A stretch of DNA of 64,000 bases from Candidatus Omnitrophota bacterium (GTDB taxonomy: Bacteria > Omnitrophota > Gorgyraeia > Zapsychrales > Zapsychraceae): positions 15,448 through 79,447 of the forward strand of contig JAJDCB010000029.1 of the NCBI GenBank assembly GCA_029261065.1, in the 5' to 3' direction. Within the stretch, counting starts at the first letter, position 1; each line of letters starts with the position of its first letter. Positions 1 through 64,000 of the stretch are shown here, in pieces. The translations under genes and the position numbers were made by a program. The notes beneath the pieces are model-generated. The model saw nothing but the letters and a program-made list of their open reading frames with translations. It did not search any database and had not been told where the DNA came from.

Positions 1-257
1 TGCCTTCAAAAACACCAGGGCGAGAGAAAGAGGTGTTAACAGATTGGGAAGGGTTAGAAGAGCCTAAAAGAGGGATGCGAGGTTTTCTAGTGTCTCCGCC
101 AACGGTACCTCATCGTATTTATCTTAGAGAAAATTGTTTATCCTGTCATGGGCCTAAGAATCCGAATATGCGTTTAAGGACTTCGCACCCAGAGCGTAGT
201 AGATGTTTACAGTGTCATGTGCCTAATGTGGATCAAGAATTTCAAACATACCCTTAA
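1..257 (+). CDS. c-type cytochrome, C-terminal fragment (gene starts upstream of window)
   Basis: Translation contains two CXXCH heme-binding motifs (CLSCHG, CLQCHV). The ORF is open to the window edge. Confidence 0.45.
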   Translation, partial: PSKTPGREKEVLTDWEGLEEPKRGMRGFLVSPPTVPHRIYLRENCLSCHGPKNPNMRLRTSHPERSRCLQCHVPNVDQEFQTYP

Positions 258-271
258 AAACGATTAGTGAT

Positions 272-712
272 ATGAGTCAAGAATTAACGATTGATGATGC
301 CAAAAAAGCGATGGGCGTGCATGTCCTTGAAAAAGGGTACATGTTAAGAGAGAAGTATGGGACTTTTATTGATTATGGCATTTTATTGAAAATTATGACT
401 GATGACAATTTTGTTCGATTTCCAACGCGTATAGAATTTTGTTCTGCTAAAATAGAAAAAGGTTTCTTTGCTCTAGCTGAAAAGATATCTAAAGATAGCA
501 GTGATGGCTATGTTATTTATGTGCATGATCATTTTAAGAAACGATTAGGGGATGTGCCTGCATTGGTTTTGTATCATTTGGTGACAGTCAATTATGGTGA
601 TTTTGCCTCTTCAAATGATGCCGAACTTTTTGCTTCAGCAGCCTTAGGGATGAAGCAAGATGAATACTATGAGCACATTTGTCATCTAGCTGATCAAATT
701 CCGTATAAATAA
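272..712 (+). CDS. hypothetical protein
   Basis: 146-aa ORF with no recognisable motif. Sits between the cytochrome fragment and tatA. Confidence 0.3.
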   Translation: MSQELTIDDAKKAMGVHVLEKGYMLREKYGTFIDYGILLKIMTDDNFVRFPTRIEFCSAKIEKGFFALAEKISKDSSDGYVIYVHDHFKKRLGDVPALVLYHLVTVNYGDFASSNDAELFASAALGMKQDEYYEHICHLADQIPYK

Positions 713-727
713 TAGAGGGGGTCTAAT

Positions 728-1030
728 ATGTTTGGTTTAGGTTTTCCAGAGTTGCTCGTAATATTTTTTGTTATTTTTCTTCTTTTTGGAGCTAAGGCTT
801 TACCAGAGGTGGCTAAAGGTTTAGGGCAGGCCATGCAAATTTTTAAAAAACAAGCTCGAGAGATAAGTGACGATATCGAAATAAGTTCCAATAAACCCCG
901 TTTAGCGCCAGATTCAAAAGAGGAATCAACTAAAGCCTCAGATGTGGTTGGTGAAAGTAACGACTTTGACAGCTCTAAACGTAAAGACAATTGGCGAGAT
1001 CAGACAAAAACAAAAGATACTAACGCTTAA
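728..1030 (+). CDS. tatA: twin-arginine translocase subunit TatA/E
   Basis: N-terminus MFGLGFPELLVIFFVIFLLFGAKALPE is the canonical TatA TM helix plus hinge, followed by a charged amphipathic C-terminal tail. Confidence 0.7.
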   Translation: MFGLGFPELLVIFFVIFLLFGAKALPEVAKGLGQAMQIFKKQAREISDDIEISSNKPRLAPDSKEESTKASDVVGESNDFDSSKRKDNWRDQTKTKDTNA

Positions 1031-1074
1031 ATAATATTATTTGTTAATATGGAAAAATCCCGAAAGGATAAATC

Positions 1075-1578
1075 ATGCTTCCTATAGATAATTTTGATAT
1101 TCGACATTTGTTAAAAGATGTCAAAGTCAAAGATGTTATGACAGCGCCATGCGCAACAATTAATAAAGAGGAAAATTTGAGTCTTGTAGAGGAGATGTTT
1201 ATTGAAAAACGCATACGGCATTTACCCGTTGTCGATTCAGCGCATAGATTGGTTGGCCTGATCACCAAAAGAGATTTATTTAGAACGGTTTCTCCAAGAA
1301 AATCAATAGATGGGAAAGTTTCTTATTCAAGTGACAAATTGATTGAAAAAAGTGGCGTTTTTTACGAAAAAGAAACTTTGGATAATTTTATTTTAAGCAA
1401 GATCATGATTCAAAGTGTTTTAACTCTTAAAGAAAGCAGTTCTATTGCTGATGCTATTCATTTAATGGTCGCAAAAAAATTAGGTTGTATCCCTGTTGTT
1501 AGTGAGGAGAATAAAGTTTTAGGGATCATCACCCGTTTTGATATTTTAAAGATGGCCGATCAAATTGTGCAATCTTAA
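1075..1578 (+). CDS. CBS domain pair protein
   Basis: Two CBS-like modules (HLPVVD...LVGLITKRDL and CIPVVSEENKVLGIITRFDIL). Confidence 0.65.
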   Translation: MLPIDNFDIRHLLKDVKVKDVMTAPCATINKEENLSLVEEMFIEKRIRHLPVVDSAHRLVGLITKRDLFRTVSPRKSIDGKVSYSSDKLIEKSGVFYEKETLDNFILSKIMIQSVLTLKESSSIADAIHLMVAKKLGCIPVVSEENKVLGIITRFDILKMADQIVQS

Positions 1579-1783
1579 ACGTCATTGTTTAGTTTATGGT
1601 ACTGACGAAATTGGGCAAATAATAAAGCTGGTAATTTTTCTAGATTTTAATAAAATACAACCAGCTTTGCAGGCAAATTTTTTATAAGCATTTTTAAAGA
1701 GAGGAATGAGTTGAAAGACTCAATGTAATAATTATTTTAAAGTAAGGGGTGGCTTAGACTCTTTAAGTCCCCCTTTTTTCATT

Positions 1784-2422
1784 ATGAATAAGATAAAAAT
1801 TGCGATATTTATCAATTTAGTTTTTAATGGCATTCTCGTTTATTCGTGCACCTTAGCCGGTATTAATAAAGGGGATGCCTTTTTTTTATTTGAAGAAAAA
1901 CAAGCCGTAACTTTTTTCTCAGCATTATTTTTGGGTTCAACTTCTTTGAGTGCTGCTTATAGATCATACGTTCACTATAAATATGAGGAAGGCAAAAAGT
2001 TCTTTAACTTTTGGGGACTTTCATCTCTTGGTTTTTTCTATCTATGTATGGATGAATATTTTATGGCTCATGAAGGGATTGCTGCTGGTCTTGTGGAGAT
2101 GGTTGGGGGAAATGCACGAGGAACACATTTTGATGGTCTGACGTTAGCTTTTTTTGGTTTAATTGCCTTAGGTGTCTGTATCTATTTTCGTAAACAAATA
2201 TTATTTAATAAAAATTTTATCATTTTATGTGTGCTGGGAGCGTGTGGTTTATGCGGAACGGTTGTTTTCGATCAACTGGAATATCGAGGGGCCGTGATTT
2301 ATAAACTGATTGAAGAAACTTTTAAAATTGTTGGAGTGACGTTTTTTCTTAGTGCCTACATTATCGCTTTGACAGATTTTCTTGCTACCTTAAAAGGGAG
2401 GGTGACAGATGTTTCGATTTAA
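1784..2422 (+). CDS. hypothetical polytopic membrane protein
   Basis: About 6 hydrophobic segments. Overlaps the next gene by 14 nt (operon). Confidence 0.4.
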   Translation: MNKIKIAIFINLVFNGILVYSCTLAGINKGDAFFLFEEKQAVTFFSALFLGSTSLSAAYRSYVHYKYEEGKKFFNFWGLSSLGFFYLCMDEYFMAHEGIAAGLVEMVGGNARGTHFDGLTLAFFGLIALGVCIYFRKQILFNKNFIILCVLGACGLCGTVVFDQLEYRGAVIYKLIEETFKIVGVTFFLSAYIIALTDFLATLKGRVTDVSI

Positions 2423-3161
2423 TAATCACAATACAATTCCTCAAGTAAATGACGCTTATAGTTATTCCTCGTATTCAAAGAAACCTCCACTAGAAGATGT
2501 TGTTTTGGACTGGAATGTTGCTGTCATTCAACCAACAAAACAAATGCTTGGATCCGTAGTTGCTTATATACCAGATTTGATTGCCGCTGTTTATACTTTA
2601 GTCTTTGGATGGATATTTGCAAAAATAGCGATGATAATCGTTAAGAAGTTTTTAACAGCAATTCAATTTGACAAAATTGCTGATAAAGTTGGCATCAAAG
2701 CGATGTTTGATGATGCTGGTATATCGGTTACGGCTACACAGTGGTTAAGTAACCTTATGTTTTGGATTATCATTTTTATCGCAGGCGTTTTGTGTCTCGA
2801 TAAATTAAGGTTGGACACCGCTTCTTACCATTTAAATTTCTTTTTCTCTTATAGTATTTCTATTACGCTTGCGTTTGTTATTTTTATACTAGGATTATTT
2901 TTAAGCACGATTTTATCAAAAATTGTCCTAACAACAGCCAAGGCCTTAAAATTGAGCAAGCCCAATGTTTATGCTGGGATTATGCGGTATGGGATTATCG
3001 GATTTACAACAATGCTGGCCTTAAGTCAGTTTGCAATTCCTGGTGAGGCTATTTTGATCATAATTGGAGTTACTTTTATTACTCTATGCCTTACGTTTAT
3101 CGTAGCTTTTGGGATTGGGGGAAGGCAGTGGGCAGGAAAAATTTTGGATAAAATTGCCTAA
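2409..3161 (+). CDS. membrane protein with repeated 'conserved TM helix' (MscS-N-terminal-like) modules
   Basis: Two about 45-aa repeats of the form hydrophobic helix plus KKxL (e.g. AAVYTLVFGWIFAKIAMIIVKKFL), resembling PF05552-type repeats. No MscS beta domain. Confidence 0.4.
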   Translation: MFRFNNHNTIPQVNDAYSYSSYSKKPPLEDVVLDWNVAVIQPTKQMLGSVVAYIPDLIAAVYTLVFGWIFAKIAMIIVKKFLTAIQFDKIADKVGIKAMFDDAGISVTATQWLSNLMFWIIIFIAGVLCLDKLRLDTASYHLNFFFSYSISITLAFVIFILGLFLSTILSKIVLTTAKALKLSKPNVYAGIMRYGIIGFTTMLALSQFAIPGEAILIIIGVTFITLCLTFIVAFGIGGRQWAGKILDKIA

Positions 3162-3301
3162 AATTGTCATTTGATTAGTTTCGAAAAAATAGGCTCGAAT
3201 TATCGAATATTTCTGGACAGCCTATAAAAACTCTGTTATAAATGAACCCAGCTTTCGTAGAATTTCTTCAACTTTGATTTTTTTCTTTACCATTTCTTTG
3301 G

Positions 3302-3676
3302 ATGACCATAATTTCAAAAGATAATGATGTTTTTACAGTGATTGTCCGCATGAGCGTAGGGCCGCAGCATATGGCTGAATTACTCAAAGCGCACACAAAG
3401 ACAATTCCTGTTATGCAAAAACTCCCAGGATTCCTATCACTTTCATCACATAAAACTCATGACGATACTCAACTCATTGTATATTTCCAATGGCAATCTC
3501 AAAAAGATCATGAGAACTGTATGTCAAACCCAGTTTGGCAAGAACCTGGGAATAATGATGTGATGCGTATGAAAGAAGAAGGGATTATAAATATGGATAT
3601 CTCGACGTGTGATGTTTTTGTAGCGGTGGGAGACTCGTCATCTCAGGATGCTGAGGTAATAAATGATCATGCTTGA
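3302..3676 (+). CDS. ABM (antibiotic-biosynthesis-monooxygenase-like) domain protein
   Basis: Size about 120 aa. Pattern FTVIVRMSV...LPGFLSLSSHKTHDDTQLIVYFQWQSQKDHEN is typical of the ABM ferredoxin-like fold. Confidence 0.45.
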   Translation: MTIISKDNDVFTVIVRMSVGPQHMAELLKAHTKTIPVMQKLPGFLSLSSHKTHDDTQLIVYFQWQSQKDHENCMSNPVWQEPGNNDVMRMKEEGIINMDISTCDVFVAVGDSSSQDAEVINDHA

Positions 3677-3702
3677 GATTCTATTTTGGCGGGTAATAAA
3701 AA

Positions 3703-3775
3703 TGGGCCATGCAAGACTCGAACTTGCTACCCACTGATTAAGAGTCAGTTGCTCTACCAGATGAGCTAATGGCCC
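3703..3775 (-). tRNA. tRNA-Lys (anticodon CTT)
   Basis: Reverse complement GGGCCATTAGCTCATCTGGTAGAGCAACTGACTCTTAATCAGTGGGTAGCAAGTTCGAGTCTTGCATGGCCC-A folds as a cloverleaf: 7-bp acceptor stem, D-arm AGCTCA/TGGTAGAGC, anticodon stem ACTGA/TCAGT with loop CTCTTAA, T-arm GTTCGAGTC. The 3' CCA is not encoded. Confidence 0.8.
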
Positions 3776-3909
3776 AGATGAAAAATTTAATTTTTCAAAG
3801 AGCACCTTTATATCAAAGTTTTTTAACGCTGTAAAGCAATTAATTAAGTGAATTCCTTGGATCTCCTCATAGCTTGGCTGTAAGGATATTCACACTTGAA
3901 AGACGAAAA

Positions 3910-4731
3910 ATGACAATTCAAACATTTGAAAAAGAAGCTTTAAAGAAAAAGGCTGTTTTATTTCGTAAAGAAATTCTTCAAGTTACGAATGCCGCCGGAT
4001 CTGGTCATCCAGGTGGATCTTTATCTGCTGTTGAGATATTAATCGCATTATATGATTATAAAATGAATCATAAACCCGATGACCCGCAATGGGAGGATCG
4101 TGATCGATTAATCATCTCAAAAGGCCATGTGACGCCTGTGACTTATGTGACTTTGGCGAATTATGGTTACTTTCCCAAGGAAGAGTTAAAAGGATTTAGA
4201 AAGTTTGATAGTATTCTGCAAGGACACGTGCATCGCAAAGTTCCTGGGGTTGAATTTAATACAGGCTCCTTGGGGCATGGATTGTCAGTGGTAAATGGTA
4301 TCGCGCTTGGAGCAAAACTCCAAAAGAAGAGTTTTCGTAGCTATTGTGTTATGGGGGATGGTGAGATCCAAGAGGGTTCAGTTTGGGAAGCTGCGATGAG
4401 TGCTGCTCATTTTAAGTTGGATAATGTTTGCGCTATTGTTGATTATAATAAAGTTCAAGAGAATGGTCCTACAAATGAAATCAAAAATTTAGAACCTTTA
4501 GCTGAGAAATGGCGTAGTTTCGGGTGGCATGCCATTGAGGTGATTGGTCATAATTTTGATCAATTGATAGCCGCCTTAGATCAGATAGATACGATAAAAG
4601 ATAAACCTTGTGTCATTATTGCTCATACCATAAAAGGAAAAGGTATTTCTTTTATGGAAGGAGAGCGTGGTTGGCATGGAAAAGCTCCTAATGATGAGCA
4701 ATTAGCAGAAGCCTTAAAAGAACTGGAATAA
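3910..4731 (+). CDS. tktA: transketolase, N-terminal (TPP-binding) subunit
   Basis: GHPGGSLSAVEIL TPP-binding motif and GHG...GDGE motifs; about 270 aa split-type transketolase. The ORF opens at TTG 3874; ATG 3910 (MTIQTF...) is the likelier start. Confidence 0.8.
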   Translation: MTIQTFEKEALKKKAVLFRKEILQVTNAAGSGHPGGSLSAVEILIALYDYKMNHKPDDPQWEDRDRLIISKGHVTPVTYVTLANYGYFPKEELKGFRKFDSILQGHVHRKVPGVEFNTGSLGHGLSVVNGIALGAKLQKKSFRSYCVMGDGEIQEGSVWEAAMSAAHFKLDNVCAIVDYNKVQENGPTNEIKNLEPLAEKWRSFGWHAIEVIGHNFDQLIAALDQIDTIKDKPCVIIAHTIKGKGISFMEGERGWHGKAPNDEQLAEALKELE

Positions 4732-4761
4732 TTAATACATTTACCTTTGGAGTGCTTAAAT

Positions 4762-5718
4762 ATGTCAGAAAAAATGGTTCCTACGCGTGATGGATTTGGT
4801 AAAGAGTTGGTTGAAATAGGAAAGGCGAATGAAAAGGTCTTAGTTGTTTCAGCTGATTTAGAAGATGCCACAAGAGCAGAATATTTTAAAAACGAATTTC
4901 CTCAACGTTTCTTTTCGGTTGGAATCGCTGAACAAGATATGGTTGGAACAGCGGCTGGTTTAAGTCTTCAAGGTTTTGTTCCCTTTGTTAATTCTTTCGC
5001 CGTATTTATGACAAATCGTGCTTATGATATGATTCGTATCGATGTTTGTTACAATGATTGTAATGTCAAAATTATTTGTTCGCATGCTGGTGTTACTGTA
5101 GGACCTGACGGTGCGACAGCGCAATGTTTAGAGGATTTTGCTTTAATGAGAGTGTTGCCTAATTTAAAAGTTGTTTGTCCGGTTGATGAATTGGAAGCTC
5201 GAAAAGCAACACAGGTATTTGCAAAAGAGATAGGTCCTATGTATATGCGCACAAGTCGTTGTGCTTTTCCTGTACTCACAAAACCAGAGGATCCTTTTGT
5301 GATAGGAAAAGCGAATATTATGAGAGAAGGAAAAGATGCAACGATTATTGCTTGTGGGGTGCATGTGAGTGAAGGGTTAAAGGCCGCTGATATTTTGGCT
5401 CAAGAGGGTGTTGAGGTAAGGGTCGTGAATATGCATACGATCAAACCTATTGATGAAGAGATGATTATTTCATGTGCCAAGGAAACAGGCGCCATCATTA
5501 CAGCTGAAGAACATCAAAAGCATGGTGGATTAGGCAGTGCAGTTGCTGAGGTGGTTGTTAAACAATGTCCCGTTCCAATGGAGATGGTTGCTGTTGATGA
5601 TAGTTTTGGAAGGTCTGGTTCCCCTGAGGAATTACTTAAAGCTTATCATCTAAAAGATGTTGATATCGTTGAATCCATTAAGAAAGCTATCAAACGTAAA
5701 ACATTACAATCCGTTTAA
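4762..5718 (+). CDS. tktB: transketolase, C-terminal (pyrimidine-binding) subunit
   Basis: Homology pattern of the transketolase Pyr and C-terminal domains (AEQDMVGTAAGLS, FMTNRAYDMIR). The ORF opens at TTG 4747; ATG 4762 is preceded by GGAG. Confidence 0.8.
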   Translation: MSEKMVPTRDGFGKELVEIGKANEKVLVVSADLEDATRAEYFKNEFPQRFFSVGIAEQDMVGTAAGLSLQGFVPFVNSFAVFMTNRAYDMIRIDVCYNDCNVKIICSHAGVTVGPDGATAQCLEDFALMRVLPNLKVVCPVDELEARKATQVFAKEIGPMYMRTSRCAFPVLTKPEDPFVIGKANIMREGKDATIIACGVHVSEGLKAADILAQEGVEVRVVNMHTIKPIDEEMIISCAKETGAIITAEEHQKHGGLGSAVAEVVVKQCPVPMEMVAVDDSFGRSGSPEELLKAYHLKDVDIVESIKKAIKRKTLQSV

Positions 5719-5784
5719 GTGTCATTTTACCTCTCGAATAAATTCTAAAATAAAAGTGTTAAATTATTGTAAAGGGGAAGCTAG

Positions 5785-6912
5785 ATGTCAAAGAGTACCA
5801 TTGAACAATTAGCAGAATTTGGGCAAAGTGCCTGGTTGGATTATATTAGTCGTTCGTTATTGGAATCTGATAAATTTAAAAATTTGATGGATCAAGGATT
5901 GCGTGGCATGACATCGAATCCTTCTATTTTTCAAAATGCGATTGGTGACTCTTCTGAATATGATCATGAAATTGTTCAATTAAAACAAAGTGGTAAAAGT
6001 TCTTTTGAGATCTATGATGCGTTAAGCATAGAGGATATTCAAAGAGCGGCAGATCAATTTAAAGGTGTGTACGAGGTGACAAATAAATTAGATGGTTATG
6101 TGAGTTTAGAGATAAATCCTTTATTAGCTAATAAAGTGGATGAGCAGATTGCTGAAGGCAAACGTTTATTTGAGAAAGTTGATCGAAAAAATGTCATGAT
6201 TAAAGTGCCTTCCACAGAAGAGGGCTTTGAGGTTATTGAAGAGTTGATTGCCAGTGGCATTAACGTTAATGTCACATTAATTTTTTCTTTAGAACAATAT
6301 ATTAAAACGGTTGAAGCTTACTTAAAAGGTTTAGAACGTTTGTCTCAAACCGATTTTGATTTAAATGATATCCGATCCGTGGCTAGTGTCTTTGTAAGTC
6401 GAGTTGACTCTACTGTTGATAAGCTATTAGATGATAAAATTGCAAAAACAACGGAAGAGACAAAAAAGACAGAGCTTTCTTGTTTAAAGGGAAAGACGGC
6501 CGTTTCTAACTCGCGCATTATTTTTGAAAAATACAAGGAGTTGTTTAACTCTGATCGATTTAAAGAGTTGGCCGCAAAAGGCGCGCAAGTTCAACGTGTC
6601 CTTTGGGGATCAACAAGTACAAAGAACCCTGCTTATAGTGATGTAAAATATGTAACAGAATTAATTGCACAACCTACTGTGAATACCATTCCAGAAAAAA
6701 CTCTTATTGCCTTTCTTGACCATGGTGAGGTAAAAGATGCCTTTACTTGGGATGCTGATAAAGCTTTTGAGACGATAGAGGCTCTTAAGAAAAACGGTAT
6801 TGACTGTGATGAGGTTTGTTCAAAATTATTGAATGATGGTTGTGTGGCCTTTAACCAAGCTTTTGAATCCTTGTTGGATTCTATTGAGAAGAAGGCCGCT
6901 CAATTAGTATAA
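5785..6912 (+). CDS. tal: transaldolase (long form)
   Basis: 375-aa ORF with transaldolase-family N-terminus (AEFGQSAWLDYISRSLL...GMTSNPSIF). Follows tktAB. Confidence 0.75.
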   Translation: MSKSTIEQLAEFGQSAWLDYISRSLLESDKFKNLMDQGLRGMTSNPSIFQNAIGDSSEYDHEIVQLKQSGKSSFEIYDALSIEDIQRAADQFKGVYEVTNKLDGYVSLEINPLLANKVDEQIAEGKRLFEKVDRKNVMIKVPSTEEGFEVIEELIASGINVNVTLIFSLEQYIKTVEAYLKGLERLSQTDFDLNDIRSVASVFVSRVDSTVDKLLDDKIAKTTEETKKTELSCLKGKTAVSNSRIIFEKYKELFNSDRFKELAAKGAQVQRVLWGSTSTKNPAYSDVKYVTELIAQPTVNTIPEKTLIAFLDHGEVKDAFTWDADKAFETIEALKKNGIDCDEVCSKLLNDGCVAFNQAFESLLDSIEKKAAQLV

Positions 6913-6960
6913 AAGTGTCTCTATCATGAGCTCATTTATAGAGATACTTTGGATAAGCTT

Positions 6961-7887
6961 ATGATAAATTCATCTTCCCACCACATACAAGATGCCAATT
7001 GGCTCAATACCCCTACCCAAGATAAACGTGGATACATTGAACCCCAAACATTAAAAGAACTCTGGTTTCATACAGGAACGATTTGTAATTTAAGTTGTCC
7101 CTTTTGTCTAGAGGGATCAAAGCCTGGAGATGATCGTCTGAATAAGATTACATTAGATGATGTAAAACCTTTGGTTGAAGAAGCTCTTGAGGTGGGAGTG
7201 GAACGATTTTCTTTTACAGGTGGCGAGCCGTTTGTAATTAAGGATATGGTTAAGATACTAGACTATTGTTTGGATTTTCGTCCTTGTTTAGTTCTTACCA
7301 ATGCCACAGCCCCGCTGCAGAAGAGATTGGATGATATTAAACCTCTTCTTGATAAAAAGCATGATCTTAATTTTAGAGTGAGTTTCGATTATCATGATTC
7401 CAAAAAACACGATCAAGGCCGAGGAGAAGGTAATTTTGAGGTGGCTTTACAAACGCTTGGCAAATTAAATGCCTTAGGCTTTAATGTCTCCATTGCAAGA
7501 CAACGTGAGAAAGAAGAGCAGGTTGATGAAGTTGAAGCTGCCTATCATAATCATTTTAAGCGTGTGGGTGTGGCTGATAATACGCGTATTGTCAGCTTTC
7601 CTGACTTTTTAACGCCGGGTTCCATTCCCCATGTTCCTCATATTACAGAAAATTGTATGACAACATATCACAGTCAAGAATCTCGAGATAATTTTATGTG
7701 TAATTTTAGTAAGATGATTGTCAAAAAAAATGGTAAAATGCGTGTCTATGCTTGTACATTGGTGGATGATGATGAAAATTATGATTTAGGCTCAACATTA
7801 AAAGACTCTATGAAATATCGTGTGATGATGAAACATCACAGATGTTATTCTTGTTTTGCGCAAGGGGCGAGTTGTAGTGAAATTTAA
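6961..7887 (+). CDS. radical SAM protein with C-terminal Cys-rich tail, candidate ArsS-like (TIGR04167-type) enzyme
   Basis: CNLSCPFC is a CX3CX2C radical-SAM cluster motif near the N-terminus. GGEPF glycine-rich SAM motif is present. C-terminus CYSCFAQGASCSEI is Cys-rich. The ORF opens at TTG 6949; first ATG is at 6961. Confidence 0.5.
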   Translation: MINSSSHHIQDANWLNTPTQDKRGYIEPQTLKELWFHTGTICNLSCPFCLEGSKPGDDRLNKITLDDVKPLVEEALEVGVERFSFTGGEPFVIKDMVKILDYCLDFRPCLVLTNATAPLQKRLDDIKPLLDKKHDLNFRVSFDYHDSKKHDQGRGEGNFEVALQTLGKLNALGFNVSIARQREKEEQVDEVEAAYHNHFKRVGVADNTRIVSFPDFLTPGSIPHVPHITENCMTTYHSQESRDNFMCNFSKMIVKKNGKMRVYACTLVDDDENYDLGSTLKDSMKYRVMMKHHRCYSCFAQGASCSEI

Positions 7888-7907
7888 TTTTTAATATTTA
7901 TGAAGTG

Positions 7908-8693
7908 ATGATTATGAATCTAAAACAAAAAGTTCTTATCTTTGAAACACCTTACGACATTTCAAACTATTTGTTAAAGCAATGGTCTTTGATCGCGGAA
8001 AAAACGTTAGAAAATCAAGATCATTTTCGAGTGGCCTTAGCAGGTGGGAAGACACCACAGGAGTTTTACAGTCGTCTTTCAGCTTTTCGTGCTTATGATC
8101 AATGGCATCGGACGCACGTGTGTTTAACAGATGAACGGTATTGTCAAGAAGATGATCCAAACAATAACTATCGAATGATAAAAGAAAAGCTTCTTAATTA
8201 TGTATCTATACCAGAGGAAAATAGTTATTCCATATCTCAGGATCAGAAAGACGCGCAACAAGCGGCTGACAATTATCAAACGTTTTTAAAGGGAATGTTT
8301 CAAACAGAAAATCAAGAATTTCCTTCTTTTGATTTTATGCTATTAGGAATGGGGAGTGATGGGCATACAGCTTCTTTATTTCCTGGGGACTCAGCGATAA
8401 GTGAAGATACGTCATGGACACTAGCTGTTAAGCAGCACGCGCTTACTTATGAAAGAATTAGTTTAAGTTTACCTGTCCTTAATCATGCCAAAAATATATT
8501 TTTTTTAATTTGTGGTCAAGATAAAGCGGAGATGGCTGAGAAAATTTTTATCCAAAAATTAAGGTTTCCTGCTGGATGTATTAATCCTGTTGATGGTATG
8601 TGTCATTATTTATTGGATCGCCAAGCAGCGGCTCGTTTACCCTATTTGGATTCATTCGTGGAAGAAGAAGGTGGGCTTGTTGTTGAGCTTTGA
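7908..8693 (+). CDS. pgl: 6-phosphogluconolactonase
   Basis: NagB/Pgl family motifs ALAGGKTPQEFY and LGMGSDGHTASLFPG. Completes the tkt-tal-pgl block. GTG 7905 is an alternative start. Confidence 0.75.
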   Translation: MIMNLKQKVLIFETPYDISNYLLKQWSLIAEKTLENQDHFRVALAGGKTPQEFYSRLSAFRAYDQWHRTHVCLTDERYCQEDDPNNNYRMIKEKLLNYVSIPEENSYSISQDQKDAQQAADNYQTFLKGMFQTENQEFPSFDFMLLGMGSDGHTASLFPGDSAISEDTSWTLAVKQHALTYERISLSLPVLNHAKNIFFLICGQDKAEMAEKIFIQKLRFPAGCINPVDGMCHYLLDRQAAARLPYLDSFVEEEGGLVVEL

Positions 8694-8735
8694 TGAATAT
8701 AAAAGGGGGATGATTTGATTCGCCGGCATGGCCAA

Positions 8736-8933
8736 ATGGCTCCAGAAGAAGTTTTCACACGATGTGTCTTTGCTTTTATCATGATATTTGCCGCTTTTTT
8801 TAGTTGGGGGCGATGGGTGACTTTAGTATTGGGTTTACTCTTTTTGCTTTCCGCTTTTCAAGGGATATGTGTGACATGTATTATTTATAAGAAGTATTTT
8901 CAGAAAGAAAACCCTTCCAATAACCCTTCTTAG
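8736..8933 (+). CDS. small membrane protein, DUF2892 (YgaP-like) family
   Basis: Two hydrophobic helices and a C-terminal FQGICVTCIIYKKYF motif typical of DUF2892. The ORF opens at TTG 8715; ATG 8736 is likelier. Confidence 0.35.
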   Translation: MAPEEVFTRCVFAFIMIFAAFFSWGRWVTLVLGLLFLLSAFQGICVTCIIYKKYFQKENPSNNPS

Positions 8934-9003
8934 ATATCCATAAATTATTGTAATTTTAATTGTCTGCTGATGCCTTTCAGGTATACTTAATAGTAGTGCA
9001 TTT

Positions 9004-9059
9004 GTCATTCCGGCTTAAAGAGCCGGAATCTCATAGATTCCCGATGCCTCGGGAATGAC
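9004..9059. repeat. pair of GC-rich hairpins sharing ATTCC...GGAAT arms (REP-like or terminator-like element)
   Basis: First hairpin attccggct-taaag-agccggaat (9-bp stem). Second hairpin attcccga-tgcc-tcgggaat (8-bp stem). Both are enclosed by gtcattcc...ggaatgac. GC-rich island in an AT-rich intergenic region. Confidence 0.4.
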
Positions 9060-9101
9060 AAGCTCAAAACAAAAGCAATAAGAAGTTGAGCGAAGGAACT
9101 C

Positions 9102-10571
9102 ATGGATCCGTGGAAAAGTATTTCAGGTTTGTCTCAAGAAGAATGTCGAGCTTCTCAAAGTAAAAAATTACACACCTTTTTAAATCAATATATCTATCCT
9201 TTTAGCCCGCATTACAGAGCACTTTTTGATAAGCATAAAATTAATCCTAAGAAAATTAAAACCATCTCAGATTTAAAGCATATTCCCTTTACATCAAAAG
9301 CAGATTTTGTGGAATCGGATCCAAAAGACTTTGTCTTGCAACCGGATGCCGATAAGATAAAAAAAGCTTGGCCGCTTCCGAAGATATCCCAAATGGCTTT
9401 CCAGAAAATATTTCGTGGTGAGAAATACTTGCAGCATAATCTTTCAAAAGAATTTCGCCCTGTCTTTATGACATTTACAACAGGGACAACGAATAAGCCC
9501 GTGCCATTTTTTTACAGCAACTATGATATTAAAAATTTAGAAACCTCCGGTGCTCGTTTGTTGGGTCTGTTTGATGTGGATCAAAATCAAAAATTCGTTA
9601 ACATGTTTCCCTATGCGCCACATTTGGCTTTTTGGCAAGTTGTTTTAGGTGGGTTTGCTTCTTGTAATTTGATACTCAGTACAGGTGGGGGGAAGGTTAT
9701 GGGGACAGATGGTAATATTGCGGCCATTGAAAAGATGCGACCGACACTTATTTTGGGTGTTCCAAGTTATGTCTATCATGTGCTGCGAACAGCGAAAGAG
9801 CGTGGCATTAACATGGATTATATGAAAAAGATTGTATTAGGGGCTTCAAAGGTAACAACAGCATTTAAGATAAAGCTTGCGCAATTATTAGAGTCTATGG
9901 GAGCGCGTGATGTGTCTGTATTTGGAACTTACGGATTTACAGAGTCGCGAGCAGCATGGGGCGAATGCCCGACAGCGTTAGACATCTCAAGTGGATACCA
10001 TCTTTATTCAGATAAAGAAATTTTTGAGGTTATTGATCCAAAGACAGGGGAAGTTAAAGGAGAAGGTGAAGATGGTGAGTTGGTATATACCTCCCTTGAT
10101 TCGCGCGCGAGCAGTGTTATACGTTATCGCACGGGTGATTTTGTAAAGGGCGGCATTGTTTTTGGTGAATGTCCGCATTGCAAACGTATTACTCTTCGTA
10201 TCTCAAGTGACATTACACGGCTTTCCGATGTGAAAGGTTTAAATCTTTCAAAGGTTAAAGGGTCTTTAGTCAATCTTGGAAATTTTGCAGCGATTTTTTC
10301 TGAACTTGATTTAATTGAAGAATGGCAAATTGAATTGCGTAAAAAAAATAATGATGCTTTTGATATGGATGAGTTAGTTATGTATGTGTGTGCGAAGGAT
10401 AATTGTGTGGAAGAGGAGTTAAGAAACGAAATTGTTAAAGTTATGTCATTAGCAACGGAGGTGTCTCCTAATGAAATTATTTTTGTATCAATGAAAGAGA
10501 TGGTGGCTCGTTTGGAGATTGAAACCGCAAATAAAGAAAAAAGGATTATCGATAATAGGCCAAAGGCTTAG
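9102..10571 (+). CDS. adenylate-forming enzyme, PaaK/F390-synthetase-like acyl-CoA ligase
   Basis: TTGTTNKP matches the PaaK-family P-loop-like motif (SSGTTGKP). About 490 aa. First gene of a beta-oxidation block. Confidence 0.5.
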   Translation: MDPWKSISGLSQEECRASQSKKLHTFLNQYIYPFSPHYRALFDKHKINPKKIKTISDLKHIPFTSKADFVESDPKDFVLQPDADKIKKAWPLPKISQMAFQKIFRGEKYLQHNLSKEFRPVFMTFTTGTTNKPVPFFYSNYDIKNLETSGARLLGLFDVDQNQKFVNMFPYAPHLAFWQVVLGGFASCNLILSTGGGKVMGTDGNIAAIEKMRPTLILGVPSYVYHVLRTAKERGINMDYMKKIVLGASKVTTAFKIKLAQLLESMGARDVSVFGTYGFTESRAAWGECPTALDISSGYHLYSDKEIFEVIDPKTGEVKGEGEDGELVYTSLDSRASSVIRYRTGDFVKGGIVFGECPHCKRITLRISSDITRLSDVKGLNLSKVKGSLVNLGNFAAIFSELDLIEEWQIELRKKNNDAFDMDELVMYVCAKDNCVEEELRNEIVKVMSLATEVSPNEIIFVSMKEMVARLEIETANKEKRIIDNRPKA

Positions 10572-10585
10572 AAGAGGATCACACT

Positions 10586-11872
10586 ATGGAAAAAATAGTT
10601 GTCGTTAATGGAATTCGCACGCCGTTTTGTAAGATGGGAACAGATTTTAATAATCTTTCGGCCCAAGAGTTAGGACGCATTGCCTTAAGAGAGTTGATTG
10701 AACGAACCCCTTTTGAATTGTCTGAATTAGATGAAGTAATCATCGGCTGTGTAGGACAGCCAGCTGATGCTGCTAATTTGGCTCGCGTTGTGGCCCTTTT
10801 AGCAGGGATACCAAACGAAATTCCTGCTTTTACTGTTCATCGTAATTGTGCCTCGGGTATTGAAGCTGCCGTTCAAGCTGCGATAAAAATTAGAGCGAAT
10901 GAGGGGACTTGTTATTATGTCGGTGGAACAGAGTCGATGTCGAACATTCCTTTTTATTTAAAGAAATCTCTGCAAGATCAATTGGCTCTCCTTCAACGGG
11001 CCAAGACAATGGGGCAGCGTCTTAAAATTATGGTGCCTTTTTTTAAGAGATATTTAAATCCGATGGCTTCATTAGAAATTGGTTTGAAACTTGGGTTAAC
11101 TGATCCTGTCTGTGGATTAAATATGGGCCAGACGGCAGAGGTCTTAGCTAAAGAATTTGGAATTACAAGAGAAGAACAGGATGATTTTGCCCTTTTAAGT
11201 CATCAAAGAGCGATTGAGGGACGTGAAGTTTTAAAAGAAGAAATTGTCCCTGTGATTCCTGCTCCCAAATTTAAAAAAGGTGTTGAGTTTGATAATGGAC
11301 CACGTGAAGGACAATCAATGGAAGCGTTACAAAAGTTGCGCCCCTTTTTTGATAGACGCAGTGGGTCGGTGACAGCCGGAAATTCAAGTCAAATTACAGA
11401 TGGTGCAGCGATGTTATTAATCATGACAGAATCCAAGGCGCGCGATCTTAATTTGGAAATTCTTGGAACGATTAAGGAGTTTGCCTTCTCAGGGGTAGAA
11501 CCCAATCGTATGGGCATAGGTCCAGCCCATGCCATTCCAAAAGTTCTAAAAAAAGCTAATATGAAATTATCGGATATTGAAGCTGTCGAAATCAACGAAG
11601 CCTTTGCCGCTCAAGTTCTCGCTTGTCTGCGCGCCCTTGAATCTGATCAATTTACAAAAGATTTTGGTTGCGAGGGATACACAGGTGTCATTGATCCATC
11701 TATTTTAAATGTCAATGGTGGCGCGATTGCATTAGGACATCCCGTTGGAACAACAGGAGCGCGATTGATTTTAACAATGTTGAAACATTTAGAACGTAAA
11801 AATCTTAACACCGGTTTAGTATCGTTGTGTATTGGTGGCGGTCAAGGGGCTGCTGTCATTCTTGAGCGTTAG
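10586..11872 (+). CDS. fadA: acetyl-CoA C-acyltransferase (thiolase)
   Basis: Thiolase signatures: NRNCASGIEA (active-site Cys) and C-terminal CIGGGQGAAVILE. Confidence 0.85.
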   Translation: MEKIVVVNGIRTPFCKMGTDFNNLSAQELGRIALRELIERTPFELSELDEVIIGCVGQPADAANLARVVALLAGIPNEIPAFTVHRNCASGIEAAVQAAIKIRANEGTCYYVGGTESMSNIPFYLKKSLQDQLALLQRAKTMGQRLKIMVPFFKRYLNPMASLEIGLKLGLTDPVCGLNMGQTAEVLAKEFGITREEQDDFALLSHQRAIEGREVLKEEIVPVIPAPKFKKGVEFDNGPREGQSMEALQKLRPFFDRRSGSVTAGNSSQITDGAAMLLIMTESKARDLNLEILGTIKEFAFSGVEPNRMGIGPAHAIPKVLKKANMKLSDIEAVEINEAFAAQVLACLRALESDQFTKDFGCEGYTGVIDPSILNVNGGAIALGHPVGTTGARLILTMLKHLERKNLNTGLVSLCIGGGQGAAVILER

Positions 11873-11887
11873 GGTAAGAATAACCAA

Positions 11888-12083
11888 GGTACAAGATACA
11901 AGAAATCCCACCTATGGGTGGGATCCCGCTTTTAGCGGGGCAAAAAAGAGACAATAACCAATAAACAAAAATAAAATGTTTGGTTATTTAATTATTGGGT
12001 TTTGATTATTTTTTGCCCGGCATCTAGAGATGCCGAGGTCCCGCCAACGGCGGGATATCTTGTAACTTGTTTCTTGTATCTTT
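11888..12083. repeat. structured intergenic element: imperfect inverted repeats flanking four GC-rich hairpins
   Basis: Outer arms ggtacaagatacaagaaatccc and gggatatcttgtaacttgtttcttgtatcttt are mutual reverse complements (imperfect). Inner hairpins: cccacc-tatg-ggtggg, cccgc-tttta-gcggg, cggcatc-taga-gatgccg, cccgcc-aac-ggcggg. Confidence 0.4.
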
Positions 12084-12117
12084 GTTAAACTATTAAAAGT
12101 ATAAAAAGGATTCGATT

Positions 12118-14253
12118 ATGGGTTTAACGTATAACGAGAAAAATAATGTTGGTGTTATTGTTTTTGATCATGACGATTCAAAGGTGAATATACTTAGTTC
12201 AGATGTGATTAAACAGTTATCAGCTGCACTTGATCAGTTAAAGGATAGAGAAGATCTTACGGCGTTGTTAATTGTGAGTATGAAAAAAGATGTTTTTATT
12301 GCTGGGGCAGATATTAAAGAAATTGAAAAGATTGTGGAGCCGGATGATGGTGCAAAGAAAGCCAAGGCCGGACAAGATGTCTTAAACAAAATTGAAGAAT
12401 TACATTTTCCAACGATTGCAGTGATCGACGGTGTTGCTTTAGGGGGCGGCTGTGAGTTAGCCTTAGCGTGTGATTATCGCTTGGCCACATTTAATCCAAA
12501 AGTGCGTATTGGTTTGCCGGAAGTTAACCTTGGTTTTATTCCTGGTTTTGGTGGGACGTATCGATTACCGCGCATTGTTGGATTGCAAGAAGCGCTAAAG
12601 ATGATTTTAGCTGGTCGTCCCATTGACGGTGCTAAAGCGTTAAAGATTGGATTATTTGATAAAATTGTTACCCAAAAAGGATTGGATCAGCATATTGAAG
12701 AGTTTGTAAAAGATATCACAGAGGGGAAGTTAAAAAAATCAAAATATGAACGACGCAAAAAGAAAAAAGGGTTTCCCGGGTTTTTAGATCATAACCCCAT
12801 AGGTAATAGGATCGTTTTTGATCAATCCCGAAAAAATGTCTTAAAGCTAACGAAAGGCTTTTATCCAGCCCCCTTAAAAGCTGTTGATGTTGTTGCCTCT
12901 AATTTTTATATGGATCGTAAACGTGGACTTGCCTTAGAGGCTCGTGGGTTTGGCGAGTTGGCTGTTACGGACATTTCAAAAAATTTGGTTTACATTTTTT
13001 ATTTATCCGAAAAATATCGTAAACTTTCCATTAAGGGAACAGAGTCTATCAAACCAGCTAACATTACGAAATGTGGCGTTCTTGGGGCCGGTGTTATGGG
13101 GGGCGGAATAGCGCAGTTATTAAGTTCAAAAGGAATATGGACACGTATGAAAGATATTAGTCTTGATGCGATTGCAAAAGGTTTTCAGGCCGCTGGAAAA
13201 GTTTATACTCAAGCTGTGAAAAAAAGAAAATTGACTAAGGCGGTTGCTGCCGAACGAATGGCCCATATAACAGGCTCTCTTGATTACTCTGGGTTTGCAA
13301 ATGCTGATTATGTGATTGAAGCTGTTGTGGAGAATATGGATATTAAAAAAAGTGTTTTTAAGGAGTTAAGTGAGAAGTGTTCAGAGCATACGATACTTGC
13401 GAGTAATACCTCCGCATTAAGTGTTACCGAAATGTCTTTAGAAGTTAAAGACCCCTCCAAGGTCATTGGATTTCATTTTTTTAATCCCGTGCATCGTATG
13501 CCGTTAGTTGAAATTATTACAACAGCTCAAACATCCAATGAAACTTTGGTGACTAGTTTAGCTTTAGTGAAACGGTTGGGTAAAACGCCTATTGTTGTTA
13601 AAGATTCCCCTGGATTTATTGTTAATCGTATTTTGTTAGGTTATATCTGCGAAGCTGGACACATTTTAGAGGAGACAGGAGAGTTAGAAGAGGTGGACCT
13701 TGTTATGACAGATTTTGGTATGCCCATGGGGCCTTTTCTTCTTTCAGATGAGGTTGGTTTAGATGTAGGGCTTAAGGTTATGCATATTTTGGAAGAAAGT
13801 TTTGGTAAGCGTTTTAAAGCAGCTTCAATATTTGAGAAGATTTTGGAGACTGGTAAATTGGGAAAAAAATCTGGTAAGGGGTTTTATGATCACACCATAA
13901 AAGATCGACAGGTTAATACAGAGGTTTGGGATTTAATGGATTCACAGTTCACAAGATTGGATAAGCAGGAGTGTTTGGATCGTTTGGTACTAACTATGAT
14001 TAATGAGGCAGCTAAGTGTCTTGAAGAAAAGATTGTCGAAGATCCTGGTGCTATCGATGTAGGTATGATTTTTGGGACAGGCTTTCCTCCTTTTAAGGGT
14101 GGCTTACTTAAATATGCCGATTCCTTAGGAATTGCGCATGTTGTAGATCAATTAGAGAAACTTCAAAAAGAATTAGAGGCTGAACGTTTTGCTCCTTGCC
14201 AATATCTTCTTAATTTAAAAAATCAAAATAAGACTTTTTTTGCAAAAGATTAA
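12118..14253 (+). CDS. fadB: fatty-acid oxidation complex alpha subunit (enoyl-CoA hydratase / 3-hydroxyacyl-CoA dehydrogenase)
   Basis: N-terminal crotonase fold (AGADIKE, DGVALGGGCELALACD). Central NAD-binding GVLGAGVMGGGIA. 711 aa. Confidence 0.85.
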   Translation: MGLTYNEKNNVGVIVFDHDDSKVNILSSDVIKQLSAALDQLKDREDLTALLIVSMKKDVFIAGADIKEIEKIVEPDDGAKKAKAGQDVLNKIEELHFPTIAVIDGVALGGGCELALACDYRLATFNPKVRIGLPEVNLGFIPGFGGTYRLPRIVGLQEALKMILAGRPIDGAKALKIGLFDKIVTQKGLDQHIEEFVKDITEGKLKKSKYERRKKKKGFPGFLDHNPIGNRIVFDQSRKNVLKLTKGFYPAPLKAVDVVASNFYMDRKRGLALEARGFGELAVTDISKNLVYIFYLSEKYRKLSIKGTESIKPANITKCGVLGAGVMGGGIAQLLSSKGIWTRMKDISLDAIAKGFQAAGKVYTQAVKKRKLTKAVAAERMAHITGSLDYSGFANADYVIEAVVENMDIKKSVFKELSEKCSEHTILASNTSALSVTEMSLEVKDPSKVIGFHFFNPVHRMPLVEIITTAQTSNETLVTSLALVKRLGKTPIVVKDSPGFIVNRILLGYICEAGHILEETGELEEVDLVMTDFGMPMGPFLLSDEVGLDVGLKVMHILEESFGKRFKAASIFEKILETGKLGKKSGKGFYDHTIKDRQVNTEVWDLMDSQFTRLDKQECLDRLVLTMINEAAKCLEEKIVEDPGAIDVGMIFGTGFPPFKGGLLKYADSLGIAHVVDQLEKLQKELEAERFAPCQYLLNLKNQNKTFFAKD

Positions 14254-14332
14254 ATATTACAAAAATTTGCAAAAATGATGAATTGTATTAGAATATTGTA
14301 ATCAAAAAATTATGAATAAGGAATCTTTCTAA

Positions 14333-14914
14333 ATGGGAATATCAAAACATAAACGTTTAACTCTGCTTTATTATCTTGTGACTTCTTTGGCTGTGCTTGT
14401 TTCTGCCTTGACGATTTATATGCATATCACAAAAGATGATGAGGATTATTCCGTTTTTGTTAATGAGGATGTTGGTGTAAGTATTAAATATCCAACAGAT
14501 TGGGATATTCAAGAATATATTCAAAATACAGTTGTTACTTTTATTTCACCTTATGATAGTGAAATTGATACTGTTTTAGAAAATTGTAATGTTGTTGTAG
14601 AACCTATACCACCAAGAACGACGAACTTAGATGAATATACCGAGCTGATTAAAAATCAAATGAATTCTGTGTTTAAGCATTATATTGAAGTAAAAGAATC
14701 TAAAAGTATCCGCTTTGGAGGGCGCCGTGGTCATCGTTATATATATGCAGGCCGGTCACCTGAAGAAGGGGCCCAACAATATCAGTATATTCTTAACTGG
14801 ACCGTTTATGATGGGCTAGGTTATCAATTCACATGTGTTACTATCGAAGAAGATTTTCCTCTTTTCGAGAGAACATTTAATTCCATGCGAAAGTCGTTTA
14901 AAATTTTAAAATAA
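14333..14914 (+). CDS. hypothetical membrane-anchored protein
   Basis: N-terminal signal-anchor helix, then a soluble domain with no recognisable motif. Confidence 0.3.
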   Translation: MGISKHKRLTLLYYLVTSLAVLVSALTIYMHITKDDEDYSVFVNEDVGVSIKYPTDWDIQEYIQNTVVTFISPYDSEIDTVLENCNVVVEPIPPRTTNLDEYTELIKNQMNSVFKHYIEVKESKSIRFGGRRGHRYIYAGRSPEEGAQQYQYILNWTVYDGLGYQFTCVTIEEDFPLFERTFNSMRKSFKILK

Positions 14915-15967
14915 ATGGTTAGTTTTACTCAAAATATAGATAAACCATCCGAGATACCTTTGTGCCCAGTGTTTGGTGAGTGTGGGGGGTGTAAGTATCA
15001 GGATGTTTTGTACGAAGAAGAGTTGAAAATTAAAGAAACTCAACTTAAAGAGCTATTTAAATCTGATTTCGCTTGTGATGAAAAATTATTTGAACCTATC
15101 GTTGGATCGGTTGATCATTATTGGTATCGTAATCGTTTAGATTTAAAGCTTATTAAAACAAAGGATGATCGTGTATTGATAGGTTTTACACCTTTGTCTG
15201 GACGAGGAATTATCCCTGTAGACGCCTGTCCTATTGCAATGAAACCTATCAGTGAATTTATTCCTGAATTAAAGGTTGAGGCAATTAAGAAATTGGGTCT
15301 TAAATATCGAAGAGCTAATTTAGTCGTAAGGACTGGCGAAGAATTAAAGGTTCGTTGGGGTGGTGTGGGGCGGCGCTCTTGTCAGCTATCCGAAGATGAA
15401 TATTTTTATATAAAAATTAATAATCGGAAAATCTTTTATTCTTTAGATACTTTTTTTCAAGCCAACCTTTCCATTCTTCCTAAATTATTTGAATACTTAA
15501 AAACGCTTCCCTTTATATCAAAGGAGTCGATATTTTTTGATCTTTATGGTGGAGTAGGTTTGTTTTCCGTTGGATTATATGATTTTTTTCAACATGTTGT
15601 CCTCATAGAAGATAGTTCGCAATCGGTAACTCTGGCTAATTATAATAAAACTTACCATCAACTTAATAATTTGACGATTATTGAAGGTCGGGTGGAGGAT
15701 GTATTAAGCCGGCAATTAGACAAATGCTCTCATAATTCATTAGTTGCGATGATTGATCCTCCACGTGCTGGCTTATCAAAAGAGGCAAAGAGTGTTTTAA
15801 CAGAAAAAAAAGCGTTTAAACATTTGCTATATCTATCATGCAATCCTGAGTCATTGGTTCGTGATTTAAAAGAGTTGGGTGAGGCGGGTTGGGCAATGAA
15901 GAAGATTATTCCTTTTGATTTTTTTCCGCGAACGAAACATCTAGAAACGTTGGTTATCTTAGAGTAG
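14915..15967 (+). CDS. RNA (uracil-C5)-methyltransferase, RlmD/RumA/TrmA family (no TRAM domain)
   Basis: N-terminal Fe-S Cys cluster CPVFGECGGCKYQD. SAM motif I DLYGGVGLF. Motif IV region IDPPRAGL. Confidence 0.55.
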   Translation: MVSFTQNIDKPSEIPLCPVFGECGGCKYQDVLYEEELKIKETQLKELFKSDFACDEKLFEPIVGSVDHYWYRNRLDLKLIKTKDDRVLIGFTPLSGRGIIPVDACPIAMKPISEFIPELKVEAIKKLGLKYRRANLVVRTGEELKVRWGGVGRRSCQLSEDEYFYIKINNRKIFYSLDTFFQANLSILPKLFEYLKTLPFISKESIFFDLYGGVGLFSVGLYDFFQHVVLIEDSSQSVTLANYNKTYHQLNNLTIIEGRVEDVLSRQLDKCSHNSLVAMIDPPRAGLSKEAKSVLTEKKAFKHLLYLSCNPESLVRDLKELGEAGWAMKKIIPFDFFPRTKHLETLVILE

Positions 15968-15973
15968 GTTTAT

Positions 15974-16261
15974 ATGAAAGAGGAAAAAATTCCTTATGAT
16001 AAACAAATTTTTGTTTGCACGCATGATTTAAAAGGTGAGAAACCGAGCTGTGGTGACCACCAAGGCGCTGCGATATTCAAAGAATTAAGGCGCGTGGCTA
16101 AGGAGAAAGGATTGCATCCTAGGATACGTGTTGCGCAAGCCACATGCCTTGGGCAATGTGATAGTGGTACCTCTATTATGGTCTATCCCGATGACATTTG
16201 GTTTAAAAACGTTCAATTAAAGGATGTGGATGAGCTTATTAAAAAATTTTTTCCTGAGTGA
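15974..16261 (+). CDS. thioredoxin-like [2Fe-2S] ferredoxin
   Basis: Four Cys in a CX8C...CX3C arrangement (CTHDLKGEKPSC...CLGQCDSG), typical of NuoE-like 2Fe-2S ferredoxins. Confidence 0.45.
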   Translation: MKEEKIPYDKQIFVCTHDLKGEKPSCGDHQGAAIFKELRRVAKEKGLHPRIRVAQATCLGQCDSGTSIMVYPDDIWFKNVQLKDVDELIKKFFPE

Positions 16262-16394
16262 AATGTTCCTCGTCAGATTATCCTTCATTTGCCCCTTCCT
16301 AAAGTTATAAAATAATCCATTTGTTGATTCTAAAAGTATATATTCTGTAATAAAATACTATCATTATTAATATCTCTCACAAGGAGAAAGACTT

Positions 16395-18236
16395 ATGAGC
16401 ATGTATGACAAAAATATCAGTAAAGAAAAATTAGCATCGTTAGAATTTGCAGAAGAACAACGCCAAGCCGAATGGACCCATCCTAGCTTTGCTTTACAGT
16501 TATTTCATGGAAATCCGGATTGGTCTTTAATACATCCATTTCCCAGACAATCGGAGGCTGAGAAAAAAGAGGGTGATGAATTATTAAAAAAATTTGAAGA
16601 TTTCTTGCGCCAAAATTTAGATCCTAATGAGGTGGATAAGACAGGGATTATTCCAGAACATGTGATGAAGGGGCTTGGAGAGTTGGGTGGTTTTGCTATT
16701 AAGATTCCAAAAGAATACGGAGGTTTAGGTCAGGGGCAGACAAATTATAATCGTATCATGCATTTGGTATCTAGTTATTGTGGTTCAACGGCCGTGTTAA
16801 TGAGTGCTCATCAAAGTATTGGAGTTCCTCAACCTTTAAAATTGTTTGGGACAGATGAACAAAAGAAAAAATATTTTCCTATGTTTGCTAAGGGTGCTGT
16901 TTCTGCTTTTGCTCTCACAGAACCTACGGCAGGTTCTGATCCAAGACAGATGTTAACAACCGCAACTCCTATTGAGGATGGAAAGTTTTTTCTTATCAAT
17001 GGAGAAAAATTGTGGTGTACTAATGGTCCAGCGGCTGATGTTATTGTTGTTATGGCGGTAACACCTCCGAAGATTAAAAAGGGCAAAGAGATTAAGCAAA
17101 TTACGGCGTTTATAGTTGACACCAACTCTCCAGGTTTTGAAGTGGTTCAACGTTGTAGATTTATGGGGTTAAATGGTATTCAAAATGGTTTGTTACGTTT
17201 TAAAGATTTAAAAGTTCCACGTGAAAATATAATTTTAGGTGAGGGAGAAGGTTTAAAGTTAGCTTTAACAACACTAAACACAGGGCGATTAACATTGCCT
17301 GCGGCATCCGTTGGGATTAGTAAATGGTGTTTGTATGTATCGCGTGAGTGGTCATCGCAAAGAAAGCAATGGGGGGCGAATATTGGTGAACATGAAAGTG
17401 TTGCTTTGAAGTTAGGTTATATGGCGAGTCATACCTTTGCTATGGATGCGATGACATGGATCACCGCTGCGATGGCTGATGATAAATCCAAAGATATTCG
17501 TATTGAAGCTGCGATTGCAAAATATTTTTGCACCTTTCATGCATGGATCATTGTTGATGAAACCCTTCAAATCAGAGGGGGCCAAGGTTATGAAACGCAT
17601 GATTCTTTAAAATCGCGCGGCATGGAAAGTTGGCCGGTAGAGCGCGTTTTAAGGGATGTTCGTATCAATTTAATTATTGAAGGAACAACAGAAATTATGC
17701 ATCTGTTTATTGCGCGAGAAGCGTTGGATCCTTATTTAAGTAAAGTTATTCCTTTAATGAGTCCGAAAACAAATATCTTTAAGAAATTGGGAATTGTCTT
17801 TGGAATGGGCTTAGGTTATTTTAAGTTATGGTTACCTAATTTAACGCAAGTCGATGAGATCGATGAAACCTTAACAGAACATATGGTCTATGTGCAGGAT
17901 GTCAGTAAACGTTTAGGTCGAGAAATTTTCCACAATATGACACGTTATCAAAAGAAACTCGAATCTCATCAAGCGATCCTAAATCGTATTGTTGATATTG
18001 GAACTGAGTTATTTGCGATGGCGACAACCTGCTCGTATGCCGATATGCTTATGAAAGAGGATAAGGATAAAGAAGGCGCTCTTGAACTTGCTGATCTTTT
18101 TTGTAAAGCAGCAAGAAAACGCATTGATGCAGCCTTTGATGAAAATTCTAATAATTTTGATAAAGAAAGTATTGCCGTTTCAAAACAAGTTTTGTCTGGA
18201 AAATTGAAGTGGATGGAAACAGAAATAATGACATAA
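16395..18236 (+). CDS. acyl-CoA dehydrogenase (long-chain type, about 610 aa)
   Basis: ACAD N, middle and C domains (YGGLGQ, FALTEPTAGSDP, TNGPAADV, IRGGQGY) plus a C-terminal extension. Confidence 0.8.
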   Translation: MSMYDKNISKEKLASLEFAEEQRQAEWTHPSFALQLFHGNPDWSLIHPFPRQSEAEKKEGDELLKKFEDFLRQNLDPNEVDKTGIIPEHVMKGLGELGGFAIKIPKEYGGLGQGQTNYNRIMHLVSSYCGSTAVLMSAHQSIGVPQPLKLFGTDEQKKKYFPMFAKGAVSAFALTEPTAGSDPRQMLTTATPIEDGKFFLINGEKLWCTNGPAADVIVVMAVTPPKIKKGKEIKQITAFIVDTNSPGFEVVQRCRFMGLNGIQNGLLRFKDLKVPRENIILGEGEGLKLALTTLNTGRLTLPAASVGISKWCLYVSREWSSQRKQWGANIGEHESVALKLGYMASHTFAMDAMTWITAAMADDKSKDIRIEAAIAKYFCTFHAWIIVDETLQIRGGQGYETHDSLKSRGMESWPVERVLRDVRINLIIEGTTEIMHLFIAREALDPYLSKVIPLMSPKTNIFKKLGIVFGMGLGYFKLWLPNLTQVDEIDETLTEHMVYVQDVSKRLGREIFHNMTRYQKKLESHQAILNRIVDIGTELFAMATTCSYADMLMKEDKDKEGALELADLFCKAARKRIDAAFDENSNNFDKESIAVSKQVLSGKLKWMETEIMT

Positions 18237-18315
18237 TTTTCACCCGGCGTCTTTTTGACGTTGAGGTGTTATCTCTGCCTTTTTAGCGGCGGTGAGTTAT
18301 AAGGCTTTAGTGACC

Positions 18316-20403
18316 ATGTCTGGAATAACCTCTTTTCTACATAGTTTAAATCTTATCAAACAAATTCCAATTTTTGCTAAACTCAATTGGTTTGAACAGC
18401 AAAAGATTGCGCGTAAGTCTGTCATTGTTGAGTATAAAAAGGGAGAGACTGTTCGTCGTGTGGGGGATCCCGCGGATTATTTTTATTGTTTGATAACGGG
18501 CCGTTTACAAGCGTTCACGTTAAACAATGAAAGAATCAAAGAGAATGTAGAATTTATTCATCGGGGCATGCATTTTGGAATTATTTCTGTATTTACGGGA
18601 GAAACACACTCCTTAACATTTGAGGCGATTAATGACTCCATTATTTTAAAAATTGCTAAAGCAGATTTCCATTCTATCCTCAAATCGATTCCTACCCTTG
18701 GATTAGAATTTAGTCAAAGTTTATCACAGCGTGTTCGAAGTCATCGGGAGGGTCAGAAATCTATTTTCGAAAGTACGATTATCTCGATCTACAGCCCTGT
18801 CATAGGAACGGGAAGTTCCACTTATGCGATGAATTTTGCATTAAGTTTACAAATTGAAACCAATAAAAAAGTTATGCTTCTTAATATCCATACGGCTCAG
18901 AATTTGGACGATAAATCAGAGTCTACTAAGGATAAGCCTGTTCCTAAATGGAAGAAGCCACCTATTGAGTTAAAAGACATTGTTGGCGATCATGATAAAA
19001 TTTTTGATAGCATTATTAAAGAAGAGTTAGCCATAGATTTGCTTAATGTGATGTTTGATGCCTCAGACAGCGATTTAAAGAAACAAATTAGTCCTTTGGT
19101 AAGTACTTTGGTTGGAGATTATCATTATGTTATTGTTGATTTGCCGAATGATATGGATGATTTTGTTTTGCAAACGCTGACACAGTCGGATTATGTTCAT
19201 CTGTTATCTTTAGATCGGAAAAAAGATTTAGAGCAAATGCGTTCGGTCATTGATCGTTTAGAATTGACATTTAAAGAAAGGTTTAATGAAGATAGGCTTC
19301 GTGTAATTATCCGAGGGATTCATGATCAGGTTTATTTGTCCTTTGAGGATATTAGTAAAGTTATCGATTTTAAAGTCGATCATGTTATTCCGCATATTCA
19401 TGCTGATCAGCTCAAGGAAGATATTCATTCCTCTAGTGTTACGGTTTATCGAAGTGATGAAAATAGCGAATATAATAAAGTCCTTAGACGTATTGCCCGT
19501 CAAGTTGGCGGCGTTATGGTGGGTGTTGTCTTAGGCGGTGGCGCGGCTTTAGGCATTGCTCATGTGGGAGTTATTCGAGTTTTAGAAGAAGAGAACATCC
19601 CTGTTGATATGGTTGTGGGTAGTAGTATGGGGGCTTTAATTGGAGCGTTATGGGCGACGGGAAAAAATGCGAAAGAATTAGAGGAGATTGCTCGTGAATT
19701 TGAGAAGAAAGGTAATATGTTAAAATTGTTCGACCCGCCATTATTTCCCATCTCAGGACTAATTAAAGGTAATGCGATTAAGCGATGGTTAGCTAAACAT
19801 TTAGGAACTAAAACATTTTATAGTTGCGATATTCCTTTTAAAGTTGTTTCATATGATTTAATACGAAGAGAAGAGTTGATCCTTGAGCGAGGTTCCTTGG
19901 TGGATGCTGTTCGTGAAAGTATTGCCATTCCAGGTGTCCTTAAGCCTGTCTTGACTCAAGATCGTGTGATTATTGATGGGGGCGTGCTCAATCCTTTACC
20001 GACGAATGTTCTTGCTGGTCGTGGCATTAAAAAAATTATTGCTATCAATGTTCTTCAATCTCCAGATGAAGTTTCTCAAGGTCATGACCTCCATCAACGT
20101 CGAGAAGAAGAGAAGTTGTCGCGTTCATTTCTAAAGGCACCATTAAGTTATATATCTCATCGTATTATGAGAACGTTAGCCAAACCTTTCAAACCAAATA
20201 TTTCTGACATTTTAGTACGAACCCTTCAAGCTTCCGAATACGTCATCGCCGAACAGAGCGCCCAACAAGCCGATGTCTTAATCCATCCCGATCTTGTAGG
20301 CATCGACTGGTTCGAACTCTATCGTGTTGATGATCTCATCCGCAAAGGTGAGGAGGCGACCCGCGCTTTAATTCCCGATATTAAAGCTTTAGTGAAGAAA
20401 TAA
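18316..20403 (+). CDS. cNMP-binding domain / degenerate ParA-MinD-like domain / patatin-like phospholipase (NTE-like)
   Basis: N-terminal CAP-family cNMP-binding fold (IPIFAKL...YKKGETVRRVGDPADYFYCLITGRLQ). Middle IISIYSPVIGTGSSTYAMNFALSL resembles the Walker A region of MinD/CpaE but lacks GKT. C-terminal patatin motifs GGGAALGIAHVG, GSSMGA (GXSXG), DGGVLNPLP (DGG). The ORF opens at GTG 18292. Confidence 0.7.
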   Translation: MSGITSFLHSLNLIKQIPIFAKLNWFEQQKIARKSVIVEYKKGETVRRVGDPADYFYCLITGRLQAFTLNNERIKENVEFIHRGMHFGIISVFTGETHSLTFEAINDSIILKIAKADFHSILKSIPTLGLEFSQSLSQRVRSHREGQKSIFESTIISIYSPVIGTGSSTYAMNFALSLQIETNKKVMLLNIHTAQNLDDKSESTKDKPVPKWKKPPIELKDIVGDHDKIFDSIIKEELAIDLLNVMFDASDSDLKKQISPLVSTLVGDYHYVIVDLPNDMDDFVLQTLTQSDYVHLLSLDRKKDLEQMRSVIDRLELTFKERFNEDRLRVIIRGIHDQVYLSFEDISKVIDFKVDHVIPHIHADQLKEDIHSSSVTVYRSDENSEYNKVLRRIARQVGGVMVGVVLGGGAALGIAHVGVIRVLEEENIPVDMVVGSSMGALIGALWATGKNAKELEEIAREFEKKGNMLKLFDPPLFPISGLIKGNAIKRWLAKHLGTKTFYSCDIPFKVVSYDLIRREELILERGSLVDAVRESIAIPGVLKPVLTQDRVIIDGGVLNPLPTNVLAGRGIKKIIAINVLQSPDEVSQGHDLHQRREEEKLSRSFLKAPLSYISHRIMRTLAKPFKPNISDILVRTLQASEYVIAEQSAQQADVLIHPDLVGIDWFELYRVDDLIRKGEEATRALIPDIKALVKK

Positions 20404-20526
20404 GAATAATTTTCTTCAAAGTCTCGTTTGTTCCCTCATACTTCTATCAAACTTGACGTGCATAGAAATTAAATGATATGATAAAAATCATGCATTAGTA
20501 TGAAACCAAATGAGTTTAATATTTAG

Positions 20527-21156
20527 GTGTTTATTTTGAAAAAATTTCATTTCAAAACGTCAGAAGTTCTCCAAGGTGATTATGAACTCAAGCGTATAAA
20601 TTTGATGATCGTCTTTCAAGTCAATTGTCCGGGATGCTTTTTGTATTCTTTGCCGCTAGTTAATCGTGTGAATGAGAAATATGCAGAGAAGGGGCTTCAG
20701 GTTTTGGGGTTATCAACAGCGTTTGAGGATTTTGAATTTAATACTGTTGATAATACGCGTTTGTTACTTAATGAAGGTGAGGTTGTAGGGGAAACGAAGA
20801 AGGCGTTGAGTCAAATGGGGCATGAAAAGTTTCCCCTTCAAATGGATTTTCCTGTTGCTTTTGATTTATTAGGAAAAGGAAGCGAAATTTTTGATCAAGA
20901 GGATGCCTTGATTGTTTCCGAACTTGTGCCAGATTTTCAAGCTCGAACAGAGGAAGAGCAAAAAAAGATTGTTACAGAAATTGATAAGCATTTAAAAGGG
21001 AGAAAATTAGCCTCTTATAGTTTTACCGTTAACGATATGCGAGGTACACCCTCCTGGTTTCTTTTTCGTGAAGATCTAAGTATTGATGAACTGTGGTTTG
21101 GACATAAAACGGAAGAGGATGTAATGGCGTTATTGGATTCTTGTATTACCCGTTAG
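20527..21156 (+). CDS. thioredoxin-fold protein (CPGC motif)
   Basis: VNCPGCF CXXC motif in a redoxin-like context. GTG start. Confidence 0.35.
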   Translation: MFILKKFHFKTSEVLQGDYELKRINLMIVFQVNCPGCFLYSLPLVNRVNEKYAEKGLQVLGLSTAFEDFEFNTVDNTRLLLNEGEVVGETKKALSQMGHEKFPLQMDFPVAFDLLGKGSEIFDQEDALIVSELVPDFQARTEEEQKKIVTEIDKHLKGRKLASYSFTVNDMRGTPSWFLFREDLSIDELWFGHKTEEDVMALLDSCITR

Positions 21157-21175
21157 GAAAGTTAGGAGAGTCATT

Positions 21176-22576
21176 ATGAAAGTTACATTTTTAGGAGCCA
21201 GTCAGAATGTCACGGGTTCAAGGTTTCTTTTGGAAACAGAATTTTCTCGTATTCTTATAGATTGCGGACTTTTTCAAGAACGAGATTTACGTGATCGTAA
21301 CTGGGAAAAATTTCCTGTCGATCCAAAAAGTATTTCTCATCTCCTCTTAACACATGCTCACATTGATCATTGTGGGTATTTACCACGTTTTGTCAAAGAT
21401 GGGTTTCAAGGAAAAATTATTTGTACGCCTCCCACCGCTGATATAGCCAAAATTAGTTTGATTGATACCGCACACATTCAAGAATCAGATGCCGCTTACA
21501 AAAAGAAACGGCATAAAAAAGAAAAACGTAAGGGACGTCATCCTGAGGTTCCTTTATTTACAGAAGTTGATACATTTCGCGTGTTTTCTCATTTTAGAAC
21601 CCATGATTATGAAGTGACCTTTGATGTGACTAAAGATATTAAAGCCACTTATTATGATTCTGGTCATATTTTAGGTGCCGCATCGATTGAATTAAAGATT
21701 AAAGAGGGGGGCAAAGAAATTATTTGTATTTTTTCTGGAGACATAGGCCGTTGGGATCGTCCGATTCTTAATGACCCTCATCTTTTTAAACAAGCAGATT
21801 ATGTGTTTATGGAAGCCACTTATGGTAATCGTGTTCATGAAGATGCCATCGCTTCTATTGATAAATTGGAGCAAGTCATCAACGCTACTGATAAATCAGG
21901 TGGCAATGTGGTTGTCCCAACATTTTCTATTGGACGAGCGCAGGAGCTTTTGTATGATTTAAACATCCTTGTTAAAGAAAAACGTATTCCTCAATTAATG
22001 ACTTTTGTTGATAGCCCGATGGCAATGAAGATAACAGAGGTCTTTCGTCGTTATTCTCAATATTTTGATGAAGAAGCGCAAGAGTTCCTAGACCAATATG
22101 AATCTTTATTTGATTTTCCTTTATTAAAATTTACAAAGACCTCAGATGAGTCAAAGGCCATTAATCATATTAAGGGAACCGCTGTTATTTTGGCTGGATC
22201 TGGAATGTGTACAGGCGGCCGGGTTAAACATCATTTGCTTAATAATATTTCAAGGCCCGAGAGTACGGTTTTATTTGTTGGTTATCAGGCTCAAGGAACA
22301 TTAGGACGTCAGATTCTGGAACGCCCTGAAAAGGTACGGATTTTGGGTAAAAGGGTGGATGTTTTATCTAAAATTGAAAAAATTAATGGTTTATCTGCTC
22401 ATGCCGATAAAAATGAACTTGCCCAGTGGCTCAAATCTTTCAAGCCACCAGCCAAGAAAGTATTTATCATTCATTCTGAAAAAGAAGCCGCGGAAGGGTT
22501 TGTAAATGCCGTAAAAGAGGAGATTAGCACAGATTTTCATATTCCAAAATATTTAGAAGAAGTTGAAATTGGTTAG
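21176..22576 (+). CDS. MBL-fold beta-CASP ribonuclease (CPSF/RNase J-like)
   Basis: HAHIDHCG metallo-beta-lactamase motif plus beta-CASP-like region. About 465 aa. Confidence 0.65.
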   Translation: MKVTFLGASQNVTGSRFLLETEFSRILIDCGLFQERDLRDRNWEKFPVDPKSISHLLLTHAHIDHCGYLPRFVKDGFQGKIICTPPTADIAKISLIDTAHIQESDAAYKKKRHKKEKRKGRHPEVPLFTEVDTFRVFSHFRTHDYEVTFDVTKDIKATYYDSGHILGAASIELKIKEGGKEIICIFSGDIGRWDRPILNDPHLFKQADYVFMEATYGNRVHEDAIASIDKLEQVINATDKSGGNVVVPTFSIGRAQELLYDLNILVKEKRIPQLMTFVDSPMAMKITEVFRRYSQYFDEEAQEFLDQYESLFDFPLLKFTKTSDESKAINHIKGTAVILAGSGMCTGGRVKHHLLNNISRPESTVLFVGYQAQGTLGRQILERPEKVRILGKRVDVLSKIEKINGLSAHADKNELAQWLKSFKPPAKKVFIIHSEKEAAEGFVNAVKEEISTDFHIPKYLEEVEIG

Positions 22577-22657
22577 CTTATTTTCTAATTGACAATATAG
22601 TTTTCCAAGGTAAAATGACTCAATCAATTCAATATCAATCATTTATGAGGGGGCGTC

Positions 22658-22809
22658 ATGAAAGCAAAGAAATTATTATCGTTATTTGTAGGCCTAATTG
22701 TGCTAGTTGCTTTAGCAAGTGGATGTGAAAAAAAGAGTGATTTAGAGAAAAGTGCTGATAAAGCGGGAAAAGATGCTAGTAAAGCTATTGATGGTGCTTT
22801 AAACAACTA
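22658..22809 (+). CDS. small secreted lipoprotein (50 aa), not in the ORF track
   Basis: ATG 22658 preceded by GAGGGGG. Signal peptide with lipobox LASGC. Lys-rich mature part. Followed by a strong terminator. Confidence 0.4.
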
Positions 22810-22837
22810 AGAATTTCCAGATTTTGTTATAGAATTA

Positions 22838-22897
22838 GAGGTGATGGTCGATTTTAACGTTATTTTTAAGGTTAAAACGATCATCACCTTTTTTTAA
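22838..22897 (+). terminator. rho-independent terminator
   Basis: aggtgatggtcg ... cgatcatcacct forms an about 12-bp stem with an inner ttttaac/gttaaaa stem, followed by TTTTTTT. Confidence 0.6.
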
Positions 22898-22961
22898 TTT
22901 TTTTATAAAATGATGGTATAATTAACCTTCCATAAATTACGAATTTTAAAAAGAAATACAG

Positions 22962-23615
22962 ATGAATAAAAAAGACAATAAATTTAAATATGTCCTAGTC
23001 GAATTAGCCCATCATTTGCCTTATTCGATTTTTGGGGTAACGGTTGGGATCATTGCTATGGGGGTGTTGACGTTTTTTGCAACGCTGATGAAGGCTGAAG
23101 ATATGCTTCCGCATGCCTCTGAGGAACTCTTTCATGTGTTTCATCCTGCTCACGTTTTATTTAGTGCCGTTGCCACCACAGCGATGTTTTGGAAGCATGA
23201 GAAGAATATGATTAAAGCGATCATTATTGGATTTTTGGGATCCATTACGATATGCGGTATTAGCGATGTTTTTTTTCCATTTGCTGGTGGGCTCATTCTT
23301 GGTCAAGAGATGCATTTGCATGTTTGTATTCTAGAGGAGCCAGGGCTTGTGTTACCATTTGCCGTAGTCGGTGTGATCGCGGGACTTGCTGTGACCAAAA
23401 GTTTTGAGAAATCGACGGAATATTCCCATTCGGCGCATGTTTTTATTAGTAGTGCGGCATCCATTTTATATTTGTTAAGTTACGGTCTTCAAGATTGGAC
23501 TCATGCGGTAGGTGGCGTTTTTCTTGTCACTATCTTTGCTGTTATGATTCCTTGTTGCGCGAGTGATATTGCCCTTCCCATCTGCTGTGCGCACGTCAAT
23601 TGTGATCATGAATAA
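22962..23615 (+). CDS. His/Cys-rich polytopic membrane protein
   Basis: About 6 TM segments, several conserved-looking His (HHLPYS, HVFHPAH, HLHVC). C-terminus CCASDIALPICCAHVNCDHE. Its stop overlaps the hemC-fusion start (ATGAATAA). Confidence 0.35.
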   Translation: MNKKDNKFKYVLVELAHHLPYSIFGVTVGIIAMGVLTFFATLMKAEDMLPHASEELFHVFHPAHVLFSAVATTAMFWKHEKNMIKAIIIGFLGSITICGISDVFFPFAGGLILGQEMHLHVCILEEPGLVLPFAVVGVIAGLAVTKSFEKSTEYSHSAHVFISSAASILYLLSYGLQDWTHAVGGVFLVTIFAVMIPCCASDIALPICCAHVNCDHE

Positions 23616-25656
23616 ACCTCTCAAACAAATCAAGGTCGGTACCAGAGGCAGTCCGCTTGCCCTTGTGCAGATTCAAGAGATTAAAAATCTTATAGACAAT
23701 GAAGGATTTTCTCTTGATTGGCAGTCCATCACTTTTCAAACAGCAGGTGACCAAGATAAAGTAACACCCCTTGTTGATCAACTACCTGATGATTTTTTTA
23801 CCAATACCATTGATCAAGCTCTCCTCGATAAAAAAATTAATTTGGCCATCCATAGTGCCAAAGATCTAGCAGAATGCCTTACTCAGGGATTAAAGATATT
23901 TGCACTTACCGAAAGTAAAGATAATAGCGATTGTTATGTTGGGAAAACAAAAATTAAAGATTTAGCTCAAGGGGCTAAGATTGGAACAAGTAGTCATCTA
24001 AGACAAGAAGCTTTAAAAAATTTAAATCCTAGAATTGAAATTGTGAACATTCGTGGAACCATTCAAGAGCGGTTAGAGTTGCTTGAGCAGGGAGAGGTTG
24101 ATGGGATTATTGTGGCAACCATTGCTTTAAAGCGATTAGGATTAGAGGATCGTATTAGCGAAATCATGCCATGGGAGACCACAGCTCTACAAGGTCAGTT
24201 GGCTGTTGTCGGACGAGCTGACGATCTTGAATTAGAAAAAATATTTTCCACAATCGATGTTCGCGAAGATTATGGAACCGTCACCCTCCTTGGCGCAGGT
24301 CCAGGGGATCCTGAATTGATTACGGTTAAGGCTATTAAAGCATTGGGGCGTTCTGATTGTGTTTTTTATGATTATCTGATTCATCCATCTCTATTAGATT
24401 ACTGTCCGCAAGCTAATAAAACTTATGTGGGAAAAAGAAAAGGCAAGCACTCCATGCCGCAGGCTGAACTTTCACGCCTTCTAAGAGATGCCGCTTTTTT
24501 AGGAAAAAATATCGTCAGGCTTAAAGGAGGCGATCCTTTTATTTTTGGACGAGGCGCTGAGGAGTTTGACTATTTAAGATCTTATCACATTCCAATCGAG
24601 GTGATACCTGGGATTAGTTCAGCTACAGGTATTCCTGCAAGTTTAACGTTGCCTCTGACATCACGTGACGAATCGAATTCCGTGGCTTTCATTAGTGGGC
24701 ATAAAAAAGATGAAGCCCAGGATGCGAATTCTTTATTAGAGATTCCTTGTGTGGATACGATAGTCTTTTTAATGGGATTAACAAAACTAGATATCATCTT
24801 AAAATCACTTCTTAAGGCGAATTGGAAAGAGGAGACATCAATCGTTATCATTTCCAAAGGGACATGTATCGATGAAGATATTCTCATTGGAACACTAAAA
24901 GAGATTAAAAATACATTAGACTCTCATCCCGTTATGCCACCTGCTCTTATTATTGTTGGAAAAAGTGTGGGGCATTGGAAAACATATTATCAACAGAAAC
25001 AAAAAATCCTTTTTACAGGGACGAATCCAGACAAATATCGCTCAAAAGGACAAATCATTCATTGGCCTATGATTGAAATAAAAGAACATGTTTTAGATCA
25101 GAAAGAAGCAGCAAGGATCAAGAATAAAATGGATCAATATCATGTTTTAATACTGACGAGTCGATTTGCCGTTCGTTATTTTTTCAAATGGCTAAAAGAA
25201 CAGAATGTGGGGGTTGATCAGATAAAGAAAATGACGATTTGCGTTATTGGTCAAGTAACGCAGAGAAGTTTAAAAGAATTTAATCTTGATGCTGGTATTT
25301 TACCTTCTGTTGAAACAAGTGAAGGTTTATTTGAGAGCCTCGATGAGGCTATTGATCTTAAGGGAGTAGAAATTTTGTTTCCGCGTTCCTCTTTATCAAA
25401 TCCATATCTAAAAGAAAAGTTAACGAAAAGTGGTGCTTTAGTTGATGAAATGACGATATATGAAAATTTAAAGCCAGAGAAGAAAGATTTGCCTCAAATG
25501 ACGATGGATGCGATTTTTATGACTAGTCCTTCACAAGTAAAGAATTTCTTAGAAGATTATGGTACAATCCCTAAAACTTGGAAAATTTACAGCAAAGGTC
25601 CACACACAGCTAAGTCATTAAAAGAGCAGGGTTATGAAAGTGAGTTATTAAATTGA
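23608..25656 (+). CDS. tri-domain fusion: HemC-like (domains 1-2 only) / uroporphyrinogen-III C-methyltransferase (CobA) / uroporphyrinogen-III synthase (HemD)
   Basis: HemC motifs GTRGSPLALVQ and IGTSSHLRQ, ending near ...AVVGRADDLELE. Then CobA motifs LLGAGPGDPELITVKA and VVRLKGGDPFIFGRG. Then a HemD-like C-terminus (VLILTSRFAVRYF). Confidence 0.7.
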   Translation: MNKPLKQIKVGTRGSPLALVQIQEIKNLIDNEGFSLDWQSITFQTAGDQDKVTPLVDQLPDDFFTNTIDQALLDKKINLAIHSAKDLAECLTQGLKIFALTESKDNSDCYVGKTKIKDLAQGAKIGTSSHLRQEALKNLNPRIEIVNIRGTIQERLELLEQGEVDGIIVATIALKRLGLEDRISEIMPWETTALQGQLAVVGRADDLELEKIFSTIDVREDYGTVTLLGAGPGDPELITVKAIKALGRSDCVFYDYLIHPSLLDYCPQANKTYVGKRKGKHSMPQAELSRLLRDAAFLGKNIVRLKGGDPFIFGRGAEEFDYLRSYHIPIEVIPGISSATGIPASLTLPLTSRDESNSVAFISGHKKDEAQDANSLLEIPCVDTIVFLMGLTKLDIILKSLLKANWKEETSIVIISKGTCIDEDILIGTLKEIKNTLDSHPVMPPALIIVGKSVGHWKTYYQQKQKILFTGTNPDKYRSKGQIIHWPMIEIKEHVLDQKEAARIKNKMDQYHVLILTSRFAVRYFFKWLKEQNVGVDQIKKMTICVIGQVTQRSLKEFNLDAGILPSVETSEGLFESLDEAIDLKGVEILFPRSSLSNPYLKEKLTKSGALVDEMTIYENLKPEKKDLPQMTMDAIFMTSPSQVKNFLEDYGTIPKTWKIYSKGPHTAKSLKEQGYESELLN

Positions 25657-26615
25657 AGCGATTTCGCCGATTAAGACAAAGTGCAGCCATTCGTAATTTG
25701 GTGCAAGAAACGACACTTACAAAGCACGATCTCATTCAACCATTTTTTGTGATTGAAGGAAATAATAAAAGAGAAGAGATTGAATCCATGCCTGGTATAG
25801 CTCGTTATAGTGTTGATCTTCTGCTTAAAGAGGTTGAAGCCTATATAAAACAAGGTGCACAAGCGGGATTATTTTTTGGTCTTCCTAAGAAAAAAAATGA
25901 AACAGCGATGGGGAGTTATGCGAGTAATGGTATCATTCAAAAAGCGGTAAAAGCTTTAAAGAAGGAGTTTCCCGAATTCTGTGTCATTACGGATGTGTGT
26001 TTGTGCGCCTATACAAGTCATGGGCATTGTGGCATTGTGAAAAATAAAAGCGTTGATAATGATAAGACTGTTTCAATTTTAGCCAAAGCAGCTTTATCGC
26101 ATGCAACAGCAGGTGCTGATATTGTTGCTCCCTCAGATATGATGGATTTTCGTGTTAAAGCGATACGTGAGTCTCTTGATAGCAATTCTTATGAAAATGT
26201 TCCTATTATGTCATATGCCGTTAAATACAATTCTGCTTTTTATGGCCCTTTTAGAGAAGCTGCTGATTCTGCTCCTCAATTTGGTGATCGTAAAACCTAT
26301 CAAATGGATCCAGCTAATAGTGATGAAGCCCTCAGAGAAGCCAAGCAAGACCTTAAAGAGGGTGCTGATTTTATTATGGTGAAACCAGCTTTGGCTTATT
26401 TGGATATTGTTGCACGTTTAAAACAAGAATTGGCAGCACCTCTTGTGGCTTACAATGTGAGTGGGGAATATGCCATGGTTAAGGCGGCGGCAATCAAGAA
26501 ATGGGTTGATGAAGAATCTGTTGTATTAGAAAGTTTATTGGCGATGAAAAGGGCTGGGGCCAATATGATTATTTCTTATCATGCCAGTGAGGCGTTGGGG
26601 TGGCTGACCCCTTAG
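25653..26615 (+). CDS. hemB: porphobilinogen synthase (delta-aminolevulinate dehydratase)
   Basis: N-terminus RFRRLRQSAAIRNLVQETTL aligns with the HemB RPRRLR motif. Active-site region with Cys cluster CLCAYTSHGHCG. TTG start overlapping the upstream stop. Confidence 0.85.
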   Translation: MKRFRRLRQSAAIRNLVQETTLTKHDLIQPFFVIEGNNKREEIESMPGIARYSVDLLLKEVEAYIKQGAQAGLFFGLPKKKNETAMGSYASNGIIQKAVKALKKEFPEFCVITDVCLCAYTSHGHCGIVKNKSVDNDKTVSILAKAALSHATAGADIVAPSDMMDFRVKAIRESLDSNSYENVPIMSYAVKYNSAFYGPFREAADSAPQFGDRKTYQMDPANSDEALREAKQDLKEGADFIMVKPALAYLDIVARLKQELAAPLVAYNVSGEYAMVKAAAIKKWVDEESVVLESLLAMKRAGANMIISYHASEALGWLTP

Positions 26616-27928
26616 CTGTCATTCCTGGGGATGACATGATTACTTTAATGAAAACTTCCAAATCGCAAATACATTTCGATAAAGCAAAAAAAGTTCTAGT
26701 CGGCGGCGTTAACAGCCCCGTCCGCTCCTTTAACGGTGTTGGTGGTCAAGCGTTGGTCATGAAGTATGGCCAACGAGAGAAGATGTTTGATGAAGATGGT
26801 CAAGGGTATACGGATTATTGTCTTTCCTGGGGATCATTGATTCTAGGACATGCTCATCGAAATGTTGTTTTAGCTGCCAAAAAAACACTGGAGCGTGGAA
26901 TAAGTTTTGGGACAACGACGCGTGCTGAAATTGATATTGCATCTTTAATTGTAGAACGCGTGCCTTCCATCGATTTAATTCGTTTTGTCAATTCTGGAAC
27001 AGAAGCCACTATGAGTGCTATTCGTTTAGCGCGCGGCTATACACAACGTGATTGTCTAGTCAAATTTGATGGTTGTTATCACGGTCATTTTGATGATTTG
27101 TTAACGACAGCCGGTAGTGGTGTTGCTCAACTTAAGGAATCTTCTTCTGATGGCATTCCTGCCTCGCATATTGAAAATACAATAAGCCTTCCCTATAACA
27201 ATATCGAAACCTTAACGAAAACATTAACTCAACATAAGAATCGTATTGCTTGTGTCATTTTAGAACCTGTTGCGGGTAATATGGGTGTTATTCCCGCGAG
27301 CCAAGAGTTTTTACAAACGCTTCGCGATTTAACAAAGAAGTTTAATATTGTTCTTATTTTTGATGAAATCATGACGGGTTTTCGTACCGCTGTGGGTTGT
27401 GTTCAATCAGAATATAATATTATTCCTGATATGACATGTTTGGGTAAGATTATTGGGGGTGGTTTTCCCATGGGGGCGTATGGGGGACGTGAAGATATTA
27501 TGAAGTGTTTAGCGCCGCTTGGCGGGGTTTATCAGGCTGGAACGTTTTCTGGTAATCCAGCCGTGATGAGGGCTGGATATGCAACGCTTAAGCTTTTAAA
27601 TCAAGATTTTTATTGCAGTTTAAATAAAAGATGCGAAGATTTTAGTAATAAGATAAATGCCTTTTTTAACGATAAAAATTGTGGCGTGCATCTTTCGAGT
27701 TATAAATCTATGATGAGCCTTCGTTTTAGAAAGGAGCCTGTTCTTAACTATAAAGATGCAGGGCAGGCTTCAGGTGGGGAGCGCTACAGCGCGTTATTTC
27801 ATCATTTGTTAAAAGCGGGAATCTATTGGCCTCCAGCTGATCTTGAAGCTTTTTTTGTCAGCGGGGCGCATCGAGAGAAAGATTTGAAATTATTATTTGA
27901 TCAATTGCAGTTATTTTTTAATCCGTAA
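26600..27928 (+). CDS. hemL: glutamate-1-semialdehyde 2,1-aminomutase
   Basis: GGVNSPVRSF, class-III aminotransferase fold, PLP-Lys region. Overlaps hemB by 16 nt. Confidence 0.85.
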   Translation: MADPLAVIPGDDMITLMKTSKSQIHFDKAKKVLVGGVNSPVRSFNGVGGQALVMKYGQREKMFDEDGQGYTDYCLSWGSLILGHAHRNVVLAAKKTLERGISFGTTTRAEIDIASLIVERVPSIDLIRFVNSGTEATMSAIRLARGYTQRDCLVKFDGCYHGHFDDLLTTAGSGVAQLKESSSDGIPASHIENTISLPYNNIETLTKTLTQHKNRIACVILEPVAGNMGVIPASQEFLQTLRDLTKKFNIVLIFDEIMTGFRTAVGCVQSEYNIIPDMTCLGKIIGGGFPMGAYGGREDIMKCLAPLGGVYQAGTFSGNPAVMRAGYATLKLLNQDFYCSLNKRCEDFSNKINAFFNDKNCGVHLSSYKSMMSLRFRKEPVLNYKDAGQASGGERYSALFHHLLKAGIYWPPADLEAFFVSGAHREKDLKLLFDQLQLFFNP

Positions 27929-27957
27929 GAAGTATATTCATTAGGAAAGGGGAGAAC

Positions 27958-28353
27958 ATGATGAGGAAGTTAAAAAGTTGTTTGATGGCGTTAATATTGT
28001 CATTAGCCGTATTTACCAATTCTGGTTGTTATGCGGTTGTTCTGGGAGCCGCAGCGGGAGCTGGTAGTGTTGCTTATGTAAAGGGACGCATTGAGAAAAA
28101 TTTTGATCGACCTGTCAAAAAAGTAAACGCGGCAACCTTGTCGGCTTTAAAAGGTCTTGATATTTTTGTCATTTCAGATGAATTAACCACGCATGAATCT
28201 GAAATTAAAGGGGAATATGATGATGGAAAAGAAGTTAAAATCAAAATTATCGCCCTTACAGAAAAAAGTTCTAAAATTACTATTCGCGTGGGTGTTTTAG
28301 GGAATGAAGAAAAATCGCTTGAAGTCCTTAACGCAGTTATAAAAAAGTTATAA
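27958..28353 (+). CDS. lipoprotein (DUF3568-like)
   Basis: Signal peptide plus lipobox NSGC, 131 aa. Confidence 0.45.
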   Translation: MMRKLKSCLMALILSLAVFTNSGCYAVVLGAAAGAGSVAYVKGRIEKNFDRPVKKVNAATLSALKGLDIFVISDELTTHESEIKGEYDDGKEVKIKIIALTEKSSKITIRVGVLGNEEKSLEVLNAVIKKL

Positions 28354-28448
28354 ACAGATACTAGTCGTTTTTGAAGGTTAGCTAGAAATTGATTTTAATA
28401 AAAAAGATCCAGTTCTAGTTAACCTCTAGAGCGTTGTGATTCTCAAAT

Positions 28449-29159
28449 ATGAATGAGCTTTCTGAAAATTCTTATATTTCAGTTATAATTCCTGCCTTCA
28501 ACGAAGAAGTCTCCTTACCCAAAGTCATCAATGACATTCCCAAAAATATTGTTAAAGATATTATTGTCGTTAACAATGCCAGTACAGATAATACTCCTGA
28601 AGTGGCTCGTAACATGGGATGTATTGTCGTTGAGGAGCTTAAAAAGGGTTATGGACAAGCGTGTCTTGCTGGAATTGCTGCCTTAAACCCTAAAACAGAC
28701 ATTGTTGTTTTTTTAGATGGTGATCATAGTGATCATCCTGAGCAAATGCAAAAACTCATTGATCCTATGGGTCGAGACGGTATTGATTTTGTTATTGGAT
28801 CACGTGCTTTAGGAGAAAGAGAGCGGGGAGCAATGGCTCCTCAGGCTTTTTATGGCAATAAGCTTGCGTGTTTCTTAATGAAATTGTTTTGGGGCTACAC
28901 GTACACAGATCTCGGACCATTTAGAGCCATTAATTATCAAGCCCTTAAGCGTTTAAATATGATCGATCAGGATTTTGGCTGGACAATCGAAATGCAGATT
29001 AAAGCGATTGAATGTGGTTTAAAAATTAAAGAAGTCCCTGTCGATTATCGTAGACGTATAGGTAAATCTAAGATTTCAGGTACATTTAAAGGAACGCTTT
29101 TAGCAGGTGAGAAGATATTGCGTACTATTTTTAAGTATAAATTTTTCGTAAAAAAGTAA
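28449..29159 (+). CDS. GT2 polyprenyl-phosphate sugar synthase (Dpm1/Ppm1-like)
   Basis: SVIIPAFNEE, DGDHSD (DXD), 236 aa. Soluble GT-A. Confidence 0.65.
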   Translation: MNELSENSYISVIIPAFNEEVSLPKVINDIPKNIVKDIIVVNNASTDNTPEVARNMGCIVVEELKKGYGQACLAGIAALNPKTDIVVFLDGDHSDHPEQMQKLIDPMGRDGIDFVIGSRALGERERGAMAPQAFYGNKLACFLMKLFWGYTYTDLGPFRAINYQALKRLNMIDQDFGWTIEMQIKAIECGLKIKEVPVDYRRRIGKSKISGTFKGTLLAGEKILRTIFKYKFFVKK

Positions 29160-29165
29160 TCTAAA

Positions 29166-30725
29166 ATGACAGACCACTTGAATAAAAAGATTGTCTTACT
29201 GGGAACCCTCTCAACCCTAATTTGGGTTTTTGTGATGATGATGTCTAAGGGATTGCCTGTGTTTTTTTGTCAGTGGTTAGATGCTATTTCCTTTCAGATG
29301 TTGACCAAAGAAATTATGCAAATGACTCATGGTTTTTATTATCAGGTCAACAACAATGATATGCCTACCGTTATTTATATCGGTTTTTTTATGATATGCT
29401 TTTTAATTATGCTTTATTTAGTGCGACGTCTTGAGAAGAATAAAAGACAAGATTTTGTTTTGGGTTGGATTGTATTGTTTTCCATACTCTTTCGCTGTGT
29501 CTTACTTCCTGCAGAACCTATCCATGAAAATGATTTTTACCGGTATCTGTGGGATGGAAAATCAGCCAATCACGGTATAAACCCTTTTAAATATGCTCCG
29601 GCTGATTTATCAATCTATGAAGCTCAGCTTAATGAAGATTTCTTAGATTTTGACAGCGAGGAGGTTCAAGAAATAAAAGAATTTAGAGAAGATGATTTTA
29701 AAAAACTGGATCATCTTATTGAATTACGCGATCAGAATTACCTTTTTTATGAGCGTATCGGGCATCAAGAAGTACCAACCATTTATCCACCTGTAGCCCA
29801 AGGAATCTTTGCAGGCATCACATTCTTATGGGAAGATCACTTTGTTTTTATGAAGATAATTTTTATGCTTTTTGATATAGGTGTGATATTTCTTATCATC
29901 GCTTTATTGTCGCATCTTAAATTAAATCCCTGCATGGTTATTATTTATGGTTGGTCGCCATTAGTTTTAAAGGAATTTGCTATCTCCGGACATTATGATT
30001 CTATCCCGATATTTTTTACCACTTTAAGTTTGTTTTTATTAGTAAAAGGCAAACAGTTAGGAGGCTCTGTGTTTTTGGCCATGGCTGCGTTATCAAAGTT
30101 TTTCTCAGGGTTATTGTTGCCCTTGTACTTTCGAAAAATGAAGTTTATTTATCTTTTTTGTTTTGCTCTTATTTGTGTGGTGTTTTATGTGCCCTATGTG
30201 CTTTGGAATGATACAGGTCTTCATGGCGTTTTTAAAGGGTTACATGTTTATAATCAAGAATGGAATTATAACTCTAGTGTTTTCGCGGGCGTTTATCTAT
30301 TGTTAGATAAGTTCATGCCGCAACTAACAAATGAGCTATTAAACGTTAAATTAATTGTAGCGGGGATATATGGCTTGATTGTCTTAACAATGGCTGCTAT
30401 CGCGCATCGAAACGATTTAGACTTTTTACATAAGTGCTTCCTTGCTATAGCTTTACTGTTTATTTTTAACCCAGTAGGAGATCCATGGTATTTTTGCTGG
30501 GCGATTCCATTGTTGTGCCTTTTTCCTTATAGATCTTGGATTTGGTTGTCTGGTTTATTAATTTTGAGTTATTTGAATTTTCATAGTGATTTGGGTGTTA
30601 TTAATGATAGATGGTTAGATATTCCAATAATCAGTTGGGTCATATACATACCTTTTTTCTTATATGTATTATTTGAGTTAGTGACAAAAAAATGTAAGGT
30701 TAATGATATTTTGACGACTAAATGA
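29166..30725 (+). CDS. GT-C-type integral membrane glycosyltransferase (DUF2029/PimE-like)
   Basis: 519 aa, more than 10 TM segments. Immediately downstream (7-nt gap) of the Dpm1-like GT2. Confidence 0.4.
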   Translation: MTDHLNKKIVLLGTLSTLIWVFVMMMSKGLPVFFCQWLDAISFQMLTKEIMQMTHGFYYQVNNNDMPTVIYIGFFMICFLIMLYLVRRLEKNKRQDFVLGWIVLFSILFRCVLLPAEPIHENDFYRYLWDGKSANHGINPFKYAPADLSIYEAQLNEDFLDFDSEEVQEIKEFREDDFKKLDHLIELRDQNYLFYERIGHQEVPTIYPPVAQGIFAGITFLWEDHFVFMKIIFMLFDIGVIFLIIALLSHLKLNPCMVIIYGWSPLVLKEFAISGHYDSIPIFFTTLSLFLLVKGKQLGGSVFLAMAALSKFFSGLLLPLYFRKMKFIYLFCFALICVVFYVPYVLWNDTGLHGVFKGLHVYNQEWNYNSSVFAGVYLLLDKFMPQLTNELLNVKLIVAGIYGLIVLTMAAIAHRNDLDFLHKCFLAIALLFIFNPVGDPWYFCWAIPLLCLFPYRSWIWLSGLLILSYLNFHSDLGVINDRWLDIPIISWVIYIPFFLYVLFELVTKKCKVNDILTTK

Positions 30726-30778
30726 CAGTATTTTTAGAAAACGGAAAATCATAACAATATTTAGCTCAGGAGAAAGTA

Positions 30779-31570
30779 ATGAAAAATTGGCATGTCGTTG
30801 TTATTTGTTCATTGGGTCTTTTTTTGATATCTTGTAATCAGCCGACTAAAGTGTCTTCTCAGGAAAAGGTTGTTAGCTCATCAAAAATACTCGTTGACTA
30901 TAATATTTGGAATAATGTCTTAAGGACATACGTTAATGATGAAGGGCTGGTGAATTATGATGGTCTTAAGGCGAATCGTGGGAAGCTCGATCAATTCGTT
31001 GCTCAAGTGAAAACGGCAAATATAGACTCATTAAGCTCAAATGAAAAAAAGACGTTTTGGATTAACGCCTATAATGCTTTAACCTTAAATCTTATTGTTG
31101 ATAATTATCCTCTAAAATTTGGTGGGATTCGAACGATTAATTGGGGTAGGCCATGGAGTATTAAGATGAAGGTGGCTAACCAAGATTTGACATTAGGCGA
31201 GATTGAGCATGAGATTTTAAGAAAATGGGATCCCATTGATCCTCGTATTCATTTTGCCATCAATTGCGCCTCTATTGGATGTCCTAAATTACCCAATAAA
31301 CCCTTCTACCCTGAAACCTTGGATGAACAGTTAGAGTTTGAAGCCAAACGTTTTATCAATGATAAAGAAAAAATTCGGTTAGATAAAACTACAAATATCC
31401 TTCATTTCTCGGCTATTCTCGATTGGTTTAAGGATGATTTCTTGGTTGTGGAAGAGGACATCTTAAGTTATATTAAGAGATATCTTAACGAGGAAGATGT
31501 GAACTATTTAGAGAGCCATGAGGTAACATTAAAGGCGTCAAAGTATGATTGGGGTTTAAATAAAAAATAG
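30779..31570 (+). CDS. DUF547 domain lipoprotein
   Basis: Lipobox LISCNQ. YNALTLNLIVDNYPL and IHFAINCASIGCP match DUF547. Confidence 0.5.
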   Translation: MKNWHVVVICSLGLFLISCNQPTKVSSQEKVVSSSKILVDYNIWNNVLRTYVNDEGLVNYDGLKANRGKLDQFVAQVKTANIDSLSSNEKKTFWINAYNALTLNLIVDNYPLKFGGIRTINWGRPWSIKMKVANQDLTLGEIEHEILRKWDPIDPRIHFAINCASIGCPKLPNKPFYPETLDEQLEFEAKRFINDKEKIRLDKTTNILHFSAILDWFKDDFLVVEEDILSYIKRYLNEEDVNYLESHEVTLKASKYDWGLNKK

Positions 31571-31595
31571 TACGGATAAGATGAAGGAGAGGGAT

Positions 31596-32648
31596 ATGGA
31601 AACGTTTACACATCAAAAAGTATCAGAATATTACGGGAAGGTATTAAAGACAAAAAATGATTTAAAAACAAGTGCGTGTTGCACGTTAGATAAATTGCCG
31701 GTATATGTCAGAGAGCCTTTAAAGCTTATAGAAGATGAAATTCAAACAAAATTTTATGGGTGTGGATCGCCTTTTCCATTAGTGCTGGATGGTATGAAAG
31801 TTCTTGATTTAGGTTGTGGGACGGGGCGTGATTGTTTTGTCCTAAGTTATTTTGTAGGTGAAAAAGGTGAGGTTGTTGGGGTTGATATGACAAAGGAGCA
31901 GCTTGAGGTTGCCCATCGATATACGTCCATTCAGATGGAGAAGTTTGGATATAAGAAACCGAATGTTAAATTTTTTCATGGGTATATTGAAAATCTTCAA
32001 GAAATTGAGCTGCCAGATAATTATTTTGATATTGTTATTTCTAATTGTGTTGTGAACTTATCACCGGATAAACCTTCTGTTTTAAAAGAAGTTTTTCGTG
32101 TTTTAAAAGAGGGGGGCGAGTTCTTTTTTTCTGATGTCTATGCCGATCGTCGTTTGCCTCAGTGGGCGCGTGAAGATCAAGTTCTTTTGGGAGAGTGTTT
32201 GGGAGGGGCTTTGTATTGGAAAGATTTTGAACGGTTGGCTAAGAATACAGGCTTTAATGATCCGCGCGTCTTTGCCTGCTCTAAAATTGATTTACATGAT
32301 CAAGAAACTATTGATAAAATTGGATTTGCACATTTTAATTCTATTACATATCGCCTTTTTAAATTAAAAAATCTTGAAGATGCCTGTGAAGATTTTGGTC
32401 AGGTCGCAACATACAAGGGAACAATTAAAGAAAGCAAGCATCAGTTTATGTTAGATAATCATCACCTCTTTGAAGAGGGAAAGCCGATGCTTGTCTGTTC
32501 GAACACAGCCAGTATGCTAGAAGATACGCGTCTTAATAAACATTTTGATATTGAAGGAGATCTTTCTACACATTACGGGTTATTTGAAGGGTGTGGTGAA
32601 TCTCCTATTGAAAGTGATTCTGATAAACCAGCTGGAGGGTGTTGTTAG
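31596..32648 (+). CDS. arsM: arsenite S-adenosylmethionine methyltransferase (ArsM/AS3MT family)
   Basis: SAM motif I VLDLGCGTGRDCF. ArsM-conserved Cys contexts TSACCTLD (N-terminal Cys pair), ISNCVVNLSPDK and LLGECLGGALYW. ATG 31596 preceded by AAGGAGAG; the ORF opens at 31581. Confidence 0.65.
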   Translation: METFTHQKVSEYYGKVLKTKNDLKTSACCTLDKLPVYVREPLKLIEDEIQTKFYGCGSPFPLVLDGMKVLDLGCGTGRDCFVLSYFVGEKGEVVGVDMTKEQLEVAHRYTSIQMEKFGYKKPNVKFFHGYIENLQEIELPDNYFDIVISNCVVNLSPDKPSVLKEVFRVLKEGGEFFFSDVYADRRLPQWAREDQVLLGECLGGALYWKDFERLAKNTGFNDPRVFACSKIDLHDQETIDKIGFAHFNSITYRLFKLKNLEDACEDFGQVATYKGTIKESKHQFMLDNHHLFEEGKPMLVCSNTASMLEDTRLNKHFDIEGDLSTHYGLFEGCGESPIESDSDKPAGGCC

Positions 32649-32666
32649 CTTTAGATCATATATCAC

Positions 32667-33317
32667 ATGCCCATTGATATCATCATCCCCATTCTCAACG
32701 AAGAAAAAATTCTTACCGAAAAAAAAGACTACTATTCCAAACTACAGAAATTTTCCAATGTTGTCTTTGTTGATGGCGGTAGTTCTGATCGTTCTATAGC
32801 AGTGGCAGCCCAGTATGGAGAGGTTATTGAATCAAAGAAGGGACGAGCCTTTCAGAAAAACTTTGGTGCCAAACATACCCAATCCGAATTCCTCCTATTT
32901 TTACATGTTGATTCTTTTATAAATACAAAAAGTCTTAAAAAAATTGTTTCTCTATTAGAAAAGAAGAGTGTGGCTGGATGTTTTCAAATGAAAATTTTAG
33001 ATACGAGATTGATTTTTCGGTTATATGAATGGGCAGTCAATACAAGAGCGAAAACTTTAAAAGTCCTTGATGGCGATTTAGGCTTGTTTATCAGGCGTGA
33101 CGTTTTTGAAGGTTTAAATGGCTATGATCAATTGCCAGTGATGGATGACATTGTCTTTTCTAAACGTTTGCGAGATAAAGGAGAAGTTGCCATATTAGAT
33201 GACGCGATTTATGTCTCTAGCCGTAAATGGCATGAAAGTGGTTTTTATATCACGTTATTTCAATATTCTTGGGCGTATTTGAAACTGTGGTTTGGCATTC
33301 TAAGGCCTTCAAAATAA
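32667..33317 (+). CDS. glycosyltransferase, TIGR04283-like (rSAM/selenodomain-associated transferase 2 type)
   Basis: IIIPILNEE...FVDGGSSD GT-A signature. 216 aa. 19 nt downstream of arsM. Confidence 0.5.
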   Translation: MPIDIIIPILNEEKILTEKKDYYSKLQKFSNVVFVDGGSSDRSIAVAAQYGEVIESKKGRAFQKNFGAKHTQSEFLLFLHVDSFINTKSLKKIVSLLEKKSVAGCFQMKILDTRLIFRLYEWAVNTRAKTLKVLDGDLGLFIRRDVFEGLNGYDQLPVMDDIVFSKRLRDKGEVAILDDAIYVSSRKWHESGFYITLFQYSWAYLKLWFGILRPSK

Positions 33318-33423
33318 AGAGTAAAGCACAAAAAATTGATTATTTCTTGCCTTTTGCTGATATCATTTTATATTATTAATAAGAGATAAATCTTAGATTA
33401 ATCTATCATGATTGGATAAAACA

Positions 33424-34077
33424 ATGAAACTAGAAGACGTAACACAAATTTTATCATTAGCATTTACGAATGCTATACTAGAAATTTTTCAAACAACGGT
33501 TCAAATACCAGTGAAAGAAACGGAAGATGATTGCCTTCCATCTGGAGATATGTCTCTGGTTAGTTCTATTGGGATAACAGGAGGCATTTCTGGGAATGTG
33601 AGTGTCTGTTGTTCAAAAGAGTCAGTAGCTAAGGTTATTTCTAAAATGCTTGGTACGGAGGTTACGGCGGATTCTGAAGATTTGAAAGATGGGCTTGCAG
33701 AGATTGTCAATATGGTTGCAGGCTCAACAAAGAATAAATTGGAAGTCACACGTTTTCTTATAAATTTAAGTATTCCAACAACCTTGATGGGGAATCAAAT
33801 TTGTATAGAAAAGTCTAAGAATACAGAGCTTATTGAGAAAGATTTTGTTAATGATTTAGAAGGTGTTGCAATAAAAACATATTTTGCTTTTAAAATAGTT
33901 CCTGATGAAGAAGCTAAAAAAGCACAAGAGGCTATAGCTAATGCGGGGAATGCTGAGCTTAATGAGATGGAAAGTTTAATGAAATTATCGGAAGGAGCGG
34001 CTTTAGCAGAACTGGCTGAAGAGACTCCGAAAGACGATACACCGCCACCACCAACACAACCACCTCCTGCGAGTTAA
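33424..34077 (+). CDS. CheX/CheC-family protein with Pro/Ala/Glu-rich C-terminal extension
   Basis: CheX-like core (LSLAFTNAILEIFQTTVQIPV...GISGNVSVCCSKE...EIVNMVAGSTKNKL). Tail ...DDTPPPPTQPPPAS. The ORF opens at TTG 33412. Confidence 0.5.
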   Translation: MKLEDVTQILSLAFTNAILEIFQTTVQIPVKETEDDCLPSGDMSLVSSIGITGGISGNVSVCCSKESVAKVISKMLGTEVTADSEDLKDGLAEIVNMVAGSTKNKLEVTRFLINLSIPTTLMGNQICIEKSKNTELIEKDFVNDLEGVAIKTYFAFKIVPDEEAKKAQEAIANAGNAELNEMESLMKLSEGAALAELAEETPKDDTPPPPTQPPPAS

Positions 34078-34119
34078 ATATTATATCACCTTTAGATATG
34101 TTCCATTTTTTCTTTGATT

Positions 34120-34527
34120 ATGTCTGCTGAGAGCGAGAATAAAATAAATTCTGTGCGAGTTGACAAATGGTTGTGGTCTGTGCGCATTTGTAAGACGCGT
34201 AGAATTGCTTTGGATTTGTGCAAGAAGGGAAAAGTGTTTATCAATGATCAGCCAGTTAAGCCATCGCGAGATGTTAGAGTAGGAGATATTCTGTCAGTGA
34301 GACGCGACGGGATTTTATTTACTTTTGAGGTCTTAAAATGCATTGATAAGAGGGTTGGCGCACCGATTGCTGAAACTTGCAGAAAAGATAAGACTACTAA
34401 AGAAGAACTCGAAAAAATTGTCATGATTAAAAAGGGGTGGGTTCCGCGTAGAGAAAAAGGTGCTGGTCGCCCTACTAAGAAAGATCGAAGAGATATGGAA
34501 GCTTTTTTGGATCCAGATCGAGAGTAG
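34120..34527 (+). CDS. S4 RNA-binding domain protein (Hsp15/HslR-like)
   Basis: VRVDKWLWSVRICKTRRIA...GKVFINDQPVKPSRDVRVGDIL S4 motif. Basic C-terminal tail. The ORF opens at TTG 34114. Confidence 0.55.
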   Translation: MSAESENKINSVRVDKWLWSVRICKTRRIALDLCKKGKVFINDQPVKPSRDVRVGDILSVRRDGILFTFEVLKCIDKRVGAPIAETCRKDKTTKEELEKIVMIKKGWVPRREKGAGRPTKKDRRDMEAFLDPDRE

Positions 34528-34535
34528 AATAAATT

Positions 34536-35378
34536 ATGAATAGAACATCAGAACCGGTTAGAGCCCATGATACCCCTTGGCGGGCGAGTCTTTACAAAGT
34601 CATATTTGAAGCTGAAACACCAGCAGGAAAAAATTTTGATGTCGTTTTGTTGTGGGCGATTTTGATAAGTGTGATAGCTGTACTTTTAGAAAGCGTGCAG
34701 TCTATTGGCGCCCAGTATGGGGCTACTTTACGTGCCATAGAATGGATATTAACCATTCTGTTTTCAATTGAGTATTTGGTGCGATGTCTATGTGTTAAAA
34801 AGCCATTTCAATACATGAAGAGTTTTTTAGGCGTCATCGATTTTTTCGCCATTATCCCAACATTTCTCAGTTTAATTATGATAGGAGCGCAATCACTATT
34901 GGTGATTCGAGCGCTTCGTTTGTTGCGTGTTTTTCGTGTGCTTAAATTGGGGCGTTATTTAAAAGAATTTAATATCTTAATCAAAGCCCTAAAGAGTAGT
35001 TACGACAAGATTATGGTTTTTTTGTTTTCAATCCTTACCTTAACTCTCATTGCCGGAACCGTGATGTATCTCGTTGAAGGTGAGTCTAGTGGTTTTACGA
35101 GTATTCCTCGTAGCATTTATTGGGCGATTGTAACGATGACCACGGTCGGTTATGGTGATATTGCCCCAAAAACGGTTCTTGGTCAATGTATAGCCTCGAT
35201 AATTATGATTTTGGGTTATGCTATTATCGTTGTTCCCACCGGTATCTTCTCTGTTGCTCTTACGCGTGCGACATTAGAGGAGGGTTCCAAAAAATATTGC
35301 CCTCATTGTAAGATTTCCGCTTATGGTCACGACGCATATTATTGTCGCATTTGCGGGACAGCCCTGGATCTTGGTTAA
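34536..35378 (+). CDS. voltage-gated K+ channel (6TM, Kv-like) with C-terminal zinc-ribbon
   Basis: S4 voltage sensor RALRLLRVFRVLKLGRYLK. Selectivity filter TTVGYGD. C-terminus CPHCK...CRICG (CXXC...CXXC). Confidence 0.75.
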   Translation: MNRTSEPVRAHDTPWRASLYKVIFEAETPAGKNFDVVLLWAILISVIAVLLESVQSIGAQYGATLRAIEWILTILFSIEYLVRCLCVKKPFQYMKSFLGVIDFFAIIPTFLSLIMIGAQSLLVIRALRLLRVFRVLKLGRYLKEFNILIKALKSSYDKIMVFLFSILTLTLIAGTVMYLVEGESSGFTSIPRSIYWAIVTMTTVGYGDIAPKTVLGQCIASIIMILGYAIIVVPTGIFSVALTRATLEEGSKKYCPHCKISAYGHDAYYCRICGTALDLG

Positions 35379-35433
35379 CTCATTTTCCACATCCTAAGTA
35401 GAATCGATTTATTATTGTGCTATAATATGCGCT

Positions 35434-37842
35434 ATGCATAAACGGATACCTAAGTTTCTTTTTGTTTTTTTCTTTCTATCTGGGGCTAGTGCGTTGATGT
35501 TTGAGATCGTCTGGCAACGCTTAATGGTTCTTATATTTGGGTCGAGTGCTCCGGCAACTACGGCTATTCTGACGGCTATTTTCTGTGGTTTTGCCTTAGG
35601 CAGTTGGGTGGGAGGAAAACTTTTACGGAAGATTAAACGTGTTTATCTTTTTTACGCGGCCATTGAGATTTGGATTTGCCTTTGGGGTATTTCGGTTCCG
35701 CATCTTCTTAAAGGGGCTGATGCCCTACAATTGATTATGTTTAAAAGTGCTTCGATGGGGAGTTTGTCATTCTTTTTTGGTCGTTTTGCGTTGGCAATTT
35801 TGGCTGTTCTTCCCGCGACATTTGGGATGGGGGCTACCATCCCAGTCATGAACAAAATTTTAACACAATTTCGATCCATTGGACCTGGAATTGCTTTGGC
35901 TTATGGAGTCAATACGATTGGCTCAGTGGGGGGCTGCCTCTTAACAGGGATCGTATTGATACCAACGTTGGGCATCAACCATTCTTTGATGGTCGCTGGA
36001 AGCATGAACTTAATTGTTGGATTTGGGTTATGGATTTATTCCGTGGCAGGCCAAGAACGCGTTCTGGCTATTGCTAGCGAGGATAAGATTTCTGAGCAGA
36101 AAACACAGCCTAAGCTTAAATCTTCTCTTACATCGCAGTTAATGTTTTTTTATTTTATTTCTGGCTTTTTAGCCCTTGGTTACGAAATTGTTTGGTTTCG
36201 TTTGATGGGGATGTTGACCACAAACTCTATGATCACCTTTACCGTAGGTCTCGCGGTTTACCTTTTGGGTTTTTCTTCCGGAAGCCTTCTTCTTTATCCA
36301 GCGCTTTCAAAACGTTTATCAGCAGGGTGGATTTTTTTCTATTCCAATGTTGGTGCTGGTCTGATGACGTTATGTTTGATTCCTCTCTATTATTATTTTT
36401 CTGATATTAACCATTTACGCTTTTTAGATCAATGGTTTGATGCGTGGCAGTTAACACCTTATTTACGTATAGTCCTAGAGGAAGGTTTTTTTGCCTTCAT
36501 CATTATGTTGATTCCACCTGTTTTTATGGGGCTCGCCTATCCATCCATTTGTGCCTTAACGATTTCTGATGTAAGTCAAACACCCAATCGAAGTGGTTGG
36601 ATTTATTCTCTTGGCACCTTTGGCGCGGCTTGCGGTGCGATTTTGGTGGGGTTAGGTATTGTGCCGATTTTTGACATTATGATGAGTTTAGCTCTTTTGT
36701 GTTTAATGAGTTTTATATTATCTTTTGCCACAATGATGAGTATTGATTCTGATTTTCGAAAAGTAAAAGGGTCTTTATCAACAGTTCTGATTTTTTTGAT
36801 CATCATCGCATTAAGTTACGGTTTTTTAGCTCATCCCATTATTAGGGGAGGAGGTCGTTTGACTAAGAGCGGGGATCACTGGTTATTTAAAGATCCTCAT
36901 CCGGAATTCCCTAACGCTAAACGAAGTTTGCATCGCTATAAATCGGGTGGTGTTGGAAATGTTAGTGTGGATCAATTTGAAACGAGAAAAGAAACATTTC
37001 GACGGTTGTTAATAGACGGACAGAGAGTTGCTTCAACAAGGTTTGGGCCAAAGGTCGATGCCAAGATGCTCGCGCATGTTCCGTTAGCCATTCATCCCCA
37101 ACCAGAACGTGCTTTAAGTGTGGGTTTTGGTAGTGGAGGTACATCTTGGTCGATGACACGTTACGGCATTGAAGTGGATTGTGCAGAGATCGAACCAGAG
37201 GTTGTCCGTTCCGCTCATCTATTTTCTGATCAAAATTATAATATTTTAGAGGAGCCTAACTACCGTGTTATCATGAATGATGTTCGTAATTATCTTCATT
37301 TAACGGAGCAACGTTATGATGTCGTTTCAACGGATGTCACAAATTTGCAGTATAAACAAAATGGGAGTTTATATACTAGAGAATACTTTCAATTAATAAA
37401 AGATCATTTGACTAGTGATGGTGTGGCTGCCGTATGGATGCCGATGCTTTGGAGTAATGTTTATGATTTTCAAATATTACTTAAGACCTTTCAAACAGTC
37501 TTTCCACATAGTTCTGTTTGGTATTTTGACAGTTATTATGTGATCCTCATTGGCACCCCTGAGCCATTAGAAGTTGATGAAAAACGTTTAGCCTCTCTTT
37601 TCCGTGATCCTAAAATTGCTGCTGATCTAAAGGAAATCAATGTTACAACTCCTGAGCAATTTCTTGAATTTTTGATTATGGATGAAGAGGGGGTGAGTAA
37701 AATTTCAGAAGGGATGCCGATACATACCGATGATTATCCCATTTTAGAATTTAGAAATATTCCTCATCTCTATTATGGACAAATGGTGACACTTAAGGAT
37801 ATTGCCCCTTTTCTCATCGATTCTACATCAATTGCGGAATAA
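35434..37842 (+). CDS. fused polytopic membrane domain / spermidine-synthase-like aminopropyltransferase
   Basis: About 14 N-terminal TM helices. C-terminal SpeE-like fold (ALSVGFGSGGTSWSM, VIMNDVRNYL, YDVVSTDV). Confidence 0.55.
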   Translation: MHKRIPKFLFVFFFLSGASALMFEIVWQRLMVLIFGSSAPATTAILTAIFCGFALGSWVGGKLLRKIKRVYLFYAAIEIWICLWGISVPHLLKGADALQLIMFKSASMGSLSFFFGRFALAILAVLPATFGMGATIPVMNKILTQFRSIGPGIALAYGVNTIGSVGGCLLTGIVLIPTLGINHSLMVAGSMNLIVGFGLWIYSVAGQERVLAIASEDKISEQKTQPKLKSSLTSQLMFFYFISGFLALGYEIVWFRLMGMLTTNSMITFTVGLAVYLLGFSSGSLLLYPALSKRLSAGWIFFYSNVGAGLMTLCLIPLYYYFSDINHLRFLDQWFDAWQLTPYLRIVLEEGFFAFIIMLIPPVFMGLAYPSICALTISDVSQTPNRSGWIYSLGTFGAACGAILVGLGIVPIFDIMMSLALLCLMSFILSFATMMSIDSDFRKVKGSLSTVLIFLIIIALSYGFLAHPIIRGGGRLTKSGDHWLFKDPHPEFPNAKRSLHRYKSGGVGNVSVDQFETRKETFRRLLIDGQRVASTRFGPKVDAKMLAHVPLAIHPQPERALSVGFGSGGTSWSMTRYGIEVDCAEIEPEVVRSAHLFSDQNYNILEEPNYRVIMNDVRNYLHLTEQRYDVVSTDVTNLQYKQNGSLYTREYFQLIKDHLTSDGVAAVWMPMLWSNVYDFQILLKTFQTVFPHSSVWYFDSYYVILIGTPEPLEVDEKRLASLFRDPKIAADLKEINVTTPEQFLEFLIMDEEGVSKISEGMPIHTDDYPILEFRNIPHLYYGQMVTLKDIAPFLIDSTSIAE

Positions 37843-37902
37843 TTCGTTTAAGCTTAGGAAGAGAAAATGCATGAGTTTGGCATGGCGTCTAAGAGTCTCA
37901 AA

Positions 37903-37911
37903 TGTTATAAT
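37903..37911 (+). promoter_or_regulatory. extended -10 promoter element (TGtTATAAT) upstream of the GGDEF gene
   Basis: tgttataat at 37903-37911, 42 nt upstream of ATG 37953. Confidence 0.3.
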
Positions 37912-37952
37912 CCTTCCAGAAAACCGACCAATCTTTTTCAAATTTTGATCCT

Positions 37953-39401
37953 ATGGGTAGTTTTAATAAAAAGAAAAAATTTTCAGAAGTTTTAGCAAAA
38001 GAATCAACGGGTAAATATGTACGGCCTGAAGATTCTAAAATGTATAAACGTTTGATGGATCGCGCGCATAGCGGGGTTTATATTGCTGATGAGCGTGGTT
38101 TAATATTTTATGTCAATGATGCCTTGGTCCGTATGTTGGGCTATAGTTCGCAAAAGGAAATATTGGAACGAAGTCTGATCGAAGTCTTATATGGTAGTCC
38201 TGAGGCTGGTTTTGAATTTTATGATGCCATGGAGGAGCTGGGATTTATTAATGATTATGAAATAGCTAACAAAAAGGCTGATGGTTATGAAATTGTGTTG
38301 TCTGTCACTAGTCATTTTATTCGAGAGGGTGCTGGAAAGGTTAAAGGGGTTGAGGGGATCGTGTATGACAGGACAGAGACAAAGAAGATAGAGAAATCTT
38401 TAACAAAAGAAAAACAAAAATTAGAGGAAATATTAAACCTTGGTGATAAGGTTACAACAATAAGAGAGTTTCAGGAGTTGATTGATTTTGTTGTAGATCG
38501 TATAGCCGTTATTTTAGAGGCGAGGGTTTGTTCGATCCTATTGGTTGATGAGAACAGCGGAACCCTTAAGATTGCAGGGGCATTTGGTCTTGATAAGGAA
38601 ATTATTGAGAAAACAGAAATTAGTGTGGGCGATCCGATAGCCGGTGTTGTCGCTAAAGATTTAATTCCTATCTTAGTTAAAAATATTGAATACGACGAAC
38701 GTTTTAAACGCGCCAATCGTGAAGGTTACACCAATCAATCTTTTATGATTGTCCCCATTTTAGTAGGTGATGAGTTATTAGGGGTGATTGATGTAGCTGA
38801 TAAGATTTCGGATGTCTCGATCGGTGCATCATTTGATGAGATCGATCTCAAAATTCTTGCCTCTTTAGCCCGCGAAACAGCTGTTGCCATTGATAATTTA
38901 AAGGTCATCACAGATCTAAATTTACAAACGGTAACAGATCCTTTAACGCGAATATACAATTACAGAAAGTTTTCTGATAGTTTGGAACATGAAATTAAGC
39001 GTCTAGGACGGACCAAGGGCAATTTGTGTGTGATGATGCTCGATCTTGATAATTTTAAATCTTATAACGATAGTTTTGGTCATTTAGAAGGCGATACTCT
39101 TCTAAGAGGTATTGGCGAAATCTTAAGAAAAAATTTACGTGACACAGATATTGTATGTCGTTATGCTGGTGATGAGTTTGTCATAGTCTTACCTGATACT
39201 AACATCGAAGGTCTAAAAGAATCTGCCACTAAAGTTATTCGTGAAGTTTCGGCTCACCCTTTTAAACGTCAGGTTACTGTAAGTTTAGGAGCTGCTCGTT
39301 ATCAAGAGGGAATGACGTCCAATGAGTTGATGCTTAAAGCGGATAAATCACTTTATGAGGCAAAGGAAAAAGGTAAGAATCAGTTTTATATATTAGAGTA
39401 A
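37953..39401 (+). CDS. PAS-GAF-GGDEF signalling protein (diguanylate cyclase, AGDEF variant)
   Basis: PAS region (SGVYIADERGLIFYVNDAL). GAF region. GGDEF domain with RYAGDEF active-site variant and LDLDNFKSYND. Confidence 0.65.
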   Translation: MGSFNKKKKFSEVLAKESTGKYVRPEDSKMYKRLMDRAHSGVYIADERGLIFYVNDALVRMLGYSSQKEILERSLIEVLYGSPEAGFEFYDAMEELGFINDYEIANKKADGYEIVLSVTSHFIREGAGKVKGVEGIVYDRTETKKIEKSLTKEKQKLEEILNLGDKVTTIREFQELIDFVVDRIAVILEARVCSILLVDENSGTLKIAGAFGLDKEIIEKTEISVGDPIAGVVAKDLIPILVKNIEYDERFKRANREGYTNQSFMIVPILVGDELLGVIDVADKISDVSIGASFDEIDLKILASLARETAVAIDNLKVITDLNLQTVTDPLTRIYNYRKFSDSLEHEIKRLGRTKGNLCVMMLDLDNFKSYNDSFGHLEGDTLLRGIGEILRKNLRDTDIVCRYAGDEFVIVLPDTNIEGLKESATKVIREVSAHPFKRQVTVSLGAARYQEGMTSNELMLKADKSLYEAKEKGKNQFYILE

Positions 39402-39493
39402 TGCTACGAGTTAAATGAAACACCACTTTTAATTATCAAATACCCCACCCTTGTAAAATGTCTGAGATCTCCAATAAAGCGAATAAGAATAAT

Positions 39494-40951
39494 TTATTGT
39501 TCTTGGTATAAACTATAATTGTAAAATGTCGCTACCTTTTTAGTTTGTAGAAATAATTCTCTAGGTAAATCATAGATGTTGTCATCGTTGATCGCAAAGA
39601 AATCTTTTTTGTTGTCTTTAAGATAAGGAAAATAATATTTATGCTCAATGATAGGGGTGTCTACGGCACTACCTTGAGCATAAAAATCTGCTGAGTAAGG
39701 CATGTGATCCACATACACAAGTTGACTAGCTACATCGGGTCGCAGTTCTTTATATTTATTAACGATATCGACTTGAGAAGATTGACGGCCTACTGAGGGT
39801 AAAATGGTTATGGCCGCAATAATTAAGGCTAGTGGAGCAAGGAGTGATGTTATGAGAAATGTGTTTGGTTTAGCGGGCCAAGATAATGGCTTTGATTGCT
39901 GTTTTTCTAATAATAAGATGAGACGTGCCGTAATTAATGCAAAGGCCGGTAAAGCGGGTATCAGATAAGTCATTAAGATGTTACTAGCAATAGTAAATAA
40001 AATAAGAGGGGAAAGTAACCATAAGAGTATTAAAATCCAGATTTCATTTTCAAAAATGGCTTTAAATTTTACTTTTGCTTTCTTTAAATACATCAAAGCG
40101 CCAACCATAATAATGGTCCAGGGCATGGTGACGGGAATGGCAAATAACCAAATCATTCCTTTAGGTTGTGAATGTCCTTTACCATATAAATCCCCTTCCC
40201 AACCGCTTACCGTAAAACGTTTGAAATGTTCGCCCACAATAAAATAATTAAGAAATCCGGGAGTTTTCATCTCAGCTAAGACGTACCAAGGAATTGCGAT
40301 TAAGGCTGTTAAGAGAAGGCCTGTAATCCAAGGTAGGGAAAGCCAGAGTCGTTTCCATTGGCGATATATGATAAGCCATAAAACAATCGGGATAAAAATT
40401 AAAACAGCGCCAACGGGACCTTTGGCTAATAAACTTAAAGCCAGTCCGATAAAAAAAAGATAACCCCAATATTTCGAAGGGTGTGGCGATTGTAAACAAA
40501 AAATTAAAGAGATCATACTTAGTGTAATGGCTGTTGAAAGGGCCGGATCTGTCATAACACTACCGGCATTAACAAAAAACATACCTGTTGTTGCCAGAAT
40601 ACAACCAGCCATTAGCCCATATTTAGGGTTGATTAAGTGTTTACCAAGTAGATATGTAAAATATAGCATCAGGATGGCTAGAAGAAAGGAAGGAAGACGG
40701 GCTGAGAATTCACCTTCACCTAAAAGTTGAAAGCTGATCGCTGTTAACCAAAAAGAAAGTGGGGGTTTCCCCCAAAAGGGTAATCCTTGTTCTAGCTGAG
40801 GGGTGACCCAGTTTTGGGTGGCAACCATTTCTCGGCCTATTTCGGCATAACGAGCCTCAGTTTTATCCATTAAGGGATAGGTGCCTAAAGATATGAGGCG
40901 TGCGATGCAGGCAAGCAATATGAGTGTAATGAAAAGTTTTGGTTGATTCAT
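39494..40951 (-). CDS. GT-C membrane glycosyltransferase, ArnT/PMT (GT39/GT83) family
   Basis: N-terminus ...DKTEARYAEIGREMVATQNWVTPQL matches the ArnT/PMT first periplasmic loop. About 12 TM segments. Confidence 0.6.
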   Translation of the reverse strand: MNQPKLFITLILLACIARLISLGTYPLMDKTEARYAEIGREMVATQNWVTPQLEQGLPFWGKPPLSFWLTAISFQLLGEGEFSARLPSFLLAILMLYFTYLLGKHLINPKYGLMAGCILATTGMFFVNAGSVMTDPALSTAITLSMISLIFCLQSPHPSKYWGYLFFIGLALSLLAKGPVGAVLIFIPIVLWLIIYRQWKRLWLSLPWITGLLLTALIAIPWYVLAEMKTPGFLNYFIVGEHFKRFTVSGWEGDLYGKGHSQPKGMIWLFAIPVTMPWTIIMVGALMYLKKAKVKFKAIFENEIWILILLWLLSPLILFTIASNILMTYLIPALPAFALITARLILLLEKQQSKPLSWPAKPNTFLITSLLAPLALIIAAITILPSVGRQSSQVDIVNKYKELRPDVASQLVYVDHMPYSADFYAQGSAVDTPIIEHKYYFPYLKDNKKDFFAINDDNIYDLPRELFLQTKKVATFYNYSLYQEQ

Positions 40952-40957
40952 GGACTG

Positions 40958-41683
40958 TTAAATGTTTTTCTTCATGTTGCGTTTTATTGAAATAATTTCT
41001 CGAAGAACGCCAAGGGCATTGTGATGCGGTAAAACGCGACTGTCAGGATCGCTTTTCCAAGTGACAGGAAACTCTAAAACGCGATATCCATGTTTAAAGG
41101 CTAAAAGTAAGATTTCAATATCAAACATAAATTCATGACTTTGACAGAGAGAAAATAATTGATGAGCCGTTTTTTTCGTATAGATTTTAAATCCACATTG
41201 AGTGTCTGTAAAAGATTGCGGTAGGCCGATGTAAAGATTAATAAAGGTTCGAAAGGCTTTTGAAAGGAATTGTCTAGACGGAGATTGTTGGTGTTTGATA
41301 ACACTATTTTTGTGTCGGCGGGTTCCTATGGCAATATCACATTCCTTATTATTAATGAGACTTAATCCTTTAAGCGCATAATCGTAGGGAATACACAGAC
41401 CACTATCAGCAAACATAATGATATTACCTACAGCTGCTAGCATGCCTGTTTTCACAGCAAAACCTTTGCCTTTATTGTTTTCGTAGCGAATGACTTGAAT
41501 TTTGACTTGGTTTGAGGTTTCAACTTCGCGAGCCTTTTTCGCAGTATCATCCTGACTGCCATCATCAACAACGATGATTTCACCTTTTAGCCCCTGTTTG
41601 GTGAGAAAATGGTTGGCTGCATTTACATCATCTTTTATTTTGTGAGCTTCATTATAAGCTGGAATAACAATTGAAAAATCCAT
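40958..41683 (-). CDS. GT2 polyprenyl-phosphate sugar synthase (ArnC/Dpm1-like)
   Basis: FSIVIPAYNE, VVDDGSQD. 241 aa. 6 nt upstream of the ArnT-like gene on the same strand. Confidence 0.65.
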   Translation of the reverse strand: MDFSIVIPAYNEAHKIKDDVNAANHFLTKQGLKGEIIVVDDGSQDDTAKKAREVETSNQVKIQVIRYENNKGKGFAVKTGMLAAVGNIIMFADSGLCIPYDYALKGLSLINNKECDIAIGTRRHKNSVIKHQQSPSRQFLSKAFRTFINLYIGLPQSFTDTQCGFKIYTKKTAHQLFSLCQSHEFMFDIEILLLAFKHGYRVLEFPVTWKSDPDSRVLPHHNALGVLREIISIKRNMKKNI

Positions 41684-41829
41684 GTATTCTTTCGTTTTGT
41701 CTCAAAAATGTGAGTTTGATACTCATTATAGGGAAAAATTCTTAATATGAAACATAATTATTGACCTTTTATCTTAAGAATAAGAAGCATTTTTATATTT
41801 TGGGGTCTTTGTGTTATACTTAGTACCCT

Positions 41830-43059
41830 ATGGGGAAATTCTGCACTAGACCATTTGAATGGATTGAGATCCAGAATAAAGACGCTTATCTGTGTTGTCC
41901 GGGTTGGATGAAGGACATAAAGGGGGTAAGTATTGAGGGTAAGAGTGTCAATGAGATATGGAATGACCCTCATTTTCAGGATATCCGAGCATCCATTTTA
42001 GATGGTTCCTTTCGATACTGTGATTCTCAGTTTTGTCCGTTTATGAAGCAGCCAGATATGCCTCATTGGGAGGAGAGTGGTTCGCCTTTCAAAGATAAGG
42101 ATGGTATAAAAGATCCAGCCTTGCGTCATATTATTGAGCAGAAAATCACTCATTTAGAATCTCCCCCATTGATTTGGAATTGTGGTCATGATAGGACGTG
42201 TAATTTGTCATGTCCTTCTTGTCGCAGCAAGATTTTTGCGTTAGCCCAGCAATATGTTCAAAAAGAAATAGCCTTTAGTGATTTCGTTTTATCGGAAATT
42301 GGTCAAGACTTGAAATATCTTTATATCACCGGAACAGGTGATCCTTTCGCCAGTCAAGTTTATCGAGAACTTTTATCACAGTTATCATCAGAACAATATC
42401 CAAAATTAGAGGTGCATCTGCATACCAATGCTGTTTTATGGACGAAAAAGAATTGGGAGACCATGAGTGGCATTAATCAACGTATCACATCAACACATAT
42501 CTCTATGGATGCGGTAACGGCACAGACGTATGGCATTGTTCGTCGAGGAGGCGACTTTGGTATCTTGATGGAAAATCTTAAGTTTGTGGCACAGTTAAGA
42601 AAAGAAGGGCCGTTGAAATACGTTATGATTAGTTTTGTTGTTCAAGATGCTAATTTTCGTGAGATGCCTCGCTTTATTGAAATTTGTGAAGAGTTTGGTT
42701 TTGATTTGGTTTTGTTTACGAGGGTAAGAAATTGGAATCTTTTTACACCCTATGAGTTTGATCAACTAGCTGTTGATCAACCCATTCATCCCGATCATAA
42801 TGCATTTTTAGATATCTTAAAGCAGCCCTGTTTTGACAAACCTCATGTTGGTATTGGAAATTTTTCAGGATTAAGAAAGAAAGCTTTGGCTCAATCTTCG
42901 CAAAAGAAAATCGTTTCGGTTACAGAGAATATGGTTTATCGATATCAGTGGTATGTTAGACGATTGAAACAATGGTTCATTGAGCACTTTCCAATTCTTG
43001 CCAAACAATTGATTCATTTGAAACAACGGATTTTAAGAAAGGGAAAGCTCGCAGCGTGA
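41830..43059 (+). CDS. radical SAM protein with N-terminal Cys-rich extension
   Basis: CNLSCPSC (CX3CX2C) at about aa 120. N-terminal extension with 5 Cys (CTRPFEW...YLCCPGW...RYCDSQFCPF). Stop overlaps the next gene's start (GTGA). Confidence 0.5.
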   Translation: MGKFCTRPFEWIEIQNKDAYLCCPGWMKDIKGVSIEGKSVNEIWNDPHFQDIRASILDGSFRYCDSQFCPFMKQPDMPHWEESGSPFKDKDGIKDPALRHIIEQKITHLESPPLIWNCGHDRTCNLSCPSCRSKIFALAQQYVQKEIAFSDFVLSEIGQDLKYLYITGTGDPFASQVYRELLSQLSSEQYPKLEVHLHTNAVLWTKKNWETMSGINQRITSTHISMDAVTAQTYGIVRRGGDFGILMENLKFVAQLRKEGPLKYVMISFVVQDANFREMPRFIEICEEFGFDLVLFTRVRNWNLFTPYEFDQLAVDQPIHPDHNAFLDILKQPCFDKPHVGIGNFSGLRKKALAQSSQKKIVSVTENMVYRYQWYVRRLKQWFIEHFPILAKQLIHLKQRILRKGKLAA

Positions 43060-43727
43060 AGAAGGTTCATTCTCTCATTATTTTTGCAAGGGAACCGCGA
43101 GAGGGGAAAGTTAAAACGCGATTAGCCAAAGATTTATCAAAGCCAGTTGTTTTAAGTTTGTATAAAAATTTTATTAAAGATGTTCTAATTGTTGCCAAAA
43201 AAGTCTCCTCTCAGAGGCGCTATATTTTTTATGTGGGATTAAGCCGCTCCATTCCATTTTTAAGATCTTATCAAAAGTCATTTATATTAAAACGTCAATT
43301 TGGTAAAGACTTAGGAGAGAGGATGTTAAGAGCCTTTCTTTGTGCTGCCCGGGAAGGGGCCCATTCGACCATTATTATCGGAACGGACTGTTTGACGATC
43401 ACAGCGAAAGATATTGAAGCGGCTTTTGCCAAACTAAAAACGCATGATTGTGTCTTAGGCCCAAGCATTGATGGTGGGTATTACCTAATAGGTCTAAATA
43501 AACCCTGTCCCAGCTTATTTAATGATATAGTTTGGAGCACGGAAAAGGTTCTTGATCAAACGTTAAAACGGGCAAAGAGCAATAATATGAAGGTGGCTTT
43601 ATTATCCAAAAAAGAGGATATCGATACGATTTCTTCTTTTAGGAAATATGCTAAAAAGGTTGTCAATTCTTCTGAGGATTCGTATACTAGGAGACTAATT
43701 AAGACTCGTTTATTGAGCGAAATTTAG
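43056..43727 (+). CDS. DUF2064 / TIGR04282-like nucleotidyl-transferase-fold protein (rSAM/selenodomain-associated transferase 1 type)
   Basis: N-terminus SLIIFAREPREGKVKTRLA is the hallmark DUF2064 motif. GTG start overlapping the upstream TGA. Confidence 0.5.
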   Translation: MKKVHSLIIFAREPREGKVKTRLAKDLSKPVVLSLYKNFIKDVLIVAKKVSSQRRYIFYVGLSRSIPFLRSYQKSFILKRQFGKDLGERMLRAFLCAAREGAHSTIIIGTDCLTITAKDIEAAFAKLKTHDCVLGPSIDGGYYLIGLNKPCPSLFNDIVWSTEKVLDQTLKRAKSNNMKVALLSKKEDIDTISSFRKYAKKVVNSSEDSYTRRLIKTRLLSEI

Positions 43728-43795
43728 TTGTATAGTATTAAAGTGATTCTTAATTACTCTTCTAGAGTTATGAATGAGGCCATTAAATATCTATT

Positions 43796-44794
43796 ATGAA
43801 AATTTTACATCTGTATTCTCAAAAAAGTGAACATCTATCCGCGTTTATTGACGATTTATCGCAAAAACTGTTTGCCAGTGATGTTGTTGTTGAACAAATG
43901 TGTTTGAAAAAAGCAAATGGTTTAAAAGCGATTTGGGATTTGTCTCGGAAAATTAAAAAAGAGAAGATCGATTGTGTGCACAGCCATGATCGATCTTCTT
44001 TAATTATAGGAACATTAGCCGCACGTCTGGCCGCTTCTTTGGCGATAAGTACGGTTCATCAGGTTTATCCAAAGAAGGTTTCTTCTTTTATTTGGAATTT
44101 AAATAAAAACGTTGTTTTTGCCACACGCTACATTAAGACGAGAATGTTAAGAAGAAATCGTATGGCTGCTCATCGTATTTCTGTTATTTATCGAGGAATA
44201 GAGATAGAGACAAATGGCGTGTTTGATAAAAATCAGGAACGAGCACAGTGGGGGGTAAATCCTGAGAGTTTTATTATTGGCAGTGCTGGGCCGTTAGAAT
44301 TTAATGAGGATCAAACAACCTTGTTAAAGGCTTTTCGTAAATTACGCAAAAAGAATTTAGATTCTCAATTGGTTTTTGCAACAAAGGGTTCTTTAAAAGA
44401 TCATTTAAAGACAAAGGCCAAAGAATTTGATGTTTTAGATCGTGTTGTATTTTTAGATGGAAAATCAGATCTTAATCAATTTTTACAATCCATCGATTTA
44501 CTAGTTGTTTCCGCTATTGATGGGCCAAGACCTGAGATGTTGTTGCAGTCGATGAGGGCAGGAACGGCTGTGATTGCGACTAATATTTTTGGGCATGATG
44601 AATATGTTGAGCATAATAAAACAGGCTATTTGGTTCCTTGTGGATATCCTGAGAAAATTGATACATCCATTATGCGTTTGAATGCGATTAAAACATTGCC
44701 AGCTCAAATGGGCGAGGCCGCTCGAGAAAGAGGTCAAGAAACTTTTAATTTAGGTCATATGTCTGAATCTTATTTAAAGCTGTATACGCAATAG
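43796..44794 (+). CDS. glycosyltransferase family 4 (GT-B)
   Basis: C-terminal GT1/GT4 motif region (LLVVSAIDGPRPEMLLQSMRAGTAVIATNIFGHDEYV...GYLV). Confidence 0.55.
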   Translation: MKILHLYSQKSEHLSAFIDDLSQKLFASDVVVEQMCLKKANGLKAIWDLSRKIKKEKIDCVHSHDRSSLIIGTLAARLAASLAISTVHQVYPKKVSSFIWNLNKNVVFATRYIKTRMLRRNRMAAHRISVIYRGIEIETNGVFDKNQERAQWGVNPESFIIGSAGPLEFNEDQTTLLKAFRKLRKKNLDSQLVFATKGSLKDHLKTKAKEFDVLDRVVFLDGKSDLNQFLQSIDLLVVSAIDGPRPEMLLQSMRAGTAVIATNIFGHDEYVEHNKTGYLVPCGYPEKIDTSIMRLNAIKTLPAQMGEAARERGQETFNLGHMSESYLKLYTQ

Positions 44795-44887
44795 GTATGG
44801 TTAGAACATTTGGGTTTCTGGTGCTTTTGTTATTTTGTGATATACTTATCCAAAAATATCAGATTTAAGAAAGAAAGGAATTAGGGA

Positions 44888-45247
44888 ATGGATATTCAAA
44901 TTAATACGTCAGAACGCCCTTGGGGGTATTACATAAAATTTTTACAAGAAGAAGGTGTTTGGGTTAAACGTGTGGAAGTTAAGCCTGGATGCCGGTTAAG
45001 CCTACAAAAACATGCTCATCGATCAGAAAAGTGGAATATTGTCACAGGCGTTGGTGTTGTCACCTTAGATGATCAAGAAATCCCAGTCAAAGCGGGATCC
45101 ATCATAGATGTCCCCTTAGGCGCTGTACACCGGATTGCCAATACAGGAGATTCAAAACTTGTATTTATTGAAGTCGCTTGCGGTGATGAATTATCCGAAG
45201 ATGACATTATTCGCATTCAGGACGATTATAATCGCGAAGATGCTTAA
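44888..45247 (+). CDS. cupin domain protein (mannose-6-phosphate isomerase type II C-terminal-like)
   Basis: Cupin motifs RLSLQKHAHRSEKWNIVTG and GAVHRIANTGDSKLVFIEV. Confidence 0.5.
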   Translation: MDIQINTSERPWGYYIKFLQEEGVWVKRVEVKPGCRLSLQKHAHRSEKWNIVTGVGVVTLDDQEIPVKAGSIIDVPLGAVHRIANTGDSKLVFIEVACGDELSEDDIIRIQDDYNREDA

Positions 45248-45372
45248 TCAGTAAGCATATTTAACAATTTTCTCCTTCCTCAATCAAGAATTAAGCTCAA
45301 AAGTTGCCTCATATCAAAAGTTTAGCATCTTTCCAAGATTAGGGTATAATAGTCTAACCTTAGGAAGATACT

Positions 45373-47007
45373 ATGATTTATCAAATTTCTATATCATTTG
45401 TAATGGCTTTTTTGTTCTTTGTGCTCTTTTTTGCTGTTTTTACAAAAGGGGCGCATAGTGCTACATCTAGAACGTTTAATGTGCTGATCTTAAATATGGC
45501 TTTGTGGTCGTTGGCCATCGCGATGTTTTATTTTAGTGAAACGCCTTCCTCTGAGATGTTTTGGACGAATGTCTTATATGTTACAGGTAGTATGATTCCC
45601 TCCTCATTTTATCAATTTTCTTTTATTTTTCCTTTTGGTTCTGTCGCCATTTCTCGCTTTAAACGATTTATGATATTTGTTCCAAATATTATATTGTTTG
45701 GGCTGTTCTTTTTTACACCTTGGATGGTCAAAGATATTGTTGTCATTGATGGTGTTAAAAATTTTATATATGGGCCCGCGGGTTTTTTATTTAATATTCA
45801 ATTTATTGTTACTTTTTTTCTCGCCTATTTAAGATTGTTTCCTTTAATGAATACTTCTTCTGGTGTTTTAACCAGCCGACTGCGTTATATTATTTTTGCA
45901 TCTCTCTCAGGTGTTATTCTTGCCGGAACCACCAACGTGATTATGCCAGCATTAGGACGTTTTGAAATGGTGTGGTTGGGACCACCATTAACGATTACGT
46001 GGTTAGTGGGTGTTGTGTATGCGATTCTTAAATATAAAATTATTGATATGCGTTTTATTATTCGACGTAGTCTTATTTATTCGTTTTCAGTAACAATTAT
46101 TTCCGTAACGTTTTTAATTTGTGTTATGACATTTGAGAGGGTGTTTCAAGGCATTGTGGGCTATGAGAACTTTATTGGTTCAACGATTGCAGCTACAATT
46201 ATTGCTTTAATGTTTACGCCTATTAAGAATAAGGTTCAATATTGGATTGATCGCTTGTTTTTTAAGGGATCACAAGTAGAAATTGCTGAACAAAATGTGC
46301 GTCTGCGTGAAGAGATAGCACGGGCTGAGAAATACAAGTCTTTGGCTAACATCGCAAGCGGGGTTGCTCATGAAATCAAAAATCCACTAACAGCCATATA
46401 TACTTTTTCTGAATATTTGCCGCATAAATTACATGATGAGCAGTTTTTGAATAAGTTTTCAAAAATTGTTCATAAAGAGGTTCATCGGATTAATGATTTA
46501 GTTCATCAACTTCTTGAATATGGAAAACCAGCGCCTCTTTGTGAGAAGCAATGCGATGTCAATAAACTCATCGCTGATACGTTGTTGATGTTAAAAAGTA
46601 AGTTTTATGATCGAAATATCCATCTTAAGACAATTTACTCTCATGAAGATTTGTCTATTCAAGTAGATCCCAATCAAATTCGTCAGGCGTTATTAAATGT
46701 TTTACTTAATGCGATAGATGCGATGCCTGAGGGGGGGTATCTTTGGGTTGAAACCAACGTCAATCGTTTACATTTTTGTATATCTATTCGTGATTCTGGT
46801 ATTGGGATTGCTCAAAATCGTTTAACACATATTTTCGAACCTTTTTATACTAAAAAGGATGAGGGGACAGGATTGGGGTTATCTATTACACAGTCCATTA
46901 TAGAAAACCATGAAGGCCGTATAAAAGTTAAAAGCGCCCCAAATGCGGGTGCGGAATTTATCATAGAATTACCACTAGATTTAGATGTTTATAAAGTAGG
47001 TATTTAG
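45373..47007 (+). CDS. sensor histidine kinase with polytopic N-terminal membrane domain
   Basis: About 8-10 TM segments. H-box GVAHEIKNPLTAI. N-box LLNVLLNAIDA. G-boxes RDSGIGI and GTGLGLSI. Confidence 0.7.
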   Translation: MIYQISISFVMAFLFFVLFFAVFTKGAHSATSRTFNVLILNMALWSLAIAMFYFSETPSSEMFWTNVLYVTGSMIPSSFYQFSFIFPFGSVAISRFKRFMIFVPNIILFGLFFFTPWMVKDIVVIDGVKNFIYGPAGFLFNIQFIVTFFLAYLRLFPLMNTSSGVLTSRLRYIIFASLSGVILAGTTNVIMPALGRFEMVWLGPPLTITWLVGVVYAILKYKIIDMRFIIRRSLIYSFSVTIISVTFLICVMTFERVFQGIVGYENFIGSTIAATIIALMFTPIKNKVQYWIDRLFFKGSQVEIAEQNVRLREEIARAEKYKSLANIASGVAHEIKNPLTAIYTFSEYLPHKLHDEQFLNKFSKIVHKEVHRINDLVHQLLEYGKPAPLCEKQCDVNKLIADTLLMLKSKFYDRNIHLKTIYSHEDLSIQVDPNQIRQALLNVLLNAIDAMPEGGYLWVETNVNRLHFCISIRDSGIGIAQNRLTHIFEPFYTKKDEGTGLGLSITQSIIENHEGRIKVKSAPNAGAEFIIELPLDLDVYKVGI

Positions 47008-48668
47008 AGTTGATTATTTTGATGGAGCCATTGTTTGGCCTTGTTATGACCAAGAGAAGCCGCCATATTGGCATCCTTTAGGGCTTCGGCGTGTTTATTG
47101 AGGTGATGATAAATCTTGGCCCTATTATAGTAGATGGTCGCATCTTTAGAGTTAAGTTTTAGAGATGATTGATAATCTTTAAGCGCTTGTTCAAAGTTAT
47201 TTAGAAGAGCAAAGGTATTCGCACGATTCATATAAGCACTTTCATAATCAGGGTCTAGTTTGATAGCTAAACTATAATCCGTAACGGCCTTTTTGTACTG
47301 TTTTAAGGCTGCAAACGCGTTAGCTCGATTATTGTAAGCTCGTGCATGATCCAGTTTTAGTCTTATAGCGTTATCGTAGTCTCCAATCGCTTCTTTAAGT
47401 TGTTTGCGTTTTTTATATTCAATTCCCCGATTGTTATAAGCCATCCAACATTCAGGATTCTTTTTTAGGACATCTGTAAATAAAACAAGATTATTTTTAT
47501 AGACTAATGTTTGTTGCCAAGATAAAAAAGAAAAACTTGTAATGAGGAATGAAAAAACAACGATTCTTGCCTCTAAGTTAAATCGTTTAGTTATGTATTG
47601 ATAGATAAAACTTATCAATCCTACTAATACGCCAATACTGGCTACATATTGAAGATGGTCGGCAACAAAGGTATAGCGCATTAAATAAAAATTGATAAAT
47701 CCGAGTGCTGGTAACAATAAAACGATAAAGAATAAAATAGCAACAATTGGACCCTTGCCTAGTTTGTTTCTCTTCCAGAAAAACCACGAGATAACAGCAG
47801 CTGTAGCCAATATAAAAAGATATCCACGGAAATCCGCAACATCAACATTCCATTTAGTGTAAACAAAGCTGATCGGATAAGGGAAAAGAATCTTTCCACC
47901 ATAAAACCAAAGCGCTTTGCTCGCTATCAAACAACGTTGGATCCACGATAAATCCCAATCTGCTCCTTGAGCACCCACATGATTTTTTTCCATCCAGATC
48001 GTAAATAACCCTAATACTAAAGAAATGAGGAAATAGGGAGCTAGTAGTAAACAATCTTTAAATTTAATTTTTTCTTTTTTCCACCACAAAATTCCAAGCA
48101 AAGCAATTGGAAAGGTGCAAAAAGCGGTTTTGCTAAATAAACATAGGATAAATAAGAGAAGAGATAGAAAATAGTATTTTTTCTTTTGAAGATTACAGAA
48201 GTTAGTGGCGTAAGCTTTAAGATAGCTTAGGAGAGAGGCTAATAAAAAGACAGCTGATAAAACATTTTTTCTTTCTGCAACCCAAGCAACAGATTCTACA
48301 TATACAGGGTGGACGGTAAATAAAGCAGCGCAGACCCAGGCTCCGTGTATATTTAAGTGCAGGAGAATCAAGTACAGCAAAATAGCACTGATACTATGAA
48401 TCAAAATATTTATAAGGTGCGAATAAAAGGGGGTGTGATCAAAAAAATAATTTTCCAGCCAAAAAGAACTGTGTGTTAAGGGGTAATAGGGGTGTTCTGT
48501 TATTGTTGGCTGTAGCCATATGTTTTTAAGGCCATCAACAGTTGTTAGATGGGCATCTGTTAGATAAACATCGTCATCCCAAACATAATCGTTAAATGGG
48601 GCTTTTGAATAGGTGAGGAGTGTGAGAAAGATGATGATAAATATTTTAAAAGCGATTTTCATATTCAC
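47004..48668 (-). CDS. TMTC/PMT-like membrane protein with C-terminal TPR repeats (putative protein O-glycosyltransferase)
   Basis: N-terminal about 11 TM segments. C-terminal tandem TPRs (AYNNRGIEYKKRKQLKEAIGDYDNAIRL..., AYNNRANAFAAL..., AYMNRANTFALL..., YYNRAKIYHHL...). Confidence 0.5.
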   Translation of the reverse strand: MNMKIAFKIFIIIFLTLLTYSKAPFNDYVWDDDVYLTDAHLTTVDGLKNIWLQPTITEHPYYPLTHSSFWLENYFFDHTPFYSHLINILIHSISAILLYLILLHLNIHGAWVCAALFTVHPVYVESVAWVAERKNVLSAVFLLASLLSYLKAYATNFCNLQKKKYYFLSLLLFILCLFSKTAFCTFPIALLGILWWKKEKIKFKDCLLLAPYFLISLVLGLFTIWMEKNHVGAQGADWDLSWIQRCLIASKALWFYGGKILFPYPISFVYTKWNVDVADFRGYLFILATAAVISWFFWKRNKLGKGPIVAILFFIVLLLPALGFINFYLMRYTFVADHLQYVASIGVLVGLISFIYQYITKRFNLEARIVVFSFLITSFSFLSWQQTLVYKNNLVLFTDVLKKNPECWMAYNNRGIEYKKRKQLKEAIGDYDNAIRLKLDHARAYNNRANAFAALKQYKKAVTDYSLAIKLDPDYESAYMNRANTFALLNNFEQALKDYQSSLKLNSKDATIYYNRAKIYHHLNKHAEALKDANMAASLGHNKAKQWLHQNNQL

Positions 48669-48670
48669 TA

Positions 48671-49426
48671 TTATGCAGACTTAGCAATGATTTTTGGTTC
48701 TTGTGAATTTTTCAAATGATGTCTATTTCTCCAAAGGGAGTAGATGCTTTTAGCATAGTGGCTACCTAATTCTTTAAATTTAAAACGTGTTTGACCAAAT
48801 TTTCGAGCATACCACTGGGTTGGAATAACACAATAGCGATATCCGCGTAATATAGATTTCAGTGGCATCTCAACGGTAATATTAAATTTTTCAGCCTCAA
48901 GTGGCTGTATGTCTGTAATCACTTCCCGAGAATAGCATTTAAAAGCGTTTGATAAGTCCCGATAAGGCAATCGAAAAATCAGAGCAAGCCATTCATTAAC
49001 GAAGCGATTTAATAGAAATTTTAGTACAGGGTAACCCTTAGGGGATGTTTCTTTGCTCCAGCGCATCCCAAAGCAACAATCATATCCTTCTTCTGCCTTT
49101 TGAATATAGTGAATGATGTCTTTAGGGTCATCAGAGGCATCGGCCATTGCAATGATACAATAATCACCATTGAAATGTTTAAGGCCTGTTTTAATAGCAT
49201 GACCAAAACCGAAAGGTGGGGGATTTACAATTAAGTGGATGCGGGTGTCTTTTTGGGATAGTTGTTTAACAGCGGAAGATGTTAAATCTGTTGAACCATC
49301 ATCAATAACAAGAATTTCAAATGACGTTTGATTATTGTGAAGTTCATTAATTATGTTTTTAATGGTTGTTGAAATGTTATTGGCTTCGTTTTTCGCTGGG
49401 ATGATTATTGAAAAATGATGTGACAT
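48671..49426 (-). CDS. GT2 polyprenyl-phosphate sugar synthase (Dpm1-like)
   Basis: FSIIIPAKNE, VIDDGSTD. 251 aa. 2 nt upstream of the TMTC-like gene. Confidence 0.6.
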   Translation of the reverse strand: MSHHFSIIIPAKNEANNISTTIKNIINELHNNQTSFEILVIDDGSTDLTSSAVKQLSQKDTRIHLIVNPPPFGFGHAIKTGLKHFNGDYCIIAMADASDDPKDIIHYIQKAEEGYDCCFGMRWSKETSPKGYPVLKFLLNRFVNEWLALIFRLPYRDLSNAFKCYSREVITDIQPLEAEKFNITVEMPLKSILRGYRYCVIPTQWYARKFGQTRFKFKELGSHYAKSIYSLWRNRHHLKNSQEPKIIAKSA

Positions 49427-49499
49427 GAATTTAAGGGGGGTGTTAAAAATAAATTGAAATTATGACTTATCTTATAACCACATGAGGTAAAGTTCAAAC

Positions 49500-50888
49500 T
49501 TATTCTTTGCGTAAATGGGAGGGGAGGATATTTAGGTTTTGACGATATTTGCTAATGGTACGCCGGGCAATTTTCATGTCCTTCGATTCAAAATAATTTT
49601 GAATTTCTTGGTCAGAAAGAGGTTTGGATTTATTTTCATTCATGATTAAATCCTTTAATTCTTCTTTCATGCTTCTTGAAGAAATATCGCTATTAGCGCA
49701 TTTTGAGAGACCTTGTGAGAAGAAAAATTTTATGGGGAGTAGTCCGTGTGGGGTATCGATATATTTATTGTTTATTGCACGGCTGACGGTTGATTCATTG
49801 CGATCGATGGATTGGGCCACATCTCGAAGAACCATGGGTTTGATGGCAGTTGATCCTTGAAAAAAGAAGTCTCTTTGGTGCTCTAAGATGTAGTTTGCAA
49901 TGTTCTCGATAGTTTGATGACGTTGTTCAATGCTGCGTATAAACAATATTGCATTTTTAATTTTTTCTCTAATAAATTCTTGTTCTTCTTGAGTGCTATT
50001 GGGATTGTGAAGCATTCTTTGATAAATTTTGTTGATACGTAGTTGAGGAACATGTTTTTTGTTAATAGTGACAGTAAAGTTTTTGTTGTCTTCATTTTTT
50101 GTAATAATGATGTCTGGTTTAATGTAAATATTTTCCGTGATGGGACGAAAATTCCTCGCAGGTTTAGGTTCGAGGGAAGCAATAATCTCTGTGAGTTGTT
50201 TGACTTTTTCGATGGAGAGTTTTGTTTTTCTGGCAATATCAGCGTATTTTTTTTTGCTAATTTCAGTTAAAAATTCGGTAATAAGTTTGCTTAGCAAGAT
50301 GCTATTACCATTATATCGATAGAGAACTTGGTTAAGCAAACACTCTTGAAGATTGCGCGAGGCAATGCCTGGTGGATCGAAATTTTGAACTTTACTAAGA
50401 ATTTTCTCAACTAGTGTTATGTTATTGATGTGCAGGGTTTCATTAATCTCTTCACAACTCAATAATAAGTATCCTTCTTCGTTGAGGTTTCCGATTATAA
50501 ATTCTCCTATTTCTAATTCAATGGGATCATCACATTCAAATCGTAACTGCTCGAGCAAATAGTCTTCTAGGGGGGCGCTGCGTGTAATTGGCTTTTGTTC
50601 CATGATTTCATCATCAATGGTGCCATCATAAAAATTTTCAAAAGGGGACTCTTTGATCTGAGATATTCTTTGTTCTATGAGGGCATCAAGAGATTCTTTT
50701 TCAGATAACGTTTTTTCATCGTCAACTTCAAGAAGGGGGTTTTCTTGTAATTCTTGCTCTATGGCAGAGTTTAACTCCGTAATGGGTAGCAACAATATCT
50801 CTATAGATTGCTGCATAATAGGGGCAAGCGTTTGCTTTTGTATTTGTGAGGGCGATAATTTAATTCTCATATGCAAGAAGTATACCAT
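49500..50888 (-). CDS. rpoN: RNA polymerase sigma-54 factor
   Basis: Region I (LSPSQIQKQTLAPIMQQSIEILLLPITEL). Core binding region. C-terminal RpoN box ARRTISKYRQ. Alternative start at 50870 (MRIKL...). Confidence 0.8.
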   Translation of the reverse strand: MVYFLHMRIKLSPSQIQKQTLAPIMQQSIEILLLPITELNSAIEQELQENPLLEVDDEKTLSEKESLDALIEQRISQIKESPFENFYDGTIDDEIMEQKPITRSAPLEDYLLEQLRFECDDPIELEIGEFIIGNLNEEGYLLLSCEEINETLHINNITLVEKILSKVQNFDPPGIASRNLQECLLNQVLYRYNGNSILLSKLITEFLTEISKKKYADIARKTKLSIEKVKQLTEIIASLEPKPARNFRPITENIYIKPDIIITKNEDNKNFTVTINKKHVPQLRINKIYQRMLHNPNSTQEEQEFIREKIKNAILFIRSIEQRHQTIENIANYILEHQRDFFFQGSTAIKPMVLRDVAQSIDRNESTVSRAINNKYIDTPHGLLPIKFFFSQGLSKCANSDISSRSMKEELKDLIMNENKSKPLSDQEIQNYFESKDMKIARRTISKYRQNLNILPSHLRKE

Positions 50889-51104
50889 ATGATATAAAAT
50901 GTAACAAATAATTCTTAGTTCGTAAATTATTCAAATAAAATAAGTTATGTTTAATTTGTGAATTATTATGTTTTAATGTCATATAGCGTTACTGTGACAT
51001 GCTTAGAAAGACTAGGACAACGCAGAAATAGGAGGCTACGCAGGATACTTCTCTATATACTTCTGAATTTAAGTGTAAAAACGCAATTTGGGATGGTGAT
51101 AAAA

Positions 51105-51134
51105 TTGGACAAAGCAGTAAATCATTGCTATAAT
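51105..51134 (+). promoter_or_regulatory. sigma-70-like promoter (TTGGAC-18-TATAAT)
   Basis: ttggac at 51105-51110, 18-nt spacer, tataat at 51129-51134. About 315 nt upstream of the first gene of the EPS locus. Confidence 0.4.
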
Positions 51135-51308
51135 ACGCGTTTCCATGAATGTCCGGGTGTGTCTAGGACAGAGATGTTCAATCTTTTAAACATTGTTACA
51201 AAGCCTGAAAGTCTATGCTTTTTTGTCTCCATAACGCTTAATCTTATAAGTCGTTGCAAATAAAAGCTTTATAATCTTATAAAAAATGAAAATATATCTC
51301 ATCGAATC

Positions 51309-51324
51309 TGGCATGGTATTTGCT
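51309..51324 (+). promoter_or_regulatory. sigma-54 (-24/-12) promoter
   Basis: TGGCATG-GTAT-TTGCT versus consensus TGGCACG-N4-TTGCW. GG at 51310-11 and GC at 51322-23 with exact 10-nt spacing. Points toward the EPS locus; rpoN is the divergent neighbour. Confidence 0.6.
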
Positions 51325-51449
51325 TCATGTAAGGGTATAGATTGTCCTACAGGCTCATAGCCAGTGTTCATCGTAACAATACAGAGTAGCAAAGGATGGA
51401 CATCAGTTAGGAGTAAATATTTCAAAGAGTAAACATAGGAGGAATTAAG

Positions 51450-51635
51450 GTGAAAAAGCGAATGACGATTACCGAAGTAGCAGAAATCGTTGGGATTAGT
51501 CCTAAAACGATTGTACGCTGGGAGAAGGTCGGAAAGGTCAAAAAGGCTAAGCGGGATTGGAGAGGCTGGCGAGTTTATGACGAAGAAGATCTACATGGAA
51601 TTAAATTGTTTCATGAAACAGTGTTTGAAATTTAA
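51450..51635 (+). CDS. small MerR/excisionase-type HTH protein (61 aa)
   Basis: MTITEVAEIVGISPKTIVRWEKVGKV HTH. GTG start 8 nt after AGGAGG. Confidence 0.5.
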   Translation: MKKRMTITEVAEIVGISPKTIVRWEKVGKVKKAKRDWRGWRVYDEEDLHGIKLFHETVFEI

Positions 51636-51668
51636 TTTGGGAGAAAAATTTTTTTTGGAGGATGTATC

Positions 51669-52487
51669 ATGAAAATACTTATAAATAGTATTAAAAATGT
51701 AAGAGTTCTTGTTTTAGCGGGTATGTTTGTAGCCCTTTCAACACATGTGACGAATGCTCAAAATTTTTCTAATTTGAAACCAACGGAAGATCAAGCTGCG
51801 TTGGATGAGCAAATCACACAACAAGAAATTGAACGGATTTTAGCAAATGAAATCTATAGCTCACCTAATACAGGTGAAGTTGGCATAGATTTTAGCGCGA
51901 TGAGCAACTACACGTTGGGAACTAATGATGTGATTGAAATAGCTGTATTAAGACATCCCGAAGTGAGTGGTCAGTATGTTTTAAATTCTGAAGGAAAAAT
52001 ACAATATGATTTTGTTGGAGATGTATCTTTGTCTGGATTAACAAAATCAAAATCAAAAGAAATTATAGCTGAGAAATTATCTTCTTATATTATTTCGCCA
52101 GAGGTGACAGTAAAGATTGTAGGGTATAACAGTAAAGTTGTTTATGTGATTGGTGAGGTTGGACGTCCAGGTAAGGTTTTTATGCGTGGAGATACGATTA
52201 CCGTCAAAGAAGCTCTTATGCAAGCAGGCCTTCCTTTATTATCTGCCAAGATGAAGAAAAGTTCGGTTGTGACACCTTCCGATTCTGGAAAAATGGAAGT
52301 TAAGCCTGTTAATGTACATAAATTGCTTGTAAAGGGTGACTTAAGAGAAAACTTAGTTATGAAGCCAGGTGATACTTTATATTTACCACCAACGGTTATG
52401 ACTAAAGTCATGAGAACGATATCACCTGTTGCTGCTCCTATTGGAACGGCTGCTGGGACTGGACGAACGCTTACGACTGGTTTTTAA
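51669..52487 (+). CDS. polysaccharide export protein (Wza/PEP-CTERM-locus exporter type)
   Basis: Signal peptide. Poly_export motif GTNDVIEIAVLRHPEVSGQYVLNSEGKIQYDFVGDVSLSGLT. SLBB-like region. Confidence 0.7.
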   Translation: MKILINSIKNVRVLVLAGMFVALSTHVTNAQNFSNLKPTEDQAALDEQITQQEIERILANEIYSSPNTGEVGIDFSAMSNYTLGTNDVIEIAVLRHPEVSGQYVLNSEGKIQYDFVGDVSLSGLTKSKSKEIIAEKLSSYIISPEVTVKIVGYNSKVVYVIGEVGRPGKVFMRGDTITVKEALMQAGLPLLSAKMKKSSVVTPSDSGKMEVKPVNVHKLLVKGDLRENLVMKPGDTLYLPPTVMTKVMRTISPVAAPIGTAAGTGRTLTTGF

Positions 52488-52534
52488 TGGTCGTGTTTTT
52501 GAAGTTTAAATATTATTTTTAGAAAGGAAAGATT

Positions 52535-53818
52535 ATGCAATCTTCAGTTGAGAATACAGCAACACCAATGACTTATTTAAAAGTCTTTTTTAGGCGCAAA
52601 GAACTCGTTGTTATTCCTATGTTTGTTGGATTGGTTCTAGGTGTGTGTACAGGAATGACGTTACAAAAGAAATATCGTTCTTCCACTGTTATTTTGGTAG
52701 AAGAAGGAAAAAGTGATAATCCTCTTTTTGACAGGTTGGCTGTATCTACAACTGTTGGCCAAAGGCTTTCTACAATTCGTGAGTCTATGTTGGGTTGGAA
52801 TAGTTTGTTAAAGCTTGTTAAGAGATTAGATATGGATCGAGAAGTTGAAACGGCGCGTGATTTGGAAAATTTAGTTTTAGGGATTAGAAGTAATATCGAC
52901 ATTAAACTTCGTGGGCGTAATATTATCGATTTAGCCTATATGGGAGAAGATCCAGAGCTCACACAGGCTGTTGTTCAAAATATTACAGATATTTTCGTAG
53001 AACGAAATCGTGAGATTCAAGATGAAGAAACTAGTGACGCTATTACATTTATAGAAGAGCAATTAAAGGTGTATCGAGGTAAAGTTAAATCCGGAGAAAT
53101 TGCTGGATTAAAAGATCAGTTAAAGGTTCTTCTGGTTGATTCAACAGACAGTCATCCTCGTGTAAGGCAACTTCGAGAGCAAATAACGGCTAAAGAAAAA
53201 GAATTAAGAGAGCAAAATCTTGATTATACAGAAACGATTGCAGCAGAGTCTCAAAAGTCCAATCCTATTATAAGTGAAATCAAAAATGCTTTAGAAAATA
53301 TAGAAAGCAATTCTTCTTTAGGGAGCCAAGAAGATTCGGAAAAAGAATATTATAAGTTTATGTTAATCAATAAATTAGATAATGTTATGGCTCGTGATGC
53401 GAATGTTAATAATCAGATTTATAACATGCTTTTACAGCGATTGGAGACAGCAAAGATTACGCAACGTTTGCAGGCTTCAAAAGAAGGAACAAAATACACT
53501 GTCCTTGACCCACCCCGAATTCCACTACATCCTGTTAAGCCAAACAAAATATTAGTAGCTCTTTCAGGATTATTTCTTGGAGGCTTATTAGGATTTGGAT
53601 TAGTTTTTGCTACTGAATTTTTAGATAAGTCATTTCTAGATGTAGAAGAAGCCAATGAATATTTAGGTGCTCCACTGTTAGGTGCTATTTCAAAAATTAA
53701 TACAGACACAAGTCTAAAGGAAGCACGTGAGAAAGCTGGTTGGTTTTATGGGTTAACAGCAGTTGTAGGTGTTGTTGTAGTTGTTTTAACCAAGGCTATA
53801 TCAAATTTTATGCAATAA
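52535..53818 (+). CDS. polysaccharide chain-length determinant (Wzz/GumC-like)
   Basis: N-terminal TM, long coiled-coil periplasmic region, C-terminal TM. Proline-containing motif DPPRIPLHPVKPNK preceding TM2. Confidence 0.65.
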   Translation: MQSSVENTATPMTYLKVFFRRKELVVIPMFVGLVLGVCTGMTLQKKYRSSTVILVEEGKSDNPLFDRLAVSTTVGQRLSTIRESMLGWNSLLKLVKRLDMDREVETARDLENLVLGIRSNIDIKLRGRNIIDLAYMGEDPELTQAVVQNITDIFVERNREIQDEETSDAITFIEEQLKVYRGKVKSGEIAGLKDQLKVLLVDSTDSHPRVRQLREQITAKEKELREQNLDYTETIAAESQKSNPIISEIKNALENIESNSSLGSQEDSEKEYYKFMLINKLDNVMARDANVNNQIYNMLLQRLETAKITQRLQASKEGTKYTVLDPPRIPLHPVKPNKILVALSGLFLGGLLGFGLVFATEFLDKSFLDVEEANEYLGAPLLGAISKINTDTSLKEAREKAGWFYGLTAVVGVVVVVLTKAISNFMQ

Positions 53819-53857
53819 AAGATTAAGTCGTTATTATTATCAGGAACAGGTGATTAT

Positions 53858-54709
53858 ATGTATCAAAACTTTTACGGATTTAAAGAGCCTCCATTTAACT
53901 TAACACCAAACTCAAAGTTTTTCTTTTCAAGCGAAAAACATACAGAGGCGTTAAGTACCTTATTATATGCTATTAACCAGAGAAAAGGTTTTGTAGTTAT
54001 AACAGGTCACATTGGTTCTGGAAAAACGACAGTATGTCGTGCGTTGATAAATCAACTTGATAAGAATACACAAACAGCGCTTATCACAAATACGCATATG
54101 AGCGGAAAAGATTTGTTGATGGCAATTTTGGAAGATTTGGAAGTTGATTTTGTTCCTGGCTCTAAATCGAAATTGCATTCTCAGCTAAATACTTATCTTA
54201 TTGAACAACTTCGTAGAAATAACAACGTGGTTCTTATCATTGATGAAGCTCAAAATTTGACGCCATCCGTATTAGAAGAGGTGCGAATGTTATCCAATTT
54301 AGAAACGGAGAATGAAAAGCTGATACAAATTCTTTTTATAGGACAACCTGAGCTAAAGAAAAAGTTGGCTCTTCCAAGGTTAGAACAGTTGCGTCAACGT
54401 ATAGCTGTTTATTTCCAGTTAACGCCTTTGGATTTCAAAGATGCTAAAAATTACATTTTGCATCGTCTTAAAGTAGCCAGTGGCAGCAATAAAGTTTTTT
54501 TTACGGATACGGCTATTGAAATGATTTATCAATTTTCAAAAGGGATTCCTCGTTTGATAAATCAAATATGCGACAGCGCATTTTTAACAGGGTATATCGC
54601 TGAGGTTAAGTTGATTGATGAGAAAATAATGGAAGAAGTTATTAATGAATCGCCTATGAAACAAATAGGTGGTAGAGAATTAGAGAACACAAACGAAATT
54701 TCCGTATAA
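53858..54709 (+). CDS. AAA ATPase, ExeA-like (TIGR03015 PEP-CTERM-locus secretion ATPase type)
   Basis: Walker A ITGHIGSGKTT. Walker B VVLIIDEAQNL. Confidence 0.65.
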   Translation: MYQNFYGFKEPPFNLTPNSKFFFSSEKHTEALSTLLYAINQRKGFVVITGHIGSGKTTVCRALINQLDKNTQTALITNTHMSGKDLLMAILEDLEVDFVPGSKSKLHSQLNTYLIEQLRRNNNVVLIIDEAQNLTPSVLEEVRMLSNLETENEKLIQILFIGQPELKKKLALPRLEQLRQRIAVYFQLTPLDFKDAKNYILHRLKVASGSNKVFFTDTAIEMIYQFSKGIPRLINQICDSAFLTGYIAEVKLIDEKIMEEVINESPMKQIGGRELENTNEISV

Positions 54710-54725
54710 ACGAAGAAGGTGAATA

Positions 54726-55133
54726 ATGATGAAAAATTTTCCTATTGATAATCAGATGTTTTGGACAGATGAGTTAAGAGATGACGTATTTGAGTTATGG
54801 AGAACGTCCTTGATGTTTTTTAATAAAGCTTGTGAATTGACTAAACAATTTCCAAAAAACGTTCCTTTTGATATTGATATTCAAGTTCGGGAGGCGTCAT
54901 TTACAATTTCTGAAAAGATTGCTAAAGCATCAAAGGCCGATGACATTGAGATTTATCAGGATTACTTAATGGACTCTGTAGATGCTATTCATAATGCCTT
55001 AGCAAAAATGTATATTGCTAATAAATGGGGATACATGAGGCTTGACAATTATATTGAAACCCATAGTCAAGCAAGACGTTTGGCCGCTCAAATTAAAGAG
55101 TTGATGTGGTTTCATGGGTTACAAGTTGCTTAA
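54726..55133 (+). CDS. hypothetical protein (possible four-helix-bundle family)
   Basis: 135 aa, helical, no clear motif. Confidence 0.25.
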   Translation: MMKNFPIDNQMFWTDELRDDVFELWRTSLMFFNKACELTKQFPKNVPFDIDIQVREASFTISEKIAKASKADDIEIYQDYLMDSVDAIHNALAKMYIANKWGYMRLDNYIETHSQARRLAAQIKELMWFHGLQVA

Positions 55134-55158
55134 ATAATAGGGAAAGAAGGTATAAAAA

Positions 55159-55761
55159 ATGAGTAAGATGTTGAAGTTATTACTAAAGACAAACAAAGAG
55201 ACGCAGATAGAGAAGAAAGATGCTCTTGTTTTAAATGAGGGTGCCGTGACTATCGCTCAGGCATCGTTGCAATCTAAAGGGTATTCTATAAATCATATTT
55301 CTTTTGTTTTTAATATTTTTATTGCGCTCATTGTTTTGCTGACATTTAAATCTAATTATCGCATTTTAGAACAATTATCTTCAAATCAGATTTCAGCATC
55401 ACAGATGCATGAAAACATTGCTTATCAAAAATCACAAATATTAAAAATGGAATCGAATCTTTTGGGGTTTGAAAATGAGAAAAAGACTAGTCAAAGAAGT
55501 ACAAATTTACGAATATCAGCTTTGAATGAAAAAGAAAAGATAATTGAAAATAATTTGAAAAATTTATCAAAGGACCAACGATTGACTAAAGATACAGCCA
55601 TGAATTTGAAATTATCCAATCAATTGCTGGTTACTAAGCTAACATCTGTAAATCAAGAACTTAAAGCATTAAGTCAAACATATGATGAGCAACAGGGAAG
55701 CCTTGAGCAATTGCATAAAAGGTTAACTCGATTGAGTGAGTCTAAGGAGGAGTTAGAATAA
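55159..55761 (+). CDS. coiled-coil protein with N-terminal TM anchor
   Basis: One hydrophobic helix (FVFNIFIALIVLLTF), then heptad-rich sequence. Confidence 0.3.
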   Translation: MSKMLKLLLKTNKETQIEKKDALVLNEGAVTIAQASLQSKGYSINHISFVFNIFIALIVLLTFKSNYRILEQLSSNQISASQMHENIAYQKSQILKMESNLLGFENEKKTSQRSTNLRISALNEKEKIIENNLKNLSKDQRLTKDTAMNLKLSNQLLVTKLTSVNQELKALSQTYDEQQGSLEQLHKRLTRLSESKEELE

Positions 55762-56549
55762 TGGGTAAAATAACTAAGGCACTAAAAAAGGCAACAGAAG
55801 ATAGGCTAGGGCGAATTGAAAAAATTACAAAAATAAAAGAAAGAGATCAACTCATTGTTAAAAAGATTGGTGAATCCGAAATTGATCCTAATATTGTTTC
55901 TTATTTTGATCCTAAAGCGCTAATATCAGAGCAATATAAAATATTAAGAACAAACATTCTTTCGATGAATAAGGGTAGACCTCCTAGAACTCTTGTTATC
56001 ACAAGTTCGATTCACTCTGAAGGAAAAACGGTGACATCGTTAAATTTGGCTTTCTCACTTGCTCAAGCGGTTCATAAACCTCGTGTCCTTTTGGTAGATG
56101 CGGATATGAGAAAGGGAAAGGTGTCAAGGTACTTAGGTGTAGATAATAAAGAAGGTTTATCTGAAGTCTTAAGTGGACAGCGTAAAGCGAGTGAAACATT
56201 ATTTCATATAGCAGATCAACCAAACTTAACATTTATGGATTCGGGATCAGTTCCTGAAAATCCATCAGAGTTACTTTCTTCAAATGAAATGAAAGAATTT
56301 ATCACAGAGATGGAATCAAACTATGATCATATACTTATAGATACACCACCCATTATTTCTGTAACTGACTCAGGCATTGTTGGAGCGATGGTTGATGGTG
56401 TCATTATGGTCATTCAAGCGGGACGTACTCAACGCGGTATTGTTAAACGAGCTGAAGAGCTTTTGTTTCAAGCGCATTCAAAAGTATTGGGACATGTATT
56501 AACAAACATTGAGTATCATTTACCTGAATATATATACAGGTACCTATAA
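55761..56549 (+). CDS. BY-kinase (exopolysaccharide tyrosine autokinase, cytoplasmic catalytic subunit)
   Basis: Walker A SSIHSEGKT. Walker A' VLLVDADMRKG. Walker B ILIDTPP. C-terminal Tyr cluster EYHLPEYIYRYL. Confidence 0.7.
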   Translation: MGKITKALKKATEDRLGRIEKITKIKERDQLIVKKIGESEIDPNIVSYFDPKALISEQYKILRTNILSMNKGRPPRTLVITSSIHSEGKTVTSLNLAFSLAQAVHKPRVLLVDADMRKGKVSRYLGVDNKEGLSEVLSGQRKASETLFHIADQPNLTFMDSGSVPENPSELLSSNEMKEFITEMESNYDHILIDTPPIISVTDSGIVGAMVDGVIMVIQAGRTQRGIVKRAEELLFQAHSKVLGHVLTNIEYHLPEYIYRYL

Positions 56550-56713
56550 TATTGGAATTGCTGGTCATAATTTTAGATATTATGATCAAAAAGCTCCCAG
56601 AGTTTATAGGAACTGACATTTTGCTCAACTAAGAGATTTTACTAGAGCCTTAATGTTGGGGACAAAAACTCTGGGATTTTTGTAAATACAAGTAAAAGAA
56701 AGGAAGAGGAAAA

Positions 56714-57667
56714 ATGAAGAAGTTTTTAATTGCAGGTGGAGCAGGATTTATTGGGTCAAATATTGCAGAGTATCTTATAAAGGAAGGACATTATGTTAGA
56801 GTCTTAGATAATTTCTTTTCAGGTAAAGAAGAGAATCTTGATTTTGCTAAAGGTCTAGGAAAAGATAAATTTGAGCTTATTCGAGGTGACATTCGGGATA
56901 TAGATGCTTGTGAGAAAGCGTGTGAAGGTATTGATTATATTTCTCTTCAAGCTGCGTTACGTTCAGTACCTCAATCAATGGTTAATCCAGAAGATTATAA
57001 TGATGTGAACATCAATGGTGTTTTAACGATGTTAAAAGCAGCCTCTAAGAAGAAGGTGAAACGTCTTGTGTTTGCCTCTTCAAGTTCTGTTTATGGAGAT
57101 ACAGATAAGTTTCCACAAGTCGAATCTCATTATCCTCTTTTGATTTCTCCTTATGCGTTAAGTAAATTAGCAGGCGAGTACTATTGCCGTATTTTTTCAG
57201 AGCATTTTAATGTGGAAACAGTCTGTTTAAGATATTTTAACGTTTTTGGTCCTAAACAAGCATTAGATGATGAATATGCCGTTGTTGTGCCAAAGTTTAC
57301 ACACAGTATTTTAAACGATGAAAAACCACCCGTATTTGGAAATGGTGAACAATCACGGGATTTTACTTTTATTGAGAATGTTGTGTCAGCTAATGTTCTC
57401 GCAGCAACAACTCCCGGCATTAAACATGAAGTGTTTAATGTGGCAAATGGAAAAGACACATCAATTTTAGAACTCATCGCATCTTTAAATAAAATTATTG
57501 GAAAAAATATAGAGCCAAATTTGTTGCCGGTTCGTGCAGGTGATGTTTTTAAAACGCATGCTGATATTTCCAAGATTCAAGAAAAGCTTGGGTTTAAGGT
57601 TTTGTTTAATTTTGAGGAAGGCTTAGAGAAGACAGTAGCTTATTTTAAAGAAGCATTTGGAAAATAA
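56714..57667 (+). CDS. NAD-dependent sugar-nucleotide 4-epimerase (SDR; WbpP/GalE-like)
   Basis: GGAGFIGSN Rossmann motif. Catalytic YALSKLAGE. Confidence 0.75.
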   Translation: MKKFLIAGGAGFIGSNIAEYLIKEGHYVRVLDNFFSGKEENLDFAKGLGKDKFELIRGDIRDIDACEKACEGIDYISLQAALRSVPQSMVNPEDYNDVNINGVLTMLKAASKKKVKRLVFASSSSVYGDTDKFPQVESHYPLLISPYALSKLAGEYYCRIFSEHFNVETVCLRYFNVFGPKQALDDEYAVVVPKFTHSILNDEKPPVFGNGEQSRDFTFIENVVSANVLAATTPGIKHEVFNVANGKDTSILELIASLNKIIGKNIEPNLLPVRAGDVFKTHADISKIQEKLGFKVLFNFEEGLEKTVAYFKEAFGK

Positions 57668-58715
57668 AAAGCTATTGATTCATAAAACAAAAATGCAAGG
57701 CATGAAATCATTTATCAAATTGTGTGTTTGTTATGTGCTTTTTTATTCAGGAGCCATGCATTTATATATAAAAGGTGTCCTGTTAAAAAGAAATCGGTTT
57801 CCTGCTCTTATCATAAACTATCATAGCTTTGTAAAGAGTTTAGAGAACGTGATGGAGACACATCCAACAGTCACACATTTGATAGATGACTTTGAAAAAG
57901 AAGTCATCTTTCTTAAAAAATATTTTGATATTGTGTCTTTAAGTGAAGTTGTAGATACATTAAAAGAAGAAAAAGTGTTTTTAAAACCGACCATTGTCAT
58001 TACGGTTGATGACGGCTTTAAAGATAACTTTGATTTGCTTTTTCCTGTTTTAGAAAAACACAATATTTCTGTAACGATCTTTCTCTCAACTGGGGTTATT
58101 AATACGAATAAGCGATTGTGGGTTAATCGATTAGATCAAATGATTGGGCAAGCCAAAGGGGGAGAGCTTAATCTTAATAATTTGTTTAATAATCAGAGAT
58201 TTACGTTGCAGTCAGTAGATGAGAAACGAGAGGCCTATAAGCAAATAGTGGGTGCTTTAAAAGATGTCAAGATAGAACAGCGAGATGAAAGCCTTAAGGA
58301 CATTGAAAAACAGTTAGGTTCGCCTAATGAGAATAAGCCTTTAATGTTAAGTTGGGATGAGATAAAGCTGATGAATGAATCGCTTGTTGAGTTTGGAGCG
58401 CATACTGTTAACCATCCCATTTTAACAAGTGTATCTTTATCTGAAGCTCAGCAAGAAATATTTGATTCGAAGTTGGAAATTGAAAAACATCTTAAAAAAG
58501 AAGTTAAACATTTTGCCTTTCCAAATGGCCGGCCTCAGGATTTTTCGGAAGAATTAAGAGATTATTGCAAGGAAATAGGTTTTCAAAGTGTGAGTAGTTG
58601 TGATTTTGGAGTTAATATAAAAAAAGTTGATAATTTCAATCTTAAAAGAGTAGGATCTGAAGTTCCTATGAGTTTGTACGCGTTTAATGTTGTTCGTGTA
58701 TTTTCTAAAATTTGA
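57657..58715 (+). CDS. polysaccharide deacetylase (NodB-homology; PEP-CTERM-locus subfamily-like)
   Basis: TVDDGFKDNFD (NodB motif 1). HTVNHPIL (His motif). N-terminal signal-anchor. TTG start; alternative ATG at 57693. Confidence 0.6.
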   Translation: MENKKLLIHKTKMQGMKSFIKLCVCYVLFYSGAMHLYIKGVLLKRNRFPALIINYHSFVKSLENVMETHPTVTHLIDDFEKEVIFLKKYFDIVSLSEVVDTLKEEKVFLKPTIVITVDDGFKDNFDLLFPVLEKHNISVTIFLSTGVINTNKRLWVNRLDQMIGQAKGGELNLNNLFNNQRFTLQSVDEKREAYKQIVGALKDVKIEQRDESLKDIEKQLGSPNENKPLMLSWDEIKLMNESLVEFGAHTVNHPILTSVSLSEAQQEIFDSKLEIEKHLKKEVKHFAFPNGRPQDFSEELRDYCKEIGFQSVSSCDFGVNIKKVDNFNLKRVGSEVPMSLYAFNVVRVFSKI

Positions 58716-58731
58716 GTTTTAGGTTTTTACA

Positions 58732-61053
58732 ATGAATATAAAAAGTCAAAAAAATAATGTTAGTGCTGTTGTTTTAGGAATGGGTGTGAATGGTCTTGGA
58801 GTGGTGCGCAGTTTATCGAAGGAAGGGGTTAAAGTCTATGCCTTTGATGAAGATAGAAATCAACCAGCCATGGCCACTTCTTTAGCTGTCGTTAAAGAAT
58901 GTCCTGATGTTAAACATCAAGCTAAGGCATTATTAACGTTTTTGATAGAGTTTTCAAAATCAGAAGGTAACTGTCCTGTCCTATTTCCATGCACTGATGC
59001 TCATAATGAGTTTCTTCATCGTTATCGTGATCAACTCAAAGAATATTTTCGATTTATTAACTCTGAGGATGAGGTGATGAAGAAATTGTTAGATAAAAAT
59101 GGTCAATATCAATTAGCACAAGAACATAATGTCGCAACAGCTAAAACTTTTAGTCCAAAGTCCATTGAAGAGATAGATGCCATTTCAAAAAAAATACAAT
59201 TTCCTGTGATTATTAAGGGTTTAAATCCTATGCCATGGAGAGCCGTTTTTGGAGATCAAAAGGTAATTGTTATTAAAAACGCAAAAGAGTTAACAGATGA
59301 ATATCTAAAATTATTTAAAACAAATTTACATACGGTTATACAAGAGATAATTGTTGGAGATGATACGCGGCATTATAAATTTTGTGCCTACATTAATAAA
59401 GATGGAAAGGCTCTTTTAACTTTTACTCTTCAAAAAGTAAGACAATTTCCGTGTCATTTTGGAATCGGTTCCTGTGTCGTAAGTGTATTTGAACCTGAGG
59501 TTGCTGAGAAAGGATTGCAGTTTATGCGTGATATGGGCTATCGAGGCATCGGTTCCATTGAGTTTAAGCGAGATAAGAGGGATGAAAAATTAAAGATGAT
59601 TGAGCTCAATGCTCGATTATGGGCTCAAAATAGTTTAGCGACGGCCTGTGGTCAAAATTATCCATGGGTTGCTTATCGTGATTTAATCGGAGAAGAAGTG
59701 CCTTTGAGTTCAAAGTTTAAAGAAGGCATTAAATGGATTGCCTCTAAAGAAGATCGGGCTTCCTTTTATGGTTATTTTAGGGAAGGGTCGATGAGTTTTA
59801 AAACATGGTTTAAAAGTTTTTGTACAGGGAGGAGAGTTTGGTCCTTATTTAATTGGGATGATCCAATGCCATTTTTAAAAGAGACTAAATTTGGATTTAT
59901 TGTGTTTATAAAGGTATTTAAAAAATTTATTGGGGTCTTTAACCAAAAGCAAACGAACAAAATAAATCAATTTGGAAATCTACATTTGCATGTGATTCAA
60001 GGTTGGGATGAGTTTTTTAGTTTACGTAAAGAATGGAATGATATTTTAGACAACAATCACATCTCAAATCCTTTTATAAGACATGAATGGTTATGTTCAT
60101 GGTGGAAAGGTTATGGGGCAGAGAAAAAAATGTACATTGTTAAATTTAGCGAAAATGGTCGAACTTTAGGTTTTGCGCCATTGATGAGATATAAAACAAA
60201 ATTATGCTCTTTTCCAACAGAAGCACTTGGATTTATTTCGAATCATTGGACTAGGATGGACTTTGTTATTGCTGATAAAGCTAAAGAATGCATGGAAAGT
60301 TTAGCTGAGCACATTAAATCTGAAAAATATATATGTATATTAGCTCAAATGGATTGCGAGGGTGAAAATGTTAATGTTTTGGAAAAGCAGCTAAAGAAAA
60401 ATAGAATTTCTTTTACTAAAGATGAAAAATTGCATGCTTATATTCCTGTAAAAGGGGCTTGGCGTGAATACTTTCAAAGTCAATCATCTAATTTTAGGAT
60501 GGATTCCAATAGGAAAATTAAACGATTAGAAAAGCAGGGTGAGATTGTTTTCTCAAGAGGGTTATCAAAAAATGGAACTTCTGTAGATAAAATAAGAGAA
60601 GTTGCTCAAAATTCTTGGCAATCAAGAGATAACGTGAATATCGTAACGACACCAGAAGGGCGCGTTTTTTATGATGAGATTATTAAGCAGTGGAAAGGCG
60701 AAGGTAGGCTTGATTTTTCTATTCTTGAAGTTGATGGAAAACCAATTTCCTATTTAGTAGGTGTGGAAAATGAAGGTTGCTACTATGCATTTGATACCGC
60801 GTATGATAAAGAGTTTCAGAAATTTTCTCCAGGACTAATTATGCATAATCATATTCTTAAGAATACATTTGATAAGGGCTTGAAAAAATTTGATTTTGGC
60901 TATAACGCTAGTTATAAAAAGCGTTGGTCAGAAGAACAAATAGAGATGTTAGACATAACTGTTTTTCCTAAGACATTGGGAGGACAGTTTTTTTTAATTT
61001 TGAATACAATAAAAAGATTTATTAAACGAAGAAAGGAAGAACGTATATGTTAA
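58732..61053 (+). CDS. fusion: ATP-grasp ligase domain / FemAB-CelD-like (TIGR03019-type) acyltransferase domain
   Basis: N-terminal about 380 aa with ATP-grasp pattern (FPVIIKGLNP, IQEIIVGDD, ELNARLW). C-terminal about 370 aa with FemAB/CelD-like motifs (WDEFFSLRKEWNDIL...NPFIRHEWL, FDFGYN). Confidence 0.55.
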   Translation: MNIKSQKNNVSAVVLGMGVNGLGVVRSLSKEGVKVYAFDEDRNQPAMATSLAVVKECPDVKHQAKALLTFLIEFSKSEGNCPVLFPCTDAHNEFLHRYRDQLKEYFRFINSEDEVMKKLLDKNGQYQLAQEHNVATAKTFSPKSIEEIDAISKKIQFPVIIKGLNPMPWRAVFGDQKVIVIKNAKELTDEYLKLFKTNLHTVIQEIIVGDDTRHYKFCAYINKDGKALLTFTLQKVRQFPCHFGIGSCVVSVFEPEVAEKGLQFMRDMGYRGIGSIEFKRDKRDEKLKMIELNARLWAQNSLATACGQNYPWVAYRDLIGEEVPLSSKFKEGIKWIASKEDRASFYGYFREGSMSFKTWFKSFCTGRRVWSLFNWDDPMPFLKETKFGFIVFIKVFKKFIGVFNQKQTNKINQFGNLHLHVIQGWDEFFSLRKEWNDILDNNHISNPFIRHEWLCSWWKGYGAEKKMYIVKFSENGRTLGFAPLMRYKTKLCSFPTEALGFISNHWTRMDFVIADKAKECMESLAEHIKSEKYICILAQMDCEGENVNVLEKQLKKNRISFTKDEKLHAYIPVKGAWREYFQSQSSNFRMDSNRKIKRLEKQGEIVFSRGLSKNGTSVDKIREVAQNSWQSRDNVNIVTTPEGRVFYDEIIKQWKGEGRLDFSILEVDGKPISYLVGVENEGCYYAFDTAYDKEFQKFSPGLIMHNHILKNTFDKGLKKFDFGYNASYKKRWSEEQIEMLDITVFPKTLGGQFFLILNTIKRFIKRRKEERIC

Positions 61054-61823
61054 TGCCATTATTTAAATATCGAGATTTATTAGCAATGCTTGTGGTGCGT
61101 GATATACGCGTGAGATATAAGCAGGCGGCGATGGGGTTTATGTGGGCCATTTTTATGCCTATGGTTGCTGTGTTAGCAGGTATTATCGTAAAAAAGGCAA
61201 TGGCCGTTATCTCGGGAGGTGATTTAGAACTTTTAGGAATTGTTTCTATGTCGGTTAAGATATTGCCATGGACATTTTTCTCAAGTGCTATTCGTTTTTC
61301 AGTTTCAAGTTTGGTGTCTAACAGTAATCTTGTTACCAAAATATATTTTCCAAGAGAGGTTCTTCCCTTAGGAGCGATCTTGGCTTGTACGTTTGATTTT
61401 CTAGTAGCTATTTTAGTTCTTTGTGTCCTTTTAACGATGGCACAGGTTGGTGTGAGTATACAGCTCTTGTGGTTGCCTTTTATCTTTCTTATGCTGTTTT
61501 GTTTAACAGCGGGATTAGGGTTTTTGTTGGCCGCGGCTAACTTGTTTTTTAGGGATGTAAAATATATTGTTGAGATCATTTTAACGTTTGGTATCTTTTT
61601 TACTCCTGTATTTTATAGCTCGGATGAATTAGGGCAATACGGTATATTTATGTTACTCAATCCCATTGGAAGTATATTAGAATCAATTAGTCAAGTTGTT
61701 GTCCTTAAGCAAGCTCCAGATATGTTGTGGCTTTTATATTCTTCTGTTTGTTCGATAGCCATATTTATTTTTGGGTTTATTATTTTTAAAAAGAAAGAAT
61801 CTGTATTCGCTGAGAATATTTAA
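61047..61823 (+). CDS. ABC-2 type polysaccharide exporter permease (Wzm-like)
   Basis: 6 TM segments, ABC-2 pattern. Overlaps the upstream gene by 7 nt. Confidence 0.7.
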   Translation: MLMPLFKYRDLLAMLVVRDIRVRYKQAAMGFMWAIFMPMVAVLAGIIVKKAMAVISGGDLELLGIVSMSVKILPWTFFSSAIRFSVSSLVSNSNLVTKIYFPREVLPLGAILACTFDFLVAILVLCVLLTMAQVGVSIQLLWLPFIFLMLFCLTAGLGFLLAAANLFFRDVKYIVEIILTFGIFFTPVFYSSDELGQYGIFMLLNPIGSILESISQVVVLKQAPDMLWLLYSSVCSIAIFIFGFIIFKKKESVFAENI

Positions 61824-61864
61824 ATACAACTATTTTGTAAATAAGAAAGAATGGAGTCGATTAT

Positions 61865-63109
61865 ATGAAATATGCAATAGAATTTAATCATGCATGGAAG
61901 AAGTTTAAAAAAGGGGAGAAATTTGATTCTCTTCGAGATGCCGTGCCGAACTTTTTTAAAAATATTATTAAACCAAAAAAATCTACTGAGGATTTAACTG
62001 ATCGTGAATTCTGGGCTGTGCGCGATGTCGATTTTCAGGTCAAAAAGGGAGAGGTTGTTGGGATTATTGGTCCAAATGGTGCTGGTAAAAGTACAATCTT
62101 AAAGATGCTCTCAGGGATCCTTATTCCTAATAAAGGTGACATGAAAATACACGGTCGGCTTTCTGCCCTTATTGAGGTAACAGCGGGATTTCACCCAGAA
62201 TTAACGGGTCGGGAAAATGTTTATCTCAATGGAACTATTTTGGGTATGAAGAAAAAGGAATTAGATGCCAAGTTTGAAGATATTGTTGAGTTCTCAGGCA
62301 TAAGAGAATTTATCGACACACCTGTTAAACGTTATTCTTCGGGGATGTATTCCCGTTTAGGTTTTTCCGTTGCGGCTCATGTTAATCCTGATGTATTGCT
62401 TGTTGATGAAGTTTTAGCCGTTGGTGACATCTCCTTTCAGGCGAAATGCGCACAAAAAATGCGTGAGATGTTAAAAAGTGGCGTCACAATTGCGATTGTT
62501 TCTCATAGCTTACCGCTGATTCAAAGTTTATGCGAACGTGTTATTTTAATTGATAAGGGGCAAGTGCTCAAGGAAGGAAGTCCAGAGGAAGTAATTCCGT
62601 TTTATGAAAAGATTGTTTTTAATCAACAAGAAGAAGAGCTTAAGAATAAACTAAAAAAATCGACCTTTAAGGTTGCACCAACAGACAATAAGCCTTTAAT
62701 TACCATTAATAAAGTTGATATAATTGATGGAAAAGGTGAATCAAAAGATGACTTTCCTTTTGGCTCAAATTTAACAATAAATGTGGAATATAATGCCGAT
62801 AAGAAAATTGAAAAACCAGTATTCTCTTTAGTCCTTTTTCGCTCAGATGGCGTTGTATGTTTTGAATCTGATACAAAACGCAGAGGGGTGTCTGTTGAAA
62901 GTATTGAAGGAAAGGGTAAATATATTGCCCAATTAGGTGAGCTTAAGTTGTCACCTGGAATTTATATTCTTCAGCTATCTATTCTTGATAGAGATTTGGT
63001 CCATCCGTATGTCATTAGGAAAGAAGATGTTTTTAAAATTGAAACAGACAGTGTTCACAAACAAACATCCTCCGTGTTTTGGAAGGATGTTGAGTGGAGA
63101 ATGAATTAA
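61865..63109 (+). CDS. ABC transporter ATP-binding protein (Wzt-like, with C-terminal substrate-binding extension)
   Basis: Walker A GPNGAGKST. Signature YSSGMYSRLGFS. Walker B LLVDEVLAVGD. About 170-aa C-terminal beta-rich extension. Confidence 0.75.
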   Translation: MKYAIEFNHAWKKFKKGEKFDSLRDAVPNFFKNIIKPKKSTEDLTDREFWAVRDVDFQVKKGEVVGIIGPNGAGKSTILKMLSGILIPNKGDMKIHGRLSALIEVTAGFHPELTGRENVYLNGTILGMKKKELDAKFEDIVEFSGIREFIDTPVKRYSSGMYSRLGFSVAAHVNPDVLLVDEVLAVGDISFQAKCAQKMREMLKSGVTIAIVSHSLPLIQSLCERVILIDKGQVLKEGSPEEVIPFYEKIVFNQQEEELKNKLKKSTFKVAPTDNKPLITINKVDIIDGKGESKDDFPFGSNLTINVEYNADKKIEKPVFSLVLFRSDGVVCFESDTKRRGVSVESIEGKGKYIAQLGELKLSPGIYILQLSILDRDLVHPYVIRKEDVFKIETDSVHKQTSSVFWKDVEWRMN

Positions 63110-63122
63110 GAAAGTAAGTCTT

Positions 63123-64000
63123 ATGCATAAAGTTAAATATATTCATCATCATATCAAGCATCATTCAAATCATTCGGGTTACAATCGAATTTTGGATTAT
63201 GTGGATAATGATTTTAAAAGAGATGGTTTTGTTGAGAAAATATATCGAAAAATTCCCTACAAGGTTAAAGATATATTTTTAAAGAAATCGCAGGTGAAAT
63301 GGTATAACGTTGAGCGATTATTAAATGAAACAATAGTAATGAGTAAGGGACTAGGTTTATCAAAAGAGGTATACCATTTTCTTTATGGTGATGATTCTTA
63401 TTGTTTTTCAGGTATGACACCTCGACTTTCAAATAAGAAGTTGGTTGCCACTTTTCATCAGCCACCAAAGTTGTTTGATGAATTTATAAAGCGTAAAAAT
63501 CATATTCAAGCTCTAGATGCTGTCATTGTAGTTGGTTCGAACTTAAAGGAACATCTTCAAAAGATTACGGGTAAAGATAATGTCTATGTTGTTCCTCATG
63601 GTATAGATTTAGAGTTTTTTAAACCTCTAGAAGATGAAAATCGTTTTAAGGAAAAGAGATGTTTGTTTGTTGGACAATGGCTAAGGGATTTTGAGACGTT
63701 AGTTAGGGTTATTGAGATTGTTAACAAGAATTCTTTAGATGTTCATTTTGATGTTGTTAGCTTTGAAGATAAAAAATCACATTTTGAAAATTTTAACAAT
63801 GTCACATTTTATTCATCTACTGAAGAGTCAAAACTATTAGAACTTTATCAGAAAGCCTCTTTACTCGTATTGCCATTAACCGATTGTACGGCCAATAATT
63901 CTGTTTTAGAAGCCATGGCTTGTGGATTGCCCATTTTGACAACAAGAGTGGGTGGGGTTATGGATTATGTGGATGAACATTGTGCAGCCCTTACTGATCC
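63123..64000 (+). CDS. glycosyltransferase family 4 (GT-B), truncated at window end
   Basis: ORF open to the window edge. C-terminal ...EAMACGLPILTTRVGGVMDYVDE matches the GT4 E-X7-E region. Confidence 0.5.
   Translation, partial: MHKVKYIHHHIKHHSNHSGYNRILDYVDNDFKRDGFVEKIYRKIPYKVKDIFLKKSQVKWYNVERLLNETIVMSKGLGLSKEVYHFLYGDDSYCFSGMTPRLSNKKLVATFHQPPKLFDEFIKRKNHIQALDAVIVVGSNLKEHLQKITGKDNVYVVPHGIDLEFFKPLEDENRFKEKRCLFVGQWLRDFETLVRVIEIVNKNSLDVHFDVVSFEDKKSHFENFNNVTFYSSTEESKLLELYQKASLLVLPLTDCTANNSVLEAMACGLPILTTRVGGVMDYVDEHCAALTD

Follow-up and report, generated by a model that had tools for sequence, protein, structure and literature searches.

A 16-nucleotide element at positions 51309-51324 (+ strand) of the window, by which we mean the whole 64,000-nucleotide stretch of Candidatus Omnitrophota DNA that was analysed, is very probably a genuine sigma-54 (RpoN)-dependent promoter with an enhancer-like block and a possible IHF-like bend upstream of it, as judged from its sequence and from that of related loci. 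The arrangement in which the sigma-54 promoter and an EPS operon lie back to back with rpoN is kept across many uncultivated Omnitrophota. The promoter and the genes around it are the following:

51309-51324, + strand: predicted sigma-54 promoter, with -24 element TGGCATG and -12 element TTGCT (GG at 51310-51311, GC at 51322-51323)
51450-51635, + strand: 61-aa MerR/BldC-like winged-HTH gene with no effector domain, the first gene, preceded by the Shine-Dalgarno sequence AGGAGG at 51438-51443
51669-52487, + strand: Wza-like polysaccharide export protein with Pfam Poly_export and SLBB domains and a signal peptide
52535-63109, + strand: the remaining co-directional EPS genes, which encode a Wzz/GNVR chain-length protein, an AAA_22 ATPase, a 23S-IVP-like protein, a coiled-coil protein, a tyrosine autokinase, an epimerase, a deacetylase, an ATP-grasp/GNAT protein and a Wzm/Wzt ABC transporter
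49500-50870, - strand: rpoN (sigma-54), with Pfam Sigma54 AID, CBD and DBD domains and the RpoN box ARRTISKYR

The first-pass annotation had described a box with GG-N10-GC spacing and a single mismatch, and it is present exactly as described: the letters read directly from the sequence on the + strand are TGGCATGGTATTTGCT, and TGGCATGgtatTTGCT differs from TGGCACG-N4-TTGCW by one mismatch (C to T). The box is placed in a 560-bp intergenic region, on the coding strand of the downstream gene, and 126 nt separate its 3' end from the GTG (51450) of the 61-aa MerR-type HTH gene, in agreement with the claimed distance of about 125 nt to a small MerR-type HTH gene and the Wza-like exporter. From the usual 12-nt distance, transcription is predicted to start near 51334-51336. 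Although the box was the sole match with at most one mismatch on both strands of the window, shuffled windows contained 0.41 such matches on expectation and at least one in 36 of 100 shuffles, and this frequency speaks for reading the box as a chance occurrence in AT-rich intergenic DNA with no function. At the two-mismatch level, five matches were found in the window versus 5.3 expected, four of them within ORFs. Taken alone, a one-mismatch match in 64 kb is thus not significant, and chance is not rejected by it.

Comparative evidence is decisive for the box. Out of 73 related loci, 66 carry it on the + strand with at most two mismatches, perfectly in 17 cases and with a single mismatch in 32, and none of the 73 carries it on the opposite strand. 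These 73 non-redundant upstream regions were fetched solely by protein patterns of the downstream 61-aa HTH gene, so the conservation of the box is independent of the choice of loci. Equal-length downstream DNA, used as a further control, contained such a box in 4 of 66 cases. The median distance from the box to the start codon of the HTH gene was 100 nt in the related loci, and about seven of the 73, including L003, had a weak box only. In a 45-locus alignment, the TGGCA and TTGCT columns were nearly invariant, and the neighbouring intergenic columns were almost information-free. Three genome loci from Candidatus Omnitrophota shared only 55-65% identity in Wza, yet the box was kept in them and was perfect in one (L004). 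On a sigma-54 matrix trained with 64 other loci, the window locus being excluded (training scores 16.5-28.7), the window box scored 27.5 bits and the runner-up in the window 10.5. The 73-locus comparison and the matrix scan, not the window alone, rule out a chance match: the box recurs at the same place and on the same strand in 66 of 73 independent loci, never on the other strand, and outscores every other window site by 17 bits, leaving practically no room for a functionless coincidence. We confidently propose TGGCAYG-N4-TTGCT as the clade-specific sigma-54 promoter consensus predicted from these loci.

The divergent gene had been claimed to be rpoN (49500-50888), and its domains and its score on TIGR02395 (391 bits versus a cut-off of 277) confirm this, though within that ORF the real start is probably the ATG at 50870-50868 (MRIKLSPSQ...). 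In 61 related loci, too, rpoN adjoins the HTH gene divergently. Together with the box kept in 66 of 73 loci, this phylogenetic footprinting strongly supports the earlier view of a sigma-54 promoter that heads the HTH-wza/EPS genes and diverges from rpoN, its activator being encoded elsewhere.

Between the two divergent genes lie further candidate elements:

51150-51192, no strand assigned: putative enhancer-like block (UAS), recognised by nhmmer and by conservation in the alignment, with the elements TGTC (51150-51153), TGTC (51160-51163), GACA (51167-51170), ATGTT (51174-51178) and TTTTAAACA (51184-51192)
51245-51271, + strand: IHF-like bending element, with TnTAA at 51245-51249 and the core AATAAAAGCTTTA at 51259-51271, centred near -70
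51239-51249 and 51272-51282, + strand: two exact copies of TAATCTTATAA, 33 bp apart, flanking the IHF-like core
51106-51134, + strand: sigma-70-type promoter (TGGACA, 17 nt, TATAAT, with a TG extension), with a predicted start near 51141

The block extends from about -185 to -143 relative to the predicted start of the sigma-54 promoter, with two sub-sites centred near -175 and -151, and a further, weaker (T)GTC is found at 51211-51213. It is about 45 nt long in the window, ends in TTTAAACA, lies 116 nt from the box and occurs in one copy; neither a second enhancer block (block search) nor additional sigma-54 promoters (matrix scan) were found in the window. With nhmmer, the block was detected in about 59-65 related loci, on the + strand every time, and in alignment A2 (49 distinct sequences) 77 columns were gap-free, nine being invariant and 17 nearly invariant. 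Among 59 loci, the -24 box stood 95-105 nt from the block in 50 and 88-91 nt from it in seven, and the difference between the spacing clusters of ~100 and ~89 nt equals one helical turn. A UAS is expected about 80-200 bp upstream in sigma-54 promoters, which the conserved TGTC/GACA block fits. The block at 51150-51192 would be the likely activator site, rather than the TAATCTTATAA pair. A PilR-type TGTC site is a possible parallel, which a literature search did not confirm.

The TAATCTTATAA pair had been noted earlier as possible IHF or activator sites. Both copies are present at the positions given, lying 70 and 37 nt before the sigma-54 box, with no other exact copies in the window, and at 11 nt the repeat exceeds those in shuffled sequence (mean 6.3, maximum 9). 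In the other loci, however, repeats reached just the 6-7 nt expected by chance and shared no sequence, so TAATCTTATAA is not a conserved element; being peculiar to this genome, the pair was rejected as a conserved activator site and only flanks the IHF-like element. The core of that element, AATAAAAGCTTTA, deviates from WATCAANNNNTTR at one position, and TAA, AA and TT columns are conserved in the 45-locus alignment. The best IHF-like matches lay 48-53 nt upstream of TGG in ~24 of 60 loci, and only 13 of 60 had at most one mismatch. No IHF/HU gene was found in the window. The sequence is thus no more than suggestive of an IHF-like bend between the block and the promoter, a feature that sigma-54 promoters commonly have but do not require.

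The first gene of the operon offers another candidate for the protein bound at the block. The HTH protein scored 43 bits on Pfam MerR_1 (cut-off 21.6) and also matched Pfam MerR, and in a profile search its closest solved relatives were MerR N-terminal domains and the 71-72-aa chains 6ama/6amk (E about 3e-6), which are annotated 'putative DNA-binding protein' and which we take to be BldC. Like BldC-type proteins, it has ~60-70 aa and is limited to a MerR N-terminal winged HTH, lacking both a coiled coil and an effector domain; unlike them, it falls below the cut-off of NCBIfam HTH_BldC (27.6 bits versus 77), is encoded at the head of a sigma-54 EPS operon and has relatives in which a transmembrane segment joins it to the exporter. 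It has 417 homologues, and wherever a source name is given, it is Candidatus Omnitrophota. The fusion of HTH and exporter genes occurs in L070, L078 and L081, with one transmembrane segment between the two parts.

BldC binds head-to-tail on direct repeats. The small BldC-like HTH protein encoded by the operon may accordingly use the block as its operator, binding head-to-tail to the TGTC direct repeats spaced by 10 bp and exerting positive or negative feedback, the sigma-54 promoter still being real. The TGTC direct repeats 10 bp apart (A2 columns 17 and 27), the five TGTC at 10-11-bp spacing in L058, the resemblance to the 6ama/6amk chains with NCBIfam HTH_BldC among the matches, and the finding of no activator with a DNA-binding domain nearby are all in keeping with such an operator. 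The block and the HTH gene also always travel together, but this co-occurrence is built in, since the HTH gene served to pick the loci. Textbook enhancer geometry speaks against such an operator, with the block at -185 to -143, its spacing changing by a helical turn and a putative IHF-like element before the promoter; the BldC score stays well below its cut-off, and the fusion to the exporter would tether the HTH to the membrane in some relatives, where binding at a promoter-distal site is possible, though less simple. We therefore consider autogenous control through the block possible but rather unlikely, and prefer to read the block as the binding site of a sigma-54 activator.

The sigma-70-type promoter lies just upstream of the block, 175 bp upstream of the sigma-54 box, and points towards the operon, which it could transcribe as well. 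It raises two further explanations. In one, the operon is transcribed mainly from 51106-51134, the sigma-54 box being secondary or conditional, or a site at which inactive polymerase modulates read-through. The promoter agrees with the consensus at 11 of 12 positions and has an extended -10, and a sigma-70-type promoter occupies the corresponding alignment position in 17 of 48 loci, compared with control counts of 3 and 6 of 48. A recognisable sigma-70 promoter is, however, missing there from two thirds of the loci, whereas 90% keep the sigma-54 box; only ACA, TAA and TTG are conserved over all loci in this region, and positions A2 and T6 of the -10 are not conserved in the family alignment. 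A protein on the block, at +9 to +52 from the sigma-70 start, would moreover obstruct this promoter. Main transcription from the sigma-70 promoter consequently appears quite improbable.

In the other explanation, the block acts as RNA and not as a DNA site: a small RNA or a structured leader, transcribed from the sigma-70 promoter, would contain it in its 5' part. In a third of the loci, such a promoter ends 14-15 nt ahead of the block; two short inverted repeats inside the block could also be read in this way. Variable positions, however, disrupt the pairing of both candidate stems in 16-22 of the 49 A2 sequences, covariation within the block was not above that in shuffles, and the RNAalifold consensus was only -1.76 kcal/mol, by which a pair of RNA hairpins was rejected. 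No consistent hairpin or terminator was found 3' of the block (mean MFE -6.8 versus -5.9 in shuffles). Rfam likewise gave no support for any known RNA family between the two divergent genes (560 bp): at the gathering threshold the sole match in the window was a tRNA outside this region, and the E-value mode returned only a meaningless snoRNA match (E = 1.9). The fixed, helical-phase spacing to the promoter is, moreover, a property of DNA. An RNA origin of the block is very improbable.

The first-pass annotation had also stated that no activator is encoded in the window, and the searches confirm this. The motifs GAFTGA, ESELFGH and GESGTGK had no match in the six frames of the window, and Pfam revealed no sigma-54 activator among all large window ORFs. 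None was found in the flanks (~7.6 kb past the downstream end and ~3.1 kb past the upstream end), and no enhancer-binding protein gene was present within ~3 kb of the HTH gene in 83 related loci. A nearby-encoded activator was thus sought by signature motifs or Pfam in window, flanks and 83 loci and rejected, and the required activator is only postulated because the window, ~11 kb of flanks and the 83 loci contain none. NtrC-type sigma-54 activators have AtoS and ZraS among their partner kinases, and one gene of the window encodes a kinase of related type:

45373-47007, + strand: orphan membrane histidine kinase, the catalytic core of which is nearest to AtoS (4e-67) and ZraS (1.6e-63) in NCBIfam

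No response regulator adjoins this gene, and the kinase is, speculatively, a candidate sensor for the missing activator.

From these elements we infer how the promoter would operate in vivo. Sigma-54 supplied by the adjoining rpoN would place the holoenzyme on the -24 GG and -12 GC, where it would wait as a closed complex. An AAA+ enhancer-binding activator, presumably encoded elsewhere in the genome, would occupy the TGTC/GACA block at 51150-51192, and DNA looping, probably aided by the IHF-like bend near -70, would bring it to the polymerase. ATP use by the activator would then open the promoter and allow transcription from near 51335. The predicted transcript, with a leader of ~115 nt, would encode the BldC-like MerR HTH and the Wza-like exporter, and probably also the EPS genes that follow in the same direction.

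Classical enhancer-dependent sigma-54 promoters with a UAS and an IHF bend include glnAp2 with NtrC, nifH with NifA and Pu with XylR. The Omnitrophota promoter shares with them the -24 GG/-12 GC of a canonical TGGCAY-N5-TTGCT, a helically phased block of several half-sites ~100-150 bp upstream, a candidate A/T-rich IHF-like element in between and tight linkage to a complete rpoN. It differs in that its TGTC/GACA half-sites match no confirmed activator site, its activator is only postulated and the sigma factor gene is a conserved divergent neighbour. As far as the literature was searched, no mapped sigma-54 promoter was found for Omnitrophota. The kind of switch is ordinary, in a phylum that has been little studied; since the mechanism is of a textbook kind, the value of the locus lies in annotation and as an entry point, not in a new principle.

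Omnitrophota are widespread, mostly uncultivated and very small bacteria, the gene regulation of which is essentially unstudied. With its promoter consensus, its enhancer sequence and its rpoN/HTH-wza arrangement, the locus can be put forward with confidence as a regulatory unit of the phylum that lends itself to testing. From it one would expect tight, signal-dependent on/off control of the export of envelope polysaccharide, which would be relevant to attachment, aggregation or host association of Omnitrophota, and the enhancer sequence could be used to find the activator and the remaining regulon in complete genomes.

The promoter of rpoN itself may also involve sigma-54:

50872-50912, - strand: predicted sigma-70 promoter of rpoN, conserved among relatives, with -35 TTGTTA at 50907-50902, a 17-nt spacer and the extended -10 TGGTATACT at 50887-50879

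The extended -10 ends 8 nt before the ATG, and the rpoN mRNA is probably leaderless because no Shine-Dalgarno sequence is present. The same promoter bases, TGGTATACTTCTTGCA (50887-50872, - strand), also fit a sigma-54 box with GG-N10-GC spacing. Across 41 non-redundant loci, the consensus of this box was TaTGGTATACTTctTGC, and GG and TTGC occurred together in 35 loci, GG alone in three, neither in three and TTGC alone in none. Because insertions and deletions in the stretch from the box to the ATG do not come in multiples of three, the box is non-coding. It scored only 7.5 bits on the local sigma-54 matrix. If sigma-54 holoenzyme bound there, it could shut off rpoN transcription, and we hypothesize from the sequence that rpoN is autoregulated through a sigma-54 box on its own promoter. 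Negative autoregulation of rpoN is known from other bacteria too. It has been reported for Rhizobium leguminosarum, according to a citation in PMC3538637. A sigma-54-type box on rpoN's own sigma-70 promoter is common to these cases; the Omnitrophota box differs in being read from sequence, in coinciding with the extended -10 and in abutting a probably leaderless start codon.

A broader reading, which we regard as unlikely in its complete form, would combine three features and make rpoN and its main target a single, self-contained regulatory cassette throughout the phylum. The extended -10 of the leaderless rpoN promoter may double as a sigma-54 box, letting sigma-54 limit its own production; the sigma-54 promoter, ~400 bp away, may fire the EPS export operon from an enhancer of TGTC repeats; and the BldC-like mini-MerR, fused to the exporter in some lineages, may be an enhancer-binding or adaptor component. 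If this were true, the HTH would couple the status of envelope export to the promoter, in the manner of a ToxR-like regulator tethered to the membrane, here at a sigma-54 promoter.

The EPS genes, identified with Pfam and NCBIfam, had been labelled 'PEP-CTERM-type' in the first-pass annotation. This label describes no more than a resemblance. XrtA-associated families were the best or near-best matches for the locus proteins, but scores stayed below the trusted cut-offs throughout, and no exosortase, PrsR or PrsT was found. Scores were 242.7 versus 278.9 for the chain-length family, 297.1 versus 324.5 for the ATPase, 147.2 versus 230.7 for the tyrosine kinase and 93.6 versus 180 bits for the Wza-like exporter on TIGR03027 (pepcterm_export). 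Neither an exosortase (EpsH/XrtA) nor a PEP-CTERM Pfam match occurred in the window ORFs scanned (nearly all those of at least 110 aa), and the precomputed Pfam labels of the flank genes included no exosortase/PEP-CTERM. A PrsK/PrsR system was rejected, as the orphan kinase reached 100 bits on PrsK versus a cut-off of 300, through its catalytic core only, a TPR protein reached 27.8 versus 312 on PrsT, and no PrsR was found in the window.

Sigma-54 control is documented for pepA, which is RpoN-dependent (PMC9850573). In the description of the sigma-54/PrsR element by Haft et al. (2006, PMC1569441), the element stands before PEP-CTERM protein genes in Proteobacteria, not before export operons, and comprises a 17-nt motif 1 that ends in TTTACA and lies ~63 nt upstream of the sigma-54 motif. 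The two systems resemble each other in that sigma-54 control occurs in an EPS-associated system, an upstream motif ending in T-rich ...ACA (TTTACA there, TTTAAACA in Omnitrophota) is combined with a -24/-12 box, and the Omnitrophota locus proteins match XrtA-associated families best. They differ in that single PEP-CTERM genes with a ~63-nt spacer stand against an HTH-wza operon with ~116 nt, and in that the Omnitrophota locus is without exosortase, PrsR and PrsT and has family scores below the cut-off.

The EPS genes behind HTH-wza would probably be co-transcribed from 51335. Of the earlier proposal that the promoter heads the EPS locus, its place at the head of HTH-wza is supported; it may drive the whole locus of ~20 kb or mainly HTH-wza, and a terminator-like hairpin (52472-52495) overlaps the wza stop codon. 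The EPS locus itself runs past the window into the flank L085, which contains more co-directional genes, six of which encode glycosyltransferases.

The first-pass annotation had described TGGCATGGTATTTGCT at 51309-51324 (+ strand) as a near-consensus sigma-54 promoter with exact GG-N10-GC spacing and one mismatch to TGGCACG-N4-TTGCW, and the sequence agrees, the mismatch being C to T. This is the sole site with at most one mismatch on either strand of the whole window. Under dinucleotide-preserving shuffling, 0.41 such sites are expected per window and at least one occurred in 36 of 100 shuffles, while allowing two mismatches yields 5 sites in the window where 5.3 would be expected; taken alone, the motif match is poor evidence for a promoter. 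The organism belongs to Candidatus Omnitrophota. Related loci were selected independently of promoter sequence, 3 genome loci via the Wza-like protein (55-65% identity) and 80 metagenome loci solely by matching protein patterns from the small HTH gene, giving 73 non-redundant upstream regions of 300 nt each. The box was present with at most two mismatches on the coding strand in 66 of the 73 (17 perfect, 32 with one mismatch) and on the opposite strand in none, and downstream DNA of equal length contained it in 4/66. It starts a median of 100 nt before the start codon in the related loci, and in a 45-locus alignment the TGGCA and TTGCT columns are nearly invariant and neighbouring columns almost without information, indicating that the box is kept by selection rather than by recent ancestry. 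With a weight matrix trained on 64 loci other than the window, the site scored 27.5 bits (training sites, 16.5-28.7), and the runner-up among approximately 128,000 positions scanned scored 10.5 bits. Cross-locus conservation and the matrix score together exclude a chance match. The sigma-54 promoter reading is thus supported, with three points to correct: the enhancer, how far the operon extends, and the PEP-CTERM label.

The claimed gene context, a MerR-type HTH gene and a Wza-like exporter with rpoN divergent, matches the gene and domain calls:

49500-50888, - strand: complete rpoN, with AID, CBD and DBD domains (TIGR02395, 391 bits)
51669-52487, + strand: Wza-like exporter gene (wza), Poly_export and SLBB domains, downstream of the HTH gene

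The 61-aa HTH gene starts at a GTG (51450) 126 nt past the end of the motif, and AGGAGG precedes that start; in 61 loci its divergent neighbour is rpoN. After wza, genes for a Wzz/GNVR protein, an AAA_22 ATPase, a tyrosine autokinase, an epimerase, a deacetylase, an ATP-grasp/GNAT protein and a Wzm/Wzt transporter all lie on the + strand, and more co-directional genes, six of them for glycosyltransferases, follow past the window end. Within this EPS export operon, a PF05635 gene (23S rRNA intervening-sequence-type protein; 54726-55133, + strand) sits between the AAA_22 ATPase gene and one for a coiled-coil protein. A terminator-like hairpin with a T-run (52472-52495, + strand) overlaps the wza stop codon and may cause partial termination behind HTH-wza, limiting read-through; the number of terminator-like sites in this region was not above that in shuffles. 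In one related locus, L026, the box and its upstream block lie approximately 1.75 kb before the HTH gene (L026:1243-3001), with two extra ORFs (1371-1922 and 1984-2901) in between.

Cross-locus comparison revealed a further conserved element upstream of the box:

51150-51192: conserved block, reading TGTCCgGGTgTGTCtaGGACAgagATGTTcaATCTTTTAAACA

The block was matched by nhmmer in about 59-65 loci, on the + strand every time, and 49 distinct copies form a gap-free alignment of 77 columns, of which 9 are invariant and 17 nearly so. Its conserved content consists of TGTC/GACA half-sites, part of them 10 bp apart, a theme that persists in more distant loci. The related locus L058, whose sigma-54 box is degenerate, carries five direct TGTC copies at 10-11 bp spacing and one GACA approximately 47-250 nt upstream of the HTH gene, an array supporting TGTC as the recognised half-site. 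Of 59 loci, 50 have the block 95-105 nt from the -24 box and seven have it one helical turn closer, at 88-91 nt. Such spacing points to a constraint on DNA geometry, as is typical where an enhancer loops to a sigma-54 promoter. Relative to a start predicted at approximately 51335, the two sub-sites have their centres near -175 and -151.

An RNA element at the block was rejected. Among the 49 sequences, the candidate stems TGTCC/GGACA and ATGTT/AACAT showed no compensatory changes, variable stem positions were unpaired in 16-22, and covariation equalled that of shuffled controls; the RNAalifold consensus reached only -1.76 kcal/mol, no consistent hairpin was found downstream of the block in related loci, and the control region had no Rfam match. 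The main open alternative, which concerns the block only, is that it serves as operator of the operon's own small HTH protein, a BldC-like mini-MerR. BldC attaches to direct repeats in head-to-tail fashion, and the repeated TGTC half-sites would suit such a protein; given the helical-turn spacing to the box, we regard this alternative as rather unlikely.

As for the enhancer reading, a standard enhancer-dependent sigma-54 promoter at 51309-51324 is best supported by the sequence elements, conservation and geometry, which are direct observations, and from these we infer sigma-54 dependence in vivo. We propose the following scenario. Sigma-54 holoenzyme would form a closed complex on the box, and an NtrC-family AAA+ activator, encoded elsewhere in the genome, would bind the TGTC/GACA block. 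The intervening DNA would bend, ATP hydrolysis would drive promoter opening, and the transcript from approximately 51335 would encode the HTH protein along with the exporter and, probably, the remaining locus. That the window holds no sigma-54 activator, as previously claimed, was borne out: neither six-frame signature searches nor Pfam scans covering every large ORF turned up an enhancer-binding protein gene there, and approximately 11 kb of extra flank contained none either. An orphan membrane histidine kinase (45373-47007, + strand; 544 aa) has a long, hydrophobic N-terminal half, a catalytic core closest to AtoS and ZraS, and no adjoining response regulator. AtoS and ZraS are partners of NtrC-type activators, and the kinase is a speculative candidate sensor for the promoter's activator. 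In addition, a PAS-GAF-GGDEF diguanylate cyclase (37953-39401, + strand), 12 kb upstream of the EPS locus amid glycosyltransferase genes, could provide a c-di-GMP input into EPS control.

In the family alignment, two stretches lying between the block and the promoter are conserved: TnTAA (51245-49) and AA-N4-TT (51263-70), of which the second falls inside AATAAAAGCTTTA (51259-71), one mismatch from the IHF core WATCAANNNNTTR. The best IHF-like matches lie 48-53 nt upstream of TGG in about 24/60 loci and good matches occur in only 13/60, so that the IHF-like element at 51245-51271 is suggestive. Two exact copies of TAATCTTATAA (51239-49 and 51272-82), exceeding chance length in this genome, stand either side of it; the repeats proposed earlier as IHF or activator sites thus exist, but no comparable repeats occur in other loci, and they do not hold as a conserved signal.

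Directly upstream of the block lies a second promoter-like element:

51106-51134, + strand: near-consensus sigma-70 promoter, TGGACA-17-TATAAT with TG, pointing into the operon

At the equivalent alignment position, 17 of 48 loci have a similar promoter versus 3-6 of 48 in controls, which marks it as varying between lineages. It may act as a basal promoter with read-through, and a block-bound protein could obstruct it.

The promoter of rpoN itself also has a conserved arrangement:

50872-50912, - strand: rpoN promoter, with an A-rich stretch, TTTGnn -35, 17-nt spacer and extended -10 TGGTATACT

The extended -10 is followed by TCTTGC(A/T)(T) and the ATG (50870-50868), lying, conserved, 7-9 nt before the start codon. 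No Shine-Dalgarno sequence precedes rpoN, which makes a leaderless mRNA probable. A sigma-54 box, TGGTAT-N5-TTGC, also fits the 16 nt at 50887-50872; its GG and TTGC are jointly kept in 35 of 41 non-redundant loci and jointly lost in 3, and TTGC never occurs without GG. Coding does not account for this conservation, since the indels between box and ATG have lengths not divisible by three. These patterns suggest that sigma-54 holoenzyme sits on the promoter of its own gene, which may allow self-repression; negative autoregulation of rpoN is on record in rhizobia (cited in PMC3538637).

The layout here is that of textbook sigma-54 promoters. In Proteobacteria, Haft et al. described a sigma-54 motif with an upstream motif 1 before PEP-CTERM protein genes, a system accompanied by PrsK, PrsR and PrsT (PMC1569441), and RpoN dependence of a PEP-CTERM-type gene has been demonstrated experimentally (PMC9850573). 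The outline of working is alike here, but the promoter heads an HTH-wza operon instead of PEP-CTERM protein genes, and the block differs from motif 1 in length, sequence and distance. The earlier PEP-CTERM-type EPS label stands only insofar as XrtA-associated families were best or near-best for four locus proteins; all scored under trusted cut-offs, and exosortase, PrsR and PrsT were not found here, and the locus does not qualify as a member of that system. The sigma-54 element is in itself ordinary, and moderate interest arises from its phylum-wide conservation, close coupling to rpoN and two side observations.

In several related loci (L070, L078, L079 and L080/L081), the HTH and a Wza-like Poly_export/SLBB protein are encoded as an in-frame fusion, as in the following ORFs:

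L070:1604-2659: HTH-Wza fusion
L078:637-1650: HTH-Wza fusion
L081:1138-2223: HTH-Wza fusion

One hydrophobic segment, with an AXA-like site behind it, links the two parts and would give a ToxR-like membrane-tethered topology, and the sigma-54 box is retained upstream of the fusion genes. Furthermore, a single 697-aa ORF (23563-25656, + strand) combines porphobilinogen deaminase, uroporphyrinogen methyltransferase (TP_methylase) and uroporphyrinogen-III synthase domains; a two-mismatch sigma-54-like match (23525-23540) lies just upstream of it, yet within the preceding ORF.

Follow-up and report, generated by a model that had tools for sequence, protein, structure and literature searches.

An ATP-grasp/tandem-GNAT fusion protein between a polysaccharide deacetylase and an ABC exporter in an Omnitrophota glycan locus

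Introduction

A gene in a polysaccharide locus of an uncultured Omnitrophota bacterium raises the question of how amino acids might be placed on the sugars of a bacterial surface glycan. Bacterial polysaccharides often bear peptides, amino acids in N-linkage or N-acyl-aminoacyl groups, and to our knowledge the enzymes that install them are mostly unknown. The initial annotation of the 64,000-nucleotide stretch of DNA analysed here (the window) described one continuous ORF with an ATP-grasp half and a FemAB/CelD-like half, the latter labelled as a PEP-CTERM-locus domain. It placed a NodB-type deacetylase directly before this ORF, suggested that the three activities decorate an exopolysaccharide (EPS) with amino acids or peptides, and regarded the fusion as non-standard in EPS loci. 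Here we ask what the fusion protein is, how its setting is conserved and what it might do.

Results

A single reading frame encodes both domains

The ORF at 58732-61053, on the plus strand as are the other features placed below except where stated, opens with ATG and runs uninterrupted for 773 aa with zero internal stops, as the initial annotation held. It lies far beyond chance: it is 2.3 kb long in DNA of 34% G+C and has two independent significant domain matches. The predicted architecture comprises an ATP-grasp carboxylate-amine ligase domain (58732-59940; residues 1-403, the domain proper spanning ~8-403) assigned from Pfam, NCBIfam, PDB, AlphaFold2 and Foldseek, a flexible inter-domain linker of low pLDDT (59938-59964; residues ~403-411), and a tandem-GNAT Acetyltransf_6 domain with a FemX/MprF-like fold (59965-61053; residues 412-773 plus stop) assigned from PF13480 and Foldseek. 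Both halves had thus been correctly recognized, as borne out by HMM and structure matches.

The AlphaFold2 model of the fusion has a mean pLDDT of 90, residues 403-409 being the sole internal stretch below 50, and the linker falls at the split point of homologues that have two genes. The pTM of this model is 0.57 and confident packing between the domains is not given, so substrate channelling is without support. No transmembrane segments are predicted, and the C-terminal end of the GNAT domain is a basic amphipathic helix. By these predictions the ORF is a genuine one-chain fusion, in which a catalytically intact ATP-grasp domain is joined to a tandem-GNAT transferase through a short disordered linker. 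A sequence-identical twin of the gene lies on a Logan assembly contig (L001, run SRR15505515); it probably stems from the same sample and hence is not independent.

The N-terminal half belongs to the ATP-grasp superfamily

Pfam CPSase_L_D2 matches the N-terminal half at 34-37 bits, above its gathering score of 19.8, and the assignment to ATP-grasp stands. NCBIfam models of the PRK12767 type ('carbamoyl phosphate synthase-like') cover residues 16-331 with E 3.5e-14, far under their cutoffs, and sequence matches in the PDB are 2pn1 and biotin carboxylase. The AlphaFold2 model exceeds pLDDT 90 across residues 10-380. Foldseek pairs this half of the model with biotin carboxylase, PurK, CPS and 2pn1 (E ~1e-15), and the target-normalised TM of 0.79 against 2pn1 places the fold in the ATP-grasp superfamily.

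Residues K122, K162, E205, E277, E291, N293 and R295 are invariant among the fused homologues and line up with the ATP/Mg-binding motif VEF...MEMNTR in biotin carboxylase. The ATP-binding lysines, the hinge Glu, the Mg-binding Glu/Glu/Asn and the catalytic Arg that mark ATP-grasp members are all present; judged from this alignment, the ATP and Mg ligands of the domain are intact. The clade has 1,279 representatives at E <= 1e-30. For this clade, as for the close Acetyltransf_6 clade, we know of no member with a substrate on record.

The C-terminal half is predicted to adopt a FemX-like fold

Pfam Acetyltransf_6 (PF13480) matches residues 586-729 (E 1.9e-25, 90.1 bits vs a cutoff of 22) over 142 of its 143 model positions, and homologues carry the JGI label 'CelD/BcsL family acetyltransferase', the COG5653 class. 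Pfam FemAB (PF02388) gave no match to this domain at E <= 10; membership of that family was rejected in favour of Acetyltransf_6 (CelD/BcsL class by COG name). The domain was also rejected as a PEP-CTERM FemAB protein, scoring 13.3 bits with TIGR03019 against a cutoff of 260.35. Of the two families originally put forward for this half, Acetyltransf_6 is upheld and TIGR03019 is not, and the PEP-CTERM-locus label falls with the latter.

Modelled alone, the domain is a tandem GNAT (pLDDT 89.6, pTM 0.85), which by Foldseek ranking matches the FemABX fold with its substrate cleft between the two GNAT domains. The leading PDB matches are FemX (6snr, 7z6a, 1ne9), Sbb17/Sba18 and MprF (E 7e-11 to 1e-8, TM 0.52-0.58); against FemX the TM-scores reach only 0.55-0.58, with 10-13% identity. 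All of the best ten matches listed are aminoacyl-tRNA-dependent transferases, and Sbb17/Sba18 are matched with the amino sugar streptothrisamine bound. MshD is absent among the 50 Foldseek matches listed, and a profile search of PDB sequences with the domain did not recover FemX.

Invariant residues of the GNAT half are R589, K595 and K597, borne by a conserved, basic helix (586-602), together with S699-P700-G701, Y728-K729 and K761. FemX has an F304-K305 pair and a tRNA-binding helix (PMC12945691), which Y728-K729 and helix 586-602 resemble when likened to the description in that paper. The Lys of the pair is retained in an Azospirillum homologue of 22% identity. An acyl-CoA donor is equally possible, since the donor of HfsK, the only relative with functional data found, is undemonstrated, and since BspF, a sub-threshold NCBIfam match to the GNAT domain, is by description a crotonyl transferase. 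We have found, and know of, no demonstration that a CelD/BcsL-class member of Acetyltransf_6 uses aminoacyl-tRNA.

The fusion lies within a polysaccharide export operon

A sigma-54-type -24/-12 promoter-like element (TGGCATGGTATTTGCT, 51309-51324, one mismatch to consensus) lies 5' of the operon, and in L002, L003, L007 and L011 an equivalent element precedes the Wza homologue by 270-460 nt; rpoN is at 49500-50888 in divergent orientation. Those of the related loci that carry an organism name are Omnitrophota MAGs. First in the operon is a 61-aa ORF (51450-51635), a putative small HTH gene of MerR/excisionase-like type in a position shared with relatives: L002 and L003 have a 60-66 aa MerR/HTH_17 gene there. 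Genes follow for a Wza-like outer-membrane polysaccharide export protein (51669-52487; Poly_export and SLBB_2; TIGR03027 at 94 bits, below the cutoff of 180), a polysaccharide co-polymerase or chain-length determinant (52535-53818; GNVR and Wzz; TIGR03007 at 243 bits, below 279), an AAA_22 ATPase like the XrtA-associated ATPase (53858-54709; TIGR03015 at 297 bits, below 324.5) and a polysaccharide tyrosine autokinase with a stand-alone kinase domain (55761-56549; TIGR01007 at 165 bits, above 108). An SDR sugar-nucleotide epimerase (56714-57667; Epimerase E 6e-57) has TviC, a UDP-GlcNAcA 4-epimerase, as its best match, at 230 bits with NF011728 (below the cutoff of 760). L007, L009 and L011 have a homologue at the equivalent point; the stretches fetched of L002, L003 and L008 yielded none, the last of them covering only ~2 kb 5' of its deacetylase.

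The gene for the NodB-type (CE4) polysaccharide de-N-acetylase (57693-58715; Polysacc_deac_1, PF01522, E 1.7e-20, 73.7 bits) ends 16 nt upstream of the fusion, confirming the neighbour initially annotated. Its likely start is ATG 57693, so called in L001, although the listed ORF opens at TTG 57657. Its motifs TVDDG (D106-D107), HTVNH (H237/H241) and FAFPNG include the Asp and metal triad of the family; a motif-5 catalytic His was not identified alongside TVDDG and HTVNH. PgaB and IcaB lead its NCBIfam matches, both sub-cutoff.

At its other end the fusion overlaps by 7 nt the start of the gene for the ABC-2 permease Wzm (61047-61823; ABC2_membrane, 39 bits), which is followed by that for Wzt, an ABC ATPase with a C-terminal carbohydrate-binding domain (61865-63109; ABC_tran 79 bits; Wzt_C E 5e-15, 56 bits vs a cutoff of 30). 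Permease, ATPase and Wzt_C all score above threshold, identifying the pair as a glycan exporter, and NodI is among the NCBIfam matches of this Wzt. By sequence reading, the first glycosyltransferase (GT4) of a run occupies 63123-64000 and extends beyond the window end; on the overlapping L001 contig, gene calls and Pfam give GT4, GT4, an unknown gene, GT2, GT2, GT4 and GT4.

The neighbours match TIGR03015, TIGR03007, TIGR03018 and TIGR03027 best or nearly so, in every case below cutoff. Neither the window genes examined (37 of its 50 ORFs of at least 150 aa scanned) nor the 8 kb 3' of the window showed an exosortase, and a regex scan of the 64 kb gave no convincing PEP-CTERM tail. With the XrtA models below cutoff and neither exosortase nor PEP-CTERM protein seen, a PEP-CTERM/XrtA system was rejected at the level of the locus.

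Conservation lies in the gene set rather than in the fusion

All related loci with enough flank show synteny of deacetylase, ATP-grasp, GNAT, Wzm and Wzt. They follow one another in this order in L003, L007, L008, L009 and L011, and in L002 with Wzm joined into the same ORF; L005 keeps ATP-grasp, GNAT and Wzm on a stretch too short to reach the deacetylase. The glycosyltransferase sets 3' of the module vary from locus to locus, and the Wzt homologues of L002 and L009 align across the nucleotide-binding domain only.

In several close relatives, among them L011, which of the genomic loci fetched is the most similar, two adjacent genes encode the halves, the first ending in a stop and the second opening with its own ATG. 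The reading frame nevertheless stays open across a linker of much the same length in eight distinct fused proteins (39-50% identical) from varied samples and sources, and fused and split forms are interspersed in the domain tree. It is the gene set that is conserved, and the fusion, as read from this tree, is one form taken by a pair of neighbouring genes that is labile in evolution, and not a unique invention. The view that the fusion is non-standard in EPS loci survives in part: a literature search found no description of the fusion or of a deacetylase/ATP-grasp/GNAT module, but the fusion itself is not special, given its split relatives.

Fusions to glycan enzymes recur in the ATP-grasp family

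In a search of 1.84 billion proteins the ATP-grasp family was found fused to Acetyltransf_6 (P0018, P0051, P0067, P0154 and P0161, with the reversed order in P0128), to Polysacc_deac_1 in both orders (P0023, P0030, P0039, P0043, P0092 and P0164), to GT4/GT2 glycosyltransferases (P0072, P0083 and P0112) and, in seven proteins, to a second ATP-grasp. Distant gene neighbourhoods are varied. An operon of Priestia megaterium pBM600 encodes a PIG-L deacetylase, unrelated to the NodB type, with a GT4, an ATP-grasp (34.6% identical) and a kinase. In Azospirillum ramasamyi an Acetyltransf_6 gene lies directly 5' of the ATP-grasp homologue, and nucleotidases adjoin the pair. A metagenomic Wzx/Wzy locus holds several ATP-grasps, two NodB deacetylases and one Acetyltransf_6, and the 17 kb fetched of it show no ABC transporter. 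CbiA-like genes adjoin the ATP-grasp homologue P0011, indicating a non-glycan context.

Conserved order and recurrent fusions suggest a functional link among deacetylase, ATP-grasp and GNAT that is stronger than could be known when it was first proposed from the window; the decoration with amino acids or peptides that was proposed along with it is inferred.

Discussion

A possible glycan-editing module

Building on the domain identities, intact catalytic motifs, conserved linkage and recurrent fusions established above, we propose that the deacetylase and the fusion protein may form a glycan-editing module, which would replace N-acetyl with amino-acid groups on a surface polysaccharide before its ABC export; we give this reading an even chance. 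The deacetylase would strip N-acetyl from an amino sugar of a nascent or lipid-linked glycan on the cytoplasmic side, leaving a free amine. The ATP-grasp domain would convert a free carboxylate, in the simplest case that of an amino acid, to its acyl phosphate and form an amide with the freed amine. The tandem-GNAT domain might then add a further residue from aminoacyl-tRNA, in the manner of FemX and Orf11, or cap the new amine from acyl-CoA, in the manner of MshD, and the edited glycan would leave via Wzm/Wzt. A cytoplasmic site for the fusion is suggested by its lack of predicted transmembrane segments, its need for ATP and the deacetylase fusions elsewhere. We infer how these steps are ordered and what serves as acceptor, as carboxylate and as acyl donor; carboxylate and donor are not readable from sequence, and amino-acid or peptide decoration would be the outcome. 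The adjacent TviC-like epimerase hints at a uronic acid as an alternative carboxylate.

More tentatively, sets of deacetylase, ATP-grasp and FemX-like GNAT could represent a widespread, undescribed 'N-acyl group editing', which would put amino-acid or short-peptide side chains on amino sugars of surface polysaccharides; in the operon described here a peptide cap at the chain terminus may be what Wzt reads to end the chain and export it. Peptidoglycan-style side-chain chemistry would then have been transferred to exopolysaccharide. The module supplies concrete enzyme candidates for N-linked amino-acid and peptide decorations of polysaccharides. If the proposal is right, it would give a function to the large 'carbamoyl-phosphate synthase-like'/COG3919 group and to some of the Acetyltransf_6 proteins (CelD/BcsL, probably HfsK), a group that is poorly understood, reveal whether exopolysaccharides receive tRNA-dependent chemistry and offer insight into the surface of Omnitrophota cells, which are uncultured and ultra-small. 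Culturable Priestia and Azospirillum hold homologous operons, and so make the question testable.

Relation to known systems

In the Nod-factor system, NodB deacetylates a chito-oligosaccharide at its terminal residue, the amine so freed is N-acylated by NodA, and export follows through the ABC-2 pair NodIJ. NodB-type deacetylation, amine N-acylation and ABC-2-type export are thus common to the Nod system and our proposal. NodA, however, is an unrelated, acyl-ACP-dependent enzyme that transfers a fatty acid, whereas the window has an ATP-grasp and a tandem GNAT, and the Nod product is a chito-oligosaccharide signal rather than a polysaccharide with Wza/PCP export machinery. Mycothiol and bacillithiol synthesis uses the MshB/BshB deacetylase, the ATP-dependent Cys ligase MshC and the tandem-GNAT acetyltransferase MshD. 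Here too a GlcNAc derivative is de-N-acetylated, an amino acid is ligated with ATP and a tandem GNAT acts on the new amine, and the Priestia operon of PIG-L, GT4 and ATP-grasp shares this gene logic. Yet MshB is of PIG-L/LmbE type and not NodB, MshC is kin to aminoacyl-tRNA synthetases and not to ATP-grasp, and the products are small thiols, not polymers.

FemX, the other FemABX proteins and Orf11/Sba18/Sbb17 share the tandem-GNAT fold and are the best structural matches; the window domain has an invariant aromatic-Lys pair and a conserved basic helix that may correspond to theirs. Orf11, a homologue of Sbb17/Sba18, glycylates the sugar amine of streptothrisamine from Gly-tRNA (PMC12945691). 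Sequence homology of this group to the window domain is nevertheless undetectable, the latter being Acetyltransf_6 and not FemAB, and the group acts on peptidoglycan precursors or antibiotics. In the type-B flagellin locus of C. difficile, the FemAB-like CDR20291_0244 adjoins the ATP-grasp 0245; knockout of the ATP-grasp abolished the terminal peptidylamido sugar, and no mutant of the FemAB-like gene could be made (PMC5207246). Compared by description, this is likewise a FemAB-like and ATP-grasp pair in a glycan locus, but the genes are separate, they belong to the FemAB PF02388 and ATP-grasp_4 subfamilies, the sugar amine comes from an aminotransferase instead of a deacetylase, and the target is a protein O-glycan.

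The Caulobacter holdfast, an adhesive polysaccharide, has the deacetylase HfsH and the FemX-like tandem GNAT HfsK in one pathway; HfsK is c-di-GMP-regulated and needs a basic C-terminal extension for function (PMC5362036). HfsK, likened by description, and the window protein share the deacetylase partner, the FemX-like GNAT and the basic C-terminal end, but an ATP-grasp partner is absent from the Caulobacter pathway. PEP-CTERM/XrtA loci resemble the window in having a FemAB-related protein, deacetylase, chain-length determinant, ATPase and tyrosine kinase. Loci of this type are RpoN-dependent in other bacteria (PMC9850573), and the window shares a sigma-54-type promoter element. Its deacetylase, however, is outside the PEP-CTERM subfamily, and its export is by Wzm/Wzt.

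Alternative explanations

The ATP-grasp domain could instead activate the C6 carboxylate of a hexuronic acid in the glycan, such as GalNAcA formed via the TviC-like epimerase, and couple an amino acid or amino alcohol to it as an amide, the GNAT domain separately re-acylating the freed amine. This we consider doubtful. The TviC-like gene two genes 5' of the fusion, with its homologue in L007, L009 and L011, would suit such chemistry, but L002 and L003 keep the module with no TviC-like gene detected in the stretches fetched, and the window genes examined include no UDP-GlcNAc dehydrogenase. The reaction itself is established biochemically for Cj1438C, a TupA-like ATP-grasp amidoligase of the Campylobacter capsule that activates the carboxylate of glucuronate (PMC11800379). 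Cj1438C also combines an ATP-grasp with a glycan enzyme, forms a capsule-sugar amide in an ABC-transporter-dependent pathway and has a GT-ATP-grasp layout that the ATP-grasp/glycosyltransferase fusions mirror. Its partner, however, is a GT2 glycosyltransferase and not a GNAT, and its Pfam family, another ATP-grasp subfamily, gave zero match to residues 1-400 at E <= 10. Moreover, the window's ATP-grasp family is repeatedly fused or operon-linked to two unrelated classes of sugar N-deacetylase, which points to the freed amine rather than a uronate as its partner.

The proposed editing of that amine includes a special case, in which the module would edit only the non-reducing terminal residue, by NodB-like de-N-acetylation and then N-acylation, and the resulting cap would be read by Wzt_C; the module would then serve as a WbdD-like terminator and export signal and would not decorate the repeat units. 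In E. coli O9a the terminator gene adjoins wzm-wzt and the cap is bound by Wzt_C, a precedent alongside that of Nod. The window's Wzt has this domain, its wzm overlaps the fusion, and the five genes from deacetylase to Wzt stay together while glycosyltransferase sets vary. Still, we regard a dedicated terminal cap as unlikely: the alignments of the L002 and L009 Wzt proteins indicate uneven conservation of the putative cap reader alongside the module, and the ATP-grasp/deacetylase/Acetyltransf_6 set also occurs in the Wzx/Wzy-type locus, where an ABC transporter was unseen in 17 kb.

It is improbable that the ATP-grasp/GNAT pair is a passenger in the polysaccharide operon whose product or target is a small molecule, a lipid or a protein, as in MprF-like lipid aminoacylation or the synthesis of a peptide metabolite. 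The structural matches do include C-terminal domains of MprF, and some homologues lie outside glycan loci (P0011 and Azospirillum), but the pair sits between deacetylase and Wzm in all close relatives with enough flank, overlaps the Wzm start in the window and belongs to a family fused to glycosyltransferases and polysaccharide deacetylases. Finally, a sequencing or assembly error that erased a stop or frameshift between two genes is highly improbable, for although close relatives such as L011 are split and the single other copy of the exact sequence is probably from the same sample, the frame is open through the linker in all eight fused proteins, which come from different samples and sources, and more distant fusions are known in both domain orders.

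A single ORF with an ATP-grasp N-terminal half

The ORF listing of the window places one unbroken frame at 58732–61053 (+), which starts with ATG and codes for 773 residues. The initial annotation had described an ATP-grasp ligase continuous with a second transferase domain beside a polysaccharide deacetylase, and this observation is confirmed in each structural respect: no interruption occurs over the 773 residues, the N-terminal half is an ATP-grasp and a deacetylase gene lies immediately upstream. Gene calling on a Logan assembly contig from run SRR15505515, probably the same sample, gives an identical fusion gene.

The ATP-grasp assignment draws on profile scores, Mg/ATP-binding residues and fold matches. 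Pfam CPSase_L_D2, an ATP-grasp family, matches the N-terminal half at 34–37 bits against a gathering score of 19.8. Residues 16–331 also match PRK12767 'carbamoyl phosphate synthase-like' models in NCBIfam (E 3.5e-14), with scores so far under the curated cutoffs that we take this as superfamily-level evidence only. A phmmer search of PDB sequences with this half returned 2pn1, a structural-genomics ATP-grasp, and biotin carboxylase, in which E277, E291, N293 and R295 align with the Mg/ATP motif VEF...MEMNTR and K162 with the VLIK lysine. These residues, together with K122 and E205, are invariant in the aligned fused homologues (7/7).

A full-length AlphaFold2 model built from 26 homologues has a mean pLDDT of 90, with disorder inside the model confined to residues 403–409. 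Its pTM of 0.57 indicates that the halves are confidently folded and that their mutual packing is not confident. Foldseek matched the N-terminal half to biotin carboxylases, PurK, CPS and 2pn1 in the PDB (E ~1e-15).

The C-terminal half is a tandem GNAT

Pfam Acetyltransf_6 is matched across its whole model in the C-terminal half (90 bits against a cutoff of 22), and Pfam FemAB has no match to this domain. The domain had been annotated as being of the 'PEP-CTERM-locus' type, an assignment that we reject since it scores 13.3 bits with TIGR03019 (PEP-CTERM FemAB), for which the cutoff is 260.35.

Because the ATP-grasp half dominated the full-length Foldseek list, the C-terminal half was modelled and searched alone. 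Residues 406–773 form a tandem GNAT (pLDDT 89.6, pTM 0.85) whose best PDB matches are all aminoacyl-tRNA-dependent transferases (E 7e-11 to 1e-8, TM 0.52–0.58): FemX of S. aureus and W. viridescens, the C-terminal domains of MprF, and the peptide synthases Sbb17/Sba18, whose matched structures hold the amino sugar streptothrisamine. Most tandem GNATs that use acyl-CoA (VipF, Eis-like, 2wpw, MAB_4324) rank lower, at TM 0.35–0.50.

An HMM made from the GNAT-domain alignment recovered no relative from the PDB, FemX included, its sole return being a spurious plant kinase, and so gave no mapping of the FemX catalytic residues. On these profiles there is no sequence-level link between the domain and FemX. 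In the family alignment the Y728–K729 pair is invariant and a basic helix (residues 586–602) is conserved; these resemble, as candidate counterparts, the F304–K305 pair and tRNA-binding helix of FemX (PMC12945691). The helices at 383–400 and 749–769 have only moderate hydrophobic moments in an amphipathic-helix analysis, and membrane association of the fusion through them is speculation.

The fusion lies in a polysaccharide export operon

The gene directly 5' of the fusion encodes a Polysacc_deac_1 (NodB/CE4) deacetylase with the catalytic and metal motifs TVDDG and HTVNH. Its stop codon lies 16 nt from the fusion start, and the final 7 nt of the fusion overlap the start of Wzm. As listed, the deacetylase ORF begins at a TTG (57657) and shares its first bases with the end of the epimerase gene. 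A likelier start, and the gene caller's choice on the overlapping contig, is the ATG at 57693, 36 nt further on. At the N terminus, a K/R cluster comes after a single borderline hydrophobic helix.

All genes between 51450 and the end of the window lie on the + strand, and the gaps separating them range from −7 to 47 nt, with a single exception of 164 nt. The operon runs from a small HTH gene, a Wza-like exporter, a chain-length determinant and an AAA ATPase, through an inserted four-helix-bundle gene and coiled-coil ORF, to a tyrosine kinase, a TviC-like epimerase and the deacetylase; the fusion, Wzm, Wzt (with a Wzt_C carbohydrate-binding domain) and glycosyltransferases make up its 3' part, the glycosyltransferase run extending at least 8 kb. 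The insert, between the ATPase and tyrosine-kinase genes, consists of a '23S rRNA intervening-sequence protein' gene at 54726–55133 (+; TIGR02436, 28.9 bits against a cutoff of 24) and a coiled-coil-like ORF of 200 residues at 55159–55761 (+). Neither was detected by tblastn in any related locus; L003, one of the loci fetched for comparison, has an IVP-family gene of its own and a PDDEXK_3 gene flanking its kinase gene on either side.

Upstream of the operon, beside the divergent rpoN (49500–50888, −), is a sigma-54-type −24/−12 element, TGGCAT-N5-TTGCT (51309–51324, +). Equivalent elements lie 5' of the Wza homologue in four fetched loci (L002 4209, L003 1162, L007 3249 and L011 2800). This arrangement suggests that the entire polysaccharide locus may be RpoN-dependent. 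A scan of the operon for sigma-70 promoters and terminators did no better than on shuffled sequence.

The best NCBIfam matches of the neighbouring genes are XrtA-associated families, all under cutoff: TIGR03015 (297 bits against 324.5), TIGR03007 (243 against 279), TIGR03018 (147 against 231) and TIGR03027 (94 against 180). Scanning the window for motifs yielded no convincing PEP-CTERM tail, nor did an exosortase appear among the window genes scanned or over the next 8 kb. Although similar to PEP-CTERM-type EPS loci, the locus cannot be classed among them. Elsewhere in the window are a glycosyltransferase at 43796–44794 (+; PEP-CTERM/XrtA family TIGR03088, 102 bits against a cutoff of 409) and a weakly PrsK-like sensor histidine kinase at 45373–47007 (+; 100 bits against 300), near a diguanylate cyclase (37953–39401) and an ArnT-like transferase (39494–40951, −). 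All four may serve the EPS locus in a regulatory or accessory role.

The gene set is conserved and the fusion is labile

Only seven fused proteins, the query included, passed a search of 5.8 billion clustered proteins, and the six relatives are 39–50% identical to the query. Databases thus already contain the fused architecture, under generic names. The reading frame holds through the linker in eight distinct sequences from separate sources, so the fusion is real and an assembly artefact is unlikely.

By tblastn with the window proteins, the order deacetylase, ATP-grasp, GNAT, Wzm, Wzt recurs in loci L003, L007, L008, L009 and L011, and the short contig L005 keeps ATP-grasp, GNAT and Wzm. In related loci these five genes usually come after rpoN (−), Wza, PCP, ATPase and kinase; such loci come from genome records labelled Candidatus Omnitrophota MAGs or 'uncultured Planctomycetales', and one stand-alone homologue carries Omnitrophica genome names. 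In L011, the closest genomic locus among those fetched (53%), a TAA splits the halves, with a new ATG 20 nt on in another frame. L007 is likewise split, a stop being followed within a few bases by an ATG, while a spacer of ~280 nt separates the halves in L005 and 1.3 kb is inserted between the two genes in L009. There are also eleven stand-alone GNAT homologues (34–50% identity), and a neighbour-joining tree of the GNAT domain (no bootstrap) intermingles fused and solo forms. The fusion is one state of a labile adjacent gene pair, and the conserved unit is the gene set. The initial annotation had stressed the exact fusion as noteworthy; although real, it is absent as such from several loci where the halves are separate, and that emphasis should go.

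L002 has the same gene order with Wzm inside the same ORF, giving P0005, a homologue of 1,109 residues (10001–13330, GCA_054037615.1). A functional ATP-grasp–GNAT–Wzm triple fusion was considered here and rejected as probably a read-through or lost stop. The spacer before Wzm is a G/R-rich, low-complexity stretch of ~100 residues with a Met inside it where Wzm would be expected to start; it looks like read-through, and P0005 was therefore set aside as evidence.

The ATP-grasp family is repeatedly linked to sugar N-deacetylases

Searched exhaustively with HMMER, 1.84 billion representatives yielded 1,279 proteins at E <= 1e-30, mostly stand-alone ATP-grasps of ~400 residues. Domain mapping and Pfam, applied to the best 150 of the 1,279, showed fusions to Polysacc_deac_1 in both orders (homologues P0023, P0030, P0039, P0043, P0092, P0164), to Acetyltransf_6 (P0018, P0051, P0067, P0154, P0161; order reversed in P0128), to a second ATP-grasp (seven cases), to GT4/GT2 glycosyltransferases (P0072, P0083, P0112), to ordinary GNATs (P0042, P0055) and to a 2-hydroxyacid dehydrogenase (P0037).

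Gene neighbourhoods extend these associations. A metagenomic Wzx/Wzy locus holds several ATP-grasps, two NodB deacetylases and one Acetyltransf_6, and a Bradyrhizobium glycan locus pairs an ATP-grasp with a DegT aminotransferase. On Priestia megaterium QM B1551 plasmid pBM600, an operon (L018 6986–11180, BMQ_RS26615–26630) encodes a PIG-L deacetylase, a GT4, an ATP-grasp named 'carbamoyl-phosphate synthase' (34.6% identical) and an APH/EcKL-type kinase; the ATP-grasp is therefore also tied to a sugar N-deacetylase of unrelated fold. The layout follows a logic similar to that of bacillithiol/mycothiol. Genes for spore-coat proteins lie close to this operon, and 37 Priestia plasmid records carry it. 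An Azospirillum ramasamyi plasmid (L021 6570–9017, DM194_RS13530/13535) has an Acetyltransf_6 gene (414 residues) and, directly after it, an ATP-grasp homologue, the reverse of the window order, and the lysine equivalent to K729 is kept at 22% identity. A metallophosphoesterase and a 5'-nucleotidase follow, not an obvious polysaccharide context. The contexts of the distant stand-alone ATP-grasps P0011, P0012 and P0015 are uninformative or not glycan-related.

A proposed route to aminoacylated glycan

ATP-grasp enzymes activate a carboxylate as an acyl phosphate, which an amine then attacks. Because this ATP-grasp is repeatedly linked or fused with two unrelated sugar N-deacetylase classes, its target is best explained as the amine bared by de-N-acetylation. 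In the simplest model it would join the freed sugar amine to an amino acid or another small acid, after which the tandem GNAT would either extend the chain from aminoacyl-tRNA or, like MshD in mycothiol synthesis, use acyl-CoA to cap the new amine. Every step must take place in the cytoplasm, since the fusion needs ATP, has no predicted transmembrane segment and has relatives in which deacetylase and ATP-grasp are joined. Such a module fits an ABC-transporter-dependent pathway, with the glycan finished before export.

Each domain falls in a known superfamily, and glycans decorated with amino acids are known already; NodB, NodA and NodIJ are a related precedent for the module. Extension from aminoacyl-tRNA has a precedent in Orf11, a homologue of Sbb17/Sba18 that glycylates the amino-sugar amine of streptothrisamine (PMC12945691). 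In the C. difficile type-B flagellin locus a FemAB-like gene adjoins the ATP-grasp gene needed for a peptidylamido sugar (PMC5207246), and Caulobacter HfsH/HfsK is a further related precedent (PMC5362036). Our literature search found no paper describing the fusion or module, nor biochemical data for either clade. The decoration of exopolysaccharide suggested in the initial annotation is reasonable and now better founded, its chemistry being our proposal from sequence and models.

The module may instead edit only the chain terminus, making a cap for Wzt_C to recognise. An attraction of this reading is that the five genes stay linked although the glycosyltransferases differ between loci, but the Wzt C terminus is not conserved in L002 or L009. 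The ATP-grasp might also act like Cj1438C (PMC11800379) and amidate the carboxyl of a uronate, a role that the adjacent TviC-like epimerase would suit. However, a TupA-like (Cj1438C) identity was ruled out when the TupA-like Pfam family gave no match to the domain, the stretches fetched from L002 and L003, which retain the module, gave no sign of a TviC-like gene, and the deacetylase fusions point to an amine. A non-glycan product of the ATP-grasp/GNAT pair is unlikely given the operon structure.

Other genes in the window

A beta-CASP metallo-beta-lactamase ribonuclease (21176–22576, +) matches a 'type VII CRISPR-associated Cas14' model strongly, though at 406 bits it stays under the cutoff of 800; it also matches aCPSF1-like RNases. 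An ORF of 697 residues at 23563–25656 (+) apparently combines hydroxymethylbilane synthase, uroporphyrinogen-III C-methyltransferase and uroporphyrinogen-III synthase; with hemB and hemL, which come after it, it forms a compact tetrapyrrole cluster. Finally, an 802-residue protein at 35434–37842 (+) matches NF037959, a family of fused MFS/spermidine-synthase proteins, at 90 bits (cutoff 40).
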